NCBI GenBank assembly: GCA_947384955.1
Contig: CANDJC010000005.1
Span: 2,268 to 66,267 of the forward strand
Length of the DNA stretch: 64,000 bases
From: an uncultured Eubacterium sp.
Lineage (GTDB): Bacteria > Bacillota > Clostridia > Lachnospirales > Lachnospiraceae
Reading direction: 5' to 3'
In this document: one piece after another, positions 1-64,000 of the stretch
Layout of the letters: the number at the start of each line of letters is the position of its first letter
Numbering within the stretch: position 1 is the stretch's first letter
The notes under the pieces: model-generated
What the model saw: only the letters and a program-made list of their open reading frames with translations
What the model was told of the DNA's origin: nothing
The model's database searches: none
Translations under genes and position numbers: made by a program

Positions 1-365
1 TAATTATCATAATAAGCAAGCTTTTCAAACAAATAAAGCAGCATTGCGAATGTATGCTGTGTGACACATTCTGTAGAATAACCAGCTACATTACGCCATT
101 CAATACCCCGTGCCGCTAAGTAGTTCTTATCCAGATTATTAGTTCCGGTTGCAGTAACGCAGATGAGTTTTAAGTGCGATGCCTTTTCCAGCGTAAAAGC
201 ATCTGCCCGCATTTTGTTAAGTATAAGGATATCAGCGTCTGCAGCCCTCTCTCTCATTTCTTCCGGGGTGGAAAATCCGTAATAAGTTACATTCCCAAGT
301 TTTTCAAAATGCGTCAGGCTGATGTCTCTGCCAATTGTGTCGGCATCTAAAAAAACGATGTTCAT
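1..365 (-). CDS. D-2-hydroxyacid dehydrogenase (glycerate dehydrogenase-like), 5' part only, runs off the window start
   Basis: Not in the ORF track. Manual translation from ATG at 365 (RBS AAGGAG upstream): MNIVFLDADTIGRDISLTHFEKLGNVTYYGFSTPEEM...LKLICVTATGTNNLD...WRNVAGYSTECVTQHTFAMLL, the typical substrate-binding domain. Confidence 0.85.
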   Translation of the reverse strand, partial: MNIVFLDADTIGRDISLTHFEKLGNVTYYGFSTPEEMRERAADADILILNKMRADAFTLEKASHLKLICVTATGTNNLDKNYLAARGIEWRNVAGYSTECVTQHTFAMLLYLFEKLAYYDN

Positions 366-542
366 TATAATCGCTCCTTTCTAAAATGGCTGGGATAAAT
401 TGTTACGATTTTGATTCTAAAATTTGGAAAAAGTCTTAAAATTATTAGAAAACTATGGTATACTGATTTATTATATCATCAAATATCCGTCGCAATCAAG
501 TATTTGCAAACCACAGCAAAATGGACCAGGAGATATGACTAT

Positions 543-2150
543 ATGGCTGAAAAGAGGAGAAATGTATTGCTCCAGGGCGGAATTCTGGCCGGAGCAGGCA
601 TTATTACAAAGGTAATTGGATTTGCATACCGTCTTCCTATGGGAAATATGATGGGGGAGGAAGGAAACGGGCTGTATTCAGTAGCGTTTGGAATTTATGG
701 AATTGCTTTGACCATATCGTCTTATAGTCTGCCTCTGGCTGTATCTAAGATGATATCTGCCAGACTTGCAAAAGGAGAATACCAGAATATGCGCAGAGTG
801 CTGGCGAATGCGCTGGTTTATGCGCTGATTGCGGGTCTGTTAGCTATGAATGTACTGTACTTTGGCGCTAATGTCCTTGAAGGACTATACAATCGTCCTG
901 GGATAGAAAAACCGCTGCGTGTCTTAGCTCCGACAACCTTTATTGTGGCACTGCTGGGCGTGTTTCGCGGATATTTTCAGGGACACGGTGAAATGGTGTC
1001 TACATCGGTTTCCCAGATTTTGGAGCAGATTGTAAATGCGGTAGTCAGTGTATTTGCTACATGGCAGTTTATGCGGATGTATGCCGGGAAAGAAGATGCA
1101 TCAGCGTATGGTGCTGCCGGCGGCACGCTTGGCACGCTTGCAGGGGCATTTATAGCCTTGATTTTTATTATGTATTTATTTGTTGCGAACCATAAGCGGT
1201 ACCGGCACAGGCCGAATCCGAAGGAGCAGCTGGAGACAGGAAGAGAGATTTACAAAGCTCTGTTCTTAACGATTATTCCAGTCATACTGAGCCAGACGAT
1301 ATATCAGATTGGATATACGATTGACGACATTATGTTCGGACAGCTGATGGAACGGAAAGGATTTACGGATCAGGTTGTTGCATCTTTGCAGGGGGTATAC
1401 AATACGCAGTATAATCAGCTTATCAATCTGCCGGTGGCAATCGCGACGGCTATGGCCGCATCCACGCTTCCAAGCATTGTACTATCCAGAATGCAGAACG
1501 ATATGGAAGGCATGCATCAGAAGATTACACAGGTGATTAAGGTAAATATGGTCATTGCATTTCCGTCAGCTGTGGGTCTTGCGGTATTGGCAGAGCCATT
1601 TATGCAGATGCTGTTCCCTAGTCTTGTGACTTACCGGCCTCAGGCAGTGATGCTTTTAATGACAGGTTCAAGTGCCGTCATCTTTTATGCACTGTCAACA
1701 TTAACAACTTCTATATTACAGGGAAATAATTACATGAAGCTTCCGGTCATACATTCAGCAGTCTCATTAGGAATACATGTTGTTCTTCTGGGGATATTAC
1801 TTGTATTTACTGATTTGGGAATTTACGCACTGGTCATCTGCAATGTCATTTTTCCGCTTGTAGTAAGTGCATTAAACTGCCGCTCGATAGGCCGCAATGT
1901 GGGATACAGATGGGAATTTCTCAATACCTTTATCAAACCGCTCCTGGCATCTGCCGCAATGGGAATTGTAGCTTTTGCGATTTATCAGGAGCTTGGAAGC
2001 GCCTTTGATAACGTTTATATTGTATCAGTCATAGCGTTTGGAGCCGCTGTAATTGTATATGGCGTAGTAATTTTACAGATACGCTGTTTTAGTGAGGATG
2101 AACTGGAATCTATACCGGGAGGAAGATTTCTGGCACGTCTTATGCGCTGA
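543..2150 (+). CDS. SpoVB/YabM-like MOP-family flippase (polysaccharide biosynthesis protein)
   Basis: Many TM helices, N-terminal LLQGGILAGAGIITKVIGFAYRLP signature; likely start ATG 543 after AGGAGA (track start 411 has no RBS). Confidence 0.85.
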   Translation: MAEKRRNVLLQGGILAGAGIITKVIGFAYRLPMGNMMGEEGNGLYSVAFGIYGIALTISSYSLPLAVSKMISARLAKGEYQNMRRVLANALVYALIAGLLAMNVLYFGANVLEGLYNRPGIEKPLRVLAPTTFIVALLGVFRGYFQGHGEMVSTSVSQILEQIVNAVVSVFATWQFMRMYAGKEDASAYGAAGGTLGTLAGAFIALIFIMYLFVANHKRYRHRPNPKEQLETGREIYKALFLTIIPVILSQTIYQIGYTIDDIMFGQLMERKGFTDQVVASLQGVYNTQYNQLINLPVAIATAMAASTLPSIVLSRMQNDMEGMHQKITQVIKVNMVIAFPSAVGLAVLAEPFMQMLFPSLVTYRPQAVMLLMTGSSAVIFYALSTLTTSILQGNNYMKLPVIHSAVSLGIHVVLLGILLVFTDLGIYALVICNVIFPLVVSALNCRSIGRNVGYRWEFLNTFIKPLLASAAMGIVAFAIYQELGSAFDNVYIVSVIAFGAAVIVYGVVILQIRCFSEDELESIPGGRFLARLMR

Positions 2151-2318
2151 AATGGAACGTCTGCTTCATTTGAATACAGCCTTAGCTTTAAGTGAAAAAG
2201 CCTTTCTTATACTGAATACTGAAAATATTAAGAGGAAAAATGTGTAATAAAATGTAAAAAAATATGCTGTTAAGGCGGTTTTCAGCTTTTTGGCAGCAGA
2301 AAGCACATGGAGATTTAT

Positions 2319-2347
2319 GTATAAAAAACGGTATTTTACAGATACTA
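2319..2347 (+). promoter_or_regulatory. Candidate forespore sigma-G-type promoter of spoVT
   Basis: GTATA-17 nt-GATACTA resembles the SigG consensus (GHATR-17/18-CATWHTA); spoVT is SigG-dependent in Bacillus. Confidence 0.4.
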
Positions 2348-2389
2348 CAACGGCACAAAGTAAAATCTGTAAATGGAGGAATTTTTCAT

Positions 2390-2938
2390 ATGAAGGCAAC
2401 AGGAATAGTCAGGCGTATAGATGATTTAGGAAGAGTTGTAATTCCCAAAGAAATTAGAAGGACTTTGCGGATTCGGGAGGGAGATCCTCTGGAAATATTT
2501 ACGGACCGTGAAGGTGAGATAATCCTCAAAAAGTATTCTCCGATAGGCGAATTAAGCGAATTTGCCGGACAGTATGCGGAATCGCTGGCTCAGACGACAG
2601 GCATGCTGGTTTGTATCACAGACCGTGATCATGTGATTGCTGCTTCCGGAAATGGGAAAAAAGATTTTGAGGGCAAGCCTATCAGTCATCAGCTGGAATG
2701 TATTATTGAAGATAGAAACAGCATGATAGCCAGCAAGGAAGAGAGCGATTTTGTCAAAGTGACCCTGGATGATAATGGGGATTTTGCGTCACAGGCAATC
2801 AGTACGATTATCTGTGAAGGAGACGCAATCGGCTCTGTGATTCTTTATAATAAAGATGAAAAGACCAAAATCGGAGAAACAGAAAGCAAGCTGGCGATGA
2901 CGGCGGCTGGTTTTCTTGGCAGACAGATGGAACAGTAG
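2390..2938 (+). CDS. spoVT: Stage V sporulation protein T (AbrB-type DNA-binding domain + GAF)
   Basis: MKATGIVRRIDDLGRVVIPKEIRRTLRIREGDPLEIF; RBS GGAGG before ATG 2390. Confidence 0.95.
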   Translation: MKATGIVRRIDDLGRVVIPKEIRRTLRIREGDPLEIFTDREGEIILKKYSPIGELSEFAGQYAESLAQTTGMLVCITDRDHVIAASGNGKKDFEGKPISHQLECIIEDRNSMIASKEESDFVKVTLDDNGDFASQAISTIICEGDAIGSVILYNKDEKTKIGETESKLAMTAAGFLGRQMEQ

Positions 2939-3004
2939 TCTGTATAAGATAAAAATGGAAAGGCAAAAATCTTAAAATAAAATATATAATTAATAATATA
3001 GAAA

Positions 3005-3080
3005 AAGACAGGTCAGCCGTATTTCAAAATTGATGCCTGAAAAACAGTTTTGCACCGGACTGAATACGGCTGACAGTCTT
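3005..3080. repeat. Inverted repeat between convergent spoVT and trigger-factor paralog
   Basis: GTCAGCCGTATT (3012-3023) / AATACGGCTGAC (3063-3074), plus outer AAGAC/GTCTT arms and a 39-nt loop. Confidence 0.6.
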
Positions 3081-3135
3081 AATAAGACTATTAAATGCAG
3101 AATGAATTTACCTGGCTGTAGTTTGAATAGGAATA

Positions 3136-4203
3136 TCAGTCATCTTCATACTCGGCTTCTACTTCTGTCACGTCTGCATGATTTACAAGAAAATTAAGAA
3201 CCATATCTTCTGAAAGCTGTCTGCGTACTTCTTCTTCACCGTAATCATCTAAAAACTCGGTTTTGGAGTCATAGTCATTTTGTTCCATATAATAAGCAAT
3301 GCCGTCTTCATAATCCTGGTCGCTCAAAGTGAGATTTTCACTCTGAGTAATGGCGTTTAAAATAATTTTACGGTATAGTACAGACTGTATCTCCTCTTCT
3401 ACATCCTCTTTTGTCATGTCAAAAGATTCATAAAGGGCATCGAGGCTGTCGAAACCAAACATATCGACATAACTCATATAGCCGTTTTCAATAGTCTGGC
3501 GGGCTTCATCATATTCTTCCTGTGAATACTGAAGAATGCTGGAAGAGTCGATTACCTGCTGGAGAAGTTCCTCCTGCAGTTCGTTTGTGCTTTCCTCTTC
3601 ATACATATCGGCCACGCTTTCCCGCATTGCTTTGACAAATTTATCGTAGGAACCGTAGTCTGTATTTTCTTTTATAAAAGAGTCGGTCGCATCAGGCAGT
3701 ATTTCTTCCTGGATATCAGTAATGTTTAGTTCAAAGTCAACCGTGTTTCCAGCCCATTCTACGTCTGAAAAATCAGAGTCGTAATCCAGAGAAAAATCTA
3801 ATTTATCACCGATTGTCACACCGGTAAGTTTATTGTCGAATTCCTCTCCAAATTCGGCGGCTCCCAGTATGATTTCATAATCGTCTTCCGAGACAGCAGT
3901 CTTACCGTCAATCGAAGCTTTTAAATCAGCATATACTAAGTCACCGGTTTTAGAAGCACGGCTGACGGATTTGTATTCGGCAAATTCCAGCAGGGCTTCG
4001 TGAATGGCATTGTTAACGGCTTCATCGGTAATAATATAGTCTTTCTTTTCTGCTTTCAGGTCCGTATAGGATGCCAGGGAAACCTGTTCATTACTGTATA
4101 CGGCATCTGAAAGAGGCTTGTTTCCTGTTGATATCTGAGATTTGCTGCCGCAGGCAGTGAACAGACATGCAGCAAGTAATAGGACTGCTAATTTTTTTTT
4201 CAA
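3136..4203 (-). CDS. Trigger-factor-like FKBP PPIase/chaperone with lipoprotein signal peptide
   Basis: KKKLAVLLLAACLFTA-C lipobox; FKBP-like GDLVYADLKASIDG...IILGAAEFGEEFDNKLTGVTIGDKLDFSLDY; TF C-terminal domain; no ribosome-binding GFRKGK motif. Confidence 0.8.
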   Translation of the reverse strand: MKKKLAVLLLAACLFTACGSKSQISTGNKPLSDAVYSNEQVSLASYTDLKAEKKDYIITDEAVNNAIHEALLEFAEYKSVSRASKTGDLVYADLKASIDGKTAVSEDDYEIILGAAEFGEEFDNKLTGVTIGDKLDFSLDYDSDFSDVEWAGNTVDFELNITDIQEEILPDATDSFIKENTDYGSYDKFVKAMRESVADMYEEESTNELQEELLQQVIDSSSILQYSQEEYDEARQTIENGYMSYVDMFGFDSLDALYESFDMTKEDVEEEIQSVLYRKIILNAITQSENLTLSDQDYEDGIAYYMEQNDYDSKTEFLDDYGEEEVRRQLSEDMVLNFLVNHADVTEVEAEYEDD

Positions 4204-4387
4204 ATCAATTCCTCCTGTGAAATAATGTTGGTGGCTGTATAAGCAGAATCAATTATAGCATATGATAACAGCAAATTGTGACTAAATTCTGAACAAACGC
4301 AGATGTTTTTATGATAGAATGCACTATTGAGAATTACAGGCAGAATGTGTAAAATACATACATGGAAGACAGGCATAAAAACAGGCA

Positions 4388-4610
4388 GAATGATTCATGA
4401 TAGAAAAAGAAGGAAGAAAAGAACCGTCTGGAAGAGTTCATAGAATAAGAATAAGAAAAAGAAGAAGCCGGAATGATTCATGACAGGAAAATAAGGAAGA
4501 AGAGAAACATCTGGAAAGGTTTATGGAATAAGAAAAAGAAGAAGCCGGAACGATTCATGACAGGAAAAGAATGAGAAAAAGGCATCAGAATGATTTATGA
4601 CAGAAAAATG
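4388..4610. repeat. Degenerate purine-rich tandem repeat upstream of the PBP gene
   Basis: GAA(T/C)GATT(C/T)ATGA(T/C)AG recurs at 4388, 4471, 4548, 4588 (periods 83, 77, 40); the first two units also share GAATAAGAAAAAGAAGAAGCCG. Confidence 0.75.
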
Positions 4611-4633
4611 CAGATATAACGGAGGACAAATAT

Positions 4634-6682
4634 ATGGCAAAACAGAATAAAAAGAAAAAATACCGTCACTTCTGGTTATTTTTTAAAGTGCAGCTGGTAC
4701 TTTTTCTTCTGCTTGCCGCCGCGTTAGGGTATTACTATGGAGCCGGATATGCTCAGACGGTTGCACAGCTTAAGGAAGACGCAGATATGCTGGTAGCAAA
4801 ATCCACGACTGAGCTGTTTCGAAAAGGCGAAACAGGGCTGGTATATGATAAAAAAGGGAAGCTTTTAAAGGAGTATAAAGGGGAAAAGGATTCTTATTAT
4901 ATTGAAATTCAGGATATTCCGGAAATTGTTATGGAAACATTTATCACAGTTGAAGACCGTAAGTTTTATAAACATAAGGGGGTGGATTACCTCGCTATTC
5001 TGCGGGCGGTCATTGCCATGCTTAGAAACGGGGAAGTAACACAGGGGGGAAGCACGATTACCCAGCAGCTTTCCCGGACGGTTTTCCTGAGCATGGATAA
5101 GACATGGGAACGCAAGATGGAAGAGATTTTTATTGCGCAGAACATGGAAAGAAAATATACAAAGAACCAGATTATGGAATTTTATCTGAATAACATTTAT
5201 TTTGGAAACGGTTATTACGGAATTCAGGCTGCGGCTCAGGGATATTTCAGTAAAAATATTGATGAGCTGAATTTATCACAGACGGTTTTTTTGTGTGCGA
5301 TTCCCAACAATCCGTCGCTTTATGATCCGGTAAACCATAAAAAGAATACATTAGCCCGCCGGGACCGAATGCTTGACAGCATGGAGGAAGAGGGAGTTAT
5401 TTCACACAGGTCGGCAGAAGAAGCCAGGGAGCAGAAAATTAAGCTTAAAAGAAAAAAGGGAATCAAAAAGAATAACTATGTGGAGACATTTGTAAATTAT
5501 TGTGCAATCCGTGCACTGATGAAACAGCAGGGATTTGAATTTCAATACTATTTTGATTCAGAAAAAGAAGAAAAAAAATACAACAAACAGTACAAAAAAC
5601 TGTACCGGGAGTGTGAAGGAAGCCTGTATACTTCTGGCTACCGGATTTATACTTCCATTGATACCGGGCATCAGAAAAAACTTCAGGAAGCGATTGACGA
5701 AGGACTGAGTGCTTATCAGGATGTCAGCGAGGAAGGAATCTATAAGCTGCAGGGCGCCGGAGTTACGATTGACAATACAACGGGATATGTGACGGCAGCT
5801 GTCGGGGGACGCTCGCAGGATTATGAAGGATATACCCTGAACCGTGCATATCAGAGCTTCCGCCAGCCGGGAAGCGCGATAAAGCCGCTGCTGGTATTTA
5901 CGCCGGCACTGGAACGGGGGTATACGCCGGATTCTGTGGTGATGGATGAGCCGTTCGAAGGCGGGCCGTCCAATGCGGATGGTGTATTTGAAGGAGCAAT
6001 TACTCTGCGTCATGCGGTAAAAAGGTCCAAGAATACAATCGCATGGAAATTATTTGAAGAGCTGACCCCGGTGACGGGCTTAAACTATTTAAAAGCAATG
6101 AATTTTTCTAAAATTGACCCGGAGGATGAAAGACTGCCGCCGGCACTGGGAGGATTTACGGTAGGTGTATCCCCGTTAGAAATGGCATCCGGTTTTGCTG
6201 CACTGCAGAATGACGGATGCTACCGGGAACCGACCTGTATTATAAAAATAGAGGATACACAGGGAAATCTGATTTATACATCAGAGCCAAAAGAGGACAG
6301 AAGCCGCAAATCCAAAAAGGATGAGGCGGAAGGCATACGCATTTACAAATCGAATGCGGCAAGAATGATGACAGATATGCTTCAGACGGTAATGACAGAA
6401 GGCACAGCCAGAGGGCTTGACCTTGGAGATATGCCGTCAGCGGGAAAAACCGGTACGACAAATGATAACAAAGACGGCTGGTTTGCCGGTTATACGCGTT
6501 ACTATACGACCAGTATCTGGGTGGGCTACGACCAGCCGCAGCAGCTGCCGGGACTGACGGGCTCGGCTTTTCCGGGAAGCATCTGGCATAATTATATGAT
6601 GTCCGTCCACGAAAATCTGACGCCTATGGATTTTATACCGTATATCGAGCAGAAAGAGGTTGATATGGATTTTGTTCAGTAG
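4634..6682 (+). CDS. Class A penicillin-binding protein (transglycosylase + transpeptidase)
   Basis: TG motifs EDRKFYKHKGVD, GGSTITQQL, RKMEE; TP motifs SAIK, SKN, KTGT; N-terminal TM anchor; RBS GGAGG. Confidence 0.93.
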   Translation: MAKQNKKKKYRHFWLFFKVQLVLFLLLAAALGYYYGAGYAQTVAQLKEDADMLVAKSTTELFRKGETGLVYDKKGKLLKEYKGEKDSYYIEIQDIPEIVMETFITVEDRKFYKHKGVDYLAILRAVIAMLRNGEVTQGGSTITQQLSRTVFLSMDKTWERKMEEIFIAQNMERKYTKNQIMEFYLNNIYFGNGYYGIQAAAQGYFSKNIDELNLSQTVFLCAIPNNPSLYDPVNHKKNTLARRDRMLDSMEEEGVISHRSAEEAREQKIKLKRKKGIKKNNYVETFVNYCAIRALMKQQGFEFQYYFDSEKEEKKYNKQYKKLYRECEGSLYTSGYRIYTSIDTGHQKKLQEAIDEGLSAYQDVSEEGIYKLQGAGVTIDNTTGYVTAAVGGRSQDYEGYTLNRAYQSFRQPGSAIKPLLVFTPALERGYTPDSVVMDEPFEGGPSNADGVFEGAITLRHAVKRSKNTIAWKLFEELTPVTGLNYLKAMNFSKIDPEDERLPPALGGFTVGVSPLEMASGFAALQNDGCYREPTCIIKIEDTQGNLIYTSEPKEDRSRKSKKDEAEGIRIYKSNAARMMTDMLQTVMTEGTARGLDLGDMPSAGKTGTTNDNKDGWFAGYTRYYTTSIWVGYDQPQQLPGLTGSAFPGSIWHNYMMSVHENLTPMDFIPYIEQKEVDMDFVQ

Positions 6683-6942
6683 GCTGGCCGGGGAGAATGG
6701 AAAGCTGTTCCTGTAAGGTCCTGGTTCGGGCCGGGAAGGAACGGGGCAGATATTCTCCCTGGGAAATTGTTAAATTTATATATATTATATGGGGGAAAGT
6801 GGTAAGATGCAAGTGCTTGGGATGGGGTGGCGTGATGAATGGTGATGAGGTGAAAAAAATTGTAAAAATTACTGGACAAATGAATTGGTTTGTGATAATA
6901 TAATTCAAGTAATGAGTTCGGTTATTTAGAACTGAAATATAT

Positions 6943-7016
6943 CGATGCGTGGCTCAGTTTGGTAGAGCGCTGCGTTCGGGACGCAGAGGCCGCAGGTTCA
7001 AATCCTGTCGCATCGA
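6943..7016 (+). tRNA. tRNA-Pro (anticodon CGG)
   Basis: Acceptor stem CGATGCG/CGCATCG, D-arm GCTCAGTTTGGTAGAGC, anticodon stem CTGCG-TTCGGGA-CGCAG, T-loop GGTTCAAATCC; CCA not encoded. Confidence 0.95.
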
Positions 7017-7030
7017 CTCTTGGCAGGGGC

Positions 7031-7069
7031 ACCGGAAACCTTGAAAATAAAGGGTTTCCGGTTCTTTTT
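7031..7069 (+). terminator. Intrinsic terminator after tRNA-Pro
   Basis: ACCGGAAACC/GGTTTCCGGT stem followed by TCTTTTTA. Confidence 0.7.
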
Positions 7070-7137
7070 ATTTTGCTGCAAGGGCAGAGCAGAGGCAGGA
7101 TTTTAGGGCGTTACCCAATTCGTTACCCTATATCCGT

Positions 7138-7287
7138 TCAGGCGAATAAATCTGATGCCATCATGGAAATTTCGCTCAGGTCATTTTCACAGGAGTTTAA
7201 GCGCCGCTTATTGTAGTGTGAATAGATGTTGAGCGTAGTCTGTGCATCTTCATGTCCCATCCAGTACAGCAGCTGTTTTAAATCCAT
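7138..7287 (-). pseudogene. C-terminal remnant of a tyrosine integrase
   Basis: Manual translation MDLKQLLYWMGHEDAQTTLNIYSHYNKRRL...* contains the box II GH...TT..IY.H motif with the catalytic Tyr; in-frame TAA just upstream; points toward the tRNA 3' end. Confidence 0.75.
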
Positions 7288-7604
7288 CCTTTATTGATTA
7301 GTATGGAGCAGCAATGCCGAAATTTTAAATTCTAATATCTTATATATAGTCCATTGAAAAATCGAGCGGGTCGCAAAGCATCCCGTGGAATTCTCCACTT
7401 CTTTCCGATACGGAAGCCTTTAAAGCTTCAATTATTCAAAAGTTCATAGGTACGGTTCATACCAATCATTAAAAAGCCGGAAACCGTAGAACGCAGAAAT
7501 AGCAGGGATAGCAGGACGTACATTGACCATTTATGGCTAATGTCCGACAGAAGCATTAGAAGCTATCATAATTAGAGTAATTCATGCGTGAAGGAGAAAA
7601 GGAT

Positions 7605-7823
7605 TTGATTTCATATGAAAAACTCTGGCTGACAATGAAGGAAAAGGGAGTATCCCAGTATGCGCTTATAAAAAAATATAATGTGAGCGCGGGGCAGCTT
7701 TCGAGGCTGCGCAGCAATTCTTATGTCAGCACTCACACGATTGATACGCTGTGCGGTATACTGGACTGTAACGTTGAGGATATTATGACGTACAGAAAAG
7801 AGAGCCAGTGTAAGCAGCGGTAA
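7605..7823 (+). CDS. XRE/Cro-C1 helix-turn-helix regulator
   Basis: ISYEKLWLTMKEKGVSQYALIKKYNVSAGQLSRLRSNSYVSTHTIDTLCGILDCNVEDIM; TTG start at 7605 after AAGGAG. Confidence 0.85.
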   Translation: MISYEKLWLTMKEKGVSQYALIKKYNVSAGQLSRLRSNSYVSTHTIDTLCGILDCNVEDIMTYRKESQCKQR

Positions 7824-8140
7824 AACAGCTTTCTGCGGCAGTCTGCCGTGATTTCTTCCTTAGTTATAACTAATTTTTTACAGAACATGTGCACCGGTAC
7901 GGAACCTGTAATACAGAGTCTGCACTGGTGCACTTTATTGTTTTGGCTTTTATCTGGACAGAAATATGATGCAGGTGGAATCAGAAATTTTAGATAACGA
8001 CAAATTTCGACAACTTTTCATTTTTTTCCTTAATTAAAATTTCATATGTAACCGGGATGCATAAGGTGAAACAAAACGTTATGCTGTTTTCTGGATTATG
8101 CAGAAATATTATACAGTGAAAGAAAGGAGAAAAACAAAAC

Positions 8141-8410
8141 ATGAATCAAGAAGTTTTGGAACTTGTAACACAGCAGATGGTGGAAATGAGGATGGACAGC
8201 ATTATGAAGAAAAATAACGGATACAGGTGTATGCAGCAGAAGGAGGCAGAGCTGTATGAAAAGTTTCTTGGGAGCCTTTCGGGCGGGCAGAAGGAGGAAT
8301 TCGAAAATTTTCTGACAGTTTCCATTGAAAGTGCTTTAGTCCGTGAAAGACTGGTTTACCAGCAGGGAATGAAAGATTTGATGGCTCTGCTGAGAAGTCT
8401 GGGAGAATAA
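8141..8410 (+). CDS. Small helical hypothetical protein of the kind found in Firmicute mobile elements
   Basis: Strong RBS AAGGAG; ends ERLVYQQGMKDLMALL; resembles DUF6809-type proteins from recall, unverified. Confidence 0.6.
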   Translation: MNQEVLELVTQQMVEMRMDSIMKKNNGYRCMQQKEAELYEKFLGSLSGGQKEEFENFLTVSIESALVRERLVYQQGMKDLMALLRSLGE

Positions 8411-8471
8411 AGAAATACATAATATTTCTAAATTTGTTATTTAATAGTTGTAATTGCTGTGAAACTGTAAT

Positions 8472-8509
8472 ATAATCAATATTAGCCGTTTGTGGCTAAT
8501 ATTGATTAT
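8472..8509. repeat. Perfect 16-bp inverted repeat (operator or hairpin) upstream of the surface-protein gene
   Basis: ATAATCAATATTAGCC-gtttgt-GGCTAATATTGATTAT. Confidence 0.75.
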
Positions 8510-8629
8510 GAACATAACAAAATTAAATTAAGGGGGTTATGATATTTTTATGTTTTTGTAGTGATTTATTGTTAATATAACAATGCCAGAGAACTGTCCT
8601 ATCATAGGGCAGAATAAAGGAGAAGAGAA

Positions 8630-10378
8630 ATGAGGAATAAATTTATGAAAAAAGCGGCTGCGGTTATCATAACTGCTGCCGTGGCAGTGTCTGTGCTGCC
8701 GAATACGGGTTTAACAGGAGTATCTGCAAAAGCGTCATATGTCAGGCTGCATACGAGTTTTAAAACACTGAAAGCCGGACAAACGTACAAGCTGAAACTG
8801 AAAAATAATACGCTTGGGTGGAAAATTACAAAGGCGGTATCAAAGGATGACAGGGTCTGCAAGGCCGTAAACAAGAAAACGTATGTAAAGCTGGCTGCAA
8901 AAAAGGAAGGCAGGGTTACTATACGGGTGACGCTGAAAACAGCAAAACGCAAAGGTGCAAATGCTGTGAAAAAGCTGTCCTGCAGGGTGAATGTAAAGCC
9001 TTTAAAAACGGCGGCAAATCCAGATACGCAGGCAGTGCCGGAAGAACAGGCAGTCCGGACAGATATAACAGTGGCTTCTCAGGAGGAACTGGATAAGGCG
9101 CTTTTATGCCGGGAATATAAAAAGATTACGCTGGAGACAAATGCATCCGGGGTATTTACAATTGCATCCGGTACATATACGAATGCAGATTTTATTGTGA
9201 ATGCTCCGAATGCGGACGTGGAGAACCATGCGGTATTCAAATCAGTTACCATTCAGGATATTAAAGAAAACACATGGAAAGAATATGCGAAAGGCAATTT
9301 CATAAAAATTCTGGATGAAAAGGCAGGCTTTGTGGCTGATGCAGCTGCAAGCGTAAAGGAAATTACATATGCCGGGGCGGGTTCTGGTGCAGCACTAAAG
9401 CTGGACATTCACGGAACTGTGGAGCGTATTGCTTTTCAGACAGCTGTAAAAGCAGCCGTTACAATAGCAGAAACAGCATCTGTGTCGGATATCAGATGTC
9501 TGGCGCAGCAGGCAGAAGTAAAGCTGGATGTAAAGGGCACGGCAGGCAGTGTAGTGCTTGAGGCAGGCGCGGCTCTGGAAATTACAGGAAGCCCGAAGGA
9601 AGCAGTTGCAGTTATGGTTTCTGAATCGGCAAAAGGAGCACAGGTAAAGTCTTCTGCAAAGATAGAAATCACATTAAAGGCAGATGCCAGTATCCGGCTG
9701 GAAAAGGGCGCTGAAGGCAGCAGGGCAGAAGTTACGGTTAAGGAGATTACTGTCAGCATTACAAATAAAACAGGTACAGCGGTAGAGTTAAAGCAGCCGG
9801 ATGGAACGGTCAGAAAGATAACCGTCAATGTTACAGTCACTGTAAAAAACGGACAGACGGTTACATCTGGAACGCCTGGAACAGGAAATATGCCATGGAC
9901 AGGCCCGTCTGGCGGCAGTTCATCTGGCGGCAGCAGTATACCTGAAATAGATTTAAGCGGTATTACGACATCTTTAAGCGGAACAGTGATTATTTCTGGC
10001 ACATCAATAAAGCCAGGAGTGCTGATGCATGAAATAGATGGTGAGGTTCATTCATGCGGGGTAGTTACGGAAGGGGCACTGAAGCTGACGATTAAGGGAT
10101 TACCGAAAGGCGTAGAAATTGAAGACATACAAGATGAGAATGAGCTGGAAAACTATGGAATTGAAAATTATTATAAGGCGGGTGATACTTTAGCCGTTCA
10201 TAAAATGTTTCCGGTGCGTATGCATGCTGCATCAGGAAAGGATATAGAAATTTATTTTGATGTGACATTAAATAAAGATAAATGGGTATCTTTGGATGGT
10301 GTCATAACACCATCAGACTGGAGTGTTACGCAGCTGACAAAAGAAGAAGCAGAAGAAATTTTAAATCCGAAAGCGTAA
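8630..10378 (+). CDS. Secreted/surface protein with N-terminal Ig-like domain, beta-rich core and Gly/Ser linker
   Basis: Sec signal peptide (MRNKFMKKAAAVIITAAVAVSVLP...SAKA); Lys-rich Ig-like module (TLKAGQTYKLKL...AKKEGRVTIRV); GGSSSGGSS linker; no sorting signal. Confidence 0.7.
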   Translation: MRNKFMKKAAAVIITAAVAVSVLPNTGLTGVSAKASYVRLHTSFKTLKAGQTYKLKLKNNTLGWKITKAVSKDDRVCKAVNKKTYVKLAAKKEGRVTIRVTLKTAKRKGANAVKKLSCRVNVKPLKTAANPDTQAVPEEQAVRTDITVASQEELDKALLCREYKKITLETNASGVFTIASGTYTNADFIVNAPNADVENHAVFKSVTIQDIKENTWKEYAKGNFIKILDEKAGFVADAAASVKEITYAGAGSGAALKLDIHGTVERIAFQTAVKAAVTIAETASVSDIRCLAQQAEVKLDVKGTAGSVVLEAGAALEITGSPKEAVAVMVSESAKGAQVKSSAKIEITLKADASIRLEKGAEGSRAEVTVKEITVSITNKTGTAVELKQPDGTVRKITVNVTVTVKNGQTVTSGTPGTGNMPWTGPSGGSSSGGSSIPEIDLSGITTSLSGTVIISGTSIKPGVLMHEIDGEVHSCGVVTEGALKLTIKGLPKGVEIEDIQDENELENYGIENYYKAGDTLAVHKMFPVRMHAASGKDIEIYFDVTLNKDKWVSLDGVITPSDWSVTQLTKEEAEEILNPKA

Positions 10379-10448
10379 TAAAGCGATTCCGGCATGTTTT
10401 AAGAAAAAATCAGGTCCTCATCTTTCAGATGGAGAAAAGCATGATATG

Positions 10449-10474
10449 AGAGGGAACCCGGAAGGGTTCCCTCT
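10449..10474 (+). terminator. GC-rich hairpin after the surface-protein gene
   Basis: AGAGGGAACCC-GGAA-GGGTTCCCTCT; U-tract is weak. Confidence 0.55.
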
Positions 10475-10818
10475 TCCTGTGTCCGGCTGAAAGTAAAAGA
10501 CTTATGGAAGGAGGATGCACCGTGCTCCAGGGAAGCCATGCAGTTATTCAGAAAAAGATGTGGAAGCATTACGAAAAACTTTGTAAGTATAAAAGCATCA
10601 TGTAAGATGTGAGTTCCAGTTTATCAAGCATATTTTTGCAGCTCTTATGGCGGGAGAGGTAATCGACAATCAGCAGCATGTTATTTCACAATGTTTAATG
10701 TGCTTCCGTCCTTTACCCTTGCTGCATGAGTTCCATCCCGCGGATGGTGATTGGCGTTTTAGCGGTGGTTGAATGAAAGCCGTGTTCATGTTATATTATT
10801 AACCGAGAGGTGATGACA

Positions 10819-10939
10819 ATGGCAAAAAGTAATGCAACATGCTGCAAGAGGCGGGAGTGTAAATGGTTTTTTAAAGCAGGCAGTGGCAGAAGCTATTGAA
10901 CGTAACAACTCTGAAGCAACAGCGAGTAAGGAGGGCTGA
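10819..10939 (+). pseudogene. Probable frameshifted/deleted ribbon-helix-helix (Arc/HicB-like) gene
   Basis: RBS GAGGTG + ATG MAKSNAT, then in another frame AARGGSVNGFLKQAVAEAIERNNSEATASKEG*, resembling RHH helix B (SVN.FI..A..E..ER). Confidence 0.4.
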
Positions 10940-10942
10940 TTT

Positions 10943-11518
10943 ATGGCATTACCAGCGGAAAAGGCACGGTACTCATTTGCCGACTGCCTCACATGGGATG
11001 AGGATGAACTTATAGAAATTATTGATGGTAAGGCATTTATGATGGCAACGCCGTCGAGAATCCATCAGAAGATTAGCGGCGAGTTATTCCGCCAGCTTGC
11101 AAATTATCTTGAGGGTAAAAAATGCGAGGTTTACTCTGCCCCGTTCGGCGTCCGGCTGTTTGAGCAGGATGGGGACAGACCGGAGGACGTTGACACTGTA
11201 GTTGAGCCGGATATCTCCGTGGTATGTGACCGGAGCAAGCTGGATAAGCACGGCTGCAAAGGAGCGCCGGACCTGATTGTTGAAATTCTGTCCCCGTCCT
11301 CCCTCCGCCATGACCGGCTTGTGAAGTTAAACCTATACCAGCGGGCCGGGGTGCGGGAATACTGGATTGTGGATCTGGAGAACAGGTCTGTGATGGTGTT
11401 TCTCCCGGATCGTGACGGTTCTTTCAGGCTCCATGAGGACTACGGACGGGAAGATGTGGCGAAGGTCAGCACGCTTGATGGGTGTTTTATTGAATTAAAC
11501 AAAGTGTTTTCTGAATAA
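10943..11518 (+). CDS. Uma2-family (DUF820) PD-(D/E)XK endonuclease-like protein
   Basis: EIIDG, TPSRIHQ, VVEPDISV, PDLIVEILSPSS, KLNLYQRAGVREYWIVD. Confidence 0.92.
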   Translation: MALPAEKARYSFADCLTWDEDELIEIIDGKAFMMATPSRIHQKISGELFRQLANYLEGKKCEVYSAPFGVRLFEQDGDRPEDVDTVVEPDISVVCDRSKLDKHGCKGAPDLIVEILSPSSLRHDRLVKLNLYQRAGVREYWIVDLENRSVMVFLPDRDGSFRLHEDYGREDVAKVSTLDGCFIELNKVFSE

Positions 11519-11576
11519 GGAACTTAGGAACTGTCAAGAAATAACTTGCGATATTGCTTGTCGGACAGTTCCTTAG

Positions 11577-11609
11577 AGCGGGCGGGGTTAATTCCTGCCC
11601 GCTTTTTTT
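11577..11609. terminator. Terminator between convergent Uma2 and AraC genes
   Basis: AGCGGGCGGG...CCTGCCCGCT stem + T7. Confidence 0.75.
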
Positions 11610-11626
11610 ATTTATGTTACGGTGTA

Positions 11627-12532
11627 CTAGTCGCTGCATGCCGCTGCCTGATTCATTTCCCGGAGCTTTGTCCGGTATGTCACAGGCGTCATGCCATAGA
11701 GTTTGCGAAAAGCTTTAAGAAAGCTGCTGTAGTCTGAAAATCCGCTTTCTGTGCAGGCTTCCAGTATAGAGCGGCCTCTGGCGATGGCCTGGCAGCAGTG
11801 CTGCATGCGCAGGTCTGTGATGTAGCTGTGGATGCTTTCGGCTGTATATGCCTTGAATGTGCGGGAAAGATGTCCGCGGCTGGTATAGGTATAGCTCATC
11901 AGCTTTGCCACATTCAGCTTCGGGTCGGTGTAGTTTTCCTGAATATACTGTACAGCCCGCTCTACAAGAGCGCTGGTGGCTGCGGGGGTGTAGACATTTC
12001 CTTTTTTGGCAATCTGGCATATAATCAGAAGGAACTCACTCAGATTGCTTGCAAAAGCGGCCGTCCGGTATTCTTCATCCAGTCCGGCATTCAGGTTCAT
12101 CCGTTCGAACAGTCCGCGTATTTCCCAGGCTTTTACGGCATTTGCGTTAAATAACGTGACGCTGCGGTTCCAGTCCGCATGTTCCAGTCCCAGCCGTCTG
12201 ACCGTGGCTTTCCAGAATTCTGAATCAATCTGTATGACAATCCGCTCTGAAAACTGGCAGCTGCAGTCATATTTTGCGGCGTGGTACAGCTCGCTTGGAA
12301 ACAGGATGATTTCACCCGGCCTGAGCTGGTACAGGTCTCCGTCGGCAGAATACGTGACATCCGGGCCGCTTATGCACAGAACCGCTTCGTAGTAAGGATG
12401 GGAATGCACGATAGAGCGGGTATTCTCATGATTGGTAAACCAGGTAACCGTGATGCTGTTTTTTTCCAGACGCTTGCGGGCGTATTCCTGAGTCAGTATA
12501 AAATCGGTATAATGTTCTATTTTTCGAATCAT
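11627..12532 (-). CDS. AraC-family regulator (cupin sensor + HTH)
   Basis: HSHPYYE cupin motif; C-terminal ILEACTESGFSDYSSFLKAFRKLYGMTP; divergent from the sugar operon. Confidence 0.92.
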   Translation of the reverse strand: MIRKIEHYTDFILTQEYARKRLEKNSITVTWFTNHENTRSIVHSHPYYEAVLCISGPDVTYSADGDLYQLRPGEIILFPSELYHAAKYDCSCQFSERIVIQIDSEFWKATVRRLGLEHADWNRSVTLFNANAVKAWEIRGLFERMNLNAGLDEEYRTAAFASNLSEFLLIICQIAKKGNVYTPAATSALVERAVQYIQENYTDPKLNVAKLMSYTYTSRGHLSRTFKAYTAESIHSYITDLRMQHCCQAIARGRSILEACTESGFSDYSSFLKAFRKLYGMTPVTYRTKLREMNQAAACSD

Positions 12533-13002
12533 AAATATAGTCCCTTCTGACAGCTTTTCATCTTCCGTCTGTAGTATTCCTGGATTCTGTTTTTTCCGGT
12601 TTTATCTTGTACAGGATATCTGGCAGGTAATTTTATATAAATTATCTGCTGATTGTTAAAATTATATCAGAATAAGCACATTTTGCAATATTTTTAGAAC
12701 AAATAGACAAGAAAAAAATTATTATTAAGATTAAAATATATCTAAATGATGCAGATAAGACATAATTAACAAAAAATAAGAGTGAAATTTGTCTATAATG
12801 CACATTGATTACCCCTGTATGCGGAATAAATCGACCATGCAAGATGTGATATCCAGGGAATCATGAAAAACGGTTATCTGCCGGAAGCATCGAATGAAAA
12901 GGCGGTTTCCTGTCAGGGCCGGTGTAAAAAGAGGGCAGTTATCCGGCAGAAACTTAAGAGGCCTGGCATGCATGCCGGGAAACTGGGAAGGAGGTGGAGA
13001 AG

Positions 13003-13572
13003 ATGTACAAGAATCATGCAGGTTATCATGCTGAAATGGTATTCGATGATGATTCTATCCGCAGGATGTTTCGTACGGAGTATAGGTGTTATGAGCGCAT
13101 GCACTGGCTGAGCCGTATCTGTATCAGCGGCATTCTGATTCTGCTGGCGCTGTTTACAGATATTCCGATGGCGGCGAAGGCGGTCTGTATGCTGGCGGGC
13201 TGCTGGATGACAGCGGGCCGGGATTTTCACAGCCAGCTGCAGGCGGAGCGGGTTCTGGCAGGCCGGAGAGGGATGACCAGTACCGTGACTTACAGATTTA
13301 ACGGCGCCGGGATTTACGGGGACGGCAGGAAGCTTTTCGGGTACGGGGAAGTGGACAGGCTGGCTGAGGATGAAGCGTACTTTTACATTTTCAAAGACAG
13401 GCAGAATGCGGTCATGCTTCCGAAGGATGCTGTGAAGCCTGACGGGTTCCGTAAGTTTCTGGAATCCAAAACGGGCAGAGCATGGCGCGAAAATACAGGG
13501 CTGCTTTTTATGAATCGAAAAGTCCTGGCGGAACTGATTCAGGACAAGGCAGCCCGCTGGACTGGCAGATGA
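13003..13572 (+). CDS. YcxB-like membrane protein
   Basis: Two TM helices, then YRFNGAGI...YGEVDRLAEDEAYFYIFKDRQNAVMLPK; RBS GGAGG before ATG 13003. Confidence 0.7.
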   Translation: MYKNHAGYHAEMVFDDDSIRRMFRTEYRCYERMHWLSRICISGILILLALFTDIPMAAKAVCMLAGCWMTAGRDFHSQLQAERVLAGRRGMTSTVTYRFNGAGIYGDGRKLFGYGEVDRLAEDEAYFYIFKDRQNAVMLPKDAVKPDGFRKFLESKTGRAWRENTGLLFMNRKVLAELIQDKAARWTGR

Positions 13573-13615
13573 AGAAGCACAGGGGAGCAGAACAGAAAAG
13601 AAGGAGGGAGTACAG

Positions 13616-14425
13616 ATGTTTTTAAACTGTCATTATTTCAGTCCGGTATTACAGCATAATACGGAAATTAATGTCATCATTCCGACTCCGGAAGGAAATG
13701 AACAGATTACGGCCCAGGGCACAGAGAAGCGTTATGACTATGAGAAGGGCCTGCCAGTTGTGTATCTTCTGCACGGTGCTTACGGGGACTGCAGCAGCTG
13801 GATAAGGTTCAGCAATATCGAGCGGTATGCACAGGCACATAATATTGTGGCGGTCATGGCATCCGTGGAAAACAGTGTTTACCAGGATATGGTACATGGA
13901 AATGCATATTTTACTTACATTGCGCAGGAAGTGCCGGATTATGTCAAAGCCCTGTTTCCGGTTTCACGCAGAAGGGAAGATACGTTTATTGCAGGATTTT
14001 CCATGGGAGGCTATGGGGCATGGTATGTGGGGCTGACCTATCCGGAGAGGTATGCGAAAATAGCGGGGATGTCAGCAGCCATGGATATCGCGTCCCTGGC
14101 GGAGCAGTGCGGGGACGGGCGGATAGAAGGGCCGTTTCCATGGAAGGATGCATTTGCAGACCCGCAGCATCTGGCGGGGACGGACAAAGACCTGTTCGAG
14201 CTTTATAAAAGGTGTGTAGAAAAAGGACAGGTGCCGGAGTTATACCAGGCATGCGGAACCGAAGATTTCTTATATCAGATGAACGTGGAAGCCAGGGAAC
14301 GCCTGGCCGGGATGGGTGCAGAAATTACGTATTCCGAGACACCCGGTGCGATGCATAACTGGGATTACTGGAATGAGGAAATCTGTAAAATACTTGACTG
14401 GATGACTGGGATTGTTTTGCTGTAA
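13616..14425 (+). CDS. Alpha/beta-hydrolase esterase (CE1/tributyrin-esterase-like), cytoplasmic
   Basis: VVYLLHG, nucleophile GFSMGG, CGTED, catalytic His in HNWDYW. Confidence 0.88.
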   Translation: MFLNCHYFSPVLQHNTEINVIIPTPEGNEQITAQGTEKRYDYEKGLPVVYLLHGAYGDCSSWIRFSNIERYAQAHNIVAVMASVENSVYQDMVHGNAYFTYIAQEVPDYVKALFPVSRRREDTFIAGFSMGGYGAWYVGLTYPERYAKIAGMSAAMDIASLAEQCGDGRIEGPFPWKDAFADPQHLAGTDKDLFELYKRCVEKGQVPELYQACGTEDFLYQMNVEARERLAGMGAEITYSETPGAMHNWDYWNEEICKILDWMTGIVLL

Positions 14426-14454
14426 CATCAGGCAGTGAAATTGGAGGAGAGAAT

Positions 14455-15477
14455 ATGAAATTATGGAAGAAAACGTGCATCATGGCTGTTGCAGGGGCAA
14501 TGGCGCTTCTGATAACGGCCTGCGGCTCAAAAGAGCTGGACGAATCGGAAATCGGAGCAGGCTTATCCGGCGTGACACTGCGGTTAAGCCACGGGCTTTC
14601 CAAGGAACATCCGATTCAGGCAGCCATGGAGCAGTTCGCGGAAGAAGTTTACGATAATACGAACGGAGAGATTACCGTTAAGATTTATCCGAATGCAACG
14701 CTTGGAAGCGAGAAGGATAATCTGGAACAGCTGCCAATCGGCGCGCTGGATATCGCAAAGGTTTCGGCTTCGGCGCTGGAATCTTTTTCACCGGTATACC
14801 AGGCATTTTCGGTTCCGTATATTTTTAACAGCGAGGAACATTTTTATGGATTTATGGACAGTGAGGAGGCGGAGGAGCTTTATATGTCTACCGCAGACCA
14901 GGGGTATATTGCGCTGACCTGGTTTGATTCCGGGGCGCGCTCGTTTTATACCGTAGACACTCCGATTAATACGCCTGCAGACTTAAAAGGGCTGAAAATC
15001 CGTACGATGGATTCTCCGATGGCGTTTGAAATGATGGAATGCTTTGGCGGTTCTGCAACGACAATGTCCATCAGTGATGTGTTTACCGGAATGCAGTCGG
15101 GTGTCATTGACGGTGCGGAAAATAATGAGACAGCCCTGACGACGGGCGGACACGGGGAAGTGGCAAAATGCTACAGCTATGATACGCATACCAGGATTCC
15201 GGACATTCTGCTGCTGCGTGCGGTTACCTGGCAGAAAATGTCCGAAGAGCAGAAAGAGATTGTAAAGACAGCAGCCGACAATGCGAAGGAAACCTACAAG
15301 GCGGCATGGCAGGCGGCAATTCAGCAGTCTGTGGAGGATGCGAAGGAAATGGGCGTAGTATTTAACGAGCCGGACCTGGCGCCATTTCAGGAGGCCGTAC
15401 AGCCGATTTATGAGCGCCTTGCTTCGGAATCCCCGGAAATATGGGAAGTCTGTGAGAAAATCCGGAATTTTGAATAA
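14455..15477 (+). CDS. dctP: TRAP transporter substrate-binding lipoprotein
   Basis: Lipobox LITA-C; IYPNATLG, GARSFY, DLKGLKIR, MQSGVIDGAENN. Confidence 0.93.
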   Translation: MKLWKKTCIMAVAGAMALLITACGSKELDESEIGAGLSGVTLRLSHGLSKEHPIQAAMEQFAEEVYDNTNGEITVKIYPNATLGSEKDNLEQLPIGALDIAKVSASALESFSPVYQAFSVPYIFNSEEHFYGFMDSEEAEELYMSTADQGYIALTWFDSGARSFYTVDTPINTPADLKGLKIRTMDSPMAFEMMECFGGSATTMSISDVFTGMQSGVIDGAENNETALTTGGHGEVAKCYSYDTHTRIPDILLLRAVTWQKMSEEQKEIVKTAADNAKETYKAAWQAAIQQSVEDAKEMGVVFNEPDLAPFQEAVQPIYERLASESPEIWEVCEKIRNFE

Positions 15478-15498
15478 TGGAAAAAGGAGGGGATTGGA

Positions 15499-15987
15499 TT
15501 GAAAAAACTGGAAAAAGCACTGGATGTGGCAATGAGTGCGATTACATCTGCCGTTATGCTGGTTCTGCTCATATTCGGTACATGGCAGATTTTTACGAGA
15601 TGGATTCTGAATGACCCGTCGACGTTTACGGAGGAACTGCTGCGCTACCTGTTAATCTGGGCCGGCATGATTGGCGCTGCGTACTGTTTCTTCCACGATA
15701 AGCATGTAAAGCTGACGATTCTGACATCGCGTCTTGGCGGGACATCGCTGAAAGTGCTGAATGTCGTGGATGATATTATCGTGCTGATTTTTGTTGTATA
15801 TGTGTACATTTATGGCGGCGTGCAGATGGCAGCGTCAAATACGGAGCAGCTGACGGCGGTTATGCGGATTCCGATGAGCCTGATTTACGGATGCCTTCCG
15901 GCTTCGGGAATCTTTGTTGTGCTTGCCAAAATACTGAGATATGTTTCCATGTTTACGGAAAACGGGAATGAGAAAGGGGGAGAGTGA
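15499..15987 (+). CDS. dctQ: TRAP transporter small permease
   Basis: QIFTRWILNDPSTFTEELLRYLLIW; 4 TM helices; operon position. Confidence 0.92.
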   Translation: MKKLEKALDVAMSAITSAVMLVLLIFGTWQIFTRWILNDPSTFTEELLRYLLIWAGMIGAAYCFFHDKHVKLTILTSRLGGTSLKVLNVVDDIIVLIFVVYVYIYGGVQMAASNTEQLTAVMRIPMSLIYGCLPASGIFVVLAKILRYVSMFTENGNEKGGE

Positions 15988-15989
15988 CA

Positions 15990-17294
15990 ATGACAGTTGT
16001 ACAGGCTGCGTTGATATTATTTTTGATTTTTTTCGGCCTGATGTTTATCGGGGTTCCGATTTCGGTAAGTATCGGCTGTTCTTCGATTGTTGTACTTCTG
16101 CTCAGCGGTTTTGAGACAGATGTGCTGGCCCATGTGGTGGCGCAGAGATGCTTTAAGGGAATAGACTCGTTTGCACTGCTTGCACTGCCTTTCTTTATGC
16201 TGGCAGGAAGCATTATGAATAAAGGCGGCATTGCGAGACGCCTGGTACGCCTGGCGCGGTTTTTCGTAGGAAAGATTCCGGGTTACCTGGCAGCGACCAA
16301 CGTGCTGACAAATATGTTTTTCGGGGCAATTTCGGGTTCTTCGGTTGCGGCTGCTTCCGCAGTCGGCAAAATCATGGGCCCTCTGGAAAAGGAAGAAGGC
16401 TATGAAGACGCTTTTTCCGCGGCAGTTAATATCTGCTCGGCGCCGACAGGCGTGATTATCCCGCCGTCCGGGCCGCTGATTCTCTATTCGATTACGGCTG
16501 GCAGTGTTTCGGTCAGCGCGCTGTTTATGGCTGGATATATTCCGGGCGTGCTGCTGGGGCTGTGCGTTATGGCGGTTGCTATTTTCCTTGCAAAGAAAAA
16601 AGGGTATACTGGTTCTACGGTAAAAGAAACCGATTCACTGGGCCGGGTGCTGATAGATGCGGTTCCGAGTATTTTTATGATGATTATTGTTATGGGCGGA
16701 ATCCTGCTTGGATGGTTTACTGCAACAGAAGCCGGAATCGTGGCCTGCCTGTACTGCATGGTACTGGGATTTGCTTATAAGGAGCTGGACGGAAAGCAGC
16801 TTTGGAAGCTGATGAGCGAGTGTATGATGGACACGGCTGTTATCCTGTTTCTGATTGCGGCATCAAATATTATGTCGTATGCAATGAGTATTTCGGAGAT
16901 TCCGGCAGCACTGAGCAGCATGCTGATGGGAATTACCGATAATAAATATATTCTGCTGCTGATTATGAATGTATTTCTGCTTGTGCTGGGCATGTTTTTG
17001 GATTTAACGCCTGCGGTGCTGATTTTTACGCCGATTTTTCTGCCGATTGCGACGGGATTCGGTATGAGTCCGGTGCATTTCGGGGTAATGCTCATTCTCA
17101 ATCTGGCAATCGGTTCCGTGACGCCTCCGGTCGGTTCGGTGCTGTTTGTCGGCTGTAATGTAGGCGGGGTTACCGTAGAGCAGGTAACGAAATATATCGT
17201 TCCGATTTTTATTTCCATGGTAGCGGCGCTGCTGCTGGTTGTCTATATTCCGGCATTATCCCTGTTTATTCCGCAGCTGTGCGGGCTGGTTTAA
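15990..17294 (+). CDS. dctM: TRAP transporter large permease
   Basis: ALPFFMLAGSIM, FFGAISGSSVA, IIPPS, TATEA, TPPVG motifs. Confidence 0.93.
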   Translation: MTVVQAALILFLIFFGLMFIGVPISVSIGCSSIVVLLLSGFETDVLAHVVAQRCFKGIDSFALLALPFFMLAGSIMNKGGIARRLVRLARFFVGKIPGYLAATNVLTNMFFGAISGSSVAAASAVGKIMGPLEKEEGYEDAFSAAVNICSAPTGVIIPPSGPLILYSITAGSVSVSALFMAGYIPGVLLGLCVMAVAIFLAKKKGYTGSTVKETDSLGRVLIDAVPSIFMMIIVMGGILLGWFTATEAGIVACLYCMVLGFAYKELDGKQLWKLMSECMMDTAVILFLIAASNIMSYAMSISEIPAALSSMLMGITDNKYILLLIMNVFLLVLGMFLDLTPAVLIFTPIFLPIATGFGMSPVHFGVMLILNLAIGSVTPPVGSVLFVGCNVGGVTVEQVTKYIVPIFISMVAALLLVVYIPALSLFIPQLCGLV

Positions 17295-17357
17295 CAGGGC
17301 AGCTGCCTTGATGGAGCATTACCAGGCATATTTTTGATGAAAGAAGGAGGAATATTT

Positions 17358-19853
17358 GTGGATATATGTACAAAGCTGATTTCCATGGAGCAGGAGGGAG
17401 GAATCTTTCTTGCTCACACGGACAGCGCAGATTTGAAAATCTGTTTTCTGACGGATGAGATAGTCCGCATCCGGGCATCGTTTGATAAAGAGCTGGCGGA
17501 GGAGTCTTACGTGCTGATGACGACTGCATGGGAAGACCGGCTGGACGGCCTGTTTGAGGGAGAACGTACCAGAGTGCAGCCGGTGATGCCAAAGCAGCGG
17601 GAGGATGAGAAAAAAATCACCCTGTCTGTACGGGGGCTGCGGCTGATAATCGAAAAAGACCCGCTGTGCATCCGTCTTCTGGATAAGGACGAAGACGAGC
17701 TGTATGCCAGCGTGCCAGGGTGTCCGTTTGTCAAAGACAGCAATGGGCGTGTTATCTCTTATACCTGCATGAAGGAAGAAGACTGCTTTTACGGTTTTGG
17801 AGAAAAGACGGGGGAACTGAATAAAAATAAAACATTTCTCAGGGAGCGTGCTACGGATGCACTCGGATATGACGCTGCGAAAATGGACACGCTGTATAAG
17901 CACATTCCATTTTATATCCGTCTCGACCGTGATACGAAAAAGGCGGTGGGTGTCTTTTACCACAACTTTTATGAATCTGTCTTTAATATGGGATGCGAGA
18001 AGAGCAATTACTGGCCGCGCTATACATACTGGCAGGCGGACGGCGGCGATGCCGACCTGTTTTTACTGGGAGGCGGGACGATTCCGGCAATTGTCGACCA
18101 TTATACGCTGCTGACCGGGCGTCCGGCGCTGCTGCCGAAACGTGCGCTTGGCTATCAGGGTTCGTCTATGTATTATCCGGAGCTGGAAAAGGACAGCGAC
18201 GACGCGGTGCTGGATTTTATTGACACGGTGAAGGAAGAAGGATTCCCGATTGACGGATTTCATCTGTCTTCCGGGTATACCAGCTATGAAAATAAGCGCT
18301 GTGTCTTTACCTGGAATACAGAGCGTTTTAAATCTCCGAGGGATTATTTTGCGGCAATGAATGAAAAAGGCGCTCAGAATGTGCCGAACGTGAAGCCGGG
18401 CATTCTGCTCAGTCATCCGTGGTTCGGGGAATTTTTGGAAAAGGATGTATTTGTAAAAGACAGTAAAAACCCGGATGCTTACGGCATCGGCAAATGGTGG
18501 GGAGGCGACGGGGCCTTCTGGGATTACACGAAACCGCAGGCACGCAGCGCATGGAAAGCTTATCTGACAGAGCATGTCATTGATGTGGGCACAGATTCTG
18601 TCTGGAATGATAACTGTGAATATGACAGCCTGATGGATAAGGACTGCCGCTGTGATTTTGACGGCAAAGGGGGTACTATCGGACAGCTGAAGCCTGTGAT
18701 GAGTGCGCTGATGTGCAAGCTGAGCAATGACGCGGTGCGGGAGCATAATCCGGATGCCCGTCCATACTCGGTGTGCAGGAGCGGATGCTCCGGCATCCAG
18801 CGGTATGCGCAGACGTGGTGCGGGGATAACTGTACGAGCTGGAACAGCCTGAAATATAACATTCCGATTATTACGGGCATGGGGCTTTCCGGGCAGCCGA
18901 ATGAAGGCGCGGACATCGGCGGATTTGCGGGGCCGGCCCCGGAGGAGGAGCTGTTTGTACGCTGGGTACAGCAGGGCATCTTCCAGGCGAGGTTTTCTAT
19001 TCATTCGGCAAGCAATGACAATACGGTCACGGAACCATGGATGTTTCGAAATTCCGCTGAGCTGATACGCCGTGCCGTACTGTTTCGCTACCGGCTGCTG
19101 CCGTACCTGTATTCCGCAGAATACGAAGCGTCTAAAAACGGCGCGCCGATTATGCGTGCACTTGTGTACGATTTCCAGAACGACCCGAAGGTATATGATG
19201 AGAGCTTTACGTATCTGTATGGCCGTGACCTTCTTGTCGCAAATGTCATAGAAAAAGGCGCGCAGACAAAAGAAGTATACCTTCCGGCAGGATGCAGGTG
19301 GTATGACTGGAATGACAATTTCAAATGCTATGAAGGAGGCCAGACGATTCAGGTTCCGGTGACGCTGGAAACCATTCCGATGTTTATACGGGAAGGCGCG
19401 GTTATTCCAATGGCTGACAACCAGCCGATGAGCATGGAGCGTGATTCGGTTACAGCGCTGCATCTGCTGCTGGCGCCGGGCATAGAACGCAGCTATACGA
19501 TGTATGACGATGACGGTGTCAGCAACGGTTACCAAAACGGTGTGTACCGCAGAACCGAAATCCATATGGAAGGAACGGATGTCGTAAAGGTTGCTTTTAA
19601 GTCAGAAGGAAGCTACGAAGATTCTGTAAAAACGGTTCTGGCAGAAATCATCCGTAAAGACCGCAGCCCGTTCTGGGTAACGCTTGCGGACAGGAAGCTG
19701 GAACATTTCCTGAACCGGAGAAAATTCGAAGCAGCTGAAAGCGGCTGGTACTACAGCCAGACGAAACGGGCTGTTCTGGTAAAATATCCGAATCCGGGGC
19801 GGGATGTGACGCTGACAGTATCATTTGAAGATTTTGACCTGATTGGGATGTAA
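17358..19853 (+). CDS. Glycoside hydrolase family 31 (Aec37-like), paralog 1
   Basis: YGFGEK, YKHIPF, nucleophile WNDNCE, acid/base WCGDN, GADIGGF; GTG start after AGGAGG. Confidence 0.9.
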   Translation: MDICTKLISMEQEGGIFLAHTDSADLKICFLTDEIVRIRASFDKELAEESYVLMTTAWEDRLDGLFEGERTRVQPVMPKQREDEKKITLSVRGLRLIIEKDPLCIRLLDKDEDELYASVPGCPFVKDSNGRVISYTCMKEEDCFYGFGEKTGELNKNKTFLRERATDALGYDAAKMDTLYKHIPFYIRLDRDTKKAVGVFYHNFYESVFNMGCEKSNYWPRYTYWQADGGDADLFLLGGGTIPAIVDHYTLLTGRPALLPKRALGYQGSSMYYPELEKDSDDAVLDFIDTVKEEGFPIDGFHLSSGYTSYENKRCVFTWNTERFKSPRDYFAAMNEKGAQNVPNVKPGILLSHPWFGEFLEKDVFVKDSKNPDAYGIGKWWGGDGAFWDYTKPQARSAWKAYLTEHVIDVGTDSVWNDNCEYDSLMDKDCRCDFDGKGGTIGQLKPVMSALMCKLSNDAVREHNPDARPYSVCRSGCSGIQRYAQTWCGDNCTSWNSLKYNIPIITGMGLSGQPNEGADIGGFAGPAPEEELFVRWVQQGIFQARFSIHSASNDNTVTEPWMFRNSAELIRRAVLFRYRLLPYLYSAEYEASKNGAPIMRALVYDFQNDPKVYDESFTYLYGRDLLVANVIEKGAQTKEVYLPAGCRWYDWNDNFKCYEGGQTIQVPVTLETIPMFIREGAVIPMADNQPMSMERDSVTALHLLLAPGIERSYTMYDDDGVSNGYQNGVYRRTEIHMEGTDVVKVAFKSEGSYEDSVKTVLAEIIRKDRSPFWVTLADRKLEHFLNRRKFEAAESGWYYSQTKRAVLVKYPNPGRDVTLTVSFEDFDLIGM

Positions 19854-19864
19854 GGAGGGATGGC

Positions 19865-22375
19865 ATGTTACTGAGAGAATTCTGTTCCATGCAGAAAACA
19901 GATAATGGATATCTGATTCACGGGGACGCAGCAGATGTCATGCTTGTATTCCTGTCAGATGATGTTATCCGCATCCGCGTTTCCTTTGACCGGAAATTTG
20001 AAGAAGCGTCGTACACGCTGGTCACTACGGCATGGGAAGACCGGATGGACGAGCTGCTCAGGGATGAGCGCAGGCGTATCGAGCCTGTGAAAGCGGAGTG
20101 CCGCGAGACAAATGAGGAAGTTATTTTCCGCACACGGACGCTGAGCTTAACGTTATGCAAAAAGCCATTTTCATTTACGATGTCTGACGCGGACGGGCAG
20201 ACTGTGTACCAGGACCTGCACGAGCGGGCCTTTGAAAAAGACCACTTAGGAAGGCTCAGCCATTATTCCAGGATTGACCGGGAAAACGACCATTTTTACG
20301 GATTTGGGGAAAAGACGGGGCATCTGGATAAAAAAGGAAGACGCCTTCGCATGAGTCCGAAGGATGCAATCGGGCATGACCCGCAGACCGGAGACCCGAT
20401 GTATAAGCATATCCCGTTTTATATCAGGATAAATGAGAACCAGCGCCATGCAGTCGGGCTGTTTTACCACAATTCTTATGACAGCGTGTTTGACATGGGC
20501 CAGGAGCTTTCCGGCTATTGGGAGAGATACTGCTATTACCAGGCAGACGGCGGCGACATTGATTTATTCCTGCTCAATGGCCCGCGCATGGCTGATGTAC
20601 TGGAGCGCTATACCTGGCTGACCGGGCGCAGTGCGCTGCCGACGAAGCAGTCGCTCGGATACTGTGCTTCCACCATGTATTATGCGGAGCTGGAAGAAAA
20701 CTGCGACCAGGAAATTTACCGGGTGATTGACAAGCACGAAAAGGAAGATATTCTGATTGACAATTTCTGGCTGGCATCCGGTTATACAAGCGGCGAGGAG
20801 GATAACCTGCGCTATGTATTTAACTGGAATAAAAAACGGTTTCCAGACCCGGAAGGATTTTTCAAGGAAATGCACGCGCGGGGAATCAACGTCATTCCGA
20901 ACCTGAAGCCGGGCATTTTAAAACGGCATCCTTACAGGCAGCTGTTCGAAGAACGGGACGTATTTATCAAGACACCGGACGGAAAAGAAGATTATTACGG
21001 GCGCTGGTGGGGCGGCAGCGGACGGTTTTTCGACTTTACCGGAGAAGCCGGGCGCAGTACATGGAAACAGCTTTTAATCGAAAATGTCCTGAATATGGGT
21101 GCAAGGACAGTCTGGAATGATAACTGTGAAATGGACGGCGTGGAAGACCGGGAAGCGCAGTGTGACTTTGAGGGACAGAAAGGGACGATGGCGGAGCTGA
21201 AAATTCTCCATTCAAACCTGATGGCGTATGTGGGAAAACAGGCGCTGGCGGAAGTATATCCGGGCGAGCGGCCGTATATTATCAACCGGGCGGGCTTTGC
21301 AGGCATCCAGCGGTATGCGCAGGTCTGGGGTGGGGATAATCTGACAGACTGGCGCACGGTGAAGTTTAATATTGCCACGATTCTCGGCATGGGCCTGTCC
21401 GGGTGTGCCAACATGGGCTGCGATATCGGCGGTTTTGCCGGGCCGGCGCCGGAAGGAGAGCTTATGCTGCGCTGGATTCAAAACGGGATATTCCAGCCAA
21501 GGTTCTGCATGAATTCAGCGAATAATGACAATACGGTAACCCAGCCGTGGATGTATGAAGAATACGGGGACTATGTGCGCGCAGCGTTTGCGCAGCGTTA
21601 CCGGATGCTGCCATACCTGTACAGCCTGATGTATGAGGCAAACCAGAACGGAATGCCGGCATGGCGGCCGCTGTTTCTGGAATTCCCGGACGACCCGCAG
21701 TGCTATCGCGACGAAAACCTGACGTTTCTGTTTGGAAAGAGCATCCTTGTCGCGAGCGTAGTCGAAAAAGGCGCAGTATCCAGAACGGTATATCTTCCGG
21801 CAGGCTGCAGCTGGTATGATATGAATGACAGCCTGCGCGAATATCAGGGAGGCCAGACCATTGAGATTCCGGTAAGTCTGGATTCCATACCGATGTTTTT
21901 ACGCGGCTCGGGCATTTATGTGACAAGCGAGGATGTGAAGCACATTCTGCGCGACCAGGTAAAACAGCTGGATTTCCTGATTGCTGCACAGGGAGATTCG
22001 GAATTTGTCCTGTATGATGATGACGGGCATTCCGAGGAGTATCAAAAAGGAGTCTTTGCGCGGACGCATATCCGGGTGGAAAGCGGAGAACGCACGACAG
22101 TCACATTCCGCACCGAAGGCACTTATCCGCAGACTGTGGAGCGCCTGACGCTGCGCTTTGTAAGCAAAGAAAAGGGTGCGTGCTGGGTCAGCGTGGACGG
22201 AAAGCGCATTCCAAGGTTCCTTGTGCGCGAAGGATGGGAAGAAGCGGACGCCGGATGGTATTATAACCTGTCAGACCGTACTGTCTGGGTAAAATGCCCG
22301 AAGCCGGATGCGGCAGAATTCCAGATTGTCGTATCGGCGGAGAAATTTGACCTGATTGGAATGGCAGAGGACTGA
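19865..22375 (+). CDS. Glycoside hydrolase family 31 (Aec37-like), paralog 2
   Basis: Same architecture: YGFGEK, WNDNCE, WGGDN, GCDIGGF; collinear with paralog 1. Confidence 0.9.
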   Translation: MLLREFCSMQKTDNGYLIHGDAADVMLVFLSDDVIRIRVSFDRKFEEASYTLVTTAWEDRMDELLRDERRRIEPVKAECRETNEEVIFRTRTLSLTLCKKPFSFTMSDADGQTVYQDLHERAFEKDHLGRLSHYSRIDRENDHFYGFGEKTGHLDKKGRRLRMSPKDAIGHDPQTGDPMYKHIPFYIRINENQRHAVGLFYHNSYDSVFDMGQELSGYWERYCYYQADGGDIDLFLLNGPRMADVLERYTWLTGRSALPTKQSLGYCASTMYYAELEENCDQEIYRVIDKHEKEDILIDNFWLASGYTSGEEDNLRYVFNWNKKRFPDPEGFFKEMHARGINVIPNLKPGILKRHPYRQLFEERDVFIKTPDGKEDYYGRWWGGSGRFFDFTGEAGRSTWKQLLIENVLNMGARTVWNDNCEMDGVEDREAQCDFEGQKGTMAELKILHSNLMAYVGKQALAEVYPGERPYIINRAGFAGIQRYAQVWGGDNLTDWRTVKFNIATILGMGLSGCANMGCDIGGFAGPAPEGELMLRWIQNGIFQPRFCMNSANNDNTVTQPWMYEEYGDYVRAAFAQRYRMLPYLYSLMYEANQNGMPAWRPLFLEFPDDPQCYRDENLTFLFGKSILVASVVEKGAVSRTVYLPAGCSWYDMNDSLREYQGGQTIEIPVSLDSIPMFLRGSGIYVTSEDVKHILRDQVKQLDFLIAAQGDSEFVLYDDDGHSEEYQKGVFARTHIRVESGERTTVTFRTEGTYPQTVERLTLRFVSKEKGACWVSVDGKRIPRFLVREGWEEADAGWYYNLSDRTVWVKCPKPDAAEFQIVVSAEKFDLIGMAED

Positions 22376-22381
22376 AAACAG

Positions 22382-22423
22382 AGCCGGGCATGCACTGAAA
22401 CAGAGTGTGTGCCTGGCTTTTTC
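22382..22423 (+). terminator. Terminator of the esterase/TRAP/GH31 operon
   Basis: AGCCGGGCATGCACT-loop-AGTGTGTGCCTGGCT + TTTT. Confidence 0.75.
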
Positions 22424-22516
22424 TGATTTGCCTGTTAATATCTGGAATATCTAGCAATTCTGTGTTATTCTATGATAAAATAAACGTAAATCACATAGAA
22501 TGGAGAGATGTCTATC

Positions 22517-23785
22517 ATGAAGGCAAAAAACAAGAAATTCACAAACCGCGTTCTTTCCCTGGCCTGTGCAGTCGTCATGCTGTGCACATCCATACTGCAA
22601 ATCCTGCAGGGAGCGGTTCCTGTGCATGCGGCAGGTTCTGGCGGGATTAAAGGAAACCACCTGCCAGCGGGCTATGTAACAGAAGAACAGATGAAGCTGG
22701 CAAATCCATGGTCAGAAGTCAACGAAGGCCCGCTATACAATGTCATGCGCAAAGCGCAGAGCGGGCAGCGGGTAAACATCGCTTTTATCGGAGGCTCCAT
22801 TACGAAAGGCACGATTTCCAAAGGAACCAGAGACGGAAGCATGAATAAGAAGCTGCCTTATGCAGAGTATGTCATTGACTGGTGGTATAAGAAATTTCCA
22901 AAGGCTGATTTGTATTTTATCAATGCGGGCATCAGTGCCACGGATTCTTATTTAGGGGTGCACCGCGTACAGAAGGATGTGCTGGATAAAAAACCGGACC
23001 TGGTTTTTGTGGAATTTGCGGTGAATGATAAGAAGACAGCGCATTATAAGCAGTCATATGAAAACCTAATCCGCAAAATCCTGGCTGCGGATTCCAAGCC
23101 GGCTGTCATGCTGCTGTTTATGGCGAAGTTAAACGGCTGGAGCTGCCAGGCTCAGCAGGCGCAGATCGGACAGCATTATAAACTGCCGATGCTCAGTTAC
23201 GGAAATGTTATGAAGGACCTGATAAGCAAGGACATTTATACCATGGAGGAGCTGTCCGGGGATGCGATTCACCCGTCTGCACTGGGAAGCGCTGTGGCAG
23301 GAGAGATTATTGTAAGATACTTAGACGAGATAGAGGATAAGACTCTGGGGGAGGTTTCTTATAAGAAATCGCCTTCAAAGTACGTTACATCAAAAAAGTA
23401 TAACAGCGCGAAGGTGCTCTCCTGTAAAAATATTTCGATACAGAGGATGGGCACATTTGAAGCGACAAATAAAAGCAGCACTTTTAAAAATAATCTGACA
23501 AGCAGCAGCGGAGACGGGAACTTATCGTTTACGGTGACTGCAAAGAATATCGGGATTCTGTTTGCGCAGCAGATTAACGGCAGGGGCGGACAGTTTGATG
23601 TCTATGTAGATGGAAAAAAAACGGCTGTGATTGACGCAGATAATACTGGGGGACGGCATAATAAACCGGGTGCGGTCCCCTGTTATTCGTCCAGTAAAAA
23701 GGGGGCTCATACGGTGCGTATTGTGCGCAGTGGGAAATCGAAAGGGCATGCGCTTACGATTTATGCGGTGCTTGTATCGAATTAA
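22517..23785 (+). CDS. Secreted SGNH/GDSL hydrolase (carbohydrate esterase-like) with C-terminal beta domain
   Basis: Signal peptide; block I FIGGSIT, block II NAGISAT, block III VEFAVND, block V DAIHP. Confidence 0.85.
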   Translation: MKAKNKKFTNRVLSLACAVVMLCTSILQILQGAVPVHAAGSGGIKGNHLPAGYVTEEQMKLANPWSEVNEGPLYNVMRKAQSGQRVNIAFIGGSITKGTISKGTRDGSMNKKLPYAEYVIDWWYKKFPKADLYFINAGISATDSYLGVHRVQKDVLDKKPDLVFVEFAVNDKKTAHYKQSYENLIRKILAADSKPAVMLLFMAKLNGWSCQAQQAQIGQHYKLPMLSYGNVMKDLISKDIYTMEELSGDAIHPSALGSAVAGEIIVRYLDEIEDKTLGEVSYKKSPSKYVTSKKYNSAKVLSCKNISIQRMGTFEATNKSSTFKNNLTSSSGDGNLSFTVTAKNIGILFAQQINGRGGQFDVYVDGKKTAVIDADNTGGRHNKPGAVPCYSSSKKGAHTVRIVRSGKSKGHALTIYAVLVSN

Positions 23786-23899
23786 AGGTGGCGGTCTGGG
23801 GAGGGGTGCGGGCGTCCGTGCAGCCACAATTCCCCCTTTTTTTTATACCTTACCGATTACAATTCCCCCGATTCCGCGCAGAATGCCGCAAGCCAATCA

Positions 23900-23928
23900 T
23901 TGAATTGTAAAGCAAAATATGATAAAAT
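23900..23928 (+). promoter_or_regulatory. Sigma-A promoter of the c-di-GMP gene
   Basis: TTGAAT-17 nt-TAAAAT with an extended -10 TG. Confidence 0.65.
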
Positions 23929-23973
23929 GCCAGTATCTGTACAATGAATCATGTAAAAACAAGAGGTTTCAAT

Positions 23974-26900
23974 ATGGTAAAAAGTACAATTCTTATTGCG
24001 GACAGTCAGGAAAAGAACCGCCGGCTTTATAAAAGCATACTGAAGGGCGAGTATGAATTGTTAGAAGCTGATAACGAACAGAAAGCATTAGAGCTGATGC
24101 ACTGGTATGAGCGCCAGCTTGCGGCGGTGATACTGGATTTTACAGATACGGTTCATATGGATGGATATGATGTTTTGAGGCAGTGGCAGGAGGATGATGT
24201 AATCAGCAGAATTCCGGTAATTGCTGTCAGCAGAGCGGAGGATGAGCAGGCGGAAGCCGCTTGTTTTCAAAAAGGTGCATGGGATGTCATACGCATGCCG
24301 TTTGAGCCGGAAGCGCTGCGTGCGCGGGTCAGAAATGTAACCGGGCGCAGTGAGCTGCAGACGCTGGAACATATTCAGTATATTCATAAATATGATGAAC
24401 TGACAGGAATTTATAATAAAAACAGGTTTCTGCACCGGACAGAGGAAGTATTGTGCCGTTGTTTTAATGAACGGTTTGCGTTTGTCCATATGGATATTTA
24501 TCAGTTTCATTTAGTAAATCAGTTTTACGGAATCAGTGAGGCGAACCGGTTATTGCAGTATATTGCGGCTCTGATTGTGGATATGGCGGGCGGGTCTGAC
24601 AGATTTACTTACGGAAGATACCGCGCTGACGTTTTTTGTTTCTGTATGCCGTTTGAAAATGAAGCAGCTGTAATAAAAATGATGGAAAAGCTGCGGGAGG
24701 ATATTAACCAGTTCCATATCGAGCATGATTTAGTGCCGGTGTTTGGAATTTATATTATTGATGACCACAGGGAAAATATTATTACAATCAGTGACCGGGC
24801 GAATCTGGCAGCGAAAAAGTGCAAGGGCAGCTATATCAAAAATTATTCCTTTTATAATGCCTCTATGAGTGAACAGCTGGTAAAAGAGCAGAAAATTATT
24901 AATACGATGAAAAAGGCGCTTGCAAAAGAACAGTTTGTATTATATATCCAGCCGAAGTATGACCTGCATACAAACAGGATTAACGGCGGCGAGGTACTGG
25001 TGCGGTGGCTGCTGCCGGATAAGGGGATGGTGCCGCCTGGGGAATTTATACCGGTTTTTGAGCGCAATGGATTTATTGCAAAGCTGGATTATTATGTCTG
25101 GGAGCATGCCTGCAAGATAATACGGGCATGGCTGGACCAGGGCAGAAAGCCGTTTCCGGTATCCGTCAATATTTCCAGAGTCAGCCTGTATAATCCGCAG
25201 CTGTCAGAAGTTATTTATAATCTGGTCACACAGTACGGAATTGAGCCGCGGCTGATGCAGTTAGAGCTGACAGAAAGCGCTTATGCAAGCAATCCGGATG
25301 TTATCAGAAATACAATGGCCCGCCTTCAGGAATATGGATTCTGCATTTTAATGGATGATTTTGGAAGCGGGTATTCGTCATTGAATACATTAAAAGATAT
25401 TGCCGTCGATATTTTAAAATTAGATATGGATTTTTTTAAAGATTCCGATAAGCCGGGGCGCGGGGAGAATATTCTCGCTTCGGTCGTGCGCATGGCAAAA
25501 TGGCTGGAAATACCTGTGATTGCGGAGGGTGTGGAAAAAGAATCCCAGGCGGTATTCCTTCGAAGCATCGGATGCGAGTATGTTCAGGGATATTATTTTG
25601 CAAAACCGATGCCTGTGGAAGAATATGAGCATCTGGCCTTTGAAAACACGCATCTTCAGAAAGAAAGAAACGGCGGCGCCAGTCATGACGCGGATAAGCT
25701 GTGGGATGCATCGTCGCAGATGGAGCTTTTGTTCAGCAATATGCTGCAGGCGGTAGCGATTTTTGAATATACGCCGGATACAGGAGCCATTGACACCATT
25801 CGGGTGAATAATTCTTATTATGATTTATTTGGATATACAGATTTGAACCGTACAGGAAACAGTATGCCGGGAAAAATCGATGCGGGATACCGGGAAGGCG
25901 TTGCCGCAGCATTTGAAAAGGTGTCCGTTTCGAAAAATGTAGCGCGGTGCGAATTCTGCTGCAGGGGCAGAACGGACAGTAAACAGTGGATTGAGATGAA
26001 GCTGAAATACATGCGTGAGATTGGCGGCAGAAGTGTGATATTTGCTACGCTGATAGATATCACGGACCAGAAAGAGATTGAGAAGGAGCTTTATAAATAC
26101 CGGAAAGTCATCCTTTCATCTGAGAGTAAGGTAGAAACGATACTGATTGTAGATGATATCGAGATGAGCCGGAAGATGCTGCGGAATATGTTTGAAAGCG
26201 AGTATAATATACTGGAAGCATCAAACGGGGCGCAGGCGCTGGAGATTGTGAAAAAGAACAGCCGCCATATCGACCTGATTCTTCTGGATGTGATTATGCC
26301 GGTTATGGATGGAAGAGGGTTTTTAAAGCATAAACAGAACGACGCGTCTATCTCGCAGATTCCGGTTGTGATTATTACATCGGAAGATTCGCCGCAGCAG
26401 CAGATTCATGCATTGTCTATGGGGGCAAATGACTATGTAGTCAAACCGTTTATACCGGAAGTCGTAATCCGCAGGGTCTGCAATGTTTTGGAATCGCAGA
26501 AAAAAGCGAGCAGACTGCTGTTAAAAGCGGGAAGCTCCGCAAAGGAACAGAGCCGTTATCTGGCGGGACTTTATAACAGGAACGAATCCGGGCAGATTCA
26601 GGCCATGCAGAAAGCGGCCGGCCTTCAGGCGCTGCTTCTTGTATATATTCATAATTTAAAACAGTTATATGAAAATGCAGAATGCAGGACGGCAGACATG
26701 GCTGTACTGAAATTTGCCGGGCGGATACGCAGCTGTTTTCGAAAAAGTGATATACTGGCACGGTATCAGAGAAATGAATTTATTATCTTTCTCGTAGACG
26801 TGCCGTCACAGGAAACGATTCAGGAAAAGTGCGATGAACTGGTACGCGCCGGACGCGAGCTGGCTACAGCGGAAAACAGGCTGAAATATTCTGTCGGAGC

Positions 26901-27024
26901 AGTGGTGGCAGACAGGAAGGCGGAACATAATTCTTTTATGGAACTTCTGGGTTATGCAGATGAAGCGCTGGAACGGGCAAAACGTATGGGCGGGAATCAA
27001 TGGTATCTTTATGAAAGGAAATGA
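23974..27024 (+). CDS. REC-GGDEF(degenerate)-EAL-PAS-like-REC-GGDEF(degenerate); probable c-di-GMP phosphodiesterase
   Basis: EAL motifs EVLVRW, ELTES, DDFGSGYSSL, EGVE intact; GGDEF positions read RADVF and QRNEF; two receiver domains (ILIAD...VILD; ILIVDD...ILLD). Confidence 0.88.
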   Translation: MVKSTILIADSQEKNRRLYKSILKGEYELLEADNEQKALELMHWYERQLAAVILDFTDTVHMDGYDVLRQWQEDDVISRIPVIAVSRAEDEQAEAACFQKGAWDVIRMPFEPEALRARVRNVTGRSELQTLEHIQYIHKYDELTGIYNKNRFLHRTEEVLCRCFNERFAFVHMDIYQFHLVNQFYGISEANRLLQYIAALIVDMAGGSDRFTYGRYRADVFCFCMPFENEAAVIKMMEKLREDINQFHIEHDLVPVFGIYIIDDHRENIITISDRANLAAKKCKGSYIKNYSFYNASMSEQLVKEQKIINTMKKALAKEQFVLYIQPKYDLHTNRINGGEVLVRWLLPDKGMVPPGEFIPVFERNGFIAKLDYYVWEHACKIIRAWLDQGRKPFPVSVNISRVSLYNPQLSEVIYNLVTQYGIEPRLMQLELTESAYASNPDVIRNTMARLQEYGFCILMDDFGSGYSSLNTLKDIAVDILKLDMDFFKDSDKPGRGENILASVVRMAKWLEIPVIAEGVEKESQAVFLRSIGCEYVQGYYFAKPMPVEEYEHLAFENTHLQKERNGGASHDADKLWDASSQMELLFSNMLQAVAIFEYTPDTGAIDTIRVNNSYYDLFGYTDLNRTGNSMPGKIDAGYREGVAAAFEKVSVSKNVARCEFCCRGRTDSKQWIEMKLKYMREIGGRSVIFATLIDITDQKEIEKELYKYRKVILSSESKVETILIVDDIEMSRKMLRNMFESEYNILEASNGAQALEIVKKNSRHIDLILLDVIMPVMDGRGFLKHKQNDASISQIPVVIITSEDSPQQQIHALSMGANDYVVKPFIPEVVIRRVCNVLESQKKASRLLLKAGSSAKEQSRYLAGLYNRNESGQIQAMQKAAGLQALLLVYIHNLKQLYENAECRTADMAVLKFAGRIRSCFRKSDILARYQRNEFIIFLVDVPSQETIQEKCDELVRAGRELATAENRLKYSVGAVVADRKAEHNSFMELLGYADEALERAKRMGGNQWYLYERK

Positions 27025-27031
27025 ATAAATT

Positions 27032-28450
27032 ATGGCACAGAAATACAAATTAGGCGAGCTTGAATTTGAAACGGAGCAGGAGTACCGGGATGCCGCCATG
27101 GATTTAAAAAGGATTAAGGGAATTGTGGATAAATATAATCCGGAAGACCCGCAGCAGGCTCAAAAAATCCTTGCTTCCATTAAAGCACACCCGGAAACGT
27201 TCCGTTCTCCTTACGGCGTAAAGTTCAGGGAAAAGCTAGAGGCGGCCGCAGCCCGGGGGACAGCCGGCAGCAGTAAAGCGCAGGGCAGCCGGACGGTACA
27301 AAAAAACACAGAGGAGAAAAAAGGCAGAAAATTTTCCCTAAAGCCTGTCAGAGAAACAAAGCAGGACGCCGGAACTGAGAAAGAAAAATTCCAGATATTT
27401 ACACCGAGAAATTTTGCCATCGGAGTAGTCATTGTCGCCTGTGTTGTTATTTTCAGCATATTTTCGCCGCGCCTGTTTTCCTTTAACAGCAGCGGGGACA
27501 GCAACGGAGATATCAGGCGCAATATGGTGACTGCTTATGCGAAGAGCCAGGCAGAGCTGAAAACGCAGCTGTATACGTATTATTTTAATGTGGTGGGGCA
27601 GACCGAGGAAGAGGCGCAGAAGGATGCCGAAGAAGGCATCGGCCATTATGTGATGGACCTCTCAGACCGGACTGTCAGTAAAATGTCAGATTCCGAAATT
27701 AAAGATATTTACAGCCAGCTGGTAGAAGGCGGAGACATTCAGAATAACAGCTTTGTCGAGCCTTCCGAGATAACGGTGTTAAAGGATAAGCTGTTAGCGG
27801 CAGGACTTTCCGGCAACAGCGGCAACGGCGTGGAAGGGGAAACTGCAGTCGTCGCTGCGGTCAATGATATGATGGATTATCAGGAGCGGCTGTTTTACTC
27901 GCTGTCTTACAATTATTCCCTGCTGAAATATCCGAAAGAACAGGCACAGGCTTATGCGGACGAGGATATGAAATCCATGTTCGGGGAAGTTATTTATAAT
28001 TACAGCATGGCTAAGGAAGATAAGCAGGGGTATTTTGACAGTTTTGTGAAAAGAGGGCTGATTAAGGACAATCAGGTAGTACGTTTTTCCGCAGACCCGA
28101 CAGCTTACAATCTGCCGGAGCTGACACCGGTTGTCGAAATCTCGCTGCAGGGCGGCGAATCAAAGGCATACCAGTGCAGCATGATCAGCTATGCGCCGGC
28201 GGCCAGCGTATTTTATGAGATACACAAAGGGAAGGAAAAAGGGTATCTGTGTTTTCGCAACAATGGGGGAAATACCGATTATATCCCGCTCGATGATGAT
28301 ACTTCGGTAACGGCCCAGGGTGATTTTTTTATGATTACAGGTTCGGAGCTGACGACGGGACAGTGGTTTTATAACAGACAGAATATCGGTATTTTGATGA
28401 ACGGGGATTCCAGCAGCATGATTAGTTATGTGCATGATTTGAGCTATTAA
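27032..28450 (+). CDS. Hypothetical single-pass membrane protein
   Basis: 7 bp after the EAL gene; TM NFAIGVVIVACVVIFSIFS; N-terminal 69 aa align without gaps to the SrtB N-terminus (see findings). Confidence 0.75.
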   Translation: MAQKYKLGELEFETEQEYRDAAMDLKRIKGIVDKYNPEDPQQAQKILASIKAHPETFRSPYGVKFREKLEAAAARGTAGSSKAQGSRTVQKNTEEKKGRKFSLKPVRETKQDAGTEKEKFQIFTPRNFAIGVVIVACVVIFSIFSPRLFSFNSSGDSNGDIRRNMVTAYAKSQAELKTQLYTYYFNVVGQTEEEAQKDAEEGIGHYVMDLSDRTVSKMSDSEIKDIYSQLVEGGDIQNNSFVEPSEITVLKDKLLAAGLSGNSGNGVEGETAVVAAVNDMMDYQERLFYSLSYNYSLLKYPKEQAQAYADEDMKSMFGEVIYNYSMAKEDKQGYFDSFVKRGLIKDNQVVRFSADPTAYNLPELTPVVEISLQGGESKAYQCSMISYAPAASVFYEIHKGKEKGYLCFRNNGGNTDYIPLDDDTSVTAQGDFFMITGSELTTGQWFYNRQNIGILMNGDSSSMISYVHDLSY

Positions 28451-28510
28451 GAAGACAGACGGTGTCTGGAAGGATGCCGGCGCTTTCATAAATGTGCGGT
28501 GATTTTAAAA

Positions 28511-28540
28511 GCGGCAGAATAGAAGCTTCTATTCTGCCGC
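28511..28540. repeat. Perfect 30-bp palindrome overlapping the thiT stop codon
   Basis: GCGGCAGAATAGAAG|CTTCTATTCTGCCGC. Confidence 0.8.
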
Positions 28541-29212
28541 AGTCTGTTTTACACGGAAAAATGACTGCTTTACCGGCTCAAGAGAAAGCAGCAGCACGGT
28601 AAGCATGGCTTCCGGCAGCAGATACATGCCGTTATATAATAAGGAAAAAACTGGTACAGACATGTGGTAGTCGGAGGCATACGCACCGAAGAAAATCATG
28701 CCGGACCAGAATGCAAAGAAGTATCTTCCAAGCACCCCGGCAATGTAACCGTACATCAGGCCGTTTTTCTTCTGGCTGAAAAAACCGGACAGGCCGAGCG
28801 CTCCGAATGCGAGCGGATAATCGATGATTACCTGCGGCAGTGTGTAAAAGATGGGTTCAAGGATGAACTGCAGCAGTCCGTAGGCAGCAGCCGCAGTAAG
28901 GCCTGTTCTGGGGCCGTACCAGTACCCGATGAGCGAGATAAAAAGCATGCTGAACAGGGTGATGGAGCCGCCCATTGGGAGGTTTAGGAATTTTATCATG
29001 GAGGTAACTGTTCCGAGAGCCATGGCGGCGGCTGAAAAGACGAGCTGCCGGGTGGTCAGGCGGGCGGTGCGTTCTTTTTGAGGGCGCAGTAAAAGGGATG
29101 CTGCCAGAAAGGCTGTAATTAATAGGACGACAGCTGCGATTCCGGCTGTGGTAAGGGTGACGGCATCCGGGCCCCAGGATGCCGGGGCTTGTTTTGTGAA
29201 TATATCGGTCAT
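28529..29212 (-). CDS. thiT: ECF-type thiamine transporter S component
   Basis: LPMGGSITLFSM, GYWYGPRTG, QVIIDYPLAF, FWSGMIFFG motifs; RBS AAGGAG. Confidence 0.88.
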   Translation of the reverse strand: MTDIFTKQAPASWGPDAVTLTTAGIAAVVLLITAFLAASLLLRPQKERTARLTTRQLVFSAAAMALGTVTSMIKFLNLPMGGSITLFSMLFISLIGYWYGPRTGLTAAAAYGLLQFILEPIFYTLPQVIIDYPLAFGALGLSGFFSQKKNGLMYGYIAGVLGRYFFAFWSGMIFFGAYASDYHMSVPVFSLLYNGMYLLPEAMLTVLLLSLEPVKQSFFRVKQTAAE

Positions 29213-29306
29213 GTGATACTCCTTTTGGTGGTTGTTTTTATGGTCGATAGCACTATAGCATATTTATGAGTGCAGTGCAAGGGGAGAAGAAGCTGCATGA
29301 GCATTT

Positions 29307-32300
29307 CTAATAGAAATTCCAGTCTGGAAAGTTTTTCTGCAGTTTTTTCTTCTGTTTTTTGGTCAGCATTTGTTTGTCATAGTTAAGCAGGAGATTTTGA
29401 CTGGTAAACTGGGATAGTTCTTTGTATAGTTCAGGTATGTGTGTTCCACAAATTGACAGCAGTTCTAAAGGCAGGTTTTTTAAATCTGAAACAGTGTCTG
29501 TTTGTGTATAGTTCAGGTATAAGTATTCCAGTCTGCTGCATGCGGAAAGGGGGCTCAGGTCTTTTGCGGGTGCAGAGTCCAGATTCAGTATTTCGAGTTC
29601 TTTCAGCGATGACAGGGCTGATAAATCGGATACATCTGATTTTGCGCAGGACAGGAATTTTAATCTGGTCAGGTTTTTGAGGTCTGATAAATCAGAAGAC
29701 TTTAAACCGTCCAGCGATAAATTTTCCAGATTTGTTATGGAATTTAATGCTTGTAAATCTGACAGCAAAATACAGTGATTCAGATTTAGTGTGTGCAGGT
29801 TTTTCATATTCTGTAATCCTTCCAGAGTCTGCAGCTGATCCATGTTATCTGCGCAGAGTGTGTGCAGGCTTAAACAGGAAGACAAGGCTGTCAGATCTCG
29901 GACCGAAGCCGTAGTAATATCTGCAATTCTTAAATCAGCAGCATTTGCAAGCCATTGTATGGATGGCAGACAGGCACCTTTTGCTGATATGTTTTTTAGG
30001 TTATTAAATCCTGAAGATTCAAAAAAGCAGTTTTGTGAAAAACTGCATTCGTCCAGATTCAGAAAAGACAGGTATTTCAGCTTTGAAAGCGGAGTAATGT
30101 CTTCAATAATCATATTGGACAGTGAAAGACTAGAGATGCCTGGCAGGGATGATAACATATCTAAGTTCAAGGGTTTTTCTTTCCCGCAGCTGTCAATGTG
30201 GAGTGAAATCAGAGAAGATGCATCCGAAAGGCCGGATATGTTATTGATTTGAACTCCGTCTATTGAAAAAGCAAGTAAACAGGGAAGGTTTTTAATAAAA
30301 TCCAGGTTTTTAAGGCTCGTACTAATCCTGGTGTTTTGTATGCTTAAAGCTTCCAGACTGACAAGGCTGTTCAAAAAATCGGCATTTAAAATTTTTGCAT
30401 TTAACAGGTATAGGTTTTTTAAATTGGACAGTTCCGCAATAGCCTGAAAATCTGCCGCTTCTATGTCTTTTAGTTCCAGTTCGGTCAGCCGTTTTAAATC
30501 AGCAAGAAAGTAAACATCCGATATGTTTGCAAGGGATGCTAGTTTTAAAGATGTTAGTTTTACGAGATTTTTTATGGTATCGTAGTTTTTGCAGGTTCCG
30601 ATATTAAGGTCTAATGTTTCTAAATATTTAAGCGGTTCCAGGAATTGTAAATCCAATTCTTTTTCGGAATTGCCTGAAAAGCTTTTAAATTTGTGAATGC
30701 GTAAGTTTTTTAAATCATACAGTCCCGAGAGAGGGGTATAGTCTAACTGTTCGTCTGATTTTATCTGCAGGTCAAGAGTCTCTAAAGGCAGAGATTTTAA
30801 AGGATTAAGACTGTGAATGCTAATGGGCTCGTCTCCAGAAATTGTTAGAGTTTCTAAATGAGTCAGAACCGAAAGCCTGTTCAAATCCAGGTTTGTTTTT
30901 TTTATGCAGCAGATATCCAGTTCCTTTAATCCAGCCAGGGATTCAAATGGCATATTTGCAGGAATGCTGCTGACTCCTAGCTTTTCCAGCTTTTTCAGGG
31001 CTTCCAGATTTTCCAGTCCGTACTGCATATTATAAATGAACAGATTTTTTAAATTCGGTAAGGAGTGCAGCTGGTTTAAGTTTACATCAGTATTTGAAAT
31101 GCTTAATGTTTCCAGGCTGGGAAAAGCTGTAAAATCAAACTGGCTGTTAAACGAATAATCGTCTGCAAAGAGTGATTTCAGCTGATTCATTTTAGGAAGC
31201 GACTGCCATACGGAATCATTACAGCTGCTAATATTTAGAGATTCCAGGTTTTTCAGCTGGCGAACAATGCTGATTTTTGATAAGTTCAGGCAGTTTTCCA
31301 GATTCAGGTTTTTTAGCTTCGGGAGGTTTGCTGCAAAATCGATATTGCTGATTTTTACTGCATATAAAATAAGTGATTCCAAATCTGTTAAATCGTTTAG
31401 CACAGAGAAATCACGGATAGAAGTATTTGAAGACAAGTCCAGGATACGCAGTTTTTTTAATACAGAAAGAGGCTGAATATCCTGTAAGTCGTCATTATAG
31501 CTTAAGTCTATATTAGTCAGGCCTGTCAGATATTTCAGGCCTGAGATATCACACAGTCTGTTTTTAGAAAGATTGACAGATTTAATGCCGGATAGGTCAT
31601 GCGGGTCGTATGCTGCGAAAAAATTCAGGTCTGTCAGCTCCAGGTCGGATAAATTCAGTTCCAGTATTCCCTGTTCATTTGTATACGGATTTAAAACCGG
31701 TGATTTTTGCTCAGGCAGTATGGCAGATGTATCATAGGATGCATCGGATACAGATAATTCAGGTGTAACCGAAGAAGTTACCGGAGTTTTTTTAGAGGCT
31801 GCAACGATAAAATACAGGATGCCGGATACTGCTAATGCGCTGATGACAGCGGTCTGGATGATTTTTCTGCGAAAAGGTTTCTGGTACAAATCGGTAAGAA
31901 GAGCGTCCATTGTCTGATACCGTTTCGAAGAACTGCGCTCAAGGCCCCGCATGAGTGCTTTCTGAATGGCAGGATTTATGCGTATGCCAAGTCTGGATGG
32001 CGTTATAAGTCCATTTGTTTTAGGAGACTGGCCGGTAATCAGCCGGTATATGGAAGCGCAGTAAGCATAAACATCTGTATAAGGGCCCTGTTCAGCACTT
32101 TGCAGCTGTTCTAGCGGAGAGTAATCCCGGTTACATATATCATTATTTTTATTATGATTATAAAATTCTCTGGAAGCTCCGAAATCAATCAGTACAGTCT
32201 GGAAAGTTTCCCCTGAAAGATTTATCATAATATTTTCAGGACTGATGTCACGGTGAAGGGTTTCATGGCGGTGAAGTCTGGCAATTGTCTGGCCTGCCGG

Positions 32301-32831
32301 GTACATCAGTTTTAGAGTTTCTTTCACTGACAGGCGACCATCTTTGCTTTGTGCATATTCATTCAGATTCTGCCCTTTAATAAAGTCCATGACCATATAT
32401 GCAGTATCATTTTCCATGAAATAGTCAGATACAGATACAATTCCGCTCAGATTAATTTCTCTGCTTAAATATGCAAGAGTTCGTGCTTCGTCATAAAAAT
32501 TATTTAGTATGTCCTGATAATCGCTTTTAACTGTATTTTCTAAAAGGCAGATCCGATTCCCGCTCGGCATGTCTGTATTACGGCAGATGAATTCTTTGGG
32601 AAAACATTCTTTGACTGCAGTTTTAATATCCAGACGGGTGTCATATCCGGTATAGGTAATTCCAAAACTTCCCTCGCCTATGGCGGGACCTATACAGTAG
32701 CGGTTTTTCAAAATGCTTTTGAGCGGAAGGTGATATGGCGGGACGGTGCCTGTGTTATTGAATAATGAACATAAATTTTTGCTGTTTTGCTGCTTTGGGC
32801 AGTTCTTACATAAACACATGAATATAGACAT
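29307..32831 (-). CDS. Transmembrane Ser/Thr (Hanks) kinase with a long C-terminal LRR ectodomain
   Basis: GEGSFGITY, AVKE, HRDISPEN, DFG intact; TM IIQTAVISALAVSGILYFIV; about 30 internalin-like LxxLxLxxN/C repeats; likely start ATG 32819. Confidence 0.9.
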   Translation of the reverse strand: MSIFMCLCKNCPKQQNSKNLCSLFNNTGTVPPYHLPLKSILKNRYCIGPAIGEGSFGITYTGYDTRLDIKTAVKECFPKEFICRNTDMPSGNRICLLENTVKSDYQDILNNFYDEARTLAYLSREINLSGIVSVSDYFMENDTAYMVMDFIKGQNLNEYAQSKDGRLSVKETLKLMYPAGQTIARLHRHETLHRDISPENIMINLSGETFQTVLIDFGASREFYNHNKNNDICNRDYSPLEQLQSAEQGPYTDVYAYCASIYRLITGQSPKTNGLITPSRLGIRINPAIQKALMRGLERSSSKRYQTMDALLTDLYQKPFRRKIIQTAVISALAVSGILYFIVAASKKTPVTSSVTPELSVSDASYDTSAILPEQKSPVLNPYTNEQGILELNLSDLELTDLNFFAAYDPHDLSGIKSVNLSKNRLCDISGLKYLTGLTNIDLSYNDDLQDIQPLSVLKKLRILDLSSNTSIRDFSVLNDLTDLESLILYAVKISNIDFAANLPKLKNLNLENCLNLSKISIVRQLKNLESLNISSCNDSVWQSLPKMNQLKSLFADDYSFNSQFDFTAFPSLETLSISNTDVNLNQLHSLPNLKNLFIYNMQYGLENLEALKKLEKLGVSSIPANMPFESLAGLKELDICCIKKTNLDLNRLSVLTHLETLTISGDEPISIHSLNPLKSLPLETLDLQIKSDEQLDYTPLSGLYDLKNLRIHKFKSFSGNSEKELDLQFLEPLKYLETLDLNIGTCKNYDTIKNLVKLTSLKLASLANISDVYFLADLKRLTELELKDIEAADFQAIAELSNLKNLYLLNAKILNADFLNSLVSLEALSIQNTRISTSLKNLDFIKNLPCLLAFSIDGVQINNISGLSDASSLISLHIDSCGKEKPLNLDMLSSLPGISSLSLSNMIIEDITPLSKLKYLSFLNLDECSFSQNCFFESSGFNNLKNISAKGACLPSIQWLANAADLRIADITTASVRDLTALSSCLSLHTLCADNMDQLQTLEGLQNMKNLHTLNLNHCILLSDLQALNSITNLENLSLDGLKSSDLSDLKNLTRLKFLSCAKSDVSDLSALSSLKELEILNLDSAPAKDLSPLSACSRLEYLYLNYTQTDTVSDLKNLPLELLSICGTHIPELYKELSQFTSQNLLLNYDKQMLTKKQKKKLQKNFPDWNFY

Positions 32832-32837
32832 CTCCTT

Positions 32838-35327
32838 TTAATATACTATATAGCAGTCGGGCAGCCATTTTTTCAGGTCTGCAATGTCCTTTTTTGTAAC
32901 ATTCGTATCAGAAAGGGTAACTGCAGAAAGGTTTGTTAAATCTTTCAGAATACGGATATCTGAAAAGGAAGTGTGAGCAAGTGAAAGGTATTTAAGCTGG
33001 GTTAAATTTTTTATAAAAGAAAAGTCGGAAGCCGGGATGCCTGGCAATAAAAGTGATGTTATTGATGTTTTATCCTGAAGCGGCGACAAATCTTTTATTT
33101 TTGTTTGCGAAAGATTCACTTCGCTTAGTTTATGACAGTCGGCGATGTCATAGATATCTGTAATTGGACAGTCCGATATTTTAAGGACTTTCAGGTTTTT
33201 GTTTGCAGCCAGACCTTTTAAACTGTGAAGCGGAGCATGAAATAATTCCAGTATAGAAAGATCTGAAGTTTCCAGTCCGGAGAGGTCTTTCAGCGACTGT
33301 GCATCGAAAATGGACAGGAGCATCAGGTTAGGCAGATCAGCAAGCGTGCTTAAATTGGTTATATTTTTGCCAGGCAGCTGTAATGCTTTGAGTGCTTTCA
33401 GATGGCTTAAATCTGACAAATCTTGAACAGGAAGATCAGGAAGAGTCAGATATTCCAGCTTATTCAGCTGCTGAATTGGAGTCAGGTTCGAAACAGCTGT
33501 ATTTTCGATATTCAGCACTGTTAACTGGGAAAGATTTTCTAATCCCGAAAGGCTTGTTAAATTTTTACATCCAGAAAGATACAGTTTTTCCATCTGATTC
33601 ATATGAGAAAAATCCTTGCAGTCCTGTAATGAGGCGGTGTGGTTTAGCCGCAGCATTCGCAGATTCAGTTCGCGCAGGAATTGGAAGCTGTCTGGGATAT
33701 TTTTAGAACCATCCAGGTACTGCAGAGCTGCCAGGCTGCTGATTGGAGAAAAATCTGAAATATTGTTTTCAGATATGTCCAGAACCTGTAAATTTGTCAT
33801 ATCTTTTAAAAAGGAAATATCAGACAGCTGGTTTGAACTGCAATTTAACTGCTTTAATGATGGAATTTTAGTTATTGGCAGTATTTTTTTAAAATAAGAA
33901 TCCTGATTCTGTTTTTTTTCTCTTGTATTGCTTAAATTCAGAATTTCGAGGGAAGCTGCAGACTGCAGCGGTTCATAGTTTAGAATATTCTGGCAGTCTG
34001 ATAAGTCTAGGATTTTTAGCTTTTTCATTAAACTCAGCTTCGATATATCTTCCAAATGGTCATTATTATAGAGATATAGTTTTTCTAGTGTCTCAGATAT
34101 AAATTCTATGCCGGTAAGGCTGTTTAGATAGCCGCGCTCTGTAAATGTACAGGATAAGTTCACTGCAGTGAGTCCCTTATATTCATCTTGTGAAAGAAAC
34201 CCAAGAGATGATCCGGGAATAGTAATACCGCATACGCCATAAGTTCCGCCAGAAGGAGTTTCACCATATTCTTCTGATTCAAAAAAATTCTGATTTAAAT
34301 CAATCAGGTCTTTTACAGCGGTGCTCTTAGTTGTGTTACTGGCTGTTTCGCTGCTTCCAGACTGCTCCGGGCCGTTGTCAGTCTGTGTGTAATTATCATC
34401 AGGCAGAATCTGCCCGGCATTATGCTGAACGGAGCTGCCGATAATAAACAGTAGCAAGACAGCACATACACTAGATAAAAAGATAACAATGCTGCGTATG
34501 GAAGTTTGCCTGATGATATTTTTATTATTTATGGCAGGTGATAATGGAGATGGTTCCCACATCTCTTCCATAAATTCAGACAAGCTGGACTGGCGTCTGT
34601 CTGGGTGCAGTGAGAGTGCTTTTTTTATTGCCCGCAGCTGTTTTTCAGAGACAAAAGGTTTTATATTATCTAAAAGCTTACAGCAGCCGGCTGTACGTTC
34701 GGATACAGGCATAGGATGGTTTCCAGTCATGCAGAAATAAATGAAAAGAGCCATTCTAAAAACATCCGTAGAAGCATTGATCTTATTTTGATTTAAGCCG
34801 CATTGTTCAGGAGCTTCATAAATACAGTTTTTAAAAGCGACAGTTTTTATATAAAATTTGGGACATCCTGAAATAATGCGGATGAATTTTATATCTCCCG
34901 TCGTTGTAATAAAAATTGACGATGGAACCAGGCGGGAAAAAAAGAAATTTTCATGCTGCATCTTTGCCAGAGTACGGCAAATGTTTTGCATAACGGGACA
35001 CAGCGTTTGCGTATCACATTTTCTATTAAAAAAGGAATCCTGTAAAGACATTCCTTCGGGGTATTCTTCGGCATAATAAAAGAATCCGTTTTCTTCAAAC
35101 AGGTCTGTAACCATGCTGATTTCAGGTATTTTTTTAGAAAGTTCCGAAGCTTGTTTTAAATATAAACGCCATATATGGGAAGATTCATACAGGCAGCACT
35201 GAATAAGCCGTACCCTGGTGCCGGTATGGGTGTCATATGTAATATATGAAAGTAAAGAATCTTCCTGGTTTTCCAGCTTTATCATGGTATATCTGTTCTG
35301 TAATTTTGTTTCCATAATGTTTATCAT
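32838..35327 (-). CDS. Transmembrane pseudokinase with a C-terminal LRR ectodomain
   Basis: Kinase-fold landmarks (LQNRY, YEAPEQ, STDVF, TGNHP, PDRR), but G-loop, VAIK, HRD and DFG are all lost; TM SIVIFLSSVCAVLLLFIIG; about 15-18 LRRs. Confidence 0.82.
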   Translation of the reverse strand: MINIMETKLQNRYTMIKLENQEDSLLSYITYDTHTGTRVRLIQCCLYESSHIWRLYLKQASELSKKIPEISMVTDLFEENGFFYYAEEYPEGMSLQDSFFNRKCDTQTLCPVMQNICRTLAKMQHENFFFSRLVPSSIFITTTGDIKFIRIISGCPKFYIKTVAFKNCIYEAPEQCGLNQNKINASTDVFRMALFIYFCMTGNHPMPVSERTAGCCKLLDNIKPFVSEKQLRAIKKALSLHPDRRQSSLSEFMEEMWEPSPLSPAINNKNIIRQTSIRSIVIFLSSVCAVLLLFIIGSSVQHNAGQILPDDNYTQTDNGPEQSGSSETASNTTKSTAVKDLIDLNQNFFESEEYGETPSGGTYGVCGITIPGSSLGFLSQDEYKGLTAVNLSCTFTERGYLNSLTGIEFISETLEKLYLYNNDHLEDISKLSLMKKLKILDLSDCQNILNYEPLQSAASLEILNLSNTREKKQNQDSYFKKILPITKIPSLKQLNCSSNQLSDISFLKDMTNLQVLDISENNISDFSPISSLAALQYLDGSKNIPDSFQFLRELNLRMLRLNHTASLQDCKDFSHMNQMEKLYLSGCKNLTSLSGLENLSQLTVLNIENTAVSNLTPIQQLNKLEYLTLPDLPVQDLSDLSHLKALKALQLPGKNITNLSTLADLPNLMLLSIFDAQSLKDLSGLETSDLSILELFHAPLHSLKGLAANKNLKVLKISDCPITDIYDIADCHKLSEVNLSQTKIKDLSPLQDKTSITSLLLPGIPASDFSFIKNLTQLKYLSLAHTSFSDIRILKDLTNLSAVTLSDTNVTKKDIADLKKWLPDCYIVY

Positions 35328-35331
35328 TTCC

Positions 35332-36639
35332 TTAAATGTATTTGTCAGCTGCTTTTTTACGGGGCATATGAAATATCAGGTTTTCGTTTGCGAGAGTGAT
35401 TGTGCAGCCGTCTTCCAGTTCGGTTCTTCCAGTTATTTCTATATCGTTGACATAGGTGCCGTTTGTGGAATTCAGGTCACAGAGAAAAGCTCTGATATTT
35501 TCAAAATCAATTGAAATGGAAGCATGTTTACTGCTAACCAGAACATTTCCTTCGACTGTGAAATCACAGTTATCGGAACTGCCGATAATAAACTCTTTTT
35601 TGCGAATACGAATTCGGGTCTGAGTTCGCTGCTGCAAGAGAGAAAAATGCTCCATTTTAACAGTGCTGCCGCTGCCTTTGCTGCCAGAAAAATTGTTCTT
35701 ATTTAGGTCATTCATATGAAAAGTATTTTGCTGGCTGAAAGAATCAGCTGCTGTTTTACTGATATCAGGGTTATCAGTGCTGGCTGGTGAAACGGTCAGC
35801 AGCTGAGACACATTAGATTCTGGCGTCTGGGCTGAAATCAGCGCATGGATATTCTGGAAAAACTCAGTCAGAATCTCATTGTAGTCTGATTTGTTTCCTG
35901 GCAGACTGATAACTGTTACATTTCGGTGTTTAAAATTAATAATCTCTTCCATGTCGGCATTTACCATGATACAGTAAGCACGCTTCTGTAATTCACTGAG
36001 ACGTGCATTCATGGTCTGCCAGATGCTTCGAATATCGTAGTCATCAAAGCTGTAGCCAATTAGAAGAGGCGTATGGGTGAGAAACATGCCAGATATATAT
36101 TCTGTAAGCAGACGCTTCTTATCTGTAAATGTGTCATAGTCATTTTCTGTAATGATTAGCTCTTCTGGGCGTTTAAAATCACCATGAAGTTTTATAAGTT
36201 TCACATATCCTTCTAAATCTACGGCTAGTTCCTGGTGAGAATAAATCGGAACTGACAGCCATCCGGATGCTTGCAGGGCATTTTCTAATAAAAAGTCAAA
36301 ATTGGTTGTAAAAATAATATCATGAAATACACTGCATAATGCAGTATGGGCGGATCCGGGTTTTATTCTGGCAGAACAGAGTAATTCTGAAAGCAGCTGG
36401 ACTAATTCCAGGCGGCCGTTTTCGGCTTCATATGCTGATAATGCCTGCAAGGCATTTTTATAAGAAAAGCCTTTTAACCGGGATGCAGCATAACGTCCAA
36501 GCTGTTCCCAGTCTGGCATAGTTATTTCAGGCGGCAGCAGTGCGTTTTTTGAAAATCCGGCGCCGATAATAGGAATCACTTTATGGCTGATAAGATTTTT
36601 TATGAGTCTGTCGGGCAGATAGGATAAGTATCTGGACAT
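35332..36639 (-). CDS. SIR2-like (SIR2_2) domain fused to a C-terminal FHA domain
   Basis: IIGAGFS, IFTTNFD, KLHGD, IGYSFDD (SIR2); IIG-S, VSSKHA, DLNSTNGTYVND (FHA); RBS AAGGAG before ATG 36639 (track start 36687). Confidence 0.88.
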   Translation of the reverse strand: MSRYLSYLPDRLIKNLISHKVIPIIGAGFSKNALLPPEITMPDWEQLGRYAASRLKGFSYKNALQALSAYEAENGRLELVQLLSELLCSARIKPGSAHTALCSVFHDIIFTTNFDFLLENALQASGWLSVPIYSHQELAVDLEGYVKLIKLHGDFKRPEELIITENDYDTFTDKKRLLTEYISGMFLTHTPLLIGYSFDDYDIRSIWQTMNARLSELQKRAYCIMVNADMEEIINFKHRNVTVISLPGNKSDYNEILTEFFQNIHALISAQTPESNVSQLLTVSPASTDNPDISKTAADSFSQQNTFHMNDLNKNNFSGSKGSGSTVKMEHFSLLQQRTQTRIRIRKKEFIIGSSDNCDFTVEGNVLVSSKHASISIDFENIRAFLCDLNSTNGTYVNDIEITGRTELEDGCTITLANENLIFHMPRKKAADKYI

Positions 36640-36706
36640 TGCATAAACTCCTTTCTGGGCAGGTTTGGTTAATAAATGCTTTTTCATATAAATAAAACCT
36701 GATTAC

Positions 36707-36735
36707 ATTTTATAAGTAATTGAGAGATTTGTAAA
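36707..36735 (-). promoter_or_regulatory. Sigma-A promoter of the SIR2-FHA/kinase operon
   Basis: On the minus strand TTTACA-17 nt-TAAAAT, about 70 nt upstream of the SIR2 start. Confidence 0.65.
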
Positions 36736-37160
36736 GTGGATGTTGATTTGGGATAAAAATAAAGTGCCAATTGGCTCGTTTGTTTGAACTGTAAGTTGAT
36801 AAACAGCTGTTTAGATAGTCCATTGAATTGCTGCAATTATAATTTTGCTGGTGTAATATTCATTTAAAATCGCTTCATGATGGGATTTTACACTCTTGAA
36901 TCACTTTCCTGTGTCTCGCACAGCAATTGTGCAGGACTATCTGAATAGTTACGTTAATAGTGACAGATTATCTGAAAATCAGTACAAATAGTGTTTACAC
37001 CGGCCGAAAACTATGGTATTTTATAGATATTAGAAATATAGTTTAAGTATTTATATTAATTAAGAGAAAAGGGAGGTTAGAAAAAGAATACTTACATAAT
37101 GAATGTGCTGATGAAAAGTCAGTTTAAAAGTTACTGCATAAGAAAAGGAGGATAAGATTT

Positions 37161-37292
37161 ATGGAGGAACTGGTACGTCAGGTTCTGCTGTTTGGATGGG
37201 ATATTTTGAAAATTGTACTGGCAGTAAAGGCAGCGTGGATTGCGTATATTATTTATGGAATTCATAAAGGATTTATTCATTATTCAGCGTAA
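37161..37292 (+). CDS. Small hydrophobic protein (43 aa)
   Basis: Below the track cutoff. AAGGAGG RBS; MEELVRQVLLFGWDILKIVLAVKAAWIAYIIYGIHKGFIHYSA*; one TM-length helix. Confidence 0.5.
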   Translation: MEELVRQVLLFGWDILKIVLAVKAAWIAYIIYGIHKGFIHYSA

Positions 37293-37634
37293 TTAAAAAA
37301 GAATGTCTGGTGTACTGGCTCCAGACATTCTTTTTTCTAGTTAGTGTGGCGGCAGTTTTGTTATTTTGTTACAAAATGCTGCCCCGGATGTATATTTTTG
37401 TTGTGTTCTGCATATGCGTATGTTATAATCCGTATAAAGCATATTTTCTTCATGCAGAGATTCCGTATCTTGCATGCCAGGGGGACATATCCCGTCAGAA
37501 AGACAATTCTTGCCGGCTGCCGTTCAGGCACGCTGCAGCCGAAATCACAGAAAATCCATGCTTTAAAATCATAAAAAAACAGGGCAGGGGTTTTCCGGGA
37601 GAAGGCCCCTGCGGCATACAGGAGGAAGACAGAA

Positions 37635-38951
37635 ATGAAAAATGAAACGGCAGAAAAGAGGGCCGTACAGGGGAATCCGGCAGGAGCGGGAGTGAATGCG
37701 GCATCGCATGCGGCATCTATAAGCAGCGCGGAGGAATACGGCAGGATTACCGGGCAGCGAAGGGCAGCGGACGGAGTGATGAAGGAGCTGCTGAAAAATG
37801 CCAGGTTTACAGGGGCGCTGCTGGCAGCCCTGCTCAGGGAGCTGGAAGGAGAGACGCTGGATGATTTCTGCAGGCACACGGGTGCCGATGTGCTTACGGG
37901 AAGCTCGCTGGGAGGCCTGGCCACGGAAGTCGGGAGCCTTTATACGAAGGACATCCGGCTGGACCTTGTGTTTGAGCATGCGGCGGCCGGGATGATGCTG
38001 AGGATAAACGAGGAGGCTCAGACGAAGCAGAAATCGTTTCAGGAAAGGAACCTGAAGTCCTATCCGCTGACCGCGCGGGCAGTCTATTATGCATCGCTTG
38101 CGGTGGCGACACAGCTTCAGGCAATAGACGAATACCATAAAATCAGGAAAGCATACAGCGTATGGCTCTGCTACGAGCGTCCGGTTCCAGACATGAGGGA
38201 GCCGGTCATCCGGTACAGCCTGCGGCCGGAAGAGGAGTATAAATATAAAGACGGCACGCCGCTGACAGAGTGCAGAAGGAAATATGACAGCGGGGACCTG
38301 ATGGGGATCGTGCTGGTATCCGTGCCGGACGTGGAGCGGGTGTATGGAGACAGCGCCCTTCTGCACAGCGGAAAATACAGTGAAGAAATGATAACGGAGC
38401 TGTATTATCTGCTTTCGGAAAAAACAGACAGCAGACAGAGAAAACAGTATTATTATGACCGCGGGATTATCAAGCGCGGAAGCGAGGAGGGAAACATGGT
38501 GTCAGCAATTGAGGAATTAAAACAGGCAGCGGAAAACGAGAGAAGAAACATGACGTCAGTAATGGAAGAATTAAAACAGGCAGCGGAAGACGAGAGAAGA
38601 AACATGACGTCGGCAATGGAAGAATTAAAACAGGCAGCGGAAAACGAGAGAAGAAGCATGACGTCGGCAATGGAGGAATTAAAACAATCAGCAGAAGACG
38701 AGAGAAAATGGAAAGAAACATTTAAGAGGAAAGCAGAAGAATCGGAAAGGAAGGCAGGGGAATCAGCAAGGAAACTGGAAGAATCCAAGAAAAAGGCATC
38801 AGAAGCAGAACGTGCAGTAGTGTCATTAACTGTGAATATGGGAAAATACAGCGGCCTGGACATACAGGGGCAGATATCCATGATAGCGGAACAGTTAAAG
38901 ATAGGGACAGAAGAAGCCGGGGAGCTGTACCGGGTATATTCCGGCTGCTGA
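37635..38951 (+). CDS. Rpn-like PD-(D/E)XK nuclease family protein with a repeat coiled-coil C-terminus
   Basis: IRLDLVF...RINEEAQ...ARAVYYAS...KIRKAYSVWLC follows the Rpn/'PD-(D/E)XK transposase' pattern; RBS GGAGG. Confidence 0.75.
   Translation: MKNETAEKRAVQGNPAGAGVNAASHAASISSAEEYGRITGQRRAADGVMKELLKNARFTGALLAALLRELEGETLDDFCRHTGADVLTGSSLGGLATEVGSLYTKDIRLDLVFEHAAAGMMLRINEEAQTKQKSFQERNLKSYPLTARAVYYASLAVATQLQAIDEYHKIRKAYSVWLCYERPVPDMREPVIRYSLRPEEEYKYKDGTPLTECRRKYDSGDLMGIVLVSVPDVERVYGDSALLHSGKYSEEMITELYYLLSEKTDSRQRKQYYYDRGIIKRGSEEGNMVSAIEELKQAAENERRNMTSVMEELKQAAEDERRNMTSAMEELKQAAENERRSMTSAMEELKQSAEDERKWKETFKRKAEESERKAGESARKLEESKKKASEAERAVVSLTVNMGKYSGLDIQGQISMIAEQLKIGTEEAGELYRVYSGC
38496..38711 (+). 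repeat. Four in-frame 54-bp tandem repeats (18 aa, M-x-S-x-x-EELKQ-x-AE-x-ER)
   Basis: Units begin with ATG at 38496, 38550, 38604, 38658. Confidence 0.9.
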
Positions 38952-39868
38952 TGCCAGGCTGGCGCGGCTGTATCAGAACATCTGTCTTAGAGTGCCAGGC
39001 ATTTATGACAGTGGCAGCCGGGGAGGAAGTTCAGGAAATCCGTGTTACGAAAAAAGGAAGTGCAGTCTGTGAATCTGCGTGCTGAATGGGTTTTCTGACG
39101 GGCTGTTATGATTTTAGCTTAAACTGCATGGACGGAAATATCCAGTGTTCCGGGCCGTGCAGTTTTGTTATTGAGAGAGTTTGCCGGAATATCATTTCAT
39201 TTTAATGTCCGGCGTTTAGAATATAAAGTGAGAGGTATTTGATTACAGGCAGTTTTCCTGGTTTTTAGGAAAGAATCAGCCAGTCAGCTTCTTTCGGGAA
39301 GGTTAAAAAAATCCAGGATTAAGGTTAATAATATAAAAAAACGAGCCGATATATTATTAAACTATCTAATGGGATAAGTCTGCCTGGCGGCCTGTTTTAG
39401 GTGAACCGGAAGGCATTTCCCTGAATATAGATAATAGTGTATGCTCTTCGGGTGAAAAGAACATACATGAATGCAGCAGCTGTGGATTTTGTATCAGAAT
39501 ACGGCCTGTTTAGCCTGGGGTGTCTGCTTTGCATGACAGGATGGGAATGTGTGCGGATACGGCTGGGGAACGCTGGCGGGTGTGTAACGGCGGCGGGATT
39601 TGAATTTATGGGACGGCTGATACAAGGGCTGGCAGGCTGCAGTGCCGGGACAGGAAGGAAATCAGATTTTCATATTGGTGTGGCACACCGCATTTGGCAT
39701 GACGCCTGTGTTTGATGAGACTGGCGGTCAATGCGGCTGCTTTAGCATGGGGCAGGTGTTTTGCGAACTGCGGTGCATGGAATGTGAGATGGTTTTCCGG
39801 TTCCCGGAGGTTAGGTAGTCTGGTGTGGAAAGAAGTCTGATGTGGGAAGACGGAGAGGAAGGGAATTT

Positions 39869-42800
39869 ATGTACAAGGATGTATGGAAGAAATTTGGTGC
39901 GAAAGTATTCATTGTATTGTGCTCCATACTGTTAGTGGGGGGAGTGGCGATTGCTGCGCCGAGGCTGCTTGCGGCTGATAGGGGGGTATCGCTGGAAAAT
40001 GTTATTTTTGTGGAAGCTGGCGGCAATGAACCTTCGATAACGTCTGGAGCGGCAATTATAACGCTAAATCAAGCTGATCAGTTTTATAGTTTGGATGAAA
40101 ATGGCGGAGTGATAGCTGCGATACCGTCTAGTTTGACGTTAAAGTATCTGAATGACAACGGTAAGGAAACAACAGAAACGATTTATGAGGGCAATGATTA
40201 TATTTTTGCTGATAATACGGAGGAAGATCAAGCAAAAAAAATAGCGCCTGATGGGGTAGATATAAAAATTAAAGCGGCAAGGGGGTCGAATTATTTAGTA
40301 GATGATGCTAAAACTTGTACAATTACGTATAACATTAAAAAGTCCTCTTTAAAGAAAATTGCAACGGATGCTATTCAAACGAATAATCCGGGATATCAGA
40401 ATATTACTAGGACGGTGTTGGTTTCAAATGGAAACGAGGCAATTACTCCGAAGAATATTAAGATTAACGTTACCTATGGCTCTAAAACTTTCTTTTTGCC
40501 GGAAAGTGAGTATGATATATATGAGGCTCAGGGCAGTTCGGGTTCTTATACAGAAACGAATAATCTGAATCCGGTTCCGAATAAGTTAGGACGATATGCA
40601 GTATATATTAAATATAAAAATTTTTATCTTGGAAATAATGAAAATGTTGTTTCAGAATCTTTTGAATTTGATATAAAAAAGGATGCTTCTAATTTTACGA
40701 TTCAGGCATGGGCTGATGATAAGGGTACGCAAGAGTATATCCCAACGAATGTTTCTGTTAACCCGATGAAGGTGCAAGTGTTTGATGGAACAACGGATGT
40801 AAGTGCATTCTTTGATTTTAGTTATCCGTATGAAACAAAGGGAGATGGAACAACTGTTAAACAAGTGGTAGCAAAACCTAAGGAAACATCTAATTACATC
40901 GGAGATGTAATAAAAAGCTGGACAGTTTCAGAAAAACCATTAGATGTAAAGTTTAGGAATGGACGTCCAGATGGAACCTTGGATGTAATGGATTATGATA
41001 ATGCGGTGGATGGATATAAAGGGGTGCAGACTTACGAGATTCAGAAACAGCCGCTGACGGTCAGAGTAGGAGGAACTGACTATGCTCTGGATATTAACCG
41101 ATATGAGATTATTGGTTATACAGTTGTAAAAAGCGAGAGGGATAACACCCCTATTCCAGGCGGAACAGCCGGAATTATTATGATGGAAATACAAACGGAT
41201 TCTACGTATAACCCGGCTCCAAATACGACAGGATATTTATATTATGGAATCCGGCGAAATATTGCGAATGCAAGGTTTAAAGATAATGAGGGTGATGAAG
41301 ATGCGAACCAAATCAAATATAATGGAAATACGCATTATAGAACACCTTATATATATTTTAATGATGCTCCAGATAATGTAGAATATAAATTGGTGAAAGA
41401 TACGGACTATACTTTAACTTATTCATTGAAAAAACGCGGAGATGGTTCTGTGGTGACAGGCAGCGGAAAGGATGTTGTTACTGATGCAGGAACTGTTTCT
41501 ATGACAGTTACAGGCAAAGCTGGTACAGGTGAACCGGGTTCAAGGACAGATTTGCCGGGATATTATGGTACTTTGACGGGGGAGAGTTATCCAGATGCAT
41601 TGACATATACTATTCAGGCAAAGAGCATTAGTGAATACGATATGTCATATAATGATGTTACTTATCAGCTGGAAGATACGCCGCCAAATGTTGCTACAGC
41701 TGAGACGAATGTTTATTTTAAACCAAAGGACGAGAATCTTAGGACCATTTACCTAGCGCATATGACTCCTATAAAGGATTATTCAATAGATTATTATTTC
41801 AAACAGGCGTGCGCGGAAAGTGATTATATTGAAAATTGGCAGCAATCTGTCGAAGACGGAGATATTGAAGCTGGAGGGACATATTATGCTAAAATTACAT
41901 TTACTGGGAATCAGAAAGATTTTGTTGTAATACCATTAAAGATGGTTGCGTATGAACTTACCAATGTTAAAATCGATGTCAAAGACTGGTGTAATCAAGA
42001 AGGCGAGACTGATGGAAAGCATATATATAATGGAAAACAGCATTCATTGAATGTTGTAGTAACAGTGAAAGATGATCCGTCGAGACCGCCACTGGTGCAG
42101 GGTGACAGACCAGGAAGGGGAGATTACTGGCTGGAATATGATGCTGCTTCTGACAGAGTGAATGTTTCGGGTCAAGACCAGAACGTGTTAGTAACAATTA
42201 AATTTAAAAGCGGTGCAGAAACAACTAGAAAGTTTAAAATACATCCTCGGCAGGTTGAAACTGGAAAGGTTAAAATTACTGCGACAGGATTCCAGAATAC
42301 TTCAAGCGGCACTACGCATTTATTTAATGGCATAGGAGACGATAAAGTTCCGGCGCTGGATAAACTGGAACTTTCTTATCAGAAAGCAGGTGGTTCAACA
42401 GAAACATTAACAATGTATGAGAAGGCTGGAGTACAGATAGAAGATGGTACACTTTCGAATGATGATTATGATGTTTTGCCAGGGCTTTATGATGCAAACG
42501 GAAACAAGGTAAATCTGAATTCAATCAGTATGGATGCATCTTATTACTATGCAATTGAGCCGAAGGGGAATTTTGAAGGTAAATTTATCAGTGGGGATAA
42601 GAAGTATGTACTAGCTGGACCATTTAAATTTATCAAAAAGGACTTAGGTGCAAAAGAAATTACCTATAGAGACAAATCAACAAAGGGTGATCTTGTTATG
42701 ACCCGATGGAAATTTGATACTGAGGCTGAATATAGGCAAAAGGTAGAAGAATGGCTTAATTCGCATCTTGAAGTATGGGATGAGGATTTAAAGCAGGCAG

Positions 42801-45800
42801 TAGACCCAGGGAATTATACAATTGATTTAGACAATAGTAATAAAATAGATGAAAATGGAACAATTGTATTTAGAATTGTAGCAACACCGAATGGGTGCTA
42901 TGAGAATGAAAAAGAAAAATTGATTATTTATACTGGTGAAGATATCGCAAAGACGGAGGTGAGGGAAAAAGGCACGACAGTATACCATTCGTTTGTAAAT
43001 AGAGAAACAACATTGGATAATCCTTATAGTAAGGTGTCATCTACGGGGGATTTGTATGGCTTGAATTTTGGAGATGCGGATGACGGCAGCTATACATGTG
43101 TGTATTCTGGAGGCAGAAATTTTACAGATATAATAGGGGTCAATCAAAAATATACAGTTGGGACATTTATTGAACCTGTAAAAGACAGCAGTAATCCACA
43201 AAAACAGCAGATGGCCTCTGTTACGCTTACGGGTAAAAGTGGTTTTCATGGAACTGTAACTATTTATATCAAAGTAGAAAACCACCATTTTGACCAGACA
43301 CATTATGAAATTAGGATTCCAGATCAGATTTATAATGGTAAGGAGCAGACACCGGCATTTACTGTCTGGTATAGTGCAACTGGTAAAAGTGATGCGAATC
43401 CTAATCCAACGGACTGGGAACGTCTTCCAGATGATTGTTATGACCCGAATACTGTGGAATGGCTGAGAAACAAAAATGCAAATGAAATTTACGGAACGAA
43501 TGGCAAGTATGATACGAATGAACTTTCACAAGTAACAATACATGGTCAGTTTGGGTATGACGGTCCATTGAAGGGATGGTTTGTTATAAAGCCATTTGAT
43601 ATTACAAATGGAACGGATGGCGTAGATAATATGAACATCAATGGCATCAGATTTAATGATGGTTATAATACGCTGAGTGGTATCATGTATGTACCATACA
43701 CATATTTGGATTCAAATTCTGCTGCAGAAGGAATAACTGACACGGGTAATATTACCGTAGAAGGAGCATGGCAGACATTTAAGCTTAACTTTTATCCAGA
43801 TGGATTATCTGGAGCACCTATAGAGTTGACCAAGGATGATTATTCGTATTATTGTACTGCAGCAGCTGCGGCTAATCAATATGATAAAAATACTAAGCCG
43901 AAAAAAGTAGGTGATTGTTATGCAGTAATCGAGGGAAAGAATAATTTTACGGGAATAATTCATGCTAAATATCGGGTAAATCAGGTTAATATGAGTGAAT
44001 CCTGTTTCGTGAGATTTGTAAATAACAAAAAGTGGAATCAATTTACAGGCGAAGAAATTCTTCCTAAGATAGAAGTAATACAGAAGGCAGAAAATGGTAA
44101 GACGTATAAACTGACAGAGGGCGAAGATTATACGCTGACTTATTCGGATAATAAGAGATTTATTACGAATGATTGGAATAACCCGACAACATGCACAACA
44201 TGGATACAAATAGACGAAGCAAGCAATGGAAATTATATTGAAGGATTTACAGAGCCTTACGTTATTTATGCAGACCTTGATCCTGGTAATGGTTTAACAA
44301 CTGCTTCGAAAAATTTGAGACTATATTGGGGTACTGACCCTAAATTGAAGATTTCATATCAGAATGTAATAAGTAAGTCGTTCGAAGGACTGAACCTTTC
44401 TGTTCAGCAATGGAAGGAAGGCGGAAGTTATGGAAGCGGTAAACTGGATGTAGATTATACAACTTATCCGATGAAGATAGGAACTCCTCCGACATCAGCC
44501 GATGTAGCTGATTATACTGTTGAATTTCCAGTAGAAACGATTGGCGGTTCAGATGACAATCCAAGGACAATGATTGTAAGAGGATTGAGCGATGGTGTGT
44601 CAAAAGGTGTAATCAGGACTTCGGGGCCTAACGGGGTGACTGTTCCGGCTGTTATTTTTGACAGTCTTCAGAATGTTGATGAAGACAGACTTTGGGAGAA
44701 CAATGGCGGTTCGTCAAATATCAGTATGAGTATTACGACTGGTTCAGCAATCAGCCATGAAGATTTATCTAAGATACTGACAGTTTACTGCGGAGGAAGA
44801 CCGCTGGTATGGGGAAAAGATTATATTTTTGAAGGACAGATGAATACGACTATCGGTCAGGGCTCGATTTTAATCAAGCCGACACCGGAGGCTTTGGCAG
44901 CCGGATATCTGACTGATGATACAAAACGGATTGATTATAATCTTGTTTCAGCCATTACTGGTATGGTGCCAAATATAAAAGATGAATACATTTATAAACA
45001 TCAGAAGTTTTTCAATACGGCAACAACTGATTTTGGCTTAAGTCTGAATGGGAAAAATCTGATTAACGGTATTGATTATACGGTGACTGTTACAGATGAG
45101 AATGATACAGAAGTGACGGAACCGGAAAACTGCGGAACATATAATTATCTGATTGTTGGAATAGGAAGTTATGGTGACAGAATCACAGGAAGTTTTAGAA
45201 TCAGGCCGTATGATCTTGGAGCGGATTATGCACAGGGCAAAGTAACAATAGAGCTTAAAAATCAAGGCCGGGTTACTTTTACGGGAAGTTCTGTTCTTCC
45301 AGAGGTAGTCAGTGTAACTGTAAAACATGGCGATTATGATACACCGTATGATTTGGTACAGATTGACGATAGTAACGCCGGAGATTACGGGGTGAGGACA
45401 GCAAAGGATAGAGATGACCCTGTACATGTTAACTGGACAGATTCAGATGGCGAAATTCCAAAAGCAGCTGTGTATGGTATGAATAATTATACAGGGCAGG
45501 TGACAGCGAATTATCTTATTGAAAAGAAGAGTATTGAGGACAGTGATATTTTCATAGATGATATTTTAGGATTAAAATATCAGAATGGGATTGAGATTAA
45601 ACCTGTTCCAACGATAACCTACAGAGAGACACCGGATAAAGATGCAAAAATTCTGCTTACATTAAGCGGAGAGGAATACAGTTCTGACAAAGACAGCGAA
45701 TATGGAAGTCAGTACAGAATACACTTTACGTATCGTTACCTTGATAACGTAAAGAATGCTGGTACGAAACACATGGAAATCGTTGGTGTCGGCAATTTTA

Positions 45801-48577
45801 CCGGTAAAAGGTCAATTACTTATACAGTAGACCCGCTTCCTCTTTCTGATACAAAACTGACGTTTTTATCGGAAGAAGCCCCTGTATATGACAGCCTGCC
45901 GCAGACACCGGCATTTAAGCTCAGTTATGGAAATATTGATAATATTTTAACTGTGAGAAATGGCAAACCGGTAACGACAGAGTTTTTAAAGGCTTCGGAT
46001 GTAGAAGTTAAGTTTTACGATAATACAGACGCATCCACAGAAGAGAAAAAGGCAAGCGTAACGGTTAAGATTATAGCAGGAAGTAACTATGAAGGTGAGA
46101 TAACGAAGGAGTTTACAGTTCTTCCGGCTCCTCTTGAAGAGCATGTACGTTTCATGTATCGGCCAAAGGGTGCCAGTGCAGATGTGGACTTAAAGAGTTA
46201 TAAACTTACATTCCCGTTCATTGGCGTAGGCAGTCCGGTATACCCGAAGTATGCTCCGGCTGACGCTGAACTGGCAGAAGAAGAAATCGGCATGTACTAC
46301 AATTATCCGTCAAAAGCCAACCACGGCAAATTCCTCGTCCCGAGTGCAGACTACGGCAGCCAGGAAGACCCGGATGGAATCAACATCGAGTACAAATATG
46401 TTGAGCCGGATACAGATGATACCGATATTCGGGAAGAATATCAAAGACCGACTCCTGATTACGCAGGCAAAGTCAGAGTAACCATTACCGGTAAACGCAA
46501 TTACACAGGAAAAGCAAGTTTCTGGTACTTTATCGGCGACGATATCAGTTCCGACGCGAAAATCAGCATTTCGCCGACGACAGCGGTTTTCAACTCACAG
46601 AACCAGTATCCGACGGTTACGATATCAGGTGTTGACAAGAACAAATGTACAATCGGAAATTACCGCGGTGAAGTATTAGTAGAAAATCTGATTACCGATA
46701 AGGACTTTATCGATGCAGGCACATACTTTATCCGTGTAGAAGGCGACCCGTCTAAGGGTACGTATGCAACAAAACCGGAAACGCTTACATTTACGATTAC
46801 TCCAAGAGCGTTCTCCAACTCACTCGTCATTGACGGCTTTAAGAAGGAATATGCATACACAGGCTACGAAATCCGCCCGGTAGGCATTTCTGTTACAGAC
46901 TACATTGACAATATTAAATACAGGCTGACAGAGGAAGAGGATTATGTATTAACATACTCCAACAACCTGAATGCAGGTATCGCATACATTAACGTTAAAG
47001 GCCAGGGCAATTTCAGCGGTTCCGCATCTACGAACTTCCTGATTACAAGCTCTACCATCAGCAGCGGAGGCTGGAATGGTTCAAACAGCTTCCTGGATGA
47101 AGGCTCAGGCGAGATTTCGGGAGCAGTGCCGGTAGCGCCGAATAATGTAAAACTGACGATGGATACGAGCGATGCGATGTACTATACAGGCAAAGCGGTA
47201 TATCCGAAAGTATCGATTTCAGGCATGACGGAAAATGTGGACTACACAGTTACATTTAGTAACAATGTGGAAGTCGGCATGGGTGTAGCGACGATTAATG
47301 GTATCGGGAATAACAATGGTGTCATTACTAAGAATTTCCGGATTATTGCTCCGTTGTCGAAGTGTACCATTTCACCGATTCCTGCACAGCAGTATACGGG
47401 TTCTGCAGTAACTCCGTCGCTGACGGTAAGATGCGGCAATACGGTGCTGATGGAAGGTACGGATTATACGGTTACGTATTCGAATAATATTAACATTGGT
47501 ACGGCAACGGCAACGATTCGTGCACTGAATAATGCTAACTTTACAGGTTCAGCATCTGTAAAATTCAGCATTGGCAATGATGTAGGCGGATTTATTATCA
47601 GCGGATTTGCACCGAGCTATGCTTATACGGGCAATGCGATTACACCGGGTGTTGTTGTAGAAACAGGCAGCAGCACGCTGACGCTGGGCACGGATTACAC
47701 GGTTTCTTATTCTAACAATGTAAATGCCGGTACAGCAACGATTACAGTTACAGGTACAGGAAAATATTCCGGTACGCAGACAGCGAACTTTATTATTGAA
47801 GCAAAGAGTATCCAGAGCTGTGATACGACAGAGGTTACAGACAGAACTTATACAGGCGATGCTTATACGCCGGACATTACGGTCAGCGACGGCGGCAAGG
47901 TACTGACGAAGGGTGTAGATTATACGGTTACTTATACGAATAATACGAATCCAGGTACAGCATCGATTCTGATTCAGGGTATGAGTAATAACTATACAGG
48001 CACGAAGGTAATCAGCTTTAAGATTTCAGCAGTTGCTGTGAAGGGACTGAAATCATCTTCTGTGAAGTATAACAGCCTGAAGCTGACATGGACGAAACAG
48101 GGATATGCAGACGGTTATCAGATTTGCAATTCCAGTTCGAAAGTGGTTAAGACCGTGAAGAAGAACAGTGCAAGCATTACAGGGCTTTCGGCAGGGAAGA
48201 CTTATAAGTACAAAGTAAGGTCTTATGTCCGCAATGCAGATGGAACGAAGTCTTACGGAGCATTCTCATCGGTTCTCAGTGTTACGACAAAGCTGCGGAC
48301 ACCGACGGTTAAGGTTGTTTCGAATGCGAAGGGCCAGGCACGTATCAGCTGGTCTAAAGTATCGGGAGCATCCGGTTATGAGATTTATTATAAGAAATCT
48401 TCGAAAGCGAAGTATAAGAAACTGAAGACTGTAAATAATCCGAATGTCCGGGTATGTACCGTACGCGGCATGAAGAGCGGCGACAGGGCTTACTTCCGCA
48501 TCCGTGCATTTAGAAAGAACGGAAGCAAGAAGGTATACAGTGCGCTGAATCCGCTGAAAGTCATCACAGTGAAATAA
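39869..48577 (+). CDS. Giant secreted surface protein: many Ig-like (YTG..P...DY.v.Y.NN.n.G) repeats + two C-terminal fibronectin type III domains
   Basis: Signal peptide MYKDVWKKFGAKVFIVLCSILLVGGVAIAA; repeats such as YTGNAITPGVVV...GTDYTVSYSNNVNAGTATITVTG; Fn3 LTW...DGYQI...GKTYKYKVRSY; no sorting motif. Confidence 0.88.
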   Translation: MYKDVWKKFGAKVFIVLCSILLVGGVAIAAPRLLAADRGVSLENVIFVEAGGNEPSITSGAAIITLNQADQFYSLDENGGVIAAIPSSLTLKYLNDNGKETTETIYEGNDYIFADNTEEDQAKKIAPDGVDIKIKAARGSNYLVDDAKTCTITYNIKKSSLKKIATDAIQTNNPGYQNITRTVLVSNGNEAITPKNIKINVTYGSKTFFLPESEYDIYEAQGSSGSYTETNNLNPVPNKLGRYAVYIKYKNFYLGNNENVVSESFEFDIKKDASNFTIQAWADDKGTQEYIPTNVSVNPMKVQVFDGTTDVSAFFDFSYPYETKGDGTTVKQVVAKPKETSNYIGDVIKSWTVSEKPLDVKFRNGRPDGTLDVMDYDNAVDGYKGVQTYEIQKQPLTVRVGGTDYALDINRYEIIGYTVVKSERDNTPIPGGTAGIIMMEIQTDSTYNPAPNTTGYLYYGIRRNIANARFKDNEGDEDANQIKYNGNTHYRTPYIYFNDAPDNVEYKLVKDTDYTLTYSLKKRGDGSVVTGSGKDVVTDAGTVSMTVTGKAGTGEPGSRTDLPGYYGTLTGESYPDALTYTIQAKSISEYDMSYNDVTYQLEDTPPNVATAETNVYFKPKDENLRTIYLAHMTPIKDYSIDYYFKQACAESDYIENWQQSVEDGDIEAGGTYYAKITFTGNQKDFVVIPLKMVAYELTNVKIDVKDWCNQEGETDGKHIYNGKQHSLNVVVTVKDDPSRPPLVQGDRPGRGDYWLEYDAASDRVNVSGQDQNVLVTIKFKSGAETTRKFKIHPRQVETGKVKITATGFQNTSSGTTHLFNGIGDDKVPALDKLELSYQKAGGSTETLTMYEKAGVQIEDGTLSNDDYDVLPGLYDANGNKVNLNSISMDASYYYAIEPKGNFEGKFISGDKKYVLAGPFKFIKKDLGAKEITYRDKSTKGDLVMTRWKFDTEAEYRQKVEEWLNSHLEVWDEDLKQAVDPGNYTIDLDNSNKIDENGTIVFRIVATPNGCYENEKEKLIIYTGEDIAKTEVREKGTTVYHSFVNRETTLDNPYSKVSSTGDLYGLNFGDADDGSYTCVYSGGRNFTDIIGVNQKYTVGTFIEPVKDSSNPQKQQMASVTLTGKSGFHGTVTIYIKVENHHFDQTHYEIRIPDQIYNGKEQTPAFTVWYSATGKSDANPNPTDWERLPDDCYDPNTVEWLRNKNANEIYGTNGKYDTNELSQVTIHGQFGYDGPLKGWFVIKPFDITNGTDGVDNMNINGIRFNDGYNTLSGIMYVPYTYLDSNSAAEGITDTGNITVEGAWQTFKLNFYPDGLSGAPIELTKDDYSYYCTAAAAANQYDKNTKPKKVGDCYAVIEGKNNFTGIIHAKYRVNQVNMSESCFVRFVNNKKWNQFTGEEILPKIEVIQKAENGKTYKLTEGEDYTLTYSDNKRFITNDWNNPTTCTTWIQIDEASNGNYIEGFTEPYVIYADLDPGNGLTTASKNLRLYWGTDPKLKISYQNVISKSFEGLNLSVQQWKEGGSYGSGKLDVDYTTYPMKIGTPPTSADVADYTVEFPVETIGGSDDNPRTMIVRGLSDGVSKGVIRTSGPNGVTVPAVIFDSLQNVDEDRLWENNGGSSNISMSITTGSAISHEDLSKILTVYCGGRPLVWGKDYIFEGQMNTTIGQGSILIKPTPEALAAGYLTDDTKRIDYNLVSAITGMVPNIKDEYIYKHQKFFNTATTDFGLSLNGKNLINGIDYTVTVTDENDTEVTEPENCGTYNYLIVGIGSYGDRITGSFRIRPYDLGADYAQGKVTIELKNQGRVTFTGSSVLPEVVSVTVKHGDYDTPYDLVQIDDSNAGDYGVRTAKDRDDPVHVNWTDSDGEIPKAAVYGMNNYTGQVTANYLIEKKSIEDSDIFIDDILGLKYQNGIEIKPVPTITYRETPDKDAKILLTLSGEEYSSDKDSEYGSQYRIHFTYRYLDNVKNAGTKHMEIVGVGNFTGKRSITYTVDPLPLSDTKLTFLSEEAPVYDSLPQTPAFKLSYGNIDNILTVRNGKPVTTEFLKASDVEVKFYDNTDASTEEKKASVTVKIIAGSNYEGEITKEFTVLPAPLEEHVRFMYRPKGASADVDLKSYKLTFPFIGVGSPVYPKYAPADAELAEEEIGMYYNYPSKANHGKFLVPSADYGSQEDPDGINIEYKYVEPDTDDTDIREEYQRPTPDYAGKVRVTITGKRNYTGKASFWYFIGDDISSDAKISISPTTAVFNSQNQYPTVTISGVDKNKCTIGNYRGEVLVENLITDKDFIDAGTYFIRVEGDPSKGTYATKPETLTFTITPRAFSNSLVIDGFKKEYAYTGYEIRPVGISVTDYIDNIKYRLTEEEDYVLTYSNNLNAGIAYINVKGQGNFSGSASTNFLITSSTISSGGWNGSNSFLDEGSGEISGAVPVAPNNVKLTMDTSDAMYYTGKAVYPKVSISGMTENVDYTVTFSNNVEVGMGVATINGIGNNNGVITKNFRIIAPLSKCTISPIPAQQYTGSAVTPSLTVRCGNTVLMEGTDYTVTYSNNINIGTATATIRALNNANFTGSASVKFSIGNDVGGFIISGFAPSYAYTGNAITPGVVVETGSSTLTLGTDYTVSYSNNVNAGTATITVTGTGKYSGTQTANFIIEAKSIQSCDTTEVTDRTYTGDAYTPDITVSDGGKVLTKGVDYTVTYTNNTNPGTASILIQGMSNNYTGTKVISFKISAVAVKGLKSSSVKYNSLKLTWTKQGYADGYQICNSSSKVVKTVKKNSASITGLSAGKTYKYKVRSYVRNADGTKSYGAFSSVLSVTTKLRTPTVKVVSNAKGQARISWSKVSGASGYEIYYKKSSKAKYKKLKTVNNPNVRVCTVRGMKSGDRAYFRIRAFRKNGSKKVYSALNPLKVITVK

Positions 48578-48630
48578 TCTGCAGTTCATTTCGCATGAAA
48601 TCCAGGCTGCAGCATGAATGAAGCAGAGGC

Positions 48631-49797
48631 ATGAGTGAAAAATACAAAATAGGCGATTATGAATTTAATACCTATGAAGAGTACCTTGCGGCGCAGGAGG
48701 ATGTAAAGAAAATCGATTTTATTACAAAGGAAGTCGATATTACGGATGCCGATGTCGCCGTAAGGCTCTACACTCTAATCAGGAATAAGGAAATTGTGTT
48801 CCGCAGTCAGGTGGGACTTTCCTTTTCCTGGTATCTGACAGATGTGCTGGCGCAGAATTCCCAGAATCTGCTAGAGGAAAAGCGGAAGCGGGAAGCGCAG
48901 CAGGAAAAAGGAAAGAAGTTTGGAATGGCGGGCATGCTGTGCATGCTGGCGGCTGTTCTCTGCCTGGGGTATTACGGGATTACTTTATGGCAGGAGCATT
49001 TGGAAAGCCAGGAGTATGAAAGGCTCCAGGATATGCAGAATCTGACAGGGCATATCATCCGCGATTCGGAAGAAGGCGCTGACGGTTCCGGGGAATCGGG
49101 CCAGGCAGACAGCCCTGAGACAGAACAGAACAGCAAAACGAATAACAGCAAAACAAAAAAGAAAAAAACAGACAAGAGCCAGGCAGCGGAGGAGAAAATC
49201 GACCCGGCTGACCTGACAGTCTTAAAGAAATATAAAAAACTGTATAAGCAGAATCAGGATCTGGCGGGATGGCTGTCTATCGAAGGTACGGTAATTGATT
49301 ATCCGGTTATGCAGACAGGCAGAAAGAACTCAGATTACTATCTGCATCATGATTTTGAGAAAAAAGAGAGTGACCACGGCACATTGTTTCTGGATGCAAG
49401 AAATGATTATGTGAACCGGGACACAAACCTGATTATTTACGGGCATAATATGCGGGACGGGACGATGTTCGGCGGGCTGAAGAGCTTTATGGACAAGGAG
49501 TATATGGAGCAGCACAGGGAAATTGTGTTTGACACGATATATGAAAAGGCGCGTTACAAGGTTGTCGCGGTATGTCTGTCTAAAGTAAATTATCAGGATG
49601 ACGAGGCTTTCCGGTATTATAATTTTCTGGAAGCGTCGGGGAAAGAAGAATTTAATGCTTTTCTGGCAAATATCCAGCAGCTGACGGTGTTTGACCAGAC
49701 AATTGATATTTCGTATGGGGATGAGCTGCTGACATTATCCACCTGCAACAGTTATATTCAGGACGGAAGGCTGTTCCTCATTGCGAAGAAGGAGTGA
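48631..49797 (+). CDS. srtB: Class B sortase with an extra N-terminal cytoplasmic domain
   Basis: GWLSIEGTVIDYPVMQ, IIYGHNM (His), TLSTC (Cys), GR (Arg); internal TM. Confidence 0.92.
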   Translation: MSEKYKIGDYEFNTYEEYLAAQEDVKKIDFITKEVDITDADVAVRLYTLIRNKEIVFRSQVGLSFSWYLTDVLAQNSQNLLEEKRKREAQQEKGKKFGMAGMLCMLAAVLCLGYYGITLWQEHLESQEYERLQDMQNLTGHIIRDSEEGADGSGESGQADSPETEQNSKTNNSKTKKKKTDKSQAAEEKIDPADLTVLKKYKKLYKQNQDLAGWLSIEGTVIDYPVMQTGRKNSDYYLHHDFEKKESDHGTLFLDARNDYVNRDTNLIIYGHNMRDGTMFGGLKSFMDKEYMEQHREIVFDTIYEKARYKVVAVCLSKVNYQDDEAFRYYNFLEASGKEEFNAFLANIQQLTVFDQTIDISYGDELLTLSTCNSYIQDGRLFLIAKKE

Positions 49798-49802
49798 CGC
49801 AT

Positions 49803-51374
49803 ATGATTAGTTCAATAGTAAAGCAGAAATTTGCCTTCACACTGGCAATGGCAATGGTATTATTCCTGATGCCGCGCGAAACCGTTTTTGCATCAAATAT
49901 GACGATTTCCGGCGGTGTACTGACTGCGTATAATGGCGGAGGCGGTGCAGTCACGATTCCTTCAGAAGTAACATCCATCGGGCCTGGTGCTTTTGCGGGC
50001 AAGGCAGTCAGCAGTGTCAGTATCCCTGGCAGTGTCAGGAGCATTGGCGATAATGCATTTGCAAACTGTACCGCGCTGGCAAACATTACAGTGCCTGGCA
50101 GTGTAACGAGTATGGGCAGCGGCGTATTTTCGGGCTGCAGCGGACTGAGTTCTGTCAGCATGCAGGCTTCGGTTTCTTCAATTCCTGCATCGACATTCAG
50201 CGGATGCAGGTCTTTAACAAGCATTGCGATTTCGGCAGGGGTTAGTTCCATTGGCAGCGGCGCATTTTCGGGCTGTAGCAGCTTAAGCTCTATGTCGGTA
50301 CCGTCAGGAGTCAGCAGCATTGGCGACAGCGCTTTTGCAAACTGCTCGAGTCTGTCGGCGATTTCTATTCCGGCGAGCACAAGCAGCATTGGCGGCAGTG
50401 CTTTGTCCGGCTGTTCGAATCTGACTACGATTAATGTAGCAGGCGGCAATTCGGCTTATGCATCAGATGGAGGATGCCTGTACAACGCATCGAAAACAAG
50501 ACTGATTATGGTTCCGGTCGGCAAATCGAGTGTTTCCCTGCATTCGTCTACGAAAATTATCGGCAGCGGTGCTCTGGCCGGCTGCAGCAGGGTGTCATCG
50601 CTATCTCTGCCGAGCGGGCTTACAACGATAGAAAGCGGTGCATTTTCCGGCAGCGGAATCCGTTCCATTACCATTCCGGCTTCGGTAACGTCGATTGGTT
50701 CCCAGTCGGGCTGGTCGCCGGATGTGATTACAGGTTACAGCAGCTCCGCGGCAGCTTCTTTTGCTGCTTCGGCGGGTTATACATTTTCCAGTCTGGATGG
50801 CGGTGGAAGTTCGTCAGACAGCAGCGATGATGATGAAAGTGATTCCGGTACAGCAGGAAGTACGACGGCAGATGTCAGTGATATTTCTTCCGGGGATGAT
50901 GCAGCCGATGAAGAAGAAGAACCGGATGATGATGAAACGGTAGGAAGTACAACCATAGATTTAGGAGAAGATTCGGGGAGCGGCTCAGGCTCTTCGGGCG
51001 GGAGCAGTTCGGGTTTTTCCGGCAGCGGTTCCGGTACAGGCAGCAGCTCAGGAGGCAGTACAGCTTCTTCCGGCGGCGGTTCCGGTGCAGGCAGCTCAGC
51101 TGGCAGTTCCGGTACGGGCAGCAGCTCGGGAGGCAGTACAGCAGCTTCTGGCAGCAGCACTGCGTCTGTGAGCAGTTCAGGAGGCAGTTCTTCGGCATCT
51201 TCCGGCAGCGGCAGTTCTTCCGGGGTTTATGCGGGAGCATCTTCCGGCAGCCATACGCTGGATGAAACGCCGAAAACAGGAGACGGCTCGATTGATCCCA
51301 GACTGTTTCTGATTATCGGGCTTGTGTTTGTAGGATGCGGGCTGATACTGGCTGGGAAAAAACAGAGAGTTTAG
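49803..51374 (+). CDS. BspA-type (LRR_5) surface protein with Gly/Ser stalk and TPKTG sorting signal
   Basis: Signal peptide; 23-aa repeats SIG..AF.gC.sL.si.ip.gv; acidic + G/S tract; DETPKTGD-hydrophobic-KKQRV tail; RBS overlaps the srtB end. Confidence 0.9.
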   Translation: MISSIVKQKFAFTLAMAMVLFLMPRETVFASNMTISGGVLTAYNGGGGAVTIPSEVTSIGPGAFAGKAVSSVSIPGSVRSIGDNAFANCTALANITVPGSVTSMGSGVFSGCSGLSSVSMQASVSSIPASTFSGCRSLTSIAISAGVSSIGSGAFSGCSSLSSMSVPSGVSSIGDSAFANCSSLSAISIPASTSSIGGSALSGCSNLTTINVAGGNSAYASDGGCLYNASKTRLIMVPVGKSSVSLHSSTKIIGSGALAGCSRVSSLSLPSGLTTIESGAFSGSGIRSITIPASVTSIGSQSGWSPDVITGYSSSAAASFAASAGYTFSSLDGGGSSSDSSDDDESDSGTAGSTTADVSDISSGDDAADEEEEPDDDETVGSTTIDLGEDSGSGSGSSGGSSSGFSGSGSGTGSSSGGSTASSGGGSGAGSSAGSSGTGSSSGGSTAASGSSTASVSSSGGSSSASSGSGSSSGVYAGASSGSHTLDETPKTGDGSIDPRLFLIIGLVFVGCGLILAGKKQRV

Positions 51375-51445
51375 ATACAGGAACAGGAATCGACTTTACC
51401 AGGGAGATTCCTGCTTCTGGTTTTTCTGAAAGATGGTGCATTGTA

Positions 51446-52588
51446 ATGCTGCAAAATGAGCTTTGTGCAATTGATTTATTTAGCGGCTGCGGAGGAGTGA
51501 CGGCCGGATTAAAAAAGGCGGGAATTAAAGTGCTTGCAGCTGTAGAGATTAATGAGACTGCAGCAGCTACATATCGGGAAAATAACAAAGAAGTGGCGTT
51601 GCTTCAAAGAGATATACGCGAGGTCAGCGGGGAGGAACTGAAAGAGGTTTCCGGGATGTCAGCCAGTGAGCAGCTGCTGCTGGTTGCATGTCCGCCGTGC
51701 CAGGGATTTTCTGCAATACGGCGGGGAGGAGAAAATGACGAGCGCAATCAGCTGGTATTTGAATTTCTGCGGCTGGTGAAGGAACTCAGGCCGGCATTTA
51801 TTTTGATGGAAAATGTAGCGGGTATGTCAAGGGGAAAAGGGAGAGAGACATTCCGCAGCGCATATCAGGAGTTTGAAAAATATTACAAATGCAAGTATGA
51901 TGTTTTAAATGCGGCAGATTATGGAGTTCCTCAGACAAGAAAACGTCTGGTGCTTCATGGGATTCGGAATGATTTATATGAAATGTGGAAGGAGAAAGGC
52001 GTAGAGATTCGCCTGCCGCGTCCGACACATATTTCAGCTGGAAAAAAGAAAAAAGACTGCAGTCTTCCGGTGTGGAAAACTGCAGACGTGATTCTCGGGC
52101 TGCCAGAGATAGAAGCAGGAGGAGAATATACGGGAGAAGGCGTTTATAATCATGTCTGCAACAGCATGAATGATATAAATATAAAAAGAATCAGGTATAT
52201 TCGGGAGCACGGGGGAAACCGCGCCTGTCTGCCGCAGGAGCTGGCTTTAGAATGCCATAAGGGAAAGAGCGGGCATACGGATGTATATGGAATACTGGAT
52301 ATGAAGAAACCCGCACCTACGATTACCGGAGGATGCATGTATTATTCAAAAGGCAGATACGGGCATCCTTATCAGAACCGTGCGCTGAGCGCGCGAGAGG
52401 CAGCAAGGCTGCAGTCATTTGATGACGATTATATTTTTCAGGGAACAAACGCCCAGATTGCTCTTCAGATAGGGAATGCTGTGCCGGTTGAGCTGGCAAA
52501 GGCAAGCGGACTGTATTTTGCAGAAATGTTCCGTGTTATGAAATCTAATTTGAACAAAAGCACAGACTGCGGTGTAAATAACGGATAG
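51446..52588 (+). CDS. C5 DNA cytosine methyltransferase
   Basis: Motif I FSGCGG, IV PPCQGFS, VI ENV, VIII QTRKR, X GNAVP; likely start ATG 51446. Confidence 0.95.
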   Translation: MLQNELCAIDLFSGCGGVTAGLKKAGIKVLAAVEINETAAATYRENNKEVALLQRDIREVSGEELKEVSGMSASEQLLLVACPPCQGFSAIRRGGENDERNQLVFEFLRLVKELRPAFILMENVAGMSRGKGRETFRSAYQEFEKYYKCKYDVLNAADYGVPQTRKRLVLHGIRNDLYEMWKEKGVEIRLPRPTHISAGKKKKDCSLPVWKTADVILGLPEIEAGGEYTGEGVYNHVCNSMNDINIKRIRYIREHGGNRACLPQELALECHKGKSGHTDVYGILDMKKPAPTITGGCMYYSKGRYGHPYQNRALSAREAARLQSFDDDYIFQGTNAQIALQIGNAVPVELAKASGLYFAEMFRVMKSNLNKSTDCGVNNG

Positions 52589-52883
52589 AAATTGTGCCGT
52601 TATTTAAAGCGCTGCAGACTGACTGTGCTGTCTGATACGTTTTCACAGTATAGACAGGCTGATGTTTCGGCGTGTCTTCATCTATAATACACCAGTCATT
52701 TCTATGAACAAGTCTGTACCGTTCTGCAGAAAGACTGGTATCTGTATAAGGAATCCATGTTTCGCAGACCGGACAGAATATCTGACGGATTTTACCGCTG
52801 CAGGTGTCAAGCGGGAAAGAGACATCTGCGGTATTCTGTGTATAGCACCGGTAACAGTAAAAGTTATAGATTGTTCGTTTCAT
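52545..52883 (-). CDS. Putative small Zn-ribbon protein, antisense within the MTase-ATPase gap
   Basis: RBS AGGTG 6 nt before ATG; CYRC...CPVC pair; fills the intergenic gap and overlaps the MTase 3' end by 44 bp. Confidence 0.45.
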   Translation of the reverse strand: MKRTIYNFYCYRCYTQNTADVSFPLDTCSGKIRQIFCPVCETWIPYTDTSLSAERYRLVHRNDWCIIDEDTPKHQPVYTVKTYQTAQSVCSALNNGTISIRYLHRSLCFCSN

Positions 52884-52932
52884 TAAAATCACCTGTATGA
52901 ATTATATGATAGTTAGAAAGGAAATATGCAGC

Positions 52933-55900
52933 ATGGGAGCTTTTAAAACAAAAGCAAGGGCCATTGAGTTATTAGGGAAAAAGCAGATTCGTGACAGTGT
53001 GACTGCGCTGGCTGAGATTATGAAAAATGCACATGATGCGGATGCCGGGCTTTTAAGGGTTGAGTTTTTGACGAAACAGGAACAGGTTCCCTGTATTGTC
53101 ATCTGTGATACAGGGGTGGGAATGGACAGGGAAGATTTGGAAAATAAGTGGTTTGTACTGGGCACTTCGTCCAAATTTGATAACCGGGAAAAGAAGTCGC
53201 CGGGCGGCAGAATCCTGATGGGAGAAAAGGGGATAGGAAGACTTGCCATTTCCCGTCTGGGACAGCAGATGTGGATGTTTACGAAAAAGAAAAATACGGG
53301 CTGGAATATTGTATATATCAACTGGAATATTTTTGAAAACCCGGACCTGTTTATTGAAGATATTAATATTCCGGTTTCTTATGACGGGAAGCTCAGCCAG
53401 ATTTCAGAGATAACTGCAAATCTTGAGAAAATGCAGACAGGCAATTTGAAAAGCGCCAGCTGGAAGACTCCGAAAAATGTGAATAAAAAGAAGCTGATAG
53501 AAAAGCAGATAAAAGAATCCAGACTGGATGAGGAACTGATAGATGATTTCTGCAGTATTATTGAAGAAAATGGTGTAAAACAGGGAACGGTTATTTTTTC
53601 CCTGAATTTAAATGATGACTGGGACAGATACCTGGACCCGGATACAACTGCCGATATGGATATGCTGGCTGTCAGAAATTATAACCGGCTGAATGCTTTT
53701 ATTACGGATTTTGGAACAAAGGAACCTGATTTTCAGGTGGAACTTTTTCACAATGGAAAATCCCTTGAATTTTCATCCGGTTTTACAGAAGAAGATTACG
53801 AAATATACGATTTACGAATTCAGGGAAGTGTGGAACATGGCTTGTTTCAGGGACATATCGATGCAAGAAATGCTGACAGTGCTATTTTAAATCAGTGTAA
53901 CGAGATACTGAAAAAAGGAATTACAGTTACAGCAGGAATCAGGGACTGGGAAAATGAAGACTGCGGAAAATATGAAGTGAAGTTCTGCCATTTCGAAATG
54001 GATAAAAAAAATACGGGACTGACTTTCACAGAATGGAATCTCATTAAGCAGCGCATGGATAAAGCAGGCGGAATCGGTGTGTATCGTGATAACGTCCGTG
54101 TACTGCCTTATGGGGAACCGGATAATGATTTTCTGGAACTGGAAATGCGCAGAAGTAAAAGTGCTACATTTTATCTGTTCAGTCATCGAAATATGTTTGG
54201 GAGGATAGACATTACTTCTCTTGAGAATCCGCATTTGGAAGATAAATCAAGCAGAGAGGGTTTTATTGAAAATCAGTATTACAATTATTTTATCCGTACC
54301 ATTCAGAATCTTTTAGTCAGAATCGCAGTAGAATTCGCAGGCGAGATGAATAAAAATTCCTTTAAGCTAAGAAGAAGCTACCTGAATTACAATAATAAGA
54401 AAAAGAAAGAACAGATACAGATACAGGAGTTTGAAAAGGAACAGGAACGTTTGCTGGCAGAGGACAGCGCGAGAGCAGAGAGACTGCTGAAGGAGAATAT
54501 TCCGAAGCTTACACAGTTTGAAGAAGAGATTCAAAAAAGGCTGAAGGCACTGAGAGAGATAGAGTATGATTCATACACCCGGTATAATCATTTGATTGAA
54601 AATGAAAGAAAAGTGAAATCCTGCCGCTATGGGATGGAAGGTTATATTTCAGATACAAAAAGGACTCTGCACATTAGTATAAACGAACGATTAGAAAGCA
54701 GATATGAACCGCAGCTGTTAGAACGGATAGATATGTTTGATGAAAGATTAGAAGATGTGACACAAAGTTCAGCGGAAGAGATGCGGTCATTATGCGAATA
54801 TATTCTGAACCTGAACCATTTACGGCTGCAGGCATACCATGAGGATTTTGAAAAACAGACCGGGGCAGGAATGGATGAAGTTTTGTCTGATGTGAAGGAA
54901 TATCTGGATAAGACAAGAACGATGCTTGCGCAGATGGCAAAAGAAGCGCAGGATCATGCAGACATCAGATATGATAAATTAATGCAGAAAGCTGACCGCA
55001 TCAGGGACTATGAACAGGATATTTTAAAGTTTAAGCGTGAATCCAGTGAAATTATTTACCATGGACTGTGTGCTATTAATTTAAATCTGGACGCTGTCGA
55101 ATATGCGGTGAAAGACCCGGGAACGCCGCAGGAGCTGATAGATGCCCGGGATAAAATCAGCGCCAGGGAAGAAGAGATATATTCTGAAATGGAACAGGCT
55201 GTCAGGAATATTGAGGAGCGTTATGCTGTGATTGACAGCAGATTAGATGAAATATTATGCAGATACGATACCGACGATGCGTCGCTCATACGTCAGCTGA
55301 CGACGCGGAATAATGAGCTAAAACAGTTAAACGATATGTATGCGGATCTGGCTAATCTGGGAATGGCGGCGGAGATTGTCAGTCATGAATTTAATCAGAT
55401 GTTTCATAATATCTATGACGCAGTGAACCAGCTGCGGTTTCAGGGTGTTTCAAAAGAGGGCAGATATTATCTGAATCAGATAGATATTGGATTTCGGTCT
55501 GTATCAGACCGTCTGAGTCAGATGTCCCCGATGTACAGAAGCAGGAGCATGTACAAAAAGAAAGTAAATATACATGATATGTTAGAAGATGTGCATTCTT
55601 TTTTTGAGAGCCGGATGCAGAAACAGAGTGTGAAGTTTATCAATGATGTGCCTCGGGAGCTGGTATTAAAAATATCGCTTTCGAAAATATATCCGGTAAT
55701 ATCGAACCTGTTTTACAATTCTTTGTACTGGATGGCAGATAAGAAAAACAGAATGATTCTGGTAAGATACGAAAAAGCAGAAGAAGCCCTGTATGTCGAG
55801 GATTCCGGAGAAGGCATTGCCGTCCGGAATAAGGAACGGGTTTTTGAACCGTTCTTTTCCCTGAAGAAGGACGGAAGGGGACTCGGGCTGGCAATTTCCA

Positions 55901-56013
55901 GAAATGTGCTGGAAGCTCAGGGACATAAAATAGAAGCCGTTACTGAGCCGGAAAGCAAATGTCTGGAAGGAGCATGTTTTAAAATTACGTTTGGAACGGA
56001 GGAAGGGGAATGA
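52933..56013 (+). CDS. GHKL (MORC/MutL-like) ATPase fused via a coiled coil to a histidine kinase
   Basis: N-terminal EIMKNAHDA, DTGVGM, GEKGIGR; C-terminal H-box VSHEF, N-box NLFYNS, DSGEGI, FEPFFS, GRGLGL. Confidence 0.88.
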   Translation: MGAFKTKARAIELLGKKQIRDSVTALAEIMKNAHDADAGLLRVEFLTKQEQVPCIVICDTGVGMDREDLENKWFVLGTSSKFDNREKKSPGGRILMGEKGIGRLAISRLGQQMWMFTKKKNTGWNIVYINWNIFENPDLFIEDINIPVSYDGKLSQISEITANLEKMQTGNLKSASWKTPKNVNKKKLIEKQIKESRLDEELIDDFCSIIEENGVKQGTVIFSLNLNDDWDRYLDPDTTADMDMLAVRNYNRLNAFITDFGTKEPDFQVELFHNGKSLEFSSGFTEEDYEIYDLRIQGSVEHGLFQGHIDARNADSAILNQCNEILKKGITVTAGIRDWENEDCGKYEVKFCHFEMDKKNTGLTFTEWNLIKQRMDKAGGIGVYRDNVRVLPYGEPDNDFLELEMRRSKSATFYLFSHRNMFGRIDITSLENPHLEDKSSREGFIENQYYNYFIRTIQNLLVRIAVEFAGEMNKNSFKLRRSYLNYNNKKKKEQIQIQEFEKEQERLLAEDSARAERLLKENIPKLTQFEEEIQKRLKALREIEYDSYTRYNHLIENERKVKSCRYGMEGYISDTKRTLHISINERLESRYEPQLLERIDMFDERLEDVTQSSAEEMRSLCEYILNLNHLRLQAYHEDFEKQTGAGMDEVLSDVKEYLDKTRTMLAQMAKEAQDHADIRYDKLMQKADRIRDYEQDILKFKRESSEIIYHGLCAINLNLDAVEYAVKDPGTPQELIDARDKISAREEEIYSEMEQAVRNIEERYAVIDSRLDEILCRYDTDDASLIRQLTTRNNELKQLNDMYADLANLGMAAEIVSHEFNQMFHNIYDAVNQLRFQGVSKEGRYYLNQIDIGFRSVSDRLSQMSPMYRSRSMYKKKVNIHDMLEDVHSFFESRMQKQSVKFINDVPRELVLKISLSKIYPVISNLFYNSLYWMADKKNRMILVRYEKAEEALYVEDSGEGIAVRNKERVFEPFFSLKKDGRGLGLAISRNVLEAQGHKIEAVTEPESKCLEGACFKITFGTEEGE

Positions 56014-57836
56014 CAGGAACTGGTGCAGATAAATTAGCGGAGATACTGAAGCGTTATTTAAATCATATCGTTTACATTGATGATGAATTTAAAATATCCT
56101 GGAACACCCGGGAGCATGATGAAGAAAAGCCCCCGCGAAGAAGCAGCAGAAAATATGCCGGTTCGCAGGCAGAACAGGATGATGCAGCTGCTTTAGAGAG
56201 TAATCTGGAAGCATTCTGTAAGATTGTGCGCAGAGAATATCCTGAAATACTGCTTACTCCTGTTGTGTATGAAGAGCCGATGGATATTGAGAACCTGGTT
56301 ATTCATATGAAACAGGCAAGAATGCTTATTTTGGACTGGAGTCTGTCTGAGAGAGTTACAGCGGTGAAACTTCTTAAGCGGGCGGAGTTTTTTGGGCAGC
56401 TTCGGTTTTGCGTCATCTATACTTCGAAACTGGATGATGCAAAAAGGGAATTTATAAATGAAATCCCCAATGTGAAAAGAGACGGACTTAAGAGAGGGGA
56501 ATGCAGAGGGAAAGAATATGAGTATGTAAGAGCAGATTCTGTAATTTATCTCATCTGTGAAAAGGATAAATTTGATTTTCATATGATTATGAGTTCTTTA
56601 ACAGAGATATTTATCCAGGAAATAGGATATTTCCCGGTTGCTTTCCTTGATATGGTTGCAAGACTGGAGGAAAAAGTGCCGTACTATTTAAACCAGTTTT
56701 CCTGTCCGTTTGATAAGCTGCTGATGCTGCAGATTAATTCTGACGGCCTTCCGATGAATGATGTATATCACACGATGAATGATATGGTTGTTAACAATAT
56801 AAGAGCTGATATCAATCTTGACGAAAGTGTTCTTGACGGCATTTTCGAAAATCAGATTTATCTGCTCAAGCAGCTTTCAGGCGATGAAGAACGGTTTCAG
56901 GAAAGGCTGTATAAGAGTCTGGATATTATTTCAGACCGCCTGGAATGCCCGGAGAGTGAACGGGCACTTCTAAAGGAGATTCCGCTGGAACATTATAAAA
57001 AAGTTATTGAGAAAGCAGTTCTAAATCCCAGGGATTTATCAAAAGGGTTACATAGTGCCAGTGAAATGCTGGCGAAACAGTATGGCATACAGAAGGCAGA
57101 AAGGCTGATAGCAGAAAGCGGAGCGGCGAATGGCAATGCAGGAATTAAAAAGGAGCTGTCGCGTCTGTATCGGCAGCAGTTCAGGCAGAAAGCAGAGAAA
57201 ATATTTCCGGCATGTCTGATGATTCTGACGAATCCCGATGAGAGTTATCAAATCAACAGACTGATTACTTCACTGAAAATTGTAAATTATAAAGATGGCG
57301 ATAACGTCTTCCCGGAAATTTTTCGTGACTGCTATACTCAGGAAGAAGAATATATGTGCTTAAAGACTGAGGCAGGCAGGCCAAAGCTGGGGCTGCTGCA
57401 AAATAAGCTTAATTCAGGTGATATTTTATATAAACGAGAAGGCGGCATTGAAAAATGTTATCTGTGTATCGTTCCGTCATGTCATATTTTAAGGCCTAAA
57501 AAGGTGGATGGCAATATTTTATTTGTAGAAGGCAGGATTGTGAGTGAGAAGCCGGACAGGAATCTGAAGGACAGCGAACACTTTACGATTCTGCCGGGAG
57601 TGGAAGATGAAAATAAGCTGATGCGTGTAATCTGGCAGTATCATAAAATTGTCAGCCTGGATTTGAACAGAATATTATGCAGTGATTTTGAAAATTTACG
57701 CCGGCCATATAAACTTACATATGAATACGTGCGTCAGATTATGGGGGAATTTGTGGCTTTTTATTCCAAATCCGGGGTAGAAGAGCTGTTTTTAAAAGCA
57801 GATTCGTCTTTGGAGCATTTACTGCTTCGCAGGTAA
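56010..57836 (+). CDS. Atypical receiver-domain protein (Response_reg_2-like), partner of the GHKL-HK
   Basis: IVYIDDE, LILDW, VIYTS; C-terminal YLCIVPSC; ATGA overlap with the upstream gene; no HTH output domain. Confidence 0.78.
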   Translation: MTGTGADKLAEILKRYLNHIVYIDDEFKISWNTREHDEEKPPRRSSRKYAGSQAEQDDAAALESNLEAFCKIVRREYPEILLTPVVYEEPMDIENLVIHMKQARMLILDWSLSERVTAVKLLKRAEFFGQLRFCVIYTSKLDDAKREFINEIPNVKRDGLKRGECRGKEYEYVRADSVIYLICEKDKFDFHMIMSSLTEIFIQEIGYFPVAFLDMVARLEEKVPYYLNQFSCPFDKLLMLQINSDGLPMNDVYHTMNDMVVNNIRADINLDESVLDGIFENQIYLLKQLSGDEERFQERLYKSLDIISDRLECPESERALLKEIPLEHYKKVIEKAVLNPRDLSKGLHSASEMLAKQYGIQKAERLIAESGAANGNAGIKKELSRLYRQQFRQKAEKIFPACLMILTNPDESYQINRLITSLKIVNYKDGDNVFPEIFRDCYTQEEEYMCLKTEAGRPKLGLLQNKLNSGDILYKREGGIEKCYLCIVPSCHILRPKKVDGNILFVEGRIVSEKPDRNLKDSEHFTILPGVEDENKLMRVIWQYHKIVSLDLNRILCSDFENLRRPYKLTYEYVRQIMGEFVAFYSKSGVEELFLKADSSLEHLLLRR

Positions 57837-57902
57837 TCTGCAGATAATCTGTGTGCCGGACTTAAGAAAATAAGGAATTTCACCGGAATTACAAAAAATA
57901 TC

Positions 57903-57931
57903 TTGCAGTATCCCGAATTTCATAATAAAAT
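57903..57931 (+). promoter_or_regulatory. Sigma-A promoter of gdhA
   Basis: TTGCAG-17 nt-TAAAAT upstream of RBS AAGGAG. Confidence 0.6.
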
Positions 57932-57956
57932 AAGGAGCAAAAGACAAATTATATAA

Positions 57957-59309
<1,353 letters not shown>

Positions 59310-59325
59310 TAGAAAGATTTTTGGC

Positions 59326-59361
59326 AAAAAGTCCTGTAAACTTATGTTTACGGGACTTTTT
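59326..59361 (+). terminator. gdhA terminator
   Basis: AAAAAGTCCTGTAAAC-TTAT-GTTTACGGGACTTTTT. Confidence 0.85.
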
Positions 59362-59394
59362 AAATGGAGAAAAAGGGAAACGCGGAGATTAGTT

Positions 59395-61071
59395 ATGGAA
59401 AAAGTTCTGAAAGCGAAAGCTGATAAAAGCAAAGGTGTAAAAGAAGGAAAAGAAGCAAAAAAAGAGAAGAAGGAAAAAAAGAAAAGAAGCAAAAAAGGAA
59501 AAGAAGGAAAAAAAGAAAAAATCAAAGATGTGTATGTCTGGATGCTTCTGCTGGCTGGAACGGCTGCTGTATTTTTTGCATGCTTTGTCCTGTGCTGTTA
59601 CAGAAATTATGAGGATAAAATGGATATCTTAGCTTATATGGCAGCAGATTATGATTCCGGGCTGGATATGGCAGTCGGGCTGCTGAGGGGAGATGAAGAG
59701 AAGCAGGAGCAATTGCAAGAGGAGCAGCCGCAGGAGCAATTGCAAGAGCAGCAGCCGCAAGAGGAGCAGTGGCAAGAGAAGCAGCCGCAGGAGGAGCAGT
59801 GGCAAGAGAAGCAGCCGCAGGAGGAGCAGTGGCAAGAGGAGCAGCCGCAGGAGGAGCAGTGGCAAGAGGAGCAGCCGCAAGAACAGCAAGGGCAACCGCA
59901 AGAACAAAAACAGGAGTATTCGCAAGAGCAGCAGTGGCAACAGCAGCAGCTGGAGCAGTATGGGTATCAGCACAGTTATCAAAACAGGTTCTATGTAGAT
60001 TTTATCAGACAGACAGCGGCGGCCGCTGTCTGCTTAGGTGTTTTTACAGCGGTATTACTGGCAGGTCTGTTTCTGACAGAAAAATACAGACGGAATAAAC
60101 TGGAGACGTATTTAAACAGTCTGGGCCGGTGTCTGTCAGTGTTTCGGGATTATGCAAATTGTCCGGGTACTGACAGACAGGAAGAATTTTCGAAAGACGG
60201 TGCGGGAAGCAGGCAGCCTGATAAGAGCAGGCAAGTGTACCGCAGTGAGGAAGCAGTCAGGGAACCTTTGATACTGGAAGGATATGAAGAGGAATCCGGC
60301 CGCATTTATGAGCAGCTTGAGAGGTTTGAAGAATATTTATCGCTTGCACAGGAGCAGGCTCTTTCAGAAAAGGAAAAGACAAAAAAAATCGTGACAGATA
60401 TTTCACACCAGCTAAAGACGCCCGTGGCAGCTCTGGATACCTGTTTTACAATCTTAGAGGATAAAGAACTTGGGGAGGAGGAGCGCGGAGAATTTTACCA
60501 GCGCTGCAGGGATGAGCTGGACGGGCTGAAAATGCTGTTAGAGTCTATGATTCAGATTTCGCGTATGGAATCCGGCATGATTCAGATTAAAAGGAAAAAA
60601 GCGCCGCTGATGGATACGGTAATTCAGGCAGTGAACCGGATTTATCCGAAAGCATCGGAAAAGCAGATGGAGCTGGTGTTTGACTGTGAACCGCAGATGG
60701 AAGATTCAGAGATTTTGCAGGATTCGAAATGGCTGTGCGAAGCGCTGATGAATGTCCTGGATAATGCGGTGAAATACAGCCCTTGCGGCAGCGAAATCTT
60801 TATCAGAATACAAAAAGGGATTAGTTTTGCAAAGATTGAAATACAGGACCAGGGAATCGGAATCAGGAAAAAGGAGTTTCATAAGGTTTTTCAGCGTTTT
60901 TACCGCGGCAGCAGCAGACAGGTGCAGCAGGCAGAAGGAGCGGGTGTCGGGCTGTATCTGGCGAAACAGATTATCAGCGGGCATCATGGCATGATTTCTG
61001 TAAAGGCAGGGAATGGAAAGAAAGAAGGGTCTGCGGGCAGCGTTTTTGTTATCCGCCTGCCTTTTATGTAG
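59395..61071 (+). CDS. Membrane sensor histidine kinase with Lys-rich N-terminus and Gln/Glu repeat sensor loop
   Basis: Two TM helices; H-box ISHQLKTP, NVLDNAVKYS, DQGIGI, FQRFYRG, GVGLYL; start ATG 59395 after GGAG. Confidence 0.88.
   Translation: MEKVLKAKADKSKGVKEGKEAKKEKKEKKKRSKKGKEGKKEKIKDVYVWMLLLAGTAAVFFACFVLCCYRNYEDKMDILAYMAADYDSGLDMAVGLLRGDEEKQEQLQEEQPQEQLQEQQPQEEQWQEKQPQEEQWQEKQPQEEQWQEEQPQEEQWQEEQPQEQQGQPQEQKQEYSQEQQWQQQQLEQYGYQHSYQNRFYVDFIRQTAAAAVCLGVFTAVLLAGLFLTEKYRRNKLETYLNSLGRCLSVFRDYANCPGTDRQEEFSKDGAGSRQPDKSRQVYRSEEAVREPLILEGYEEESGRIYEQLERFEEYLSLAQEQALSEKEKTKKIVTDISHQLKTPVAALDTCFTILEDKELGEEERGEFYQRCRDELDGLKMLLESMIQISRMESGMIQIKRKKAPLMDTVIQAVNRIYPKASEKQMELVFDCEPQMEDSEILQDSKWLCEALMNVLDNAVKYSPCGSEIFIRIQKGISFAKIEIQDQGIGIRKKEFHKVFQRFYRGSSRQVQQAEGAGVGLYLAKQIISGHHGMISVKAGNGKKEGSAGSVFVIRLPFM
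59707..59880 (+). repeat. In-frame VNTR: 2x27 bp + 4x30 bp
   Basis: GAGGAGCAGTGGCAAGAG(A/G)AGCAGCCGCA(G/A) at 59761, 59791, 59821, 59851 (EEQWQE[K/E]QPQ), preceded by two EQLQExQPQ units. Confidence 0.92.
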
Positions 61072-61077
61072 CGGTTT

Positions 61078-61093
61078 CTTACAAAACTGTAAG
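61078..61093. promoter_or_regulatory. Candidate response-regulator binding site upstream of the ABC transporter
   Basis: CTTACA-AAAC-TGTAAG matches the TNACA-N4-TGTAA box of BceR-like regulators. Confidence 0.65.
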
Positions 61094-61146
61094 CATGATG
61101 TGCTCATTCTGCAAGCGTAATGTAAGGCTGGCATGATATTCTTTCT

Positions 61147-61216
61147 GTAAAGGCAGGCCTGATTCAAAAAAGGAATTTTGAAAGTAAAGGCAGGCCTGAT
61201 TCAAAAAAGGAATTTT
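61147..61216. repeat. 33-bp direct duplication in the ABC transporter leader
   Basis: GTAAAGGCAGGCCTGATTCAAAAAAGGAATTTT at 61147 and 61184. Confidence 0.85.
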
Positions 61217-61287
61217 AGGTGAAAACAAGCCTGAGTTTAGAGAAAACTGGATGAAAAGGCAGTACCTGAAAGAAAGGAGTTTATATT

Positions 61288-61962
61288 ATGCATGCAATTT
61301 TACAGGCAAGAAACTTATGCAAATATTACGGAACCGGAGAAAATCTGGTAAAAGCGGCTGACCGCATCAGTCTGGACATTGAACAGGGAGAGTTTACAGC
61401 GATTGTGGGGAAATCCGGTTCTGGCAAAAGCACGCTTCTGCATCTGCTTGGAGGGCTGGATACGCCGACCTCGGGAAGTGTGCTGGTACGGGGCAAAGAT
61501 ATTTTTAAGATGAAGGAGGAGGAGCTGGCGGTATTTCGCAGGAGAAAAATCGGATTTGTGTTTCAGGCTTATAATCTGGTATCTTCGATTAATGTGTGGG
61601 AAAATATTGTGCTTCCGCTTGGCCTGGATAAGCAGCAGCCGGATACGGCGTATATCAAAGACCTGATTGTTTCACTGGGCATTGCGGACCGGATGCATCA
61701 TCTTCCGAATGCACTGTCAGGAGGGCAGCAGCAGAGAGTGGCGATTGCAAGAGCGCTTGCGGCAAAGCCGGACATTGTGTTTGCAGATGAGCCGACCGGG
61801 AACCTGGACTCGCGCGCAAGCGGGGAAGTAACTGCTCTGCTGAAAATGTCCGCGCAAAAATACGGGCAGACAATTGTCATGATTACGCATGACGAGGAAA
61901 TTGCGCAGGCAGCGGACCGGATTCTTGTTATTGAGGACGGACATGTGGCGGATTTTTCATGA
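61288..61962 (+). CDS. ABC transporter ATP-binding protein (LolD/MacB-type)
   Basis: Walker A GKSGSGKST, LSGGQQQRVAIARAL, DEPTGNLD, ITHD. Confidence 0.95.
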   Translation: MHAILQARNLCKYYGTGENLVKAADRISLDIEQGEFTAIVGKSGSGKSTLLHLLGGLDTPTSGSVLVRGKDIFKMKEEELAVFRRRKIGFVFQAYNLVSSINVWENIVLPLGLDKQQPDTAYIKDLIVSLGIADRMHHLPNALSGGQQQRVAIARALAAKPDIVFADEPTGNLDSRASGEVTALLKMSAQKYGQTIVMITHDEEIAQAADRILVIEDGHVADFS

Positions 61963-61996
61963 AAACAGGACAGACAGGAAAGAGCGGTGAAAATAT

Positions 61997-64000
61997 ATGA
62001 ATACAGTTACAATGCTTGCTTTGAGCAATAATAAGAAAAATAAGACAAGAAGCATTCTGATAATGGTGTCGGTTTTTTTGACGACGGTTCTGCTGACGGT
62101 AATCTGTACGTTTGCCTACGGACTTGTTAAGCTGGAAAAAGAAAATGCGGCGCACAATTACGGGAGCAATTACGGCACATTTCATTCCGTGAGTTCAGAA
62201 CAGCTAAAGGAAGCAGAACGGCACGGTGAATTTTCCAAAATCGGTATGACAGCACAGGCCGGGCAGCTGGATAACGATGCTGTTTACGGGCTGTTTATGA
62301 CAGATGAAAATTACAGGGATATGTCAAATCTGTCAGGCATGCTGTCAGAGGGAAGATTTCCCCAAAAGGAGAATGAGATTACAGCCCAGAAGGAATTTTT
62401 TGAGGCAGCCGGATATGAAAATGTACAAATCGGGGATTTTGTGACATTTTCATACCGTGCGGATTTAAAGCACAAATTTGAGCCGGCGGAATTTCAAATC
62501 AGCGGATTACTTGAAGTACCGGATACGGACGTACCGCAGACTGTGTTTCTCGGATTTGTTTCACAGGCATTTTATGAAGCGCATGCTGCGGAAGATGACA
62601 GAAAATATTCGGTGTCGTTTCGGCTTTCACAGGAGGTTCCGATTACTTATGACAGTGCAGAGAAGGTGATACAGGACATTGCGGCGGACTGCGGGATTGA
62701 TAAAAAATATGTGTCTGTAAACGGGATTTATCTGCTGCTGACACTCGAACCGGGAAAGGAAACGATGACAGTCTGTGCAGTCATTGCGGCGGGTGTGATT
62801 CTTTTTTCGGTCATGGTTATTTATAATATTTTTCAGGTCGGAATTGTGCAGAATATCCGTGAATATGGCAAAATACGTGCGCTCGGGGCATCCAGGAAGC
62901 AGATGAAAAAGCTGATTTTTCAAGAAGGAATGCTGCTGGCGGCATGCAGTATTCCGGCGGGGCTTCTTGCAGGCTATGCGGCTGCCTGGGCCAGCTTTCA
63001 GTGGCTGCAGGCACAGGGAATCACAATGGGGGAGTATGAGGCGCAGATTAGTATTTTTTCACCCGTACATCTGCTGCTGGCGGCGGGGATGTCACTGCTT
63101 ACTATCATTCTGGCTCTGCGAAGGCCTATGAAAATCGTAAGTGCCATTTCGCCTGTAGAAGCGCTGCGTTACATGGAAAAAACAGGCAGCAGAAAGGCAG
63201 GAATCCGCAAAGGCAGGAATCAGATGTCAGTCTGGCGGCTGGCAGCGGCAAATATAGCTGCGGACCGCAGACGCACGGTTATGACAATATTTACGATGGG
63301 ACTGTCCTGTGTTTTGTTTGTAGTGATAGCAAACTGTGCAGGCAATATGGACCCGGAATACAATGCGAGAAATTTTGTGGAGATGGGACAGTTTCAGATT
63401 GAACTGGATTATTTGATTGGCGATGAAGCCTATCCGGAAAATAACCTGGATTCCGTACTGGAACATAATCCATTGAATAAACAGCTGATAACACAGATAC
63501 AGAATATAAACGGCGTAACCGGAGTGCAGACTAGAAATCTCCTTCTGGCAGAAACAGGCGGAAGGCAGGAGGATGTGGAGATACTGGATGAGGCTGGATT
63601 TAAAGCAAGAATACAGCAGGGAGGCACAATCGGAAGACTGCAGTATGAAGACGGCAGAAAACAGGACCTGATTTATTACGGCTGGTCACATTTTATGGAA
63701 GATTACGGATATACGCTGGGGCAGTCTGTTACACTGGAACTGAATAACGGGGCAGAGAAAAAATCTGTAACAGGGGAAATGCCGGGAGCATTTGGAAATT
63801 CCGGCGGCACGTGGGTGATTACAGAAGATATGTACCAGAAACTGAATTTTAACACAGACTCGCCGGGATGGCTGTGGGTGGACTGCAGTGAAGAGGATGT
63901 GCCGGCAGTGCGTGCAGAACTGGAATTACTGCTAAACGGAACAGAACATGTGGAGATGACGGTATTTTCGGATATGCTGTCACAGTCGCGGTCCGGCATC
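61997..64000 (+). CDS. FtsX-type ABC transporter permease, runs off the window end
   Basis: Not in the track (no stop). Manual translation MNTVTMLALSNNKKNKTRSILIMVSVFLTTVLL...; later IYNIFQVGIVQNIREYGKIRALGASRKQMKKLIFQE. Confidence 0.88.
   Translation, partial: MNTVTMLALSNNKKNKTRSILIMVSVFLTTVLLTVICTFAYGLVKLEKENAAHNYGSNYGTFHSVSSEQLKEAERHGEFSKIGMTAQAGQLDNDAVYGLFMTDENYRDMSNLSGMLSEGRFPQKENEITAQKEFFEAAGYENVQIGDFVTFSYRADLKHKFEPAEFQISGLLEVPDTDVPQTVFLGFVSQAFYEAHAAEDDRKYSVSFRLSQEVPITYDSAEKVIQDIAADCGIDKKYVSVNGIYLLLTLEPGKETMTVCAVIAAGVILFSVMVIYNIFQVGIVQNIREYGKIRALGASRKQMKKLIFQEGMLLAACSIPAGLLAGYAAAWASFQWLQAQGITMGEYEAQISIFSPVHLLLAAGMSLLTIILALRRPMKIVSAISPVEALRYMEKTGSRKAGIRKGRNQMSVWRLAAANIAADRRRTVMTIFTMGLSCVLFVVIANCAGNMDPEYNARNFVEMGQFQIELDYLIGDEAYPENNLDSVLEHNPLNKQLITQIQNINGVTGVQTRNLLLAETGGRQEDVEILDEAGFKARIQQGGTIGRLQYEDGRKQDLIYYGWSHFMEDYGYTLGQSVTLELNNGAEKKSVTGEMPGAFGNSGGTWVITEDMYQKLNFNTDSPGWLWVDCSEEDVPAVRAELELLLNGTEHVEMTVFSDMLSQSRSGI

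Follow-up and report, generated by a model that had tools for sequence, protein, structure and literature searches.

A conserved domain of an unnamed family at the predicted cytoplasmic N-terminus of a class B sortase and other membrane proteins of Lachnospiraceae

Two intact open reading frames in the window, by which we mean the whole 64,000-nucleotide stretch of DNA that was analysed, encode membrane proteins that begin with the same kind of segment. ORF A (27032..28450, + strand) encodes 472 amino acids, and ORF B (48631..49797, + strand) encodes a class B sortase of 388 amino acids. The ORF A locus is laid out as follows, with amino acid (aa) positions in brackets.

23944..27024, + strand: gene for a REC-GGDEF-EAL-REC-GGDEF protein, recognised by domain matches, 8 nt upstream of ORF A; an optional neighbour that lies outside the conserved context of the domain
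27032..27256, + strand: N-terminal, putatively cytoplasmic domain of ORF A (aa 1-75), recognised by similarity and by the family profile, and predicted by AF2 as a beta-hairpin with three helices
27257..27403, + strand: disordered, Lys/Glu-rich, putatively cytoplasmic linker of ORF A (aa 76-124), with pLDDT <50 for aa 79-124 and 30% identity among orthologues
27404..27469, + strand: single predicted membrane helix of ORF A (about aa 125-146), with a hydropathy of 2.6 and an AF2 helix at 125-143
27470..28450, + strand: predicted outside part of ORF A, which AF2 resolves into a helical region (aa 159-340) and a small beta domain (aa 367-466)

The full ORF A protein has no match in Pfam or NCBIfam. 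Its full-length AF2 model, built on 30 orthologues, has an overall pLDDT of 77 and shows five parts, namely the N-terminal domain, the disordered linker, the membrane helix, the outer helical region and the small beta domain, and it found no fold match in the PDB with E below 0.001. The small beta domain gave weak FABP-like fold matches only. Among ORF A orthologues, mean identity is 0.75 in the domain versus 0.30 in the linker, and the conserved gene order is GDSL esterase, ORF A and then a thiamine transporter on the opposite strand. By hydropathy, neither ORF A nor ORF B has a signal-peptide-like segment at its N-terminus; the maximum over the first 30 windows of ORF A is -0.75, and its first hydrophobic helix comes about 120 residues further on. 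The start of the ORF A orthologues, M..KKYKLG, resembles the KxYKxGKxW-type signal peptide of Gram-positive bacteria (PF19258), a candidate that we rejected after finding no Pfam match at E <= 1 and a motif without an adjacent hydrophobic core.

The ORF B locus lies further along the same strand.

39842..48577, + strand: surface protein of 2911 aa, encoded upstream of the sortase; conserved as a neighbour and without a C-terminal sorting signal
48631..48846, + strand: N-terminal, putatively cytoplasmic domain of the sortase (aa 1-72), recognised by similarity and by the family profile, with 75% mean identity across 37 orthologues
48847..48921, + strand: basic, putatively cytoplasmic linker of the sortase (aa 73-97), with 7 Lys/Arg among the 15 residues that precede the helix and 49% identity among orthologues
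48922..48990, + strand: single predicted membrane helix of the sortase (about aa 98-120), from hydropathy
48991..49245, + strand: charged, poorly conserved outside linker of the sortase (aa 121-205), from its sequence, with 35% identity among orthologues
49246..49797, + strand: class B sortase catalytic domain (aa 206-388), matched by PF04203 and TIGR03064, with His272, TLSTC (Cys372) and Arg380
49794..51374, + strand: BspA-type leucine-rich repeat (LRR) protein (LRR_5), the likely sortase substrate, whose start shares 4 nt with the sortase stop

A match to TIGR03064 (164.7 bits against a cut-off of 153.75, E = 2.1e-48), which covers aa 167-382 only, identifies ORF B as a class B sortase, and the protein also matches the Pfam Sortase family PF04203 (E = 4.4e-11, aa 215-386). 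The motifs YGHNM at aa 270, LSTC at aa 369 and DGRLF at aa 378 supply the catalytic His, Cys372 and Arg380, residues that were assigned by reading motifs and not by structural superposition. The sole hydrophobic window of the protein spans aa 99-117, with seven Lys/Arg before the helix and one after it. A giant surface protein is encoded directly upstream of the sortase in 37 of 38 sortase-type loci, down to a sortase identity of 41%; at the remaining locus the contig begins about 500 bp before the sortase gene. On the downstream side, 34 of the 38 loci have a BspA-like LRR gene. The copy in the window ends with TPKTG, a hydrophobic stretch and then KKQRV. Across the 34 loci the C-terminal motif of the LRR protein is D-x-TP-x-T-[GA], in which x is mostly Lys, with Gln, Arg, Thr and Ser as alternatives; a hydrophobic segment and a basic tail come after it. 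This sorting signal is of the (S/P)PxTG type known for Clostridioides difficile SrtB, and the LRR protein is likely the substrate of the ORF B sortase. No sorting signal was read at the C-terminus of the 2911-aa protein.

The segment shared by the two proteins was first noticed in an initial annotation, which reported 24 identities over 69 residues together with the pattern of shared residues. Ungapped realignment of residues 1-69 of each protein (translated from 27032-27238 and 48631-48837) returned exactly that count (24/69) and that pattern. The BLOSUM62 score of the two segments is 102, against -58 +/- 17 for shuffled residues (z = 9.4); none of 200,000 shuffles attained either the score or the identity count, and the highest identity among them was 16. 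BLASTP of the full proteins gave 30% identity over 103 residues (1-103 versus 1-99, E = 8e-11) and no further significant similarity beyond this N-terminal match. Each protein has one hydrophobic helix, and the earlier description of an N-terminal unit placed before a single membrane helix, with otherwise unrelated remainders, is borne out. That the similarity reflects chance, low complexity or a recent local duplication, and has no meaning, can be dismissed for practical purposes. Besides the shuffles, it is contradicted by profile matches down to E = 1e-33, by the retention of each copy among its own orthologues in many species and by a confidently predicted fold, and we found nothing in its favour. 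The N-terminal segment of ORF A and ORF B is a genuine, autonomous domain of about 72 residues.

Single sequences gave a narrow picture of how far this domain extends, since word-based searches with each N-terminus recovered orthologues only (27 for ORF A and 95 for the sortase). We therefore relied on a family profile, made from 21 N-termini aligned from the ORF A and sortase orthologue groups and searched against 1.84 billion cluster representatives. It matched 298 representatives at E <= 1e-3 and 96 at E <= 1e-10, with a best E-value of 1.8e-33. Neither the two segments on their own nor the N-terminal domain within the full proteins matched Pfam or NCBIfam at E <= 1. When 81 diverse domain sequences were compared with Pfam and NCBIfam, no family recurred at E <= 5, the most frequent one being matched by three of them. 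The only name that any source gives to a carrier of the domain is "class B sortase", and a full-text search of the literature brought up no account of class B sortases with a cytoplasmic domain. The segment thus belongs to an unnamed domain family that is absent from the libraries searched.

The domain sits almost always at the very beginning of its carriers. Among the best 150 of the 298 matches, it starts within the first five residues in 132, and a detectable membrane helix lies behind it in 90. In the 150 matches listed, the linker between domain and helix is poorly conserved, has a median length of 45 residues and contains much Lys and Glu, and the net charge around the helix is +2.3 before it and +0.2 after it. 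From the established topology of sortases, we infer that the N-terminal domain is on the cytoplasmic side, because the catalytic domain must be outside and the protein has only one membrane helix, and because the flanks of the helix follow the positive-inside rule.

What follows the domain is diverse. The parts behind it fall into 27 BLAST sequence groups among 79 representatives, the largest being 29 sortases (ORF B included), 11 proteins with 5-7 helices, seven of the ORF A type and five small three-helix proteins; the other 23 groups are smaller, and 18 of them are single proteins. When 55 long members were compared with Pfam, a sortase domain was found in 21, and GGDEF, BspA LRR_5, DUF6273 and FKBP with Trigger_C in one each; the other long members had no family match. 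Most carriers have no known function assigned. The initial annotation had proposed both a profile search and a list of the fused C-terminal parts, and with 298 representatives and 27 groups the similarity is highly significant and maps to no known Pfam family. Its broader idea, that of a modular cytoplasmic tag for surface-assembly proteins, stands in part: the unit is discrete, modular, unnamed and, by topology, probably cytoplasmic, but its carriers are not only surface-assembly proteins.

AF2 modelling of the domain alone, from an alignment of 81 sequences, gave a pLDDT of 84.9, with strands at residues 5-7 and 10-12 and helices at 15-34, 40-52 and 60-74. The predicted fold is therefore a beta-hairpin followed by a three-helix bundle, and the same fold was recovered inside the full-length ORF A model. 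Structural comparison, which had also been suggested at the outset, found no relative in the PDB or BFVD: the best Foldseek E-values were 3.0 and 1.3, respectively, and a profile sequence search against the PDB gave best E-values of 0.04 and 0.15. With no structural relatives in these two databases, the model offers no functional hint from its fold. The conserved positions are Tyr5, Gly8, Phe12, Thr/Ser14, Glu17, Tyr18, Ala21, Asp/Glu24, Ile28 and Asp/Asn36 in the first half, and Pro40, Ala43, Phe57, Ser/Thr59, the invariant Gly62, Phe65 and Leu69 in the second. No Cys, His or Arg is conserved in the alignment of 81 sequences. The conserved residues appear to form a hydrophobic core, turn glycines and likely helix caps, and they are not of the type expected for catalysis or ligand binding. 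Such conservation looks like the signature of a fold, and perhaps of a binding surface, rather than that of an enzyme or a nucleotide pocket.

How strictly the domain is maintained can be judged within the sortase itself, where regional identity to the window protein was measured for 37 orthologues. Mean identity is 0.75 in the N-terminal domain, 0.49 in the inner linker, 0.53 in the membrane helix, 0.35 in the outer linker and 0.70 in the catalytic domain; in the 19 most distant orthologues it is 0.62 in the domain versus 0.57 in the catalytic domain. With 0.75 set against 0.70, the domain matches the active part of the enzyme in strictness of conservation, and in sortases purifying selection acts as strongly on it as on the catalytic domain.

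With a broad profile, the domain was found in 81 of the 201 genera sampled from the family of the window's organism, mostly in one to three copies each, and in four copies in the window's own genome. A phylum-wide sample of 401 genomes had matches in three, all of them Lachnospiraceae, and the domain was not found in the other families sampled; an order-wide sample of 251 genomes had matches in 15 Lachnospiraceae genomes and one weak partial match elsewhere. In essence, the family is restricted to Lachnospiraceae. The genomes with related loci are from the mouse gut, the human gut and the rumen and carry the names Eubacterium sp., Eubacterium plexicaudatum ASF492, E. oxidoreducens and Lachnospiraceae bacterium; a class B sortase of Pseudobutyrivibrio is a carrier as well. 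In the NCBI taxonomy E. plexicaudatum stands under Eubacteriaceae, and the remaining matches bear names that point to Lachnospiraceae. Class B sortases as such are present in 179 of the 201 Lachnospiraceae genera, and since most of their reading frames are 250-300 aa long, the domain-bearing form is a minority variant.

Searches of the window's genome with single proteins or with a narrow profile returned no copies beyond ORF A and ORF B, and it was the broad profile that added two further carriers. One is a second class B sortase, 690 aa long, with three degenerate copies of the domain repeated at its N-terminus, and the other is a 196-aa protein in which the domain is followed by just one helix and a short acidic tail. 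Repetition within one protein was also seen in P0205, which has two matched domain stretches. The short type, of about 190 residues, is the commonest form of the family and is present in 76 of the 81 positive genera. It occurs in 33 of the 38 genera with a long carrier versus 43 of the 163 without one, five genera have long carriers and no short form, and the short gene lies directly upstream of, and on the same strand as, an OmpR-type response regulator gene in 19 of 21 genera sampled, with a WalK/PhoR-like histidine kinase after the regulator in 15 of the 21; these co-occurrence and neighbourhood counts are confounded by phylogeny. Beyond the kinase there is usually a gene for a lipoprotein-like protein of about 250 aa and a CheW-REC gene. 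Were the carriers to share a partner, our guess would fall on the short protein, or else on its neighbours, the OmpR-type regulator and the WalK-like kinase.

We suggest, tentatively and as the reading that we favour, that the domain is a cytoplasmic protein-protein docking module which, on a flexible leash, positions or gates its carriers, sortase B first among them, through a partner at the inner face of the membrane. We lean towards docking because the conserved residues are those of a fold core, its turns and its caps, with none of the catalytic or ligand type. The domain would tether outward-facing enzymes and membrane proteins, by means of the leash, to a shared partner at the inner membrane face, and tethering would set the place or the time at which a carrier acts. 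In the window, the sortase would anchor the downstream TPKTG-bearing BspA-like protein, and its inner domain would position or gate the sortase. The partners could differ between types of carrier, as the ORF A and sortase copies are only about 35% identical and have signatures of their own.

A role in folding, membrane insertion or stability would also account for a conserved N-terminal fold. The domain might be a passive cap without any partner, which folds first and then fixes the N-in/C-out orientation, aids insertion or shields the protein from proteolysis. This would suit a domain that is made first, in view of its start within residue 5 in 132 of the best 150 matches, that nearly always has a membrane helix behind it and whose conserved positions serve the fold and not a site. 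We nevertheless regard it as unlikely, since it leaves unexplained both an identity at the level of the catalytic domain over long divergence and the stand-alone form beside a two-component system in 19 of 21 genera, and typical class B sortases of the same family, at 250-300 aa and in 179 of 201 genera, insert without any such domain. Self-association overlaps with the docking reading: copies of the domain on different carriers would bind each other or the stand-alone form, gather the sortase and other carriers into a single membrane patch and report to the adjacent kinase and regulator. The co-occurrence of short form and long carriers (33 of 38 versus 43 of 163 genera) speaks for it, as do the repeated copies within single proteins, namely the three degenerate ones of the second sortase and the two of P0205. 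However, paralogous domains from the same genome are only about 35% identical and show no sign of concerted evolution, and five genera have long carriers without the short form, so that we consider self-association quite improbable. Docking, which we continue to prefer, has a bolder version to which we assign only a slim chance. The domain would then be a Lachnospiraceae-specific address tag that wires class B sortases, together with a membrane foldase and membrane proteins of dozens of other kinds, to one conserved envelope two-component system by way of the stand-alone paralogue encoded next to it, with the anchoring of surface proteins positioned or gated from inside and perhaps feeding back on the kinase.

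The initial annotation had gone further and seen a hint of c-di-GMP-linked control of surface display, which would make the domain an element that responds to c-di-GMP and ties display to its level. The GGDEF/EAL gene 8 nt upstream of ORF A invites this idea, 11 of the 20 orthologous loci have such a gene between esterase and ORF A, and one of the 55 long members, P0147, is fused to a GGDEF domain. However, in five of the 20 loci, including that of E. plexicaudatum ASF492, the GGDEF/EAL gene is missing between intact flanks, and neither the 38 sortase loci nor the 21 short-form loci have a GGDEF/EAL reading frame within about 4-5 kb. Neither does the domain look like a receptor: the alignment of 81 sequences shows no conserved arginine motif of the RxxxR or RxxD type and no conserved arginine column (maximum frequency 0.35), Arg19 and Arg27 of ORF A are Leu and Lys in the sortase copy, and there is no match to PilZ or any other receptor family. 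No c-di-GMP riboswitch was found in the window either, and a permissive threshold brought none to light in the leader of the adhesin operon. Known c-di-GMP receptors (PilZ, MshEN, GIL) resemble the domain in being small and modular and in that they can be fused to membrane proteins of surface structures; they differ from it in that it lacks a match to their families, the arginine motif and a consistent linkage to GGDEF/EAL genes. Control by c-di-GMP is thus highly improbable, and the GGDEF/EAL gene appears to be an optional neighbour.

Set beside known systems, the most direct comparison for ORF B is with canonical class B sortases (TIGR03064), such as SrtB of Staphylococcus aureus and that of C. 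difficile, the latter with substrates that carry (S/P)PxTG. ORF B has their His, TLSTC and Arg, scores above the cut-off, has a single N-terminal helix and shares an operon with a likely substrate that bears a sorting signal at its C-terminus (here TPKTG). In contrast, ORF B has 388 aa, as against 235 positions in the TIGR03064 model and 250-300 aa in most SrtB proteins of Lachnospiraceae; its 388 aa include a 72-residue domain, predicted to be folded and cytoplasmic, and a 25-residue linker before the helix. Sortase A of Enterococcus faecalis is reportedly localised through a short cationic cytoplasmic segment. There, a cytoplasmic N-terminal part influences the position of the enzyme in the membrane, a role of the sort suggested here, but it comprises a few charged residues, unlike the widely shared and predicted folded domain found here. 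For the stand-alone form, the nearest parallels are the accessory membrane proteins of envelope two-component systems, such as LiaF with LiaRS, and YycH and YycI with WalRK, in Bacillus. The likeness lies in a protein of about 190 residues with one helix, encoded beside an OmpR-type regulator and a WalK/PhoR-like kinase; unlike those proteins, the stand-alone form has no sequence or family match to them, and its conserved part is probably cytoplasmic and is also fused to sortases and other proteins.

Sortases are usually drawn as outward-facing enzymes on a bare membrane helix and, to our knowledge, how cells choose where and when they act is largely an open question. What is new here is that a sizeable group of class B sortases carries a conserved, predicted folded cytoplasmic domain from an unnamed family. 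The domain defines, at a minimum, a new and well-delimited family, which has 298 representative clusters and merits a name and a database model. Lachnospiraceae are an abundant family of gut and rumen bacteria, and in their sortases a domain that is kept like the active site, and that recurs on many other membrane proteins and on a small protein linked to a two-component system, points to a control of surface display from inside the cell, for which the 72-residue domain would provide a concrete handle for testing.

The class B sortase gene whose product carries the N-terminal cytoplasmic domain (ORF B, window 48631-49797) is flanked by two genes:

Window 39842-48577, gene for a 2911-aa surface protein, upstream of the sortase gene
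Window 49794-51374, gene for a BspA-type LRR protein with TPKTG, a hydrophobic stretch and KKQRV at its C-terminus

The start of the LRR protein gene and the stop of the sortase gene share 4 nt (GTGA). The signal of the LRR protein, D-x-TP-x-T-[GA], is kept in 34 related loci, with x mostly Lys and otherwise Gln, Arg, Thr or Ser. The gene for the 2911-aa protein lies ahead of the sortase gene in 37 of 38 related loci; in the remaining one the contig itself starts approximately 500 bp before the sortase. We found no C-terminal sorting signal in the 2911-aa protein, and the sole hydrophobic segment noted in it is N-terminal. Therefore, this protein may not be a substrate of the sortase.

ORF A (window 27032-28450), the single-helix membrane protein that shares the domain, has a different setting:

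Window 23944-27024, REC-GGDEF-EAL-REC-GGDEF gene, between a GDSL esterase gene and ORF A
Window 27470-28450, outside part of ORF A, made up of a helical region and a small beta domain

The REC-GGDEF-EAL-REC-GGDEF gene is a presence/absence polymorphism, being found in 11 of the 20 orthologous ORF A loci; where it occurs, the gene and ORF A are tightly coupled, with gaps of 0-8 nt or overlaps. The outside part of ORF A is well conserved, at approximately 71% identity between orthologues, and neither a family match nor a fold match was found for it.

Elsewhere in the same genome, the domain recurs in two further genes:

Contig C102, locus L065, 4147-6219, second class B sortase, 690 aa
Contig C75, locus L064, 5273-5863, minus strand, stand-alone domain gene

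The N-terminus of the second sortase contains three degenerate copies of the domain (the F-x-S-x-x-G-x-x-F-x-x-x-L unit), its outer linker is very long and rich in Gly, Ser and Glu, and its gene adjoins that of a 668-aa secreted repeat protein. Class B sortase domains were also seen within ORFs of approximately 1,650 aa in Lachnospiraceae genomes G015, G049 and G096, with three such ORFs in G096; these are giant sortase fusions.

The stand-alone form, of approximately 190 aa, comprises the domain, one membrane helix and an acidic tail. Across its neighborhoods in 21 Lachnospiraceae genera (L064 and, from other genera, L066-L085), an OmpR-type regulator gene lies directly downstream in 19 and a WalK/PhoR-like kinase gene comes next in 15, usually followed by a lipoprotein-like gene and a CheW-REC gene; smpB and RNase R genes lie just 5' of the stand-alone form in six loci. 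In two representatives from the profile search (P0176 and P0197), the domain shares a polypeptide with four membrane helices and with an FKBP plus trigger-factor C-terminal module, an architecture that looks like a membrane-bound foldase bearing the domain as a cytoplasmic tag.

Follow-up and report, generated by a model that had tools for sequence, protein, structure and literature searches.

SIR2 domains serve as effectors in several bacterial defense systems, among them Thoeris ThsA, DSR2, Kongming KomC, Avs5, and SIR2-pAgo, and the three-gene module described here has in common with these the SIR2_2 fold and the catalytic Asn and His residues. However, the module lacks SLOG, a ThsB TIR partner, a DSR2-type sensor arm, STAND, and Argonaute, and its regulator is instead an FHA domain together with membrane LRR kinases. 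To our knowledge, all characterized bacterial SIR2, TIR, and other NAD-depleting immune effectors operate under intracellular sensors. Plants use paired LRR receptors that combine an extracellular sensor with an intracellular kinase; the homology of the plant LRR receptor kinases with the module is at the domain level only, and the polypeptide order is opposite (in the module, the kinase is N-terminal and the LRRs are C-terminal).

The kinase-FHA side of the module also has precedents. PpkA is a T6SS kinase partnered by an FHA protein (PMC3953482), and in the PpkA-Fha1(-PppA) system (PMC3953482, PMC6082577), as in the module, a single-pass membrane Hanks kinase with an extracytoplasmic sensor is found with an FHA protein, which is cytoplasmic and has an effector machine under its control. 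However, the module resides in a Gram-positive-type Clostridium, its ectodomains are LRRs whereas that of PpkA is vWA, and it has a pseudokinase co-receptor, no PP2C, and an FHA domain that is carried on SIR2 and lacks the canonical Arg. No T6SS-like genes were identified among the module neighbors, and TIGR03354 TagH scored well below its threshold (27.6 bits; cut-off, 120). The prophage module KKP (kinase-kinase-phosphatase) has a pair of kinases that are jointly toxic/defensive, and one of the pair bears FHA (PMC11341870), but KKP is cytoplasmic, the kinases themselves are the effector, and homology is again limited to the domain level.

We found no catalog entry (defense models, including those of PADLOC) or paper describing a combination of SIR2-FHA, pseudokinase-LRR, and kinase-LRR genes, in agreement with the initial annotation, which had not recognized it as a named defense system. 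The module is thus apparently undescribed, and its parts are of known kinds (SIR2 NADase effectors and kinase-FHA signaling). Building on the domain identities, topology, conserved linkage, and gene fusion documented below, we read it as an LRR receptor pair and an FHA-linked SIR2 that would turn a surface signal into NAD+ depletion. We give this reading as a whole an even chance of being correct; its NADase activity, phospho-dependence, ligand, and role are the parts that we infer. The module lies within the window, a 64,000-nucleotide stretch of DNA, and has the following features.

29293 to 37388, strand not applicable: accessory insertion of 8.1 kb, enclosing the complete module together with the region upstream of it
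37161 to 37292, plus strand: ORF for a 43-aa hydrophobic protein, within the insertion and divergent from the operon
36707 to 36735, minus strand: promoter-like site TTTACA-17-TAAAAT, the top match in the region (10/12)
35332 to 36687, minus strand: gene 1, SIR2-FHA, a 451-aa ORF; cytoplasmic, with no TM helices
35818 to 36639, minus strand: SIR2 domain of gene 1 (aa 17 to 290), with GAGFS, TTNFD (Asn129), and KLHG (His168)
35623 to 35817, minus strand: Ser/Thr-rich disordered linker of gene 1 (about aa 291 to 355; AF2 pLDDT < 50), a candidate phospho-acceptor region
35353 to 35622, minus strand: FHA domain of gene 1 (aa 356 to 445), noncanonical, with G-S replacing G-R
32838 to 35327, minus strand: gene 2, putative pseudokinase-TM-LRR co-receptor, an 829-aa ORF
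34509 to 35327, minus strand: kinase-like part of gene 2 (aa 1 to 273)
34422 to 34508, minus strand: TM helix of gene 2 (aa 274 to 302)
32841 to 34421, minus strand: LRR ectodomain of gene 2 (LRR-A; aa 303 to 829)
29307 to 32831, minus strand: gene 3, predicted active PpkA-like Ser/Thr kinase-TM-LRR receptor, a 1174-aa ORF
31863 to 32831, minus strand: kinase of gene 3 (aa 1 to 323)
31791 to 31862, minus strand: TM helix of gene 3 (aa 324 to 347)
29310 to 31790, minus strand: LRR ectodomain of gene 3 (LRR-B; aa 348 to 1174)

The three co-oriented, tightly spaced genes of the initial annotation were recovered at exactly these coordinates, with gaps by ORF ends of 4 bp (genes 1 and 2) and 6 bp (genes 2 and 3); gene callers begin genes 2 and 3 at the fifth codon, which gives gaps of 16 and 18 bp. 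Translation of gene 1 probably begins at Met17 (ATG at 36639), with AAAGGAG 5' of the ATG. The single sigma-A promoter proposed for the operon is indeed the best regional match, but promoter-like sites are not in excess in the region (20 versus 23.9 ± 5.0 in shuffled sequence). The insertion has a GC content of ~0.39 versus ~0.46 in its flanks (GC profile). In a blastn comparison with the closest relative in the genus (G306; L119), homology covers positions 27041 to 29292 and then begins again from 37389, and just 100 bp separates the corresponding points in that genome. In the window, SIR2-FHA is neighbored by the two kinase-LRR genes, ThiT, the 43-aa ORF, and an Rpn-like gene, and the insertion adjoins genes for a sortase and for a giant fn3 adhesin; no known defense genes were found among the immediate neighbors (adhesin, sortase, and ThiT). 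The PP2C genes of the genome are located elsewhere, and none is present in the insertion. The 43-aa ORF has a ribosome-binding site and a terminator-like hairpin and was called in every sampled contig; it has no counterpart upstream of the related operon in a second species of the genus (G317), and its membership in the module is doubtful. Identical SIR2-FHA is carried by 17 contigs, 8 of which were listed; the operon is intact in seven of these eight, the seven that were compared are identical in sequence, and the eighth contig is too short for a call.

The fusion of an intact SIR2 core to FHA in gene 1 was borne out by Pfam (SIR2_2, 1.1e-23; FHA, 1.7e-14, 54.4 bits; cut-off, 20.7) and by the GAGFS, TTNFD, KLHG, and GYS motifs, all of which are present and invariant across relatives. 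The SIR2 part matched the PADLOC models ThsA1 (1.5e-27; model positions 12 to 231) and Dsr2 (1.2e-20), as well as the PDB sequences of SeThsA, KomC, ThsA, and DSR2. Its fold was predicted with confidence by AF2 (pLDDT > 90), and a Foldseek search with the model retrieved DSR2, BcThsA, and KomC at E values of ~1e-14 (BcThsA, 3.7e-14). Judged by sequence and modeled structure, the domain belongs to the ThsA/DSR2-type class of defense NADases and has an intact active site, and it is predicted to be a hydrolase. Two named systems were considered and rejected. For Thoeris type I, the SIR2 Asn and His are present, but the ThsA model was matched to position 231 of 478 only, FHA stands in place of the absent gcADPR-binding SLOG/STALD, and there is no TIR (ThsB) gene among the module neighbors. 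DSR2 is a protein of ~1000 aa in which SIR2 is joined to a long C-terminal sensor that binds phage tail tube protein, whereas gene 1 encodes 451 aa and scored 66.5 bits with NCBIfam Dsr2 (cut-off, 1400), over the SIR2 part only. According to the titles of the matching PDB entries, ThsA and KomC form helical assemblies, and filamentation activates Avs5 (PMC11897194); activation by assembly is a plausible principle shared by the module and the SIR2 effectors. Most relatives of the gene 1 SIR2 are single-gene proteins, and the nearest homologues are stand-alone 535-aa proteins that have a HEPN-like tail and adjoin recombinase and repressor genes. At 86 loci of SIR2-only relatives, no neighboring kinase, FHA, or LRR gene was present, and the kinase/LRR association is therefore specific to the FHA fusion.

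Genes 2 and 3 had each been proposed to encode a kinase fold, a single TM helix, and external LRRs; this architecture was recovered for both, with the catalytic residues of the kinase retained in gene 3 but not in gene 2. Gene 3 matched Pfam Pkinase (PF00069; 2.9e-26, 92.9 bits; cut-off, 31.7) and LRRs and has GEGSFG, AVKE (Lys74), E115, HRD (Asp195), and DFG. Its best solved relative is PpkA (5hnv; 1.1e-30), with which it shares the HRDIS catalytic loop, and its catalytic-loop Lys is replaced by Ser, as is also the case in active PpkA. The gene 3 product is thus predicted to be an active PpkA-like Ser/Thr kinase. It was not assigned to the PD-T4-6 or MADS MAD6 defense kinases, to which the kinase domain alone matches (NCBIfam MAD6, 79 bits; cut-off, 460). 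The LRR ectodomains resemble internalins, but class 1 internalin was rejected as well (InlA, 130.8 bits over the LRR repeats only; cut-off, 1600), the N terminus being a cytoplasmic kinase. Gene 2 showed a strong LRR_4 match (5e-33) and a weak Pkinase match (7e-8, 32.6 bits; cut-off, 31.7). Gene 2 retains none of the G-loop, beta3 Lys, HRD (Asp), and DFG, each being replaced in both known orthologues, and the kinase-like part nevertheless models as a full Hanks fold (AF2 pLDDT, 84; best match PknB, 1.8e-14). We therefore consider it to be a pseudokinase, predicted to be catalytically dead.

When 1.84 billion representative proteins were searched with a profile, only four SIR2-FHA proteins were found, and the comparative evidence is thin because only four lineages exist. 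The module appears to be a rare, self-contained accessory signaling-effector unit of gut Clostridia (Lachnospiraceae-type). In G317, the same three genes occur in the same order (identities, 41%, 39%, and 38%) with different flanks. In another lineage (L213 and L214), SIR2-FHA-TM-LRR is a single 787-aa protein, followed by a 1291-aa kinase-TM-LRR protein. In the fused protein, the ectodomain is an orthologue of LRR-A; it shows 36% to 38% identity to the pseudokinase ectodomain and only ~25% to that of the kinase. The pseudokinase domain and SIR2-FHA take each other's place at the N terminus of the LRR-A receptor (window and G317 versus L213). The fourth lineage (L007 and L008) has SIR2-FHA without kinases at a syntenic site, and an active kinase gene is present in all three lineages that have receptors. 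The co-occurrence expected from the initial annotation was thus found both in the gene order of G317 and in the L213 fusion beside a kinase-LRR gene, and the sequence comparisons argue that the three genes form one functional unit. Neighbors matching PADLOC models are present in the other kinase-bearing lineages (SoFic/PDC-S04 in G317 and PDC-S03 in L213), and the adhesin neighborhood is absent from both. The divergence of the LRR ectodomains does not exceed that of the catalytic domains, and they are not hypervariable, so an arms race with phage proteins is not suggested.

The gene 3 kinase belongs to a large family in gut Clostridia (>546 loci; K[TV]AVKECF and FEEN[DG]TAY motifs), whose genes usually occur in tandem arrays, often beside PP2C phosphatase and "X-FHA" genes, where X is vWA, trypsin, RDD, PrsW, ABC ATPase, or TIR. 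In the set of the 80 nearest kinase loci, at least two kinases occur at 50, PP2C at 47, and an FHA gene at 32 (on the same strand in 31), in keeping with the kinase-FHA pairing assumed at the outset; LRR ectodomains are rare (4/80 loci). Some arrays include weak-scoring, possibly dead kinases, and the genome of the window itself has an FHA + PP2C + kinase-array cluster on another contig (C3). The module carries the family motif and a co-oriented upstream FHA gene. It resembles the clostridial FHA + PP2C + multi-kinase (vWA-FHA) clusters in kinase family, in its co-oriented kinases, and in having X-FHA upstream on the same strand, but its X is SIR2 (not vWA, trypsin, RDD, PrsW, or ABC) and PP2C is lacking. 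Rv1747, an FHA-ABC transporter, is an example of an FHA-regulated effector. The closest analogue found was a TIR-FHA + PP2C + kinase cassette (L095), in which the gene immediately preceding a same-family membrane kinase (HRDISPDN loop) encodes an NADase-type domain fused to FHA; it differs in its TIR effector, its canonical FHA, and its non-LRR ectodomain. This cassette sits in a peptide-export locus, not a defense island, along with STAS, a GG-leader-like peptide, and an ABC exporter.

In the proposed mechanism, a ligand would bind the LRR pair, and the kinase would be activated against the pseudokinase scaffold. Thr phosphorylation would come next, with Thr162, an invariant residue of the pseudokinase "activation loop," and the linker of SIR2-FHA as candidate sites, and would alter FHA docking such that SIR2 clusters at the receptor and NAD+ hydrolysis is switched on, ending in growth arrest or death of the cell. 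The linker is only 18% identical between the window and G317, and it measures ~20 to 28 aa in two other forms, that of L007, which has no kinases, and the fused one of L213. The notion that the FHA domain reads pThr was weakened by the sequence comparisons. AF2 predicts a beta-sandwich (pLDDT, 72 to 89), S-x-x-H and S-T-N-G are kept in alignments to the CHFR and Rv0020c FHA structures, and the pocket Ser, His, and Asn are conserved, but the G-R Arg is replaced by Ser in the window and L007 and by Ala in G317 and is retained in the fused protein (P0133) only. Since this canonical pThr-contacting residue is replaced in exactly the three unfused proteins, FHA docking may be phospho-independent. 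Other points that speak against the proposed mechanism are the Thr-free activation loops of the window and G317 kinases, the lack of PP2C in the operon when 47 of 80 related loci have it, the solitary SIR2-FHA of L007 and L008, the conserved ectodomains, and the window neighbors, which are not known defense genes. The degenerate FHA could then bind the pseudokinase permanently, replacing the covalent link of the fused form, with SIR2 governed by receptor conformation or clustering and the kinase tuning the receptor or other targets. Such a constitutive scaffold would also fit the interchangeability of the pseudokinase domain and SIR2-FHA at the LRR-A N terminus, the operon without PP2C, and the activation loop of the kinase, in which no Thr was found in either the window or G317. 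However, the conserved FHA pocket and the retention of the active kinase gene in every receptor-bearing lineage argue against it, as do the other FHA partners of the kinase family, which are canonical (the Arg is kept in nearly all other kinase-linked FHA domains in a comparison with at least 30), and we consider this scaffold improbable.

Alternatively, signaling could be nonlethal, with a host, matrix, or peptide cue and with SIR2 acting as an NAD+-dependent deacylase/ADP-ribosyltransferase or a mild NAD+ regulator that controls surface or competition physiology. The conserved, internalin-like ectodomains, the adhesin and sortase adjoining the insertion, the peptide-export setting of the nearest analogue, and the mostly nontoxic domains of the X-FHA partners (vWA, RDD, and ABC) are all compatible with this possibility. 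We nonetheless hold it to be unlikely: the close sequence and structure relatives of the SIR2 domain are all defense NAD+ hydrolases, with no deacetylase among them, the nearest homologues have the HEPN-like tail and the recombinase and repressor neighbors described above, and the adhesin neighborhood is not common to G317 or L213. That SIR2-FHA is an independent single-gene defense protein merely neighbored by unrelated surface-signaling LRR kinases, as its solitary occurrence in L007 and L008 and the mostly single-gene SIR2 relatives might suggest, is very improbable given the gene order kept at ~40% identity in another context, the regular linkage of FHA genes to the kinase family, the gaps of 4 to 18 bp between genes inserted together, and above all the fusion of SIR2-FHA to the LRR-A receptor, which already largely refutes it.

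For receptor-gated NAD+ depletion, our preferred reading, phage defense and a response to a competitor or peptide signal may each be put forward tentatively as the biological role; a host or surface cue seems rather unlikely, and so does a role of some other kind (all rough estimates). An "outside-in" immune receptor, in which the LRR pair would detect a phage, a competitor weapon, or danger at the surface before cytoplasmic entry and, through pThr and FHA docking, trigger suicide or dormancy by the SIR2 NADase, has in our view a low probability. If true, prokaryotes would have a counterpart of plant LRR receptor kinases and of Toll-like receptors, and no earlier NADase defense system is known to have an extracellular sensor. 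Even if its role is not defense, the module would give bacterial Ser/Thr kinase signaling a new class of output. It ties an NAD-depleting-type effector to outward-looking receptors, by gene fusion in one lineage, and several of its parts (LRR, a kinase/pseudokinase pair, and FHA) are eukaryote-like. If the proposed coupling holds, NAD+ depletion in bacteria can be gated from the cell surface, pseudokinase co-receptors and FHA-controlled enzyme assembly in bacteria could be studied in a tractable system of three proteins, and the very common "X-FHA + PP2C + kinase array" clusters of gut Clostridia could be read as receptor-to-effector modules with exchangeable outputs.

The initial annotation described a co-oriented operon of three genes, and three co-oriented minus-strand ORFs were recovered at identical coordinates, with intergenic gaps of 4 and 6 bp:

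35332-36687, minus strand: gene 1, SIR2-FHA, ORF of 451 aa
32838-35327, minus strand: gene 2, pseudokinase-TM-LRR, ORF of 829 aa
29307-32831, minus strand: gene 3, kinase-TM-LRR, ORF of 1174 aa

Gene 1 most likely starts at Met17, preceded by AAAGGAG, and gene callers place the starts of genes 2 and 3 at the fifth codon. No site in the region matches the consensus better than the promoter proposed at positions 36707 to 36735, although such sites are no commoner than in shuffled sequence. The GC content is 0.39 at 30 to 36 kb versus ~0.46 in the flanks. Gene 1 matched the Pfam families SIR2_2 (1.1e-23; aa 124 to 260) and FHA (1.7e-14; aa 367 to 432), and no TM helix was found in its product. 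Gene 3 matched Pkinase (2.9e-26) and several LRR models, and gene 2 matched LRR_4 (5e-33) and, marginally, Pkinase (7e-8; 32.6 bits, with a cutoff of 31.7). A single hydrophobic helix lies between the kinase part and the LRR part of both products (gene 2, aa 274 to 302; gene 3, aa 324 to 347), neither of which has a signal peptide, so that the kinase parts are predicted to be cytoplasmic and the LRRs to be outside. The layout of a kinase fold, one TM helix, and an external LRR part was thus upheld for both genes, gene 2 being catalytically degenerate.

The SIR2 core had been regarded as intact, and alignment with its relatives bears this out: GAGFS, TTNFD (Asn129), KLHG (His168), and GYS are invariant. 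The PADLOC matches of the SIR2-FHA protein to ThsA1 (1.5e-27) and Dsr2 (1.2e-20) were confined to the SIR2 parts of these models. The best solved sequence relatives of the domain were SeThsA (7uxt), KomC, ThsA (6lhx), and DSR2, and Foldseek gave the top ranks to DSR2, BcThsA, and KomC (E, ~1e-14; TM, 0.7 to 0.8 on SIR2-only chains). In the AlphaFold2 model, the pLDDT was >90 in the SIR2 domain, <50 in the 84-residue linker, and 72 to 89 in the FHA domain. These comparisons show an intact SIR2 domain of the NADase type, with predicted activity, that is joined to the FHA domain through a disordered linker. Hundreds of stand-alone proteins of ~535 aa (P0006 to P0122) are the nearest relatives of this SIR2 domain (45% to 50% identity), and their tail has a HEPN-like R-N-x-L-V-H motif and weak HepT/DUF4145 matches; at locus L011 (8001 to 9599), such a gene adjoins a serine recombinase and a CI-like repressor. 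These proteins are probably an uncharacterised single-gene SIR2 defense family.

Gene 3 retains the motifs of the kinase that it was annotated to be, with GEGSFG, AVKE, HRD, and DFG all in place. Its catalytic-loop Lys is replaced by Ser (HRDISPEN), and the T6SS kinase PpkA (5hnv; 1.1e-30), its best match among solved structures, has the same Ser. HRDIS was rejected as a mark of a dead kinase since PpkA and many members of the family have it; the replacement characterises the family and does not point to inactivity. The kinase of G317, the second species of the genus with the three-gene module, has HRDIK instead. Gene 2 is paralogous to gene 3 over the full length, and its cytoplasmic part was modeled as a confident bilobal Hanks fold (pLDDT, 84; PknB match, 1.8e-14). 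The G-loop, the beta3 Lys, the HRD Asp, and DFG have been lost in gene 2 and in its orthologue, and on the basis of these motifs gene 2 is predicted to be a conserved pseudokinase. Thr162 in its "activation loop" is invariant (KTVAF/RTLDL). When the pseudokinase domain was used as a query in a word-indexed homologue search, the query itself was the sole match.

The module is rare, and there are four lineages of SIR2-FHA. When all 1.84 billion cluster representatives were searched with a profile, four proteins covered both SIR2 and FHA (P0001 of the window, P0004, P0005, and P0133). P0004 and P0005 were the only further SIR2-FHA proteins in a word-indexed search, the other ~300 matches being the ~535-aa SIR2 proteins with a different tail. 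A single-sequence locus search of species genomes with P0001 retrieved SIR2-only relatives alone, P0133 had no match in species genomes, and among the best 80 of 340 metagenomic SIR2 relatives none reaches into an FHA. SIR2-FHA was found in G317 alone within the genus (22 genomes) and in none of the genomes sampled, one each, from 300 genera of the family. Viral contigs gave a single SIR2-only match and no sign of a phage-borne module. No kinase, FHA, or LRR gene was present near the SIR2-only relatives (0 of 86 loci).

In the window lineage, the operon is intact and identical in seven of the eight listed contigs, which were drawn from 17 carrying an identical SIR2-FHA; the eighth is too short to compare. 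The seven compared contigs (L215 to L221) come from different ENA and Logan samples and showed zero nucleotide differences from window positions 29307 to 36687; the comparison spanned 7.4 kb, except in the shorter L221 (5.2 kb). The module-bearing strain appears to be clonal across samples, and because of this identity no strain-level dN/dS could be obtained.

G317 (loci L038 and L009, the latter from the same organism) has the module in the same order, encoding a SIR2-FHA of 442 aa, a pseudokinase-TM-LRR of 902 aa, and a kinase-TM-LRR of 1286 aa, which are 41%, 39%, and 38% identical, respectively, to the window products. Its flanks, an AraC/GyrI-like gene and a Fic gene, are unlike those of the window. 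The ectodomains are 46% (pseudokinase gene) and 39% (kinase gene) identical, and the cytoplasmic parts 36% (pseudokinase) and 45% (kinase domain). The ectodomains are conserved to the same degree as the catalytic domains, which suggests a conserved ligand or pairing of the two ectodomains, LRR-A of gene 2 and LRR-B of gene 3, rather than an arms race with phage receptor-binding proteins. The G317 pseudokinase (L038, 3159 to 5867) has at about aa 320 to 400, directly after the TM helix, an acidic tandem-repeat extracellular stalk (QADQIDAQADQVESQADDIGAQADQVENQADYVEKQAD...) that is absent from the window orthologue. Upstream of the G317 module (L038, 760 to 1090), a short element translating to CQCPK[RQ]AYYIST-like peptides occurs three times.

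In the third lineage (L213/L214), P0133 combines SIR2-FHA-TM-LRR in one 787-aa protein and is followed by a 1291-aa kinase-TM-LRR that is 33% identical to gene 3 across 1172 residues. The P0133 ectodomain shows 36% to 38% identity to the pseudokinase-gene ectodomain versus only ~25% to that of the kinase gene, and its C-terminal end carries the KKDI...LPDC.IV motif common to the pseudokinase-gene ectodomain. Here SIR2-FHA sits where the pseudokinase domain sits in the window and G317 lineages, and no other finding argues as strongly as this fusion that SIR2-FHA would act at the LRR-A receptor. In the fourth lineage (L007/L008), a SIR2-FHA of 385 aa with a short linker stands alone, in a position syntenic with the window, between a 474-aa gene and the fn3 giant; identity to the window is 62% to 72% in the flanks but only ~40% in the SIR2-FHA. 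The claim that the three genes form a linked unit agrees with the recurrence of their order in G317 and with the fusion in L213/L214. Comparison of the lineages shows a receptor pair of one predicted live and one predicted dead kinase and a conserved linkage, with a fusion in one lineage, and coupling between the receptor, the kinase, and SIR2 is well supported by this comparative evidence.

How the signal would pass to SIR2 is less firmly indicated. The window FHA domain, proposed to read pThr, has the FHA fold and retains S-x-x-H and S-T-N-G, but has Ser in place of the canonical G-R arginine. At this position, Ala and Ser are found in the other two unfused SIR2-FHA proteins, and G-R is present in nearly all other FHA domains encoded beside kinases of the gene 3 family. 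The phospho-FHA relay of the initial annotation is plausible, although weakened by this degeneracy. In such a relay, ligand binding by the LRR pair would activate the kinase against the pseudokinase, and phosphothreonine would be written, candidates being pseudokinase Thr162 and the Thr residues of the linker. FHA docking would then concentrate SIR2 at the receptor and permit assembly-dependent activation, as known for ThsA, KomC, and Avs5 (PDB titles; PMC11897194), whereupon NAD+ would drop and growth would stop. The missing G-R arginine, a kinase activation loop without Thr, and the absence of a phosphatase gene from the operon leave room for a second model, in which the FHA would be a permanent, phospho-independent anchor on the pseudokinase, the non-covalent equivalent of the fusion.

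The closest genus relative (G306; flanking DNA 76% to 89% identical) has the order p472, ThiT, 100 bp, Rpn-like gene, and fn3 giant. In the window, 8.1 kb (29293 to 37388) replaces these 100 bp, and no recombinase was found within this insertion. The following features lie within or beside it:

28529-29306: ThiT (Thia_YuaJ) thiamine transporter gene, with a 94-bp leader and promoter-like TTGCAC-17-TATAGT
37161-37292, plus strand: hydrophobic ORF of 43 aa (MEELVRQVLLFGWDILKIVLAVKAAWIAYIIYGIHKGFIHYSA), within the insertion, with an RBS and a terminator-like hairpin
37635-38951, plus strand: Rpn-like gene of 438 aa (weak PDDEXK_2 match), adjoining the insertion

Rfam identified neither a riboswitch nor any other RNA in positions 28000 to 39900, and ThiT accordingly lacks a TPP riboswitch; the gene, with a promoter-like site of its own, appears to stand apart as a unit. 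The 43-aa ORF is divergent from the operon and was called in every sampled contig, but with no counterpart upstream of the G317 module it is unsupported as a fourth component. The Rpn-like product of the window and of L216 (6737 to 8053) has 438 aa, that of L215 (6845 to 8053) 402 aa. The two lengths differ by exactly two 18-aa repeat units, and the copy number of the internal array may therefore differ from sample to sample.

The post-ThiT region varies across the genus, but core genes (Pth and Mfd) are found there in several species; it is not recognisable as a defense hotspot. No known defense genes are among those adjoining the window module, and a type II C5-methyltransferase is encoded at a distance of 13 kb. 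The G317 module adjoins a Fic gene (L038, 12674 to 13429; PADLOC SoFic/PDC-S04 match, 2.7e-32) and the L213 module a Uma2 gene (6987 to 7538; PADLOC PDC-S03 match, 2.5e-46), which weakly suggest a defense neighborhood.

The module had not been recognised as a named system, and it is indeed absent as such from the catalogues: PADLOC (2023) and NCBIfam gave domain-level matches only, under the family cutoffs. A full-text literature search, including literal SIR2-FHA and TIR-FHA, found no description of it. The effector is of the same kind as those of Thoeris, DSR2, and Kongming, and the predicted way of working resembles that of the PpkA-Fha pathway (PMC3953482) and other FHA-controlled effectors. 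However, the module has neither a SLOG domain nor a ThsB gene and is not a Thoeris member; it lacks the DSR2-type sensor arm and is not DSR2; and since its operon lacks PP2C and T6SS genes are absent, it does not belong to the PpkA pathway.

Gene 3 encodes a cytoplasmic domain from a very large family of kinases in the Clostridia of gut and rumen (>546 loci), of which the 80 nearest loci (L039 to L118) were counted. The kinase genes form tandem arrays of 2 to 4 genes, with at least two co-oriented at 50 of the 80 loci and at least three at 19. PP2C was found at 47 loci and an FHA gene at 32, on the same strand in 31 of these, and LRR ectodomains occur on kinases at four. Weak-scoring kinase ORFs at eight of the 80 loci, some of them short fragments, may be candidate pseudokinases. 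The family motifs are K[TV]AVKECF and FEEN[DG]TAY, and an N-terminal zinc ribbon and HRDIS are frequent. Its FHA partners take the form "X-FHA", in which X is most commonly vWA and otherwise trypsin-like peptidase, RDD, PrsW, FtsK/EssC, zinc ribbon, DUF6382, or TIR; FHA-FHA-ABC ATPase was also found. At the TIR locus (L095, 1897 to 11000), STAS, a gene for a 113-aa GG-leader-like peptide (ELVAGG), and an ABC exporter come before a TIR-FHA gene (261 aa; canonical FHA), and PP2C and a membrane kinase of 1027 aa (HRDISPDN) come after it. With TIR in place of SIR2, this locus is a putative equivalent of the SIR2-FHA module, set among peptide-export genes. The window genome itself has an ordinary FHA, PP2C, and kinase cluster on contig C3. 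Kinase arrays with PP2C and X-FHA look like a general receptor-to-effector design, of which no description was found in the literature, and the window module is predicted to be a rare variant of this common design, with a defense-type NADase output and an LRR pair as the sensor.

Follow-up and report, generated by a model that had tools for sequence, protein, structure and literature searches.

Parts of the locus described here have counterparts in several characterized pathways. In M. tuberculosis, phosphorylation of the pseudokinase MviN by PknB leads it to recruit the FHA protein FhaA (PMC12599244). What this system would share with our locus is an active Hanks kinase in the membrane, a scaffolding pseudokinase, also membrane-anchored, that is phosphorylated on Thr, and a recruited FHA domain; it differs in that MviN couples its pseudokinase to a lipid II flippase and bears the pThr in the C-terminal tail, the sensor of PknB is PASTA and not LRR, FhaA is enzyme-free, and the output is cell-wall control. 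Further, the MviN family (ActPs3) belongs to actinobacteria and shows no sequence relationship to the pseudokinase clade represented in the window (the whole 64,000-nucleotide stretch of DNA that was analyzed). The T6SS pathway PpkA-Fha1-PppA also combines a membrane Hanks kinase having an external sensor with an FHA phospho-reader and a PP2C reset; however, it has no pseudokinase, LRR, or NADase, its output is assembly of the secretion apparatus, and the window contains no T6SS genes. ThsA, DSR2, and Kongming KomC have the same SIR2_2 catalytic domain as our locus, with GAGxS, TTN[FY]D, and HG intact, but are switched by SLOG or another ligand domain, or by phage proteins, whereas the regulator in the window is an FHA domain. 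To our knowledge, the bacterial SIR2 and TIR NADase effectors known so far respond to triggers within the cell (phage proteins, nucleic acids, or signal nucleotides).

Plant LRR receptors such as FLS2-BAK1, BAK1-BIR2, and CLV2-CRN are single-pass proteins that work in pairs, in some cases with a pseudokinase, and read peptides or patterns. Their topology is inverted with respect to the bacterial proteins, which have an N-terminal kinase and C-terminal LRRs of the internalin type; we found no evidence for common descent of the kinase-LRR fusion with the plant receptors, and the comparison is one of analogy, not membership. The animal TLR/IRAK/TIFA pathway employs the same vocabulary of an LRR ectodomain, TIR, active kinases and pseudokinases, and an FHA phospho-Thr adaptor. 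Here too the likeness is analogy alone: the wiring differs, the TIR and SIR2 domains of the bacterial loci are of the enzyme type, and there is no Death domain. Among defense kinases, PADLOC returned Stk2, PD-T4-6, MAD6 of MADS, and PglW of BREX as best matches to our kinase domain. All these are cytoplasmic and have no TM-LRR, paired pseudokinase, or FHA-NADase; membership in PD-T4-6, MADS, or BREX was rejected, as the matches cover the generic kinase domain only (MAD6, 79 bits against a cut-off of 460; PglW, 27 against 990), and the window has none of the partner genes of known kinase defense systems. In the full text of papers open without subscription, we found no description of SIR2-FHA or TIR-FHA fusions, of bacterial LRR Hanks kinases with FHA, or of FHA/kinase/NADase anti-phage systems.

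Organization of the locus and its two receptors

Three co-directional ORFs lie on the minus strand of the window in the order SIR2-FHA, pseudokinase-LRR, kinase-LRR, with intergenic gaps of 4 and 6 nt, and share a single promoter-like site; on this sequence layout, they are predicted to form one module. Its domain anatomy is as follows:

36707..36735, minus strand: promoter-like site TTTACA-17-TAAAAT just upstream of the SIR2-FHA start (consensus match only)
35332..36687, minus strand: SIR2_2-FHA effector gene, ORF of 451 aa, no TM segment (Pfam SIR2_2 E 1.1e-23, FHA E 1.7e-14)
35818..36639, minus strand: SIR2 domain, NADase-type (AlphaFold pLDDT ~85-90 for residues 1-270 when the 435-aa form is modeled)
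35353..35622, minus strand: FHA domain, non-canonical, with G-S for G-R and with S-x-K-H and S-T-N-G-T kept (alignments to CHFR and FhaA; residue table)
32838..35327, minus strand: pseudokinase-TM-LRR receptor gene, 829 aa (intact ORF, Pfam, motif alignment, model)
34542..35327, minus strand: cytoplasmic pseudokinase domain (motif alignment; kinase fold by AlphaFold and Foldseek)
34842..34844, minus strand: codon of Thr162 (K-T-V-A-F), candidate phospho-acceptor and FHA docking site (invariant Thr)
34428..34499, minus strand: single TM helix of the pseudokinase receptor (hydropathy scan)
32841..34424, minus strand: extracellular stalk and internalin-type LRR ectodomain of the pseudokinase receptor (Pfam LRR_4 E 5e-33)
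29307..32831, minus strand: active Hanks kinase-TM-LRR receptor gene, 1174 aa (intact ORF, Pfam, motif alignment)
31878..32714, minus strand: RD kinase domain, catalytically complete by motifs (Pfam Pkinase E 2.9e-26; PDB 5hnv PpkA E 1e-30)
32109..32186, minus strand: activation segment DFG...PLE, without Thr (alignment)
31797..31865, minus strand: single TM helix of the kinase receptor (hydropathy scan)
29310..31796, minus strand: extracellular LRR ectodomain of the kinase receptor, ~830 aa (Pfam LRR_4, LRR_14, LRR_EndoS)

The two receptor ORFs, 6 nt apart, are both intact; the earlier note on this DNA spanned these two and left out the gene for the SIR2 (ThsA/DSR2-like)-FHA protein, 4 nt upstream of the pseudokinase gene. 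With a GC of 0.39 against 0.46 in the flanks, the operon forms a low-GC island, which in the window is bare and adjoins a variable region; a giant fn3 adhesin gene is found close to it.

A single hydrophobic TM segment was found in each receptor (residues 324–347 of the kinase and 275–301 of the pseudokinase), which predicts intracellular kinase-like domains and extracellular LRRs, the latter matched in both genes by Pfam LRR_4/LRR_8. Their LRR type resembles that of class 1 internalins, but membership in that class was rejected: the NCBIfam internalin models score far under their cut-offs on the LRR ectodomain (131 vs 1600), and the proteins begin with a cytoplasmic kinase domain, after which comes the TM segment. 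The kinase receptor scores well above the Pfam Pkinase cut-off (92.9 bits vs 31.7), and its alignment recovers the full Hanks active-kinase residue set (GEGSFG, AVK, αC Glu, HRDISPEN, DFG, and SPLEQ). The closest solved structure is that of the T6SS kinase PpkA; assignment to the PASTA kinases was dismissed, there being no PASTA domain and a score of 107.6 bits against 450 for the NCBIfam model PknB_PASTA_kin. The earlier note had called this protein an RD kinase devoid of Thr in its activation segment, and the alignment agrees: the segment DFGASREFYNHNKNNDICNRDYSPLEQ (residues 216–242) has no Thr, with Ser220, Ser238, and two Tyr remaining. Its further argument, that allostery replaces loop phosphorylation for want of a Thr, does not follow, because the loop retains Ser and Tyr and single-kinase systems carry Ser there.

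The pseudokinase and its activation-loop threonine

The second receptor barely passes the Pfam Pkinase cut-off (E 7.1e-8; 32.6 bits vs 31.7). Aligned with the live partners, it has NQEDSL for GEGSFG in the Gly loop, RLI(Q) for AVK in β3, Gln for the αC Glu, FSRLVPSS for HRDISPEN in the catalytic loop, and ISG for DFG; in other words, all six catalytic positions have changed (Gly loop, β3 Lys, αC Glu, HRD Asp, catalytic Asn, and DFG Asp), while YEAPEQ (APE), TDVF (TD[IV][YF]), and HPDRR (subdomain-XI Arg) are still present. This confirms by alignment what the earlier note had read from the intact 829-aa ORF, namely loss of the Gly loop, Lys, HRD, and DFG with YEAPEQ, TDVF, and PDRR kept. Its claim of a retained fold is likewise upheld by an AlphaFold model of residues 1–275 (pLDDT 82.7, pTM 0.82), for which Foldseek recovered PknB and Stk1 as the best matches in PDB (E 7e-15, TM 0.65–0.70). 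As judged from these motifs and the modeled structure, the gene product is a pseudokinase, with a predicted kinase fold whose catalytic residues have been lost.

An exhaustive HMMER search recovered orthologs of the pseudokinase from four lineages, at 22–35% identity, and the same catalytic residues are missing in all of them (five sequences). Other searches were less productive: a word-indexed homolog search with the N-terminus matched itself alone, and 12 loci retrieved from metagenomes with the pseudokinase profile (20–28% identity) were set aside as ordinary kinases. The pseudokinases form one clade with 100/100 support, the branching of which mirrors the tree of the partner kinases; the kinase/pseudokinase pair of the earlier note is genuine and conserved. 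Homologs with intact catalytic motifs had been named beforehand in the earlier note as evidence against it, and none was found among the orthologs; the dN/dS analysis that it called for gave 0.18 (L017 vs L031) and 0.31 (L015 vs L008) over the kinase-like domain, i.e., purifying selection, the pair of the window and L015 being unusable with dS saturated. The ortholog motifs and dN/dS together rule out recent decay and show that the pseudokinase is old and has been maintained by selection.

Described bacterial pseudokinase families comprise ActPs1-3, GLW, CP1, DYD, DLHK, and EssB/YukC, each with its own motifs and taxa (in proteobacteria, for example, GLW replaces HRD and β3 reads LLLL/W); an LRR-linked family goes unmentioned in that review (PMC12599244). 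Going by the text of the review, we place the present clade outside these families: it has FSR, VSW, FAN, or YGN at HRD and RLI, RLA, or RII at β3, is of the Clostridia type, and bears an LRR ectodomain.

The activation loop of the pseudokinase contains Thr162 in the context T-x-x-[L/F], invariant in the five sequences from the four lineages insofar as the uncertain loop alignments allow; in the AlphaFold model, it falls inside a low-pLDDT loop (residues 158–162). FHA domains usually prefer a pT+3 context, which T-x-x-[L/F] fits. The equivalent column is N/N/S in the live partners, while in related kinases Thr is its commonest residue (67/219 domains). Catalytic residues and the loop Thr thus show a complementary distribution between the live and dead kinases. 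Along with the conserved adjacency of the genes and the mirrored trees, this distribution lends indirect support to a putative receptor heterodimer of kinase and pseudokinase. Single-kinase TIR-FHA systems without a pseudokinase have Ser, not Thr, at the loop position (KSLSVMLK), and hence the FHA target in those must lie elsewhere.

The pseudokinase receptor might instead regulate negatively or serve as a decoy, in the manner of BIR2 or as bait for inhibitors, and so restrain the live kinase; its rapid divergence would then be the outcome of an arms race and not of ligand specificity. In favor of this, the pseudokinase-LRR gene of L017 and L031 is 46% identical over its full length as against 74–94% for its four neighbors, pointing to a fast-evolving or replaced component, and the related single-kinase systems work without a pseudokinase, as would be expected of an add-on modulator. 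However, an invariant loop Thr in T-x-x-[L/F] that is missing from the live partner better suits a substrate or scaffold than a pure inhibitor. We consider the decoy role unlikely, although it can coexist with that of a scaffold.

The SIR2-FHA effector and its distribution

Translation of the third protein likely starts at Met17 (position 36639), which follows an AAAGGAG ribosome-binding site. Its SIR2 motifs GAGFSKN, TTNFDF, and KLHGDF are invariant, leaving the catalytic motifs intact; the PADLOC models for ThsA and Dsr2 match it with E-values of 1.5e-27 and 1.2e-20, and the closest PDB sequences are all defense NADases (ThsA, KomC, and DSR2). The SIR2 domain is 45–50% identical to hundreds of ~535-aa SIR2_2 proteins lacking FHA, and its nearest sequence relatives are SIR2 proteins of defense islands, one of which adjoins a TIR gene. 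A scan of a genome collection with SIR2-FHA returned SIR2 proteins without FHA alone, which helps to place the SIR2 domain but not synteny. Despite the SIR2 motifs, membership in Thoeris was rejected: the C-terminal domain is FHA, not SLOG, Macro, or TM, and no TIR gene (ThsB) is adjacent.

The arginine of the G-R motif, which in FHA domains normally contacts the phosphate, is absent in all three SIR2-FHA lineages (G-S, G-A, and G-S), with the Ser, His, and Thr-Asn retained. The domain therefore falls short of the canonical five-residue signature of phospho-Thr FHA domains, and phospho-Thr reading by it may be weak or altered; the combination of G-S with S-x-K-H nevertheless recurs as a conserved FHA subtype. 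AlphaFold of the full protein models the SIR2 domain, with the linker and FHA at pLDDT <50 and uninformative on autoinhibition.

The same trio of SIR2-FHA, pseudokinase-LRR, and kinase-LRR is found in another species of the genus at ~40% identity (L008, L015, and L016), and two further lineages have the array TIR-FHA-FHA / PP2C / pseudokinase-LRR / kinase-LRR / STAS (L017 and L031; fragment L030). Gene order is thus conserved across four lineages, with the sensor pair constant and the NADase domain swapped between SIR2 and TIR. A related TIR domain is fused directly to TM-LRR (P0191-P0216), and by their predicted architecture these proteins link LRR ectodomains to this effector class at the level of fusion. 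The operon is patchy, occurring in 2 of 22 species of the genus and in none of 400 other genera of the family, and the family as a whole is very rare. In a related organism, the syntenic locus L034 has SIR2-FHA without kinases at the same chromosomal position, indicating that the effector can persist without adjacent receptors.

L034 bears on a reading in which nothing is coupled: two paralogous surface LRR proteins of an adhesin- or internalin-like kind, one with a working and one with a vestigial kinase, would lie by chance near a single-gene SIR2 defense protein. The internalin-type LRRs and the nearby fn3 adhesin gene would also fit such an account. We nonetheless regard it as highly improbable, given the retention of gene order through an effector swap, the very short gaps, the purifying selection on the pseudokinase domain, and the mirrored trees; moreover, it is hard to see what purpose an FHA domain would serve in the absence of a Ser/Thr kinase.

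A proposed phospho-relay and its extracellular cue

We lean, by a modest degree, toward a two-receptor phospho-relay controlling an FHA-tethered NADase as the best reading of the locus. Its components would be two single-pass membrane proteins with internalin-type LRRs on the surface and, inside, one live Hanks kinase and one ancient pseudokinase, together with a soluble protein that joins FHA to a SIR2 NADase like those of anti-phage ThsA/DSR2. An extracellular cue would unite or rearrange both receptors, upon which the live kinase would phosphorylate in trans, most likely at Thr162 of the pseudokinase. The latter would then serve as a phosphorylated scaffold, either drawing the FHA-NADase to the membrane or letting it go, and the changed SIR2 activity would lead to NAD+ depletion or a nucleotide product. 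In the sister loci, TIR takes the place of SIR2, and the PP2C phosphatase would reset the switch; that the operon in the window has no PP2C gene counts against the relay, and four PP2C genes lie elsewhere in the genome. With SIR2-FHA and its TIR-FHA equivalents in place, the question becomes what receives the phospho-threonine from the pair, not how the kinase turns on.

From its sequence, the locus seems to be a hitherto undescribed switch that senses at the cell surface and acts on a cell-killing or signaling enzyme, tying effector classes otherwise triggered internally to transmembrane LRR receptors via a live kinase, its conserved dead partner, and an FHA reader. If the relay holds true, NAD+ depletion or TIR signaling in bacteria could be set off from outside the cell, the few bacterial pseudokinases that have a role proposed for them would gain an LRR-linked family from Firmicutes, and three genes would make a compact model for studying what a catalytically dead kinase does for an active one. 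The domain set of the module is that of plant and animal innate immune receptors and so bears on the evolution of this vocabulary.

Candidate cues are a secreted peptide or bacteriocin, or phage. Rather speculatively, the locus might be a surface pattern-recognition system, in which the kinase and a fast-evolving, specificity-setting pseudokinase detect an outside threat (an adsorbing phage or foreign bacteriocin), and phospho-Thr on the pseudokinase activation loop docks and fires the FHA-tethered SIR2 or TIR NADase; it would then be a prokaryotic counterpart, with the same domain set, of plant receptor-kinase and animal TLR-IRAK immunity.

The TIR-FHA loci bring in a different role for the same architecture, that of sensing extracellular peptides (self, foreign bacteriocin or RiPP, or quorum-like) as opposed to phage defense. 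The LRRs would bind a secreted peptide, as do those of plant LRR receptor kinases, with production, immunity, or dormancy under the control of the NADase and STAS outputs. Such loci have PP2C and Hanks kinase(s) in all eight cases examined and STAS partner-switch proteins in seven of the eight, and six are immediately preceded by C39-peptidase ABC exporters and small peptides with GG or Nif11-type leaders. One of these peptides passes the curated Nif11-leader model TIGR03798, and the cores are hydrophobic, cationic, and bacteriocin-like. However, neither the operon in the window nor its L015 counterpart has a peptide, exporter, STAS, or PP2C gene nearby, SIR2 and TIR domains of such type are known as NAD-depleting defense effectors and not as transcriptional outputs, and the sequence allows no inference of a ligand; we accordingly deem peptide sensing a possible, if somewhat doubtful, role. 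Some of the TIR-FHA loci additionally encode a radical-SAM enzyme and an ECF sigma factor.

Operon architecture and the SIR2-FHA effector

Analysis of the two LRR receptors, which an earlier note had proposed to be an active and a dead kinase working by co-receptor logic, places them, by gene content, in a module with a predicted FHA-linked NADase output. The note gave the receptors their correct coordinates and omitted the SIR2-FHA gene just outside them; the unit comprises three genes:

35332-36687, minus strand: SIR2-FHA gene, intact ORF of 451 aa
32838-35327, minus strand: pseudokinase-LRR gene, intact ORF of 829 aa
29307-32831, minus strand: kinase-LRR gene, intact ORF of 1174 aa

These co-directional genes are separated by gaps of 4 nt and 6 nt and form a low-GC island (GC 0.39 vs 0.46 in the flanks). 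Pfam searches recovered the Pkinase and LRR families in both large proteins (Pkinase E 2.9e-26 in the 1174-aa protein; E 7.1e-8 and 32.6 bits, against a cut-off of 31.7, in the 829-aa protein). Each has one hydrophobic helix (kinase residues 324-347; pseudokinase residues 275-301), followed by an S/T/P-rich stalk and internalin-type LRRs, an order that predicts a kinase-like domain inside the cell and LRRs outside in both receptors. Beyond such generic domains, no curated Pfam, NCBIfam or PADLOC model matched the operon proteins at cut-off.

The gene immediately upstream of the pseudokinase gene codes for a protein in which SIR2_2 and FHA domains are fused (Pfam). The SIR2 part aligns with the anti-phage models for ThsA (E 1.5e-27) and Dsr2 (E 1.2e-20) in PADLOC, its nearest solved relatives are all defense NADases (ThsA, KomC and DSR2), and its GAGFSKN, TTNFDF and KLHGDF motifs are invariant. 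By sequence, the closest relatives number in the hundreds: ~535-aa SIR2 proteins from gut Clostridia with another C-terminal domain, some in defense-type neighborhoods and one adjoining a TIR gene; the SIR2-FHA fusion itself was found in only three clusters among 5.8 billion proteins searched. In all three SIR2-FHA lineages the phosphate-contacting G-R of the FHA domain is replaced (G-S, G-A and G-S), with the Ser, His and Thr-Asn positions kept. The combination of G-S with S-x-K-H is a conserved FHA subtype that recurs in unrelated double-FHA proteins, and this non-canonical FHA domain is probably functional, with an uncertain ligand.

The pseudokinase and its live partner

Aligned with three live partners (the active Hanks kinase-LRRs encoded beside each pseudokinase), the 829-aa protein reads NQEDSL at the Gly loop, RLIQ for VAIK, Gln for the αC Glu, FSRLVPSS for HRDxxxxN and ISG for DFG, while YEAPEQ, TDVF and the subdomain-XI Arg are retained; ORF, Pfam and alignment thus bear out the loss of kinase motifs over an intact frame. 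The kinase fold is likewise kept, as had been supposed: AlphaFold models residues 1-275 with confidence (pLDDT 82.7, pTM 0.82), and among solved structures this model is matched best by two bacterial Hanks kinases, PknB and Stk1 (Foldseek, E 7e-15, TM 0.65-0.70). An exhaustive HMMER search of 1.84 billion representatives recovered the same loss pattern in only four cluster representatives: the window protein, P0002, P0014 and the fragment P0022. With a fifth sequence, from locus L031 and close to P0022, these represent four lineages with 22-35% mutual identity. No ortholog has intact motifs, the condition under which the note's reading would have failed; the Gly loop, Lys, αC Glu, catalytic Asp and Asn, and DFG Asp are missing in all five, and APEQC, TD[IV][YF] and the Arg are kept in all five.

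In a maximum-likelihood tree, the pseudokinases form one clade (100/100) and the partner kinases another (97/96), with identical internal branching (window with L015, L017 with L031); kinase and pseudokinase have been co-inherited since a single ancient inactivation. The dN/dS of the kinase-like domain of the pseudokinase is 0.18 (L017 vs L031) and 0.31 (L015 vs L008), indicative of purifying selection, weaker than that on SIR2-FHA (0.12). Recent accidental decay of the dead kinase is ruled out by the shared losses, the single clade and these ratios; conservation, co-divergence and selection support the proposed pairing and co-receptor logic. A 2025 review of bacterial pseudokinases recognizes seven families, none LRR-linked, and by its descriptions the present proteins stand apart from all of them (PMC12599244). 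The pseudokinase-LRR genes of L017 (3789-6251) and L031 (3529-6072) share only 46% identity over their full length, and their synonymous sites are saturated; the four neighboring genes are 74-94% identical. The pseudokinase-LRR gene thus appears to behave like a replaced or fast-evolving specificity cassette.

Every catalytic motif is present in the 1174-aa kinase. Its activation segment (residues 216-242) has no Thr, as first read, though two Ser and two Tyr remain, so the absence of Thr gives no support to the allosteric-activation argument. The one invariant residue in the activation segment of the pseudokinases is Thr162 (window numbering), always in the context [K/R/S]-T-x-x-[F/L] in the sequences compared, and the AlphaFold model places it within residues 158-162, the domain's sole disordered stretch. 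Across 219 related kinase domains in an HMM alignment, this column is most often Thr (67 domains), and the three aligned live partners have N, N and S; loop alignments are uncertain. The L031 live kinase, outside that alignment, has the loop KSMSVLLK, again without Thr. The pattern points to complementary activation loops, with a Thr in the dead kinase and none in its live partners. FHA domains bind phospho-Thr and usually prefer a hydrophobic residue at +3. On the simplest reading, the live receptor would write a phospho-mark on the dead one, and the marked pseudokinase would be a docking platform for the FHA-NADase. In the closest precedent, the pseudokinase MviN is phosphorylated by PknB and recruits FhaA (PMC12599244), the likeness being that a kinase marks a pseudokinase and an FHA protein is then recruited. 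Four observations weigh against this docking reading: the altered FHA residues, a syntenic locus (L034) that has SIR2-FHA but no kinase genes, the lack of a PP2C gene in the operon, and single-kinase TIR-FHA systems that have no pseudokinase. The pseudokinase may act as a co-receptor or scaffold, or alternatively as an inhibitor or decoy.

Partner kinases in L015, L017, L031 and most relatives open with a CxxC-x10-CxxC zinc ribbon; residues 1-24 of the window kinase (32760-32831) keep only C6, C8, C11 and C21, and the ribbon is thus degenerate. Many relatives (P0003-P0010, P0013, P0027 and others) combine 2-4 tandem kinase-like domains in one polypeptide, as a rule one catalytically complete and the rest degenerate, often with a CxxC...CxxC ribbon before each; they are tandem kinase-pseudokinase proteins of Clostridia.

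Effector swap and candidate triggers

The SIR2-FHA / pseudokinase-LRR / kinase-LRR trio recurs in L008, L015 and L016, which represent a second species of the genus and matching metagenome contigs. Within the genus the clade is present in 2 of 22 species, and 400 other genera of the family yielded no member. The P0014 (L017) and L031/L030 lineages have instead TIR-FHA-FHA / PP2C / pseudokinase-LRR / kinase-LRR / STAS. Across these four independent lineages only, all of metagenome-derived sequence, the receptor pair is constant, with the predicted NAD-processing effector swapped from SIR2 to TIR and a putative reset phosphatase added in the TIR version; the window operon lacks a PP2C gene, and four lie elsewhere in the genome. 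There are about 40 clusters of TIR-FHA proteins. In all eight loci examined, a PP2C gene is accompanied by live Hanks kinases of the same subfamily, one or two per locus, and seven of these loci encode a STAS protein. Single-kinase TIR-FHA systems have no pseudokinase and a Ser at the activation-loop position; the pseudokinase is dispensable elsewhere, an add-on in one branch. P0191-P0216 carry a TIR domain ~50% identical to that of TIR-FHA in direct fusion with a TM helix and LRRs, which ties LRR ectodomains to this effector class at the gene-fusion level. These 480-700-aa proteins of Lachnospiraceae-type genomes (e.g., P0198, and P0194 in L036:8001-10019) run from an N-terminal cytoplasmic TIR_2 through a single TM helix to an LRR ectodomain at the C-terminus, a predicted inverted Toll-like-receptor architecture.

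There are two leads as to what the module senses. The first is a conflict system: effectors of these types, their exchange between lineages, residence in a low-GC island and very patchy occurrence are all typical features of such systems, and the cassette-like behavior of the pseudokinase-LRR gene belongs to this lead too. The second is secreted peptides: directly upstream of six of the eight TIR-FHA loci are C39-peptidase ABC exporters and small GG-leader peptides:

L017:1-3059, exporter/peptide-linked locus
L031:1-1420, likewise
L032:619-11137, likewise
L033:1714-10668, likewise
L052:271-9158, likewise
L053:879-8903, likewise

The peptides have hydrophobic, cationic cores, one passes the curated Nif11-leader model TIGR03798, and some of these loci add a radical-SAM enzyme and an ECF sigma factor. 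The STAS / TIR-FHA / PP2C / Hanks-kinase loci look like bacteriocin/RiPP loci in which a Ser/Thr-kinase arm replaces the two-component one, and such neighbors suggest secreted peptides or bacteriocins as possible ligands of the LRR receptors. No exporter, leader-peptide, radical-SAM or ECF sigma gene lies beside the window operon, which is thus a stripped three-gene form. The parts are all of known kinds (Hanks kinase, pseudokinase, FHA, PP2C, SIR2 or TIR NADase); the openly accessible full-text literature searched describes neither fusions of FHA to SIR2 or TIR, nor bacterial LRR receptor kinases with pseudokinase partners, nor NADases under kinase/FHA control. Interest in the module would be high should the outside-in trigger prove real.

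Flanking features of the site

In a related organism, L034:61-14748 is syntenic with window 23944-48577 and reads fn3 adhesin / SIR2-FHA / 474-aa protein / GGDEF-EAL. Between the shared flanks (giant fn3 adhesin, 474-aa protein and GGDEF-EAL-REC protein), L034 has a 385-aa SIR2-FHA with no linker and lacks both LRR receptors, ThiT and the Rpn-like gene, marking the site as a variable hotspot. That Rpn-like gene (37635-38951, plus strand) codes for a 438-aa protein with four 18-aa Met-initiated repeats; Pfam and NCBIfam gave only coiled-coil noise and no significant family match to support the label. The AT-rich gap between it and the operon promoter region holds a 43-aa strongly hydrophobic ORF (37161-37292, plus strand), then a perfect hairpin with T-runs near 37300-37345. 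At the kinase end, the interval from the kinase stop to the adjoining thiT (window 29213-29306) contains no terminator-like site, making transcriptional read-through from the operon into thiT possible; thiT is preceded by a promoter-like TTGCAC-17-TATAGT.

Follow-up and report, generated by a model that had tools for sequence, protein, structure and literature searches.

A four-gene locus with a C5 methylase, a kinase and a receiver protein

In the window, the whole 64,000-nucleotide stretch of DNA analysed here, positions 51446-57836 hold genes for a C5 DNA methylase, a 1026-aa kinase and a 608-aa receiver protein, together with a small zinc-ribbon gene on the minus strand (Table 1). All four reading frames are open and their catalytic motifs are all intact. 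The open reading frames and Pfam domains agree with the original prediction of a methyltransferase, a kinase with two GHKL domains and a coupled receiver protein, although its count of three genes overlooked the fourth conserved one on the minus strand. GC content is 0.39-0.44 in the module and 0.46-0.54 in its flanks, and the receiver gene ends only 138 bp from gdhA. ORF and profile searches between the BspA-like gene and gdhA revealed no restriction endonuclease, HNH or Vsr gene, again as predicted, and no further ORF of at least 80 aa with any nuclease family was found between 51.3 and 57.9 kb. A Vsr gene is present elsewhere in the same genome, outside the module.

Table 1. Positions in the window of the genes and domains of the module
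Feature	Position	Strand	Basis
C5 cytosine DNA methyltransferase, 380 aa	51446..52588	+	PF00145, motifs
Small zinc-ribbon protein, 112 aa	52545..52883	-	tblastn conservation in sister loci
HK-like protein, 1026 aa	52933..56013	+	Pfam: HATPase_c_3 + HEF_HK + HATPase_c
N-terminal GHKL ATPase core (HATPase_c_3)	53002..53337	+	PF13589, E 1e-19
DHp / H-box (HEF_HK), predicted phospho-accepting His818	55354..55542	+	PF19191, E 4e-13
Kinase catalytic ATP-binding domain (HATPase_c)	55684..55992	+	PF02518, E 5e-18
Receiver (RR-like) protein, 608 aa	56010..57836	+	Response_reg_2 (PF19192)
REC domain, predicted acceptor Asp109	56010..56564	+	PF19192, AF2 model
All-helical middle domain, aa 190-423	56577..57278	+	AF2 model
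C-terminal MazF/PemK/CcdB-fold domain (modelled), aa about 465-600 (~130-140 aa)	57402..57800	+	AF2, Foldseek
Scar-matching end of receiver gene, last ~50 nt	57787..57836	+	Alignment with genome G304

The methylase matches PF00145 (E 3e-66), TIGR00675 (E 5e-56) and the PADLOC model MTase_II (E 4e-93), and the motifs DLFSGCGG, PPCQGFS, ENV, QTRKR and GNAVP can all be read in its translation. It shares 36-82% identity with the kinase/receiver-linked methylases of all 16 sister loci. Because these sister proteins are 371-373 aa long, and because homology to the empty site of a congener reaches that codon, the ATG at 51446 is taken as the correct start.

HK-like and RR-like elements linked to C5 methylases were predicted bioinformatically by Bellieny-Rabelo, Pretorius and Moleleki (2021; PMC8011034; PF19191/PF19192). 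The locus is an intact copy of this mobile gene cassette, predicted computationally in 2021, and its class is thus already published rather than undescribed. In its architecture (HATPase_c_3 + HEF_HK + HATPase_c), the kinase matches the published 'group 1' exactly and, like the published elements, it is predicted to be cytoplasmic; the adjoining Response_reg_2 protein keeps the DD/D/T/K residues, the C5 methylase lies upstream, and in sister loci the receiver gene is followed by Vsr. The paper gives no receiver-protein domain past REC, whereas our models place a MazF/PemK/CcdB-type fold at the C terminus; it does not mention the antisense zinc-ribbon gene found here, and the present copy lacks both Vsr and an R-M nuclease.

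A predicted soluble kinase with an Hsp90/MORC-type head

From its N terminus, the kinase runs through a GHKL ATPase of the Hsp90/MORC type, a middle domain that is conserved, an extended helical stretch, a DHp domain and a kinase ATPase domain, and nearly all of its relatives (at least 1865 at E<=1e-10) carry the same three Pfam domains. An alignment of 12 sequences revealed invariant residues at both ends: in the head, E28xxxN32, D59xG61xG63 and G97xxG100xG102; in the tail, an H-box with S817-H818-E, an N-box (925), a G1 box (D957xG959xG961), an F-box (971) and a G2 box (GRGLGL, 981). The motif SHE(F/L/M), a histidine followed by an acidic residue, is invariant in this alignment. PDB matches to the HATPase_c domain are sensor kinases (e.g. 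3a0t, 4gcz, 2c2a), and the solved structures nearest to the head, searched with a family profile, are HtpG (E 5e-4) and MORC2 (E 4e-3), both over the ATPase core only. No hydrophobic stretch is obvious by eye in the translation, and we predict the kinase to be soluble as well as cytoplasmic.

Conservation is very strong in the middle domain, which contains the invariant blocks DCGxxxxKxCHxE and GRIDI(T/S)SxxNPxLEDKSSREG and has no nuclease family or other match in Pfam or among PDB sequences. Its conservation could mean that the kinase is itself the effector, with the Hsp90/MORC-like head and middle domain clamping or compacting unmethylated DNA, or hiding a nuclease site, and the receiver serving as a feedback regulator only. 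MORC-type ATPases do act on DNA (PMC2292703), and the head is matched by the PADLOC REase_II models, which describe putative type II REases with a GHKL domain; however, this match covers the ATPase core alone, the middle region resembles no nuclease family, and the top conservation of the receiver's C-terminal domain (see below) would be left unexplained. We consider such a role for the kinase quite improbable. PADLOC holds no models for the kinase or the receiver protein themselves.

Like the paraMORC/GHKL ATPases of R-M-type systems, such as VcSduA, a Shedu protein with a GHKL head (PMC2292703, PMC12137116), the head is an Hsp90/MORC-type ATPase whose motifs are intact and whose setting is mobile and linked to a methylase. 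MORC and paraMORC ATPases combine GHKL motifs I-III with an S5-fold transducer domain (PMC2292703); the motifs are present here, and Pfam and PDB sequence searches gave no transducer match for the middle domain. Those systems couple the ATPase to helicases or PD-(D/E)xK nucleases, whereas here it is fused to a histidine kinase with a predicted phosphorelay output.

A predicted MazF/PemK/CcdB fold at the C terminus of the receiver protein

The receiver gene overlaps the kinase gene by ATGA, with GGAGG upstream, which confirms the translationally coupled arrangement noted earlier. The protein scores 28.2 bits against Response_reg_2 (PF19192; cut-off 27), and 96-100% of 69 relatives share D24, D25, D109, T138 and K185, with D109 invariant, which bears out the earlier reading that DD, D and T are retained. 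AlphaFold models (pLDDT about 87-88) arrange the protein as REC, helical bundle and C-terminal domain: in REC, strands and helices alternate, and the structural matches are the receivers of PorX, KdpE, TrrA and PmrA; the middle domain has eleven helices and no strands; and the C-terminal domain, as judged by Foldseek on the model, is an SH3-like barrel with a C-terminal helix, as in MazF and CcdB.

Modelled alone, the C-terminal domain reached a pLDDT of 88.5 and a pTM of 0.79. Its top six Foldseek matches in the PDB are MazF toxins (probability 0.99-1.00, TM-score by target 0.61-0.68, best E 8e-4); MazF matches include 1ub4_A, 5cqy, 5xe3_B, 6kyt_A and 9ikd_B, and CcdB structures (7epj, 4elz, 2vub) rank after them. 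In BFVD, the top five matches are PemK-like or endoribonuclease proteins. A MazF-type fold was thus found from two models and in two independent structure libraries. Within the receiver protein, conservation is also highest in this domain, with a mean top-residue frequency across the 69 sequences of 0.47, as compared to 0.35 in REC and 0.31 in the helical part; G470, C491, G508 and G589 do not vary, and at least 93% of the sequences have C486, P489, R495, Y573 and K596. Every receiver partner examined has it (E about 1e-50), including partners of kinases down to 38% identity, and no sister locus lacks it.

Sequence comparisons do not recover this relationship. Pfam gave no match to the domain in the window protein or 10 relatives, a PDB profile search with the domain found neither MazF nor CcdB, and hhalign against a MazF profile returned a probability of 1.5%, over the first GDI strand only. 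Judged by strand order, the positions equivalent to the catalytic Arg and Thr of MazF are variable or occupied by Gly508, and counterparts are not obvious; the conserved residues here are instead C486, C491, R495, Y573 and K596. The resemblance of the last ~130 residues to MazEF, PemIK and CcdAB toxins is therefore, as far as the models indicate, one of fold only. Unlike those toxins, the domain shares a polypeptide with REC and a helical bundle; sequence kinship to them is undetectable, and no antitoxin gene of MazE/AbrB or CcdA type adjoins, the sole small neighbour being the zinc-ribbon ORF. Among the new findings is the model-based assignment of a MazF/PemK/CcdB fold to a domain whose relationship sequence profiles do not see.

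These models make the C-terminal domain the likeliest candidate for a hidden effector. The original prediction had placed such an effector in the 450-aa tail of the receiver protein: an effector-type fold does appear there, but it occupies only the last ~140 aa, residues 190-423 being modelled as a helical bundle, and it is not a classical nuclease fold.

The closest experimental point of comparison is Ambrosia (AbrR-AbrA-AbrB-AbrC-AbrD) of Pseudomonas aeruginosa, which blocks phage and requires the receiver Asp, and whose methylase did not protect phage DNA; its authors favour transcriptional control (bioRxiv 10.1101/2025.09.30.679545, 2025 preprint). By described gene content, both clusters pair a HATPase-type sensor kinase and a receiver protein with a methylase. 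In Ambrosia the methylase is an N6-adenine enzyme, accompanied by an XRE/HipB-like regulator, the REC-wHTH protein AbrC and the type IV-like HNH endonuclease AbrD, whereas at the present locus the methylase is of the C5 type and is found with a zinc-ribbon protein, a receiver protein with a predicted REC-helical-MazF-fold layout and no HNH.

An Ambrosia-type circuit would have the kinase sense infection and the phosphorylated receiver bind DNA and activate the cassette or other genes, with the C-terminal domain as a binding or dimerisation module rather than a toxin. This model was proposed for Ambrosia, the only tested system of similar composition (bioRxiv 10.1101/2025.09.30.679545), and the divergent small gene, whose start codon lies 49 bp from that of the kinase, suggests tight promoter control. 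Against it, neither the receiver model nor its Foldseek matches contain a winged helix or other HTH, and neither this locus nor the 16 sister loci offer a nuclease to activate. Folds of the MazF and CcdB type are not known as DNA-binding regulators, and this too counts against a transcriptional circuit, which we regard as unlikely.

The module is rare and linked to mobile elements

Methylase, kinase and receiver genes are common to all 16 sister loci, with Vsr added in six and the zinc-ribbon gene in ten. No nuclease is conserved across these loci, a weak HNH match lying downstream in one of them only (L022); the idea that homologues carry a nuclease simply deleted here is thus not borne out. 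The module is R-M-like, comprises four genes, and is horizontally mobile and nuclease-free. We rejected membership of a type II R-M system: a cognate nuclease is absent at the locus and none is conserved in the sister loci. C5 methylase and Vsr occur together in six sister loci, as in orphan Dcm-Vsr loci; unlike there, the methylase always accompanies the kinase/receiver pair, and Vsr is dispensable, being absent from the window.

Of 301 sampled Lachnospiraceae genomes (one per genus), 1 yielded the receiver protein, and of 401 genomes sampled across the phylum, 1 had the C-terminal domain of this protein. The insertion site is a variable hotspot. In the nearest congener (genome G304), which has no module, only 148 bp separate the BspA-like gene from gdhA, and these align to the window up to the methylase ATG and then from 57787 on; this alignment marks the site as a deletion scar in which the final ~50 nt of the receiver gene survive. 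Another congener carries a copy that has become a pseudogene. Sister copies occur on a plasmid-like contig with Rep3 and ParA and as neighbours of serine recombinases, of IS21 and of Wadjet. The module is therefore rare and mobile-element-linked.

Could it be purely selfish, killing cells that lose the mobile element as methylation falls, with no anti-phage role? Type II R-M systems are known to act as post-segregational addiction modules, which speaks for this reading, as do the copies on the plasmid-like contig and beside recombinases and transposases. Conversely, the chromosomal copy was cleanly lost in a sister species, so its loss is survivable; one sister locus adjoins Wadjet, and Ambrosia does defend. 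Pure addiction thus seems to us doubtful at best, although addiction and defence are compatible roles.

Vsr is missing beside the receiver gene, and congeners with a pseudogenised copy and with a deletion are what decay would leave behind. An inactive remnant, or a housekeeping epigenetic regulator outside genetic conflict, is nevertheless very unlikely: the four frames are open with intact motifs, Vsr is encoded elsewhere in the genome, and the distribution is far too patchy for housekeeping. As no catalytic motif is damaged and another part of the genome supplies Vsr, we likewise set aside the earlier suggestion that the system is truncated.

A possible phosphorelay-gated toxin system

We tentatively favour, as the most plausible account though short of a firm one, a methylation-marked, phosphorelay-gated toxin system for defence or addiction; here both the defence function and the toxin activity of the C-terminal domain are what we infer. 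The methylase would mark the host's own DNA, and the kinase's GHKL head, an ATPase of the DNA-clamp type, might report DNA that lacks the mark, whether foreign or newly unmethylated, or some other cue of invasion. This signal could travel along the ~300-residue helical region to the DHp domain, where His818 would autophosphorylate and pass the phosphoryl group to Asp109. Phosphorylation of REC may then release or dimerise the toxin-fold domain, which would in turn halt growth or phage replication, either by cleaving RNA in the manner of MazF or through another toxic interaction of the CcdB kind. Since loss of the methylase would trigger the toxin, the circuit could also stabilise the mobile element. 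The role of Vsr in sister loci would be limited to repairing T:G mismatches arising from 5-methylcytosine.

A conserved zinc-ribbon gene between methylase and kinase

The small minus-strand ORF encodes a protein with four cysteines in a CxxC...CxxC arrangement; its gene is convergent with the methylase gene, overlapping it by 44 nt, and divergent from the kinase gene. Pfam and PDB sequence searches of the protein gave no match, HTH families included, and it forms only 5 clusters in a collection of 5.8 billion proteins. We would guess that, most simply, it controls the divergent promoter region or modulates the kinase/receiver pair. By tblastn, the ten sister copies share 23-57% identity with it and keep the same position and orientation, with R3, C10, C13, C37, C40, W43, T49, L51, Y56, D70, C90 and N94 invariant, and a GGTGAT ribosome-binding site precedes the start codon in all copies compared.

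Gene content of the module

Four genes lie between the BspA-like surface protein gene and gdhA, one more than the three of the original prediction: what looked like a 345-bp "gap" from methylase to kinase holds a minus-strand ORF of 112 amino acids. Every canonical C5 motif is legible in the methylase translation, and the stop codon of the kinase overlaps the receiver start codon as ATGA, with GGAGG upstream. GC content is 0.39-0.44 within the module and 0.46-0.54 in its flanks; the module is single copy in the window genome, and a concealed second copy or nuclease partner at some other place in it was rejected. Within the 3' part of the convergent small gene, the methylase stop codon is spanned by an inverted repeat of 16 nt (88% complementary, with a loop of 12 nt); as no T-run lies behind it, this repeat does not qualify as a standard terminator.

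Table. Features of the module and of the loci compared with it (window coordinates unless residues or another sequence are named)
Feature	Position	Strand	Remarks
BspA-like LRR surface protein gene	49794-51374		upstream flank
C5 DNA methyltransferase	51446-52588	+	PF00145 E 3e-66, TIGR00675 E 5e-56
Small zinc-ribbon ORF, 112 aa	52545-52883	-	AGGTGA ribosome-binding site, two CxxC pairs
Inverted repeat	52569-52612		
Kinase, 1026 aa	52933-56013	+	N-terminal HATPase_c_3; C-terminal HEF_HK (PF19191), then HATPase_c
Kinase head ATPase, invariant motifs			E28xxxN32, D59xG61xG63, G97xxG100xG102
Kinase middle domain, invariant blocks	53960-54260 (aa ~343-443)		DCGxxxxKxCHxE; GG(I/V)xxYRDxVxxLPYGE; GRIDI(T/S)SxxNPxLEDKSSREG
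Kinase part, invariant motifs			H-box (S817-H818-E), N, G1, F and G2 boxes
Receiver protein	56010-57836	+	Response_reg_2 (PF19192), marginally over cut-off
Receiver model, part 1	residues 1-185		REC
Receiver model, part 2	residues 190-423		eleven-helix bundle, no winged helix
Receiver model, part 3	residues ~465-600		beta-rich domain and long terminal helix
gdhA	57975-59309		downstream flank
Stretches matching the G304 spacer	51375-51446, 57787-57860		
Flank spacer in closest congener G304	G304:C49 4960-5215 (L036)		148 bp between flanking genes
Receiver pseudogene in congener G315	G315:C1:2350609-2352464 (L040, L042, L044)		
Zinc-ribbon gene at four sister loci	L010-L013, about 4547-4954	-	GTG start
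Split methylase	L019/L020, about 1-1584		340 aa contig-edge fragment (L019), 204 aa (L020); then 186 aa
Wadjet (JetABCD)	L010, 10545-17131		
Plasmid-like contig	L014, 71-3091 and 10037-12187		Rep3/ParA; EcoO109I-type R-M pair
Cassette beside recombinases	L076, 1-4150 and 12908-13420		three large serine recombinases, ApeA_NTD1 gene
Vsr and two further C5 methylase genes of the window genome	G000 C2, 78920-85216		~3.7 kb between them

The locus belongs to the HEF_HK/Response_reg_2 class, whose two families were defined by bioinformatics alone (Bellieny-Rabelo et al., PMC8011034). In that study the families are linked in 91.6% over 644 regions, the class occurs in 628 strains, C5 methylases are enriched upstream and Vsr downstream of the pairs, and the receiver proteins have no further known domain (PMC8011034). 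The class is widespread, with at least 1865 kinase clusters, and is absent from PADLOC.

A predicted toxin-type fold at the receiver C-terminus

In a comparison of 69 receiver proteins D109 never varies, and 96-99% of them retain DD24-25, T138 and K185. The protein has no match in Pfam besides Response_reg_2, and its tail (residues 151-608), together with ten short relatives, matched nothing in Pfam, NCBIfam or PADLOC. AlphaFold2, run on the 69-sequence alignment, gave a confident model of the whole protein (pLDDT 87, pTM 0.76) that divides into three parts. When the full model was compared with the PDB by Foldseek, MazF (5cqy_A, 5xe3_B; prob 1.00) and CcdB were among the top matches, as were receivers such as PorX. 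Because this output carried no query ranges, we modelled residues 455-608 separately (pLDDT 88.5, pTM 0.79): the top six PDB matches were then all MazF toxins, led by 1ub4_A (E 8e-4) and followed by 5cqy, 5xe3_B, 6kyt_A and 9ikd_B (prob 0.99-1.00, TM by target 0.61-0.68), with CcdB next, and the top five matches in a viral library were annotated PemK-like or endoribonuclease. The original prediction had suspected a hidden effector in this region, and the models point to one candidate, a domain with a predicted MazF/PemK/CcdB fold.

No sequence link between the domain and MazF or CcdB was found by Pfam, PDB profile search or hhalign; the hhalign comparison used a Lachnospirales MazF profile of just 10 near-identical sequences and detected no relationship. 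The PDB matches returned by phmmer and profile hmmsearch for the receiver or its C-terminal domain (such as TDP2 and HDAC8) were dismissed as chance. Across the 69 proteins, the C-terminal domain is the best-conserved part: G470, C491, G508 and G589 are invariant, and C486, P489, R495, P529, W542, Y573, V590, F594 and K596 nearly so. Since these residues appear to differ from the catalytic residues of MazF, the activity of the domain is not deducible from its fold. The domain is present in all full-length receiver partners tested (E about 1e-50), and the named distant relatives all come from Bacillus, Paenibacillus, Anaerospora or Longirhabdus, that is, from Firmicutes. We found no description in the literature of a receiver-MazF fusion in such a context. 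A toxin-type fold at the receiver end, constant in the Firmicutes branch examined, offers a concrete and cheaply testable hypothesis for the output of the class.

One rival to a toxin-type output is a transcriptional circuit like that of Ambrosia, in which an XRE regulator and an N6 methylase are combined with a HATPase kinase, a REC-wHTH protein and an HNH nuclease. Ambrosia shields P. aeruginosa from phages and requires the receiver Asp, and its authors prefer transcriptional control as the explanation (bioRxiv 10.1101/2025.09.30.679545). The receiver model of our locus has a helix bundle free of any winged helix; set against the description of Ambrosia's parts, the locus is not a member, as four defining parts differ.

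The kinase head and middle domain

We aligned 12 kinases from independent loci; the motifs of both the head ATPase and the kinase part proved invariant. A profile of residues 1-560 matched HtpG (E 5e-4) and MORC2 (E 4e-3) over the ATPase core alone, identifying the head as an Hsp90/MORC-type GHKL ATPase and bearing out the MORC-like head first proposed from sequence. The middle domain that follows is very conserved, with no match in Pfam and none in the PDB by profile search. Its invariant ID...EDK block has a superficial PD-(D/E)xK likeness, without a database match; the LEDKSSREG stretch also bears some resemblance to the Hsp90 catalytic-loop motif. These features bear on a second rival, in which the kinase's own DNA-ATPase module would be the effector.

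Sister loci

A neighbourhood survey yielded 16 distinct sister loci, with kinase identities of 35-66% and receiver identities of 23-65%, in MAGs labelled Bacteroides or Roseburia, Enterococcus ureasiticus, Proteiniborus, Paenibacillus and other Clostridia. A closer alignment gave 6 genome loci only, and the survey was otherwise built on contigs encoding relatives. Kinase, receiver and an adjoining C5 methylase occur in all 16 loci. No nuclease is common to them, which speaks against a module whose homologues always carry a nuclease that was simply deleted here; isolated neighbours are an EcoO109I R-M system at L014 and a weak HNH match at L022.

A survey for a missing fourth gene was proposed with the original prediction. 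Vsr occurs in 6/16 loci, mostly overlapping the receiver stop codon, and the small zinc-ribbon gene in 10/16, in identical antisense position; its GGTGAT site is conserved and its cysteines do not vary. Its absence from the Enterococcus, Paenibacillus and Proteiniborus branches marks the zinc-ribbon gene as a clade-specific accessory. Searches of Pfam (with 15 members) and of the PDB by profile brought up only weak, generic zinc-ribbon matches. The family is under-annotated, as public calls at four sister loci pick a plus-strand ORF of 95-127 aa in place of the conserved minus-strand product. At L019 and L020 the methylase gene is split over two called ORFs, which suggests a frameshifted methylase beside intact kinase and receiver genes.

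A proposed methylation-marked phosphorelay

Of the mechanisms considered, the best supported is a phosphorelay marked by methylation, with the receiver's toxin-fold domain as its putative output; its role could be defence, addiction to the element, or a combination of the two. Every step between the marking of self by the methylase and the release of the toxin is inferred. A bolder reading, "restriction by signalling", which we consider rather unlikely, would have the Hsp90/MORC-type head act as a DNA clamp that, joined to the histidine kinase, reads whether DNA bears the methylation set by the module's own C5 methylase; where the mark is missing, a His818-to-Asp109 phosphorelay would fire and unleash the MazF/CcdB-fold toxin domain. 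This would be an epigenetic self/non-self immunity without any DNA cleavage, in which the toxin domain would form a new branch of its fold, marked by two cysteines, and the small zinc-ribbon protein would be a dedicated controller. Should the hypothesis of a toxin-type output hold, a single mechanism of immunity or addiction would connect two-component signalling with DNA methylation and with effectors of the toxin-antitoxin type, and the nuclease-free working of "R-M-like" loci would be accounted for. For the relay, the candidate residues are H818 and D109; for the effector domain they are C486, C491, R495, Y573 and K596.

Distribution and history of the module

The receiver protein was found in 1/301 sampled Lachnospiraceae genomes (one per genus) and its C-terminal domain in 1/401 sampled genomes of the phylum, the window genome being the sole match each time. 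Within the genus, 3/22 genomes match: the window genome, one with a distant 545-aa homologue, and G315, where a receiver homologue with stop codons and frame changes lies at a site unrelated to gdhA.

The module flanks are syntenic in congeners. In G304, the closest congener, the module is absent and the spacer between the flanking genes follows the window sequence as far as the methylase ATG, after which its alignment resumes in the final ~50 nt of the receiver gene. Because the retained receiver codons are conserved in unrelated homologues, we read this spacer as a clean deletion scar and not as an empty insertion site; the alignment indicates that the module was once present in G304 and has since been lost. 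The same spot holds a 573-aa AAA-ATPase-like ORF in G303 (L037), a HicB-like antitoxin ORF in G310 (L039) and ~0.6 kb of unassigned DNA in G312 (L038), and is a variable hotspot. Loss and decay of this kind bear on the rival that the module is a remnant or a housekeeping regulator; the intact motifs of kinase and receiver are to be set beside them.

Pure addiction is a further rival, to be read with the company that sister cassettes keep. One lies on a plasmid-like contig next to an R-M pair, another lies beside three serine recombinases and an ApeA_NTD1 gene, and one adjoins IS21; a further cassette directly adjoins Wadjet. The window genome itself has one Vsr, on another contig beside two further C5 methylase genes.
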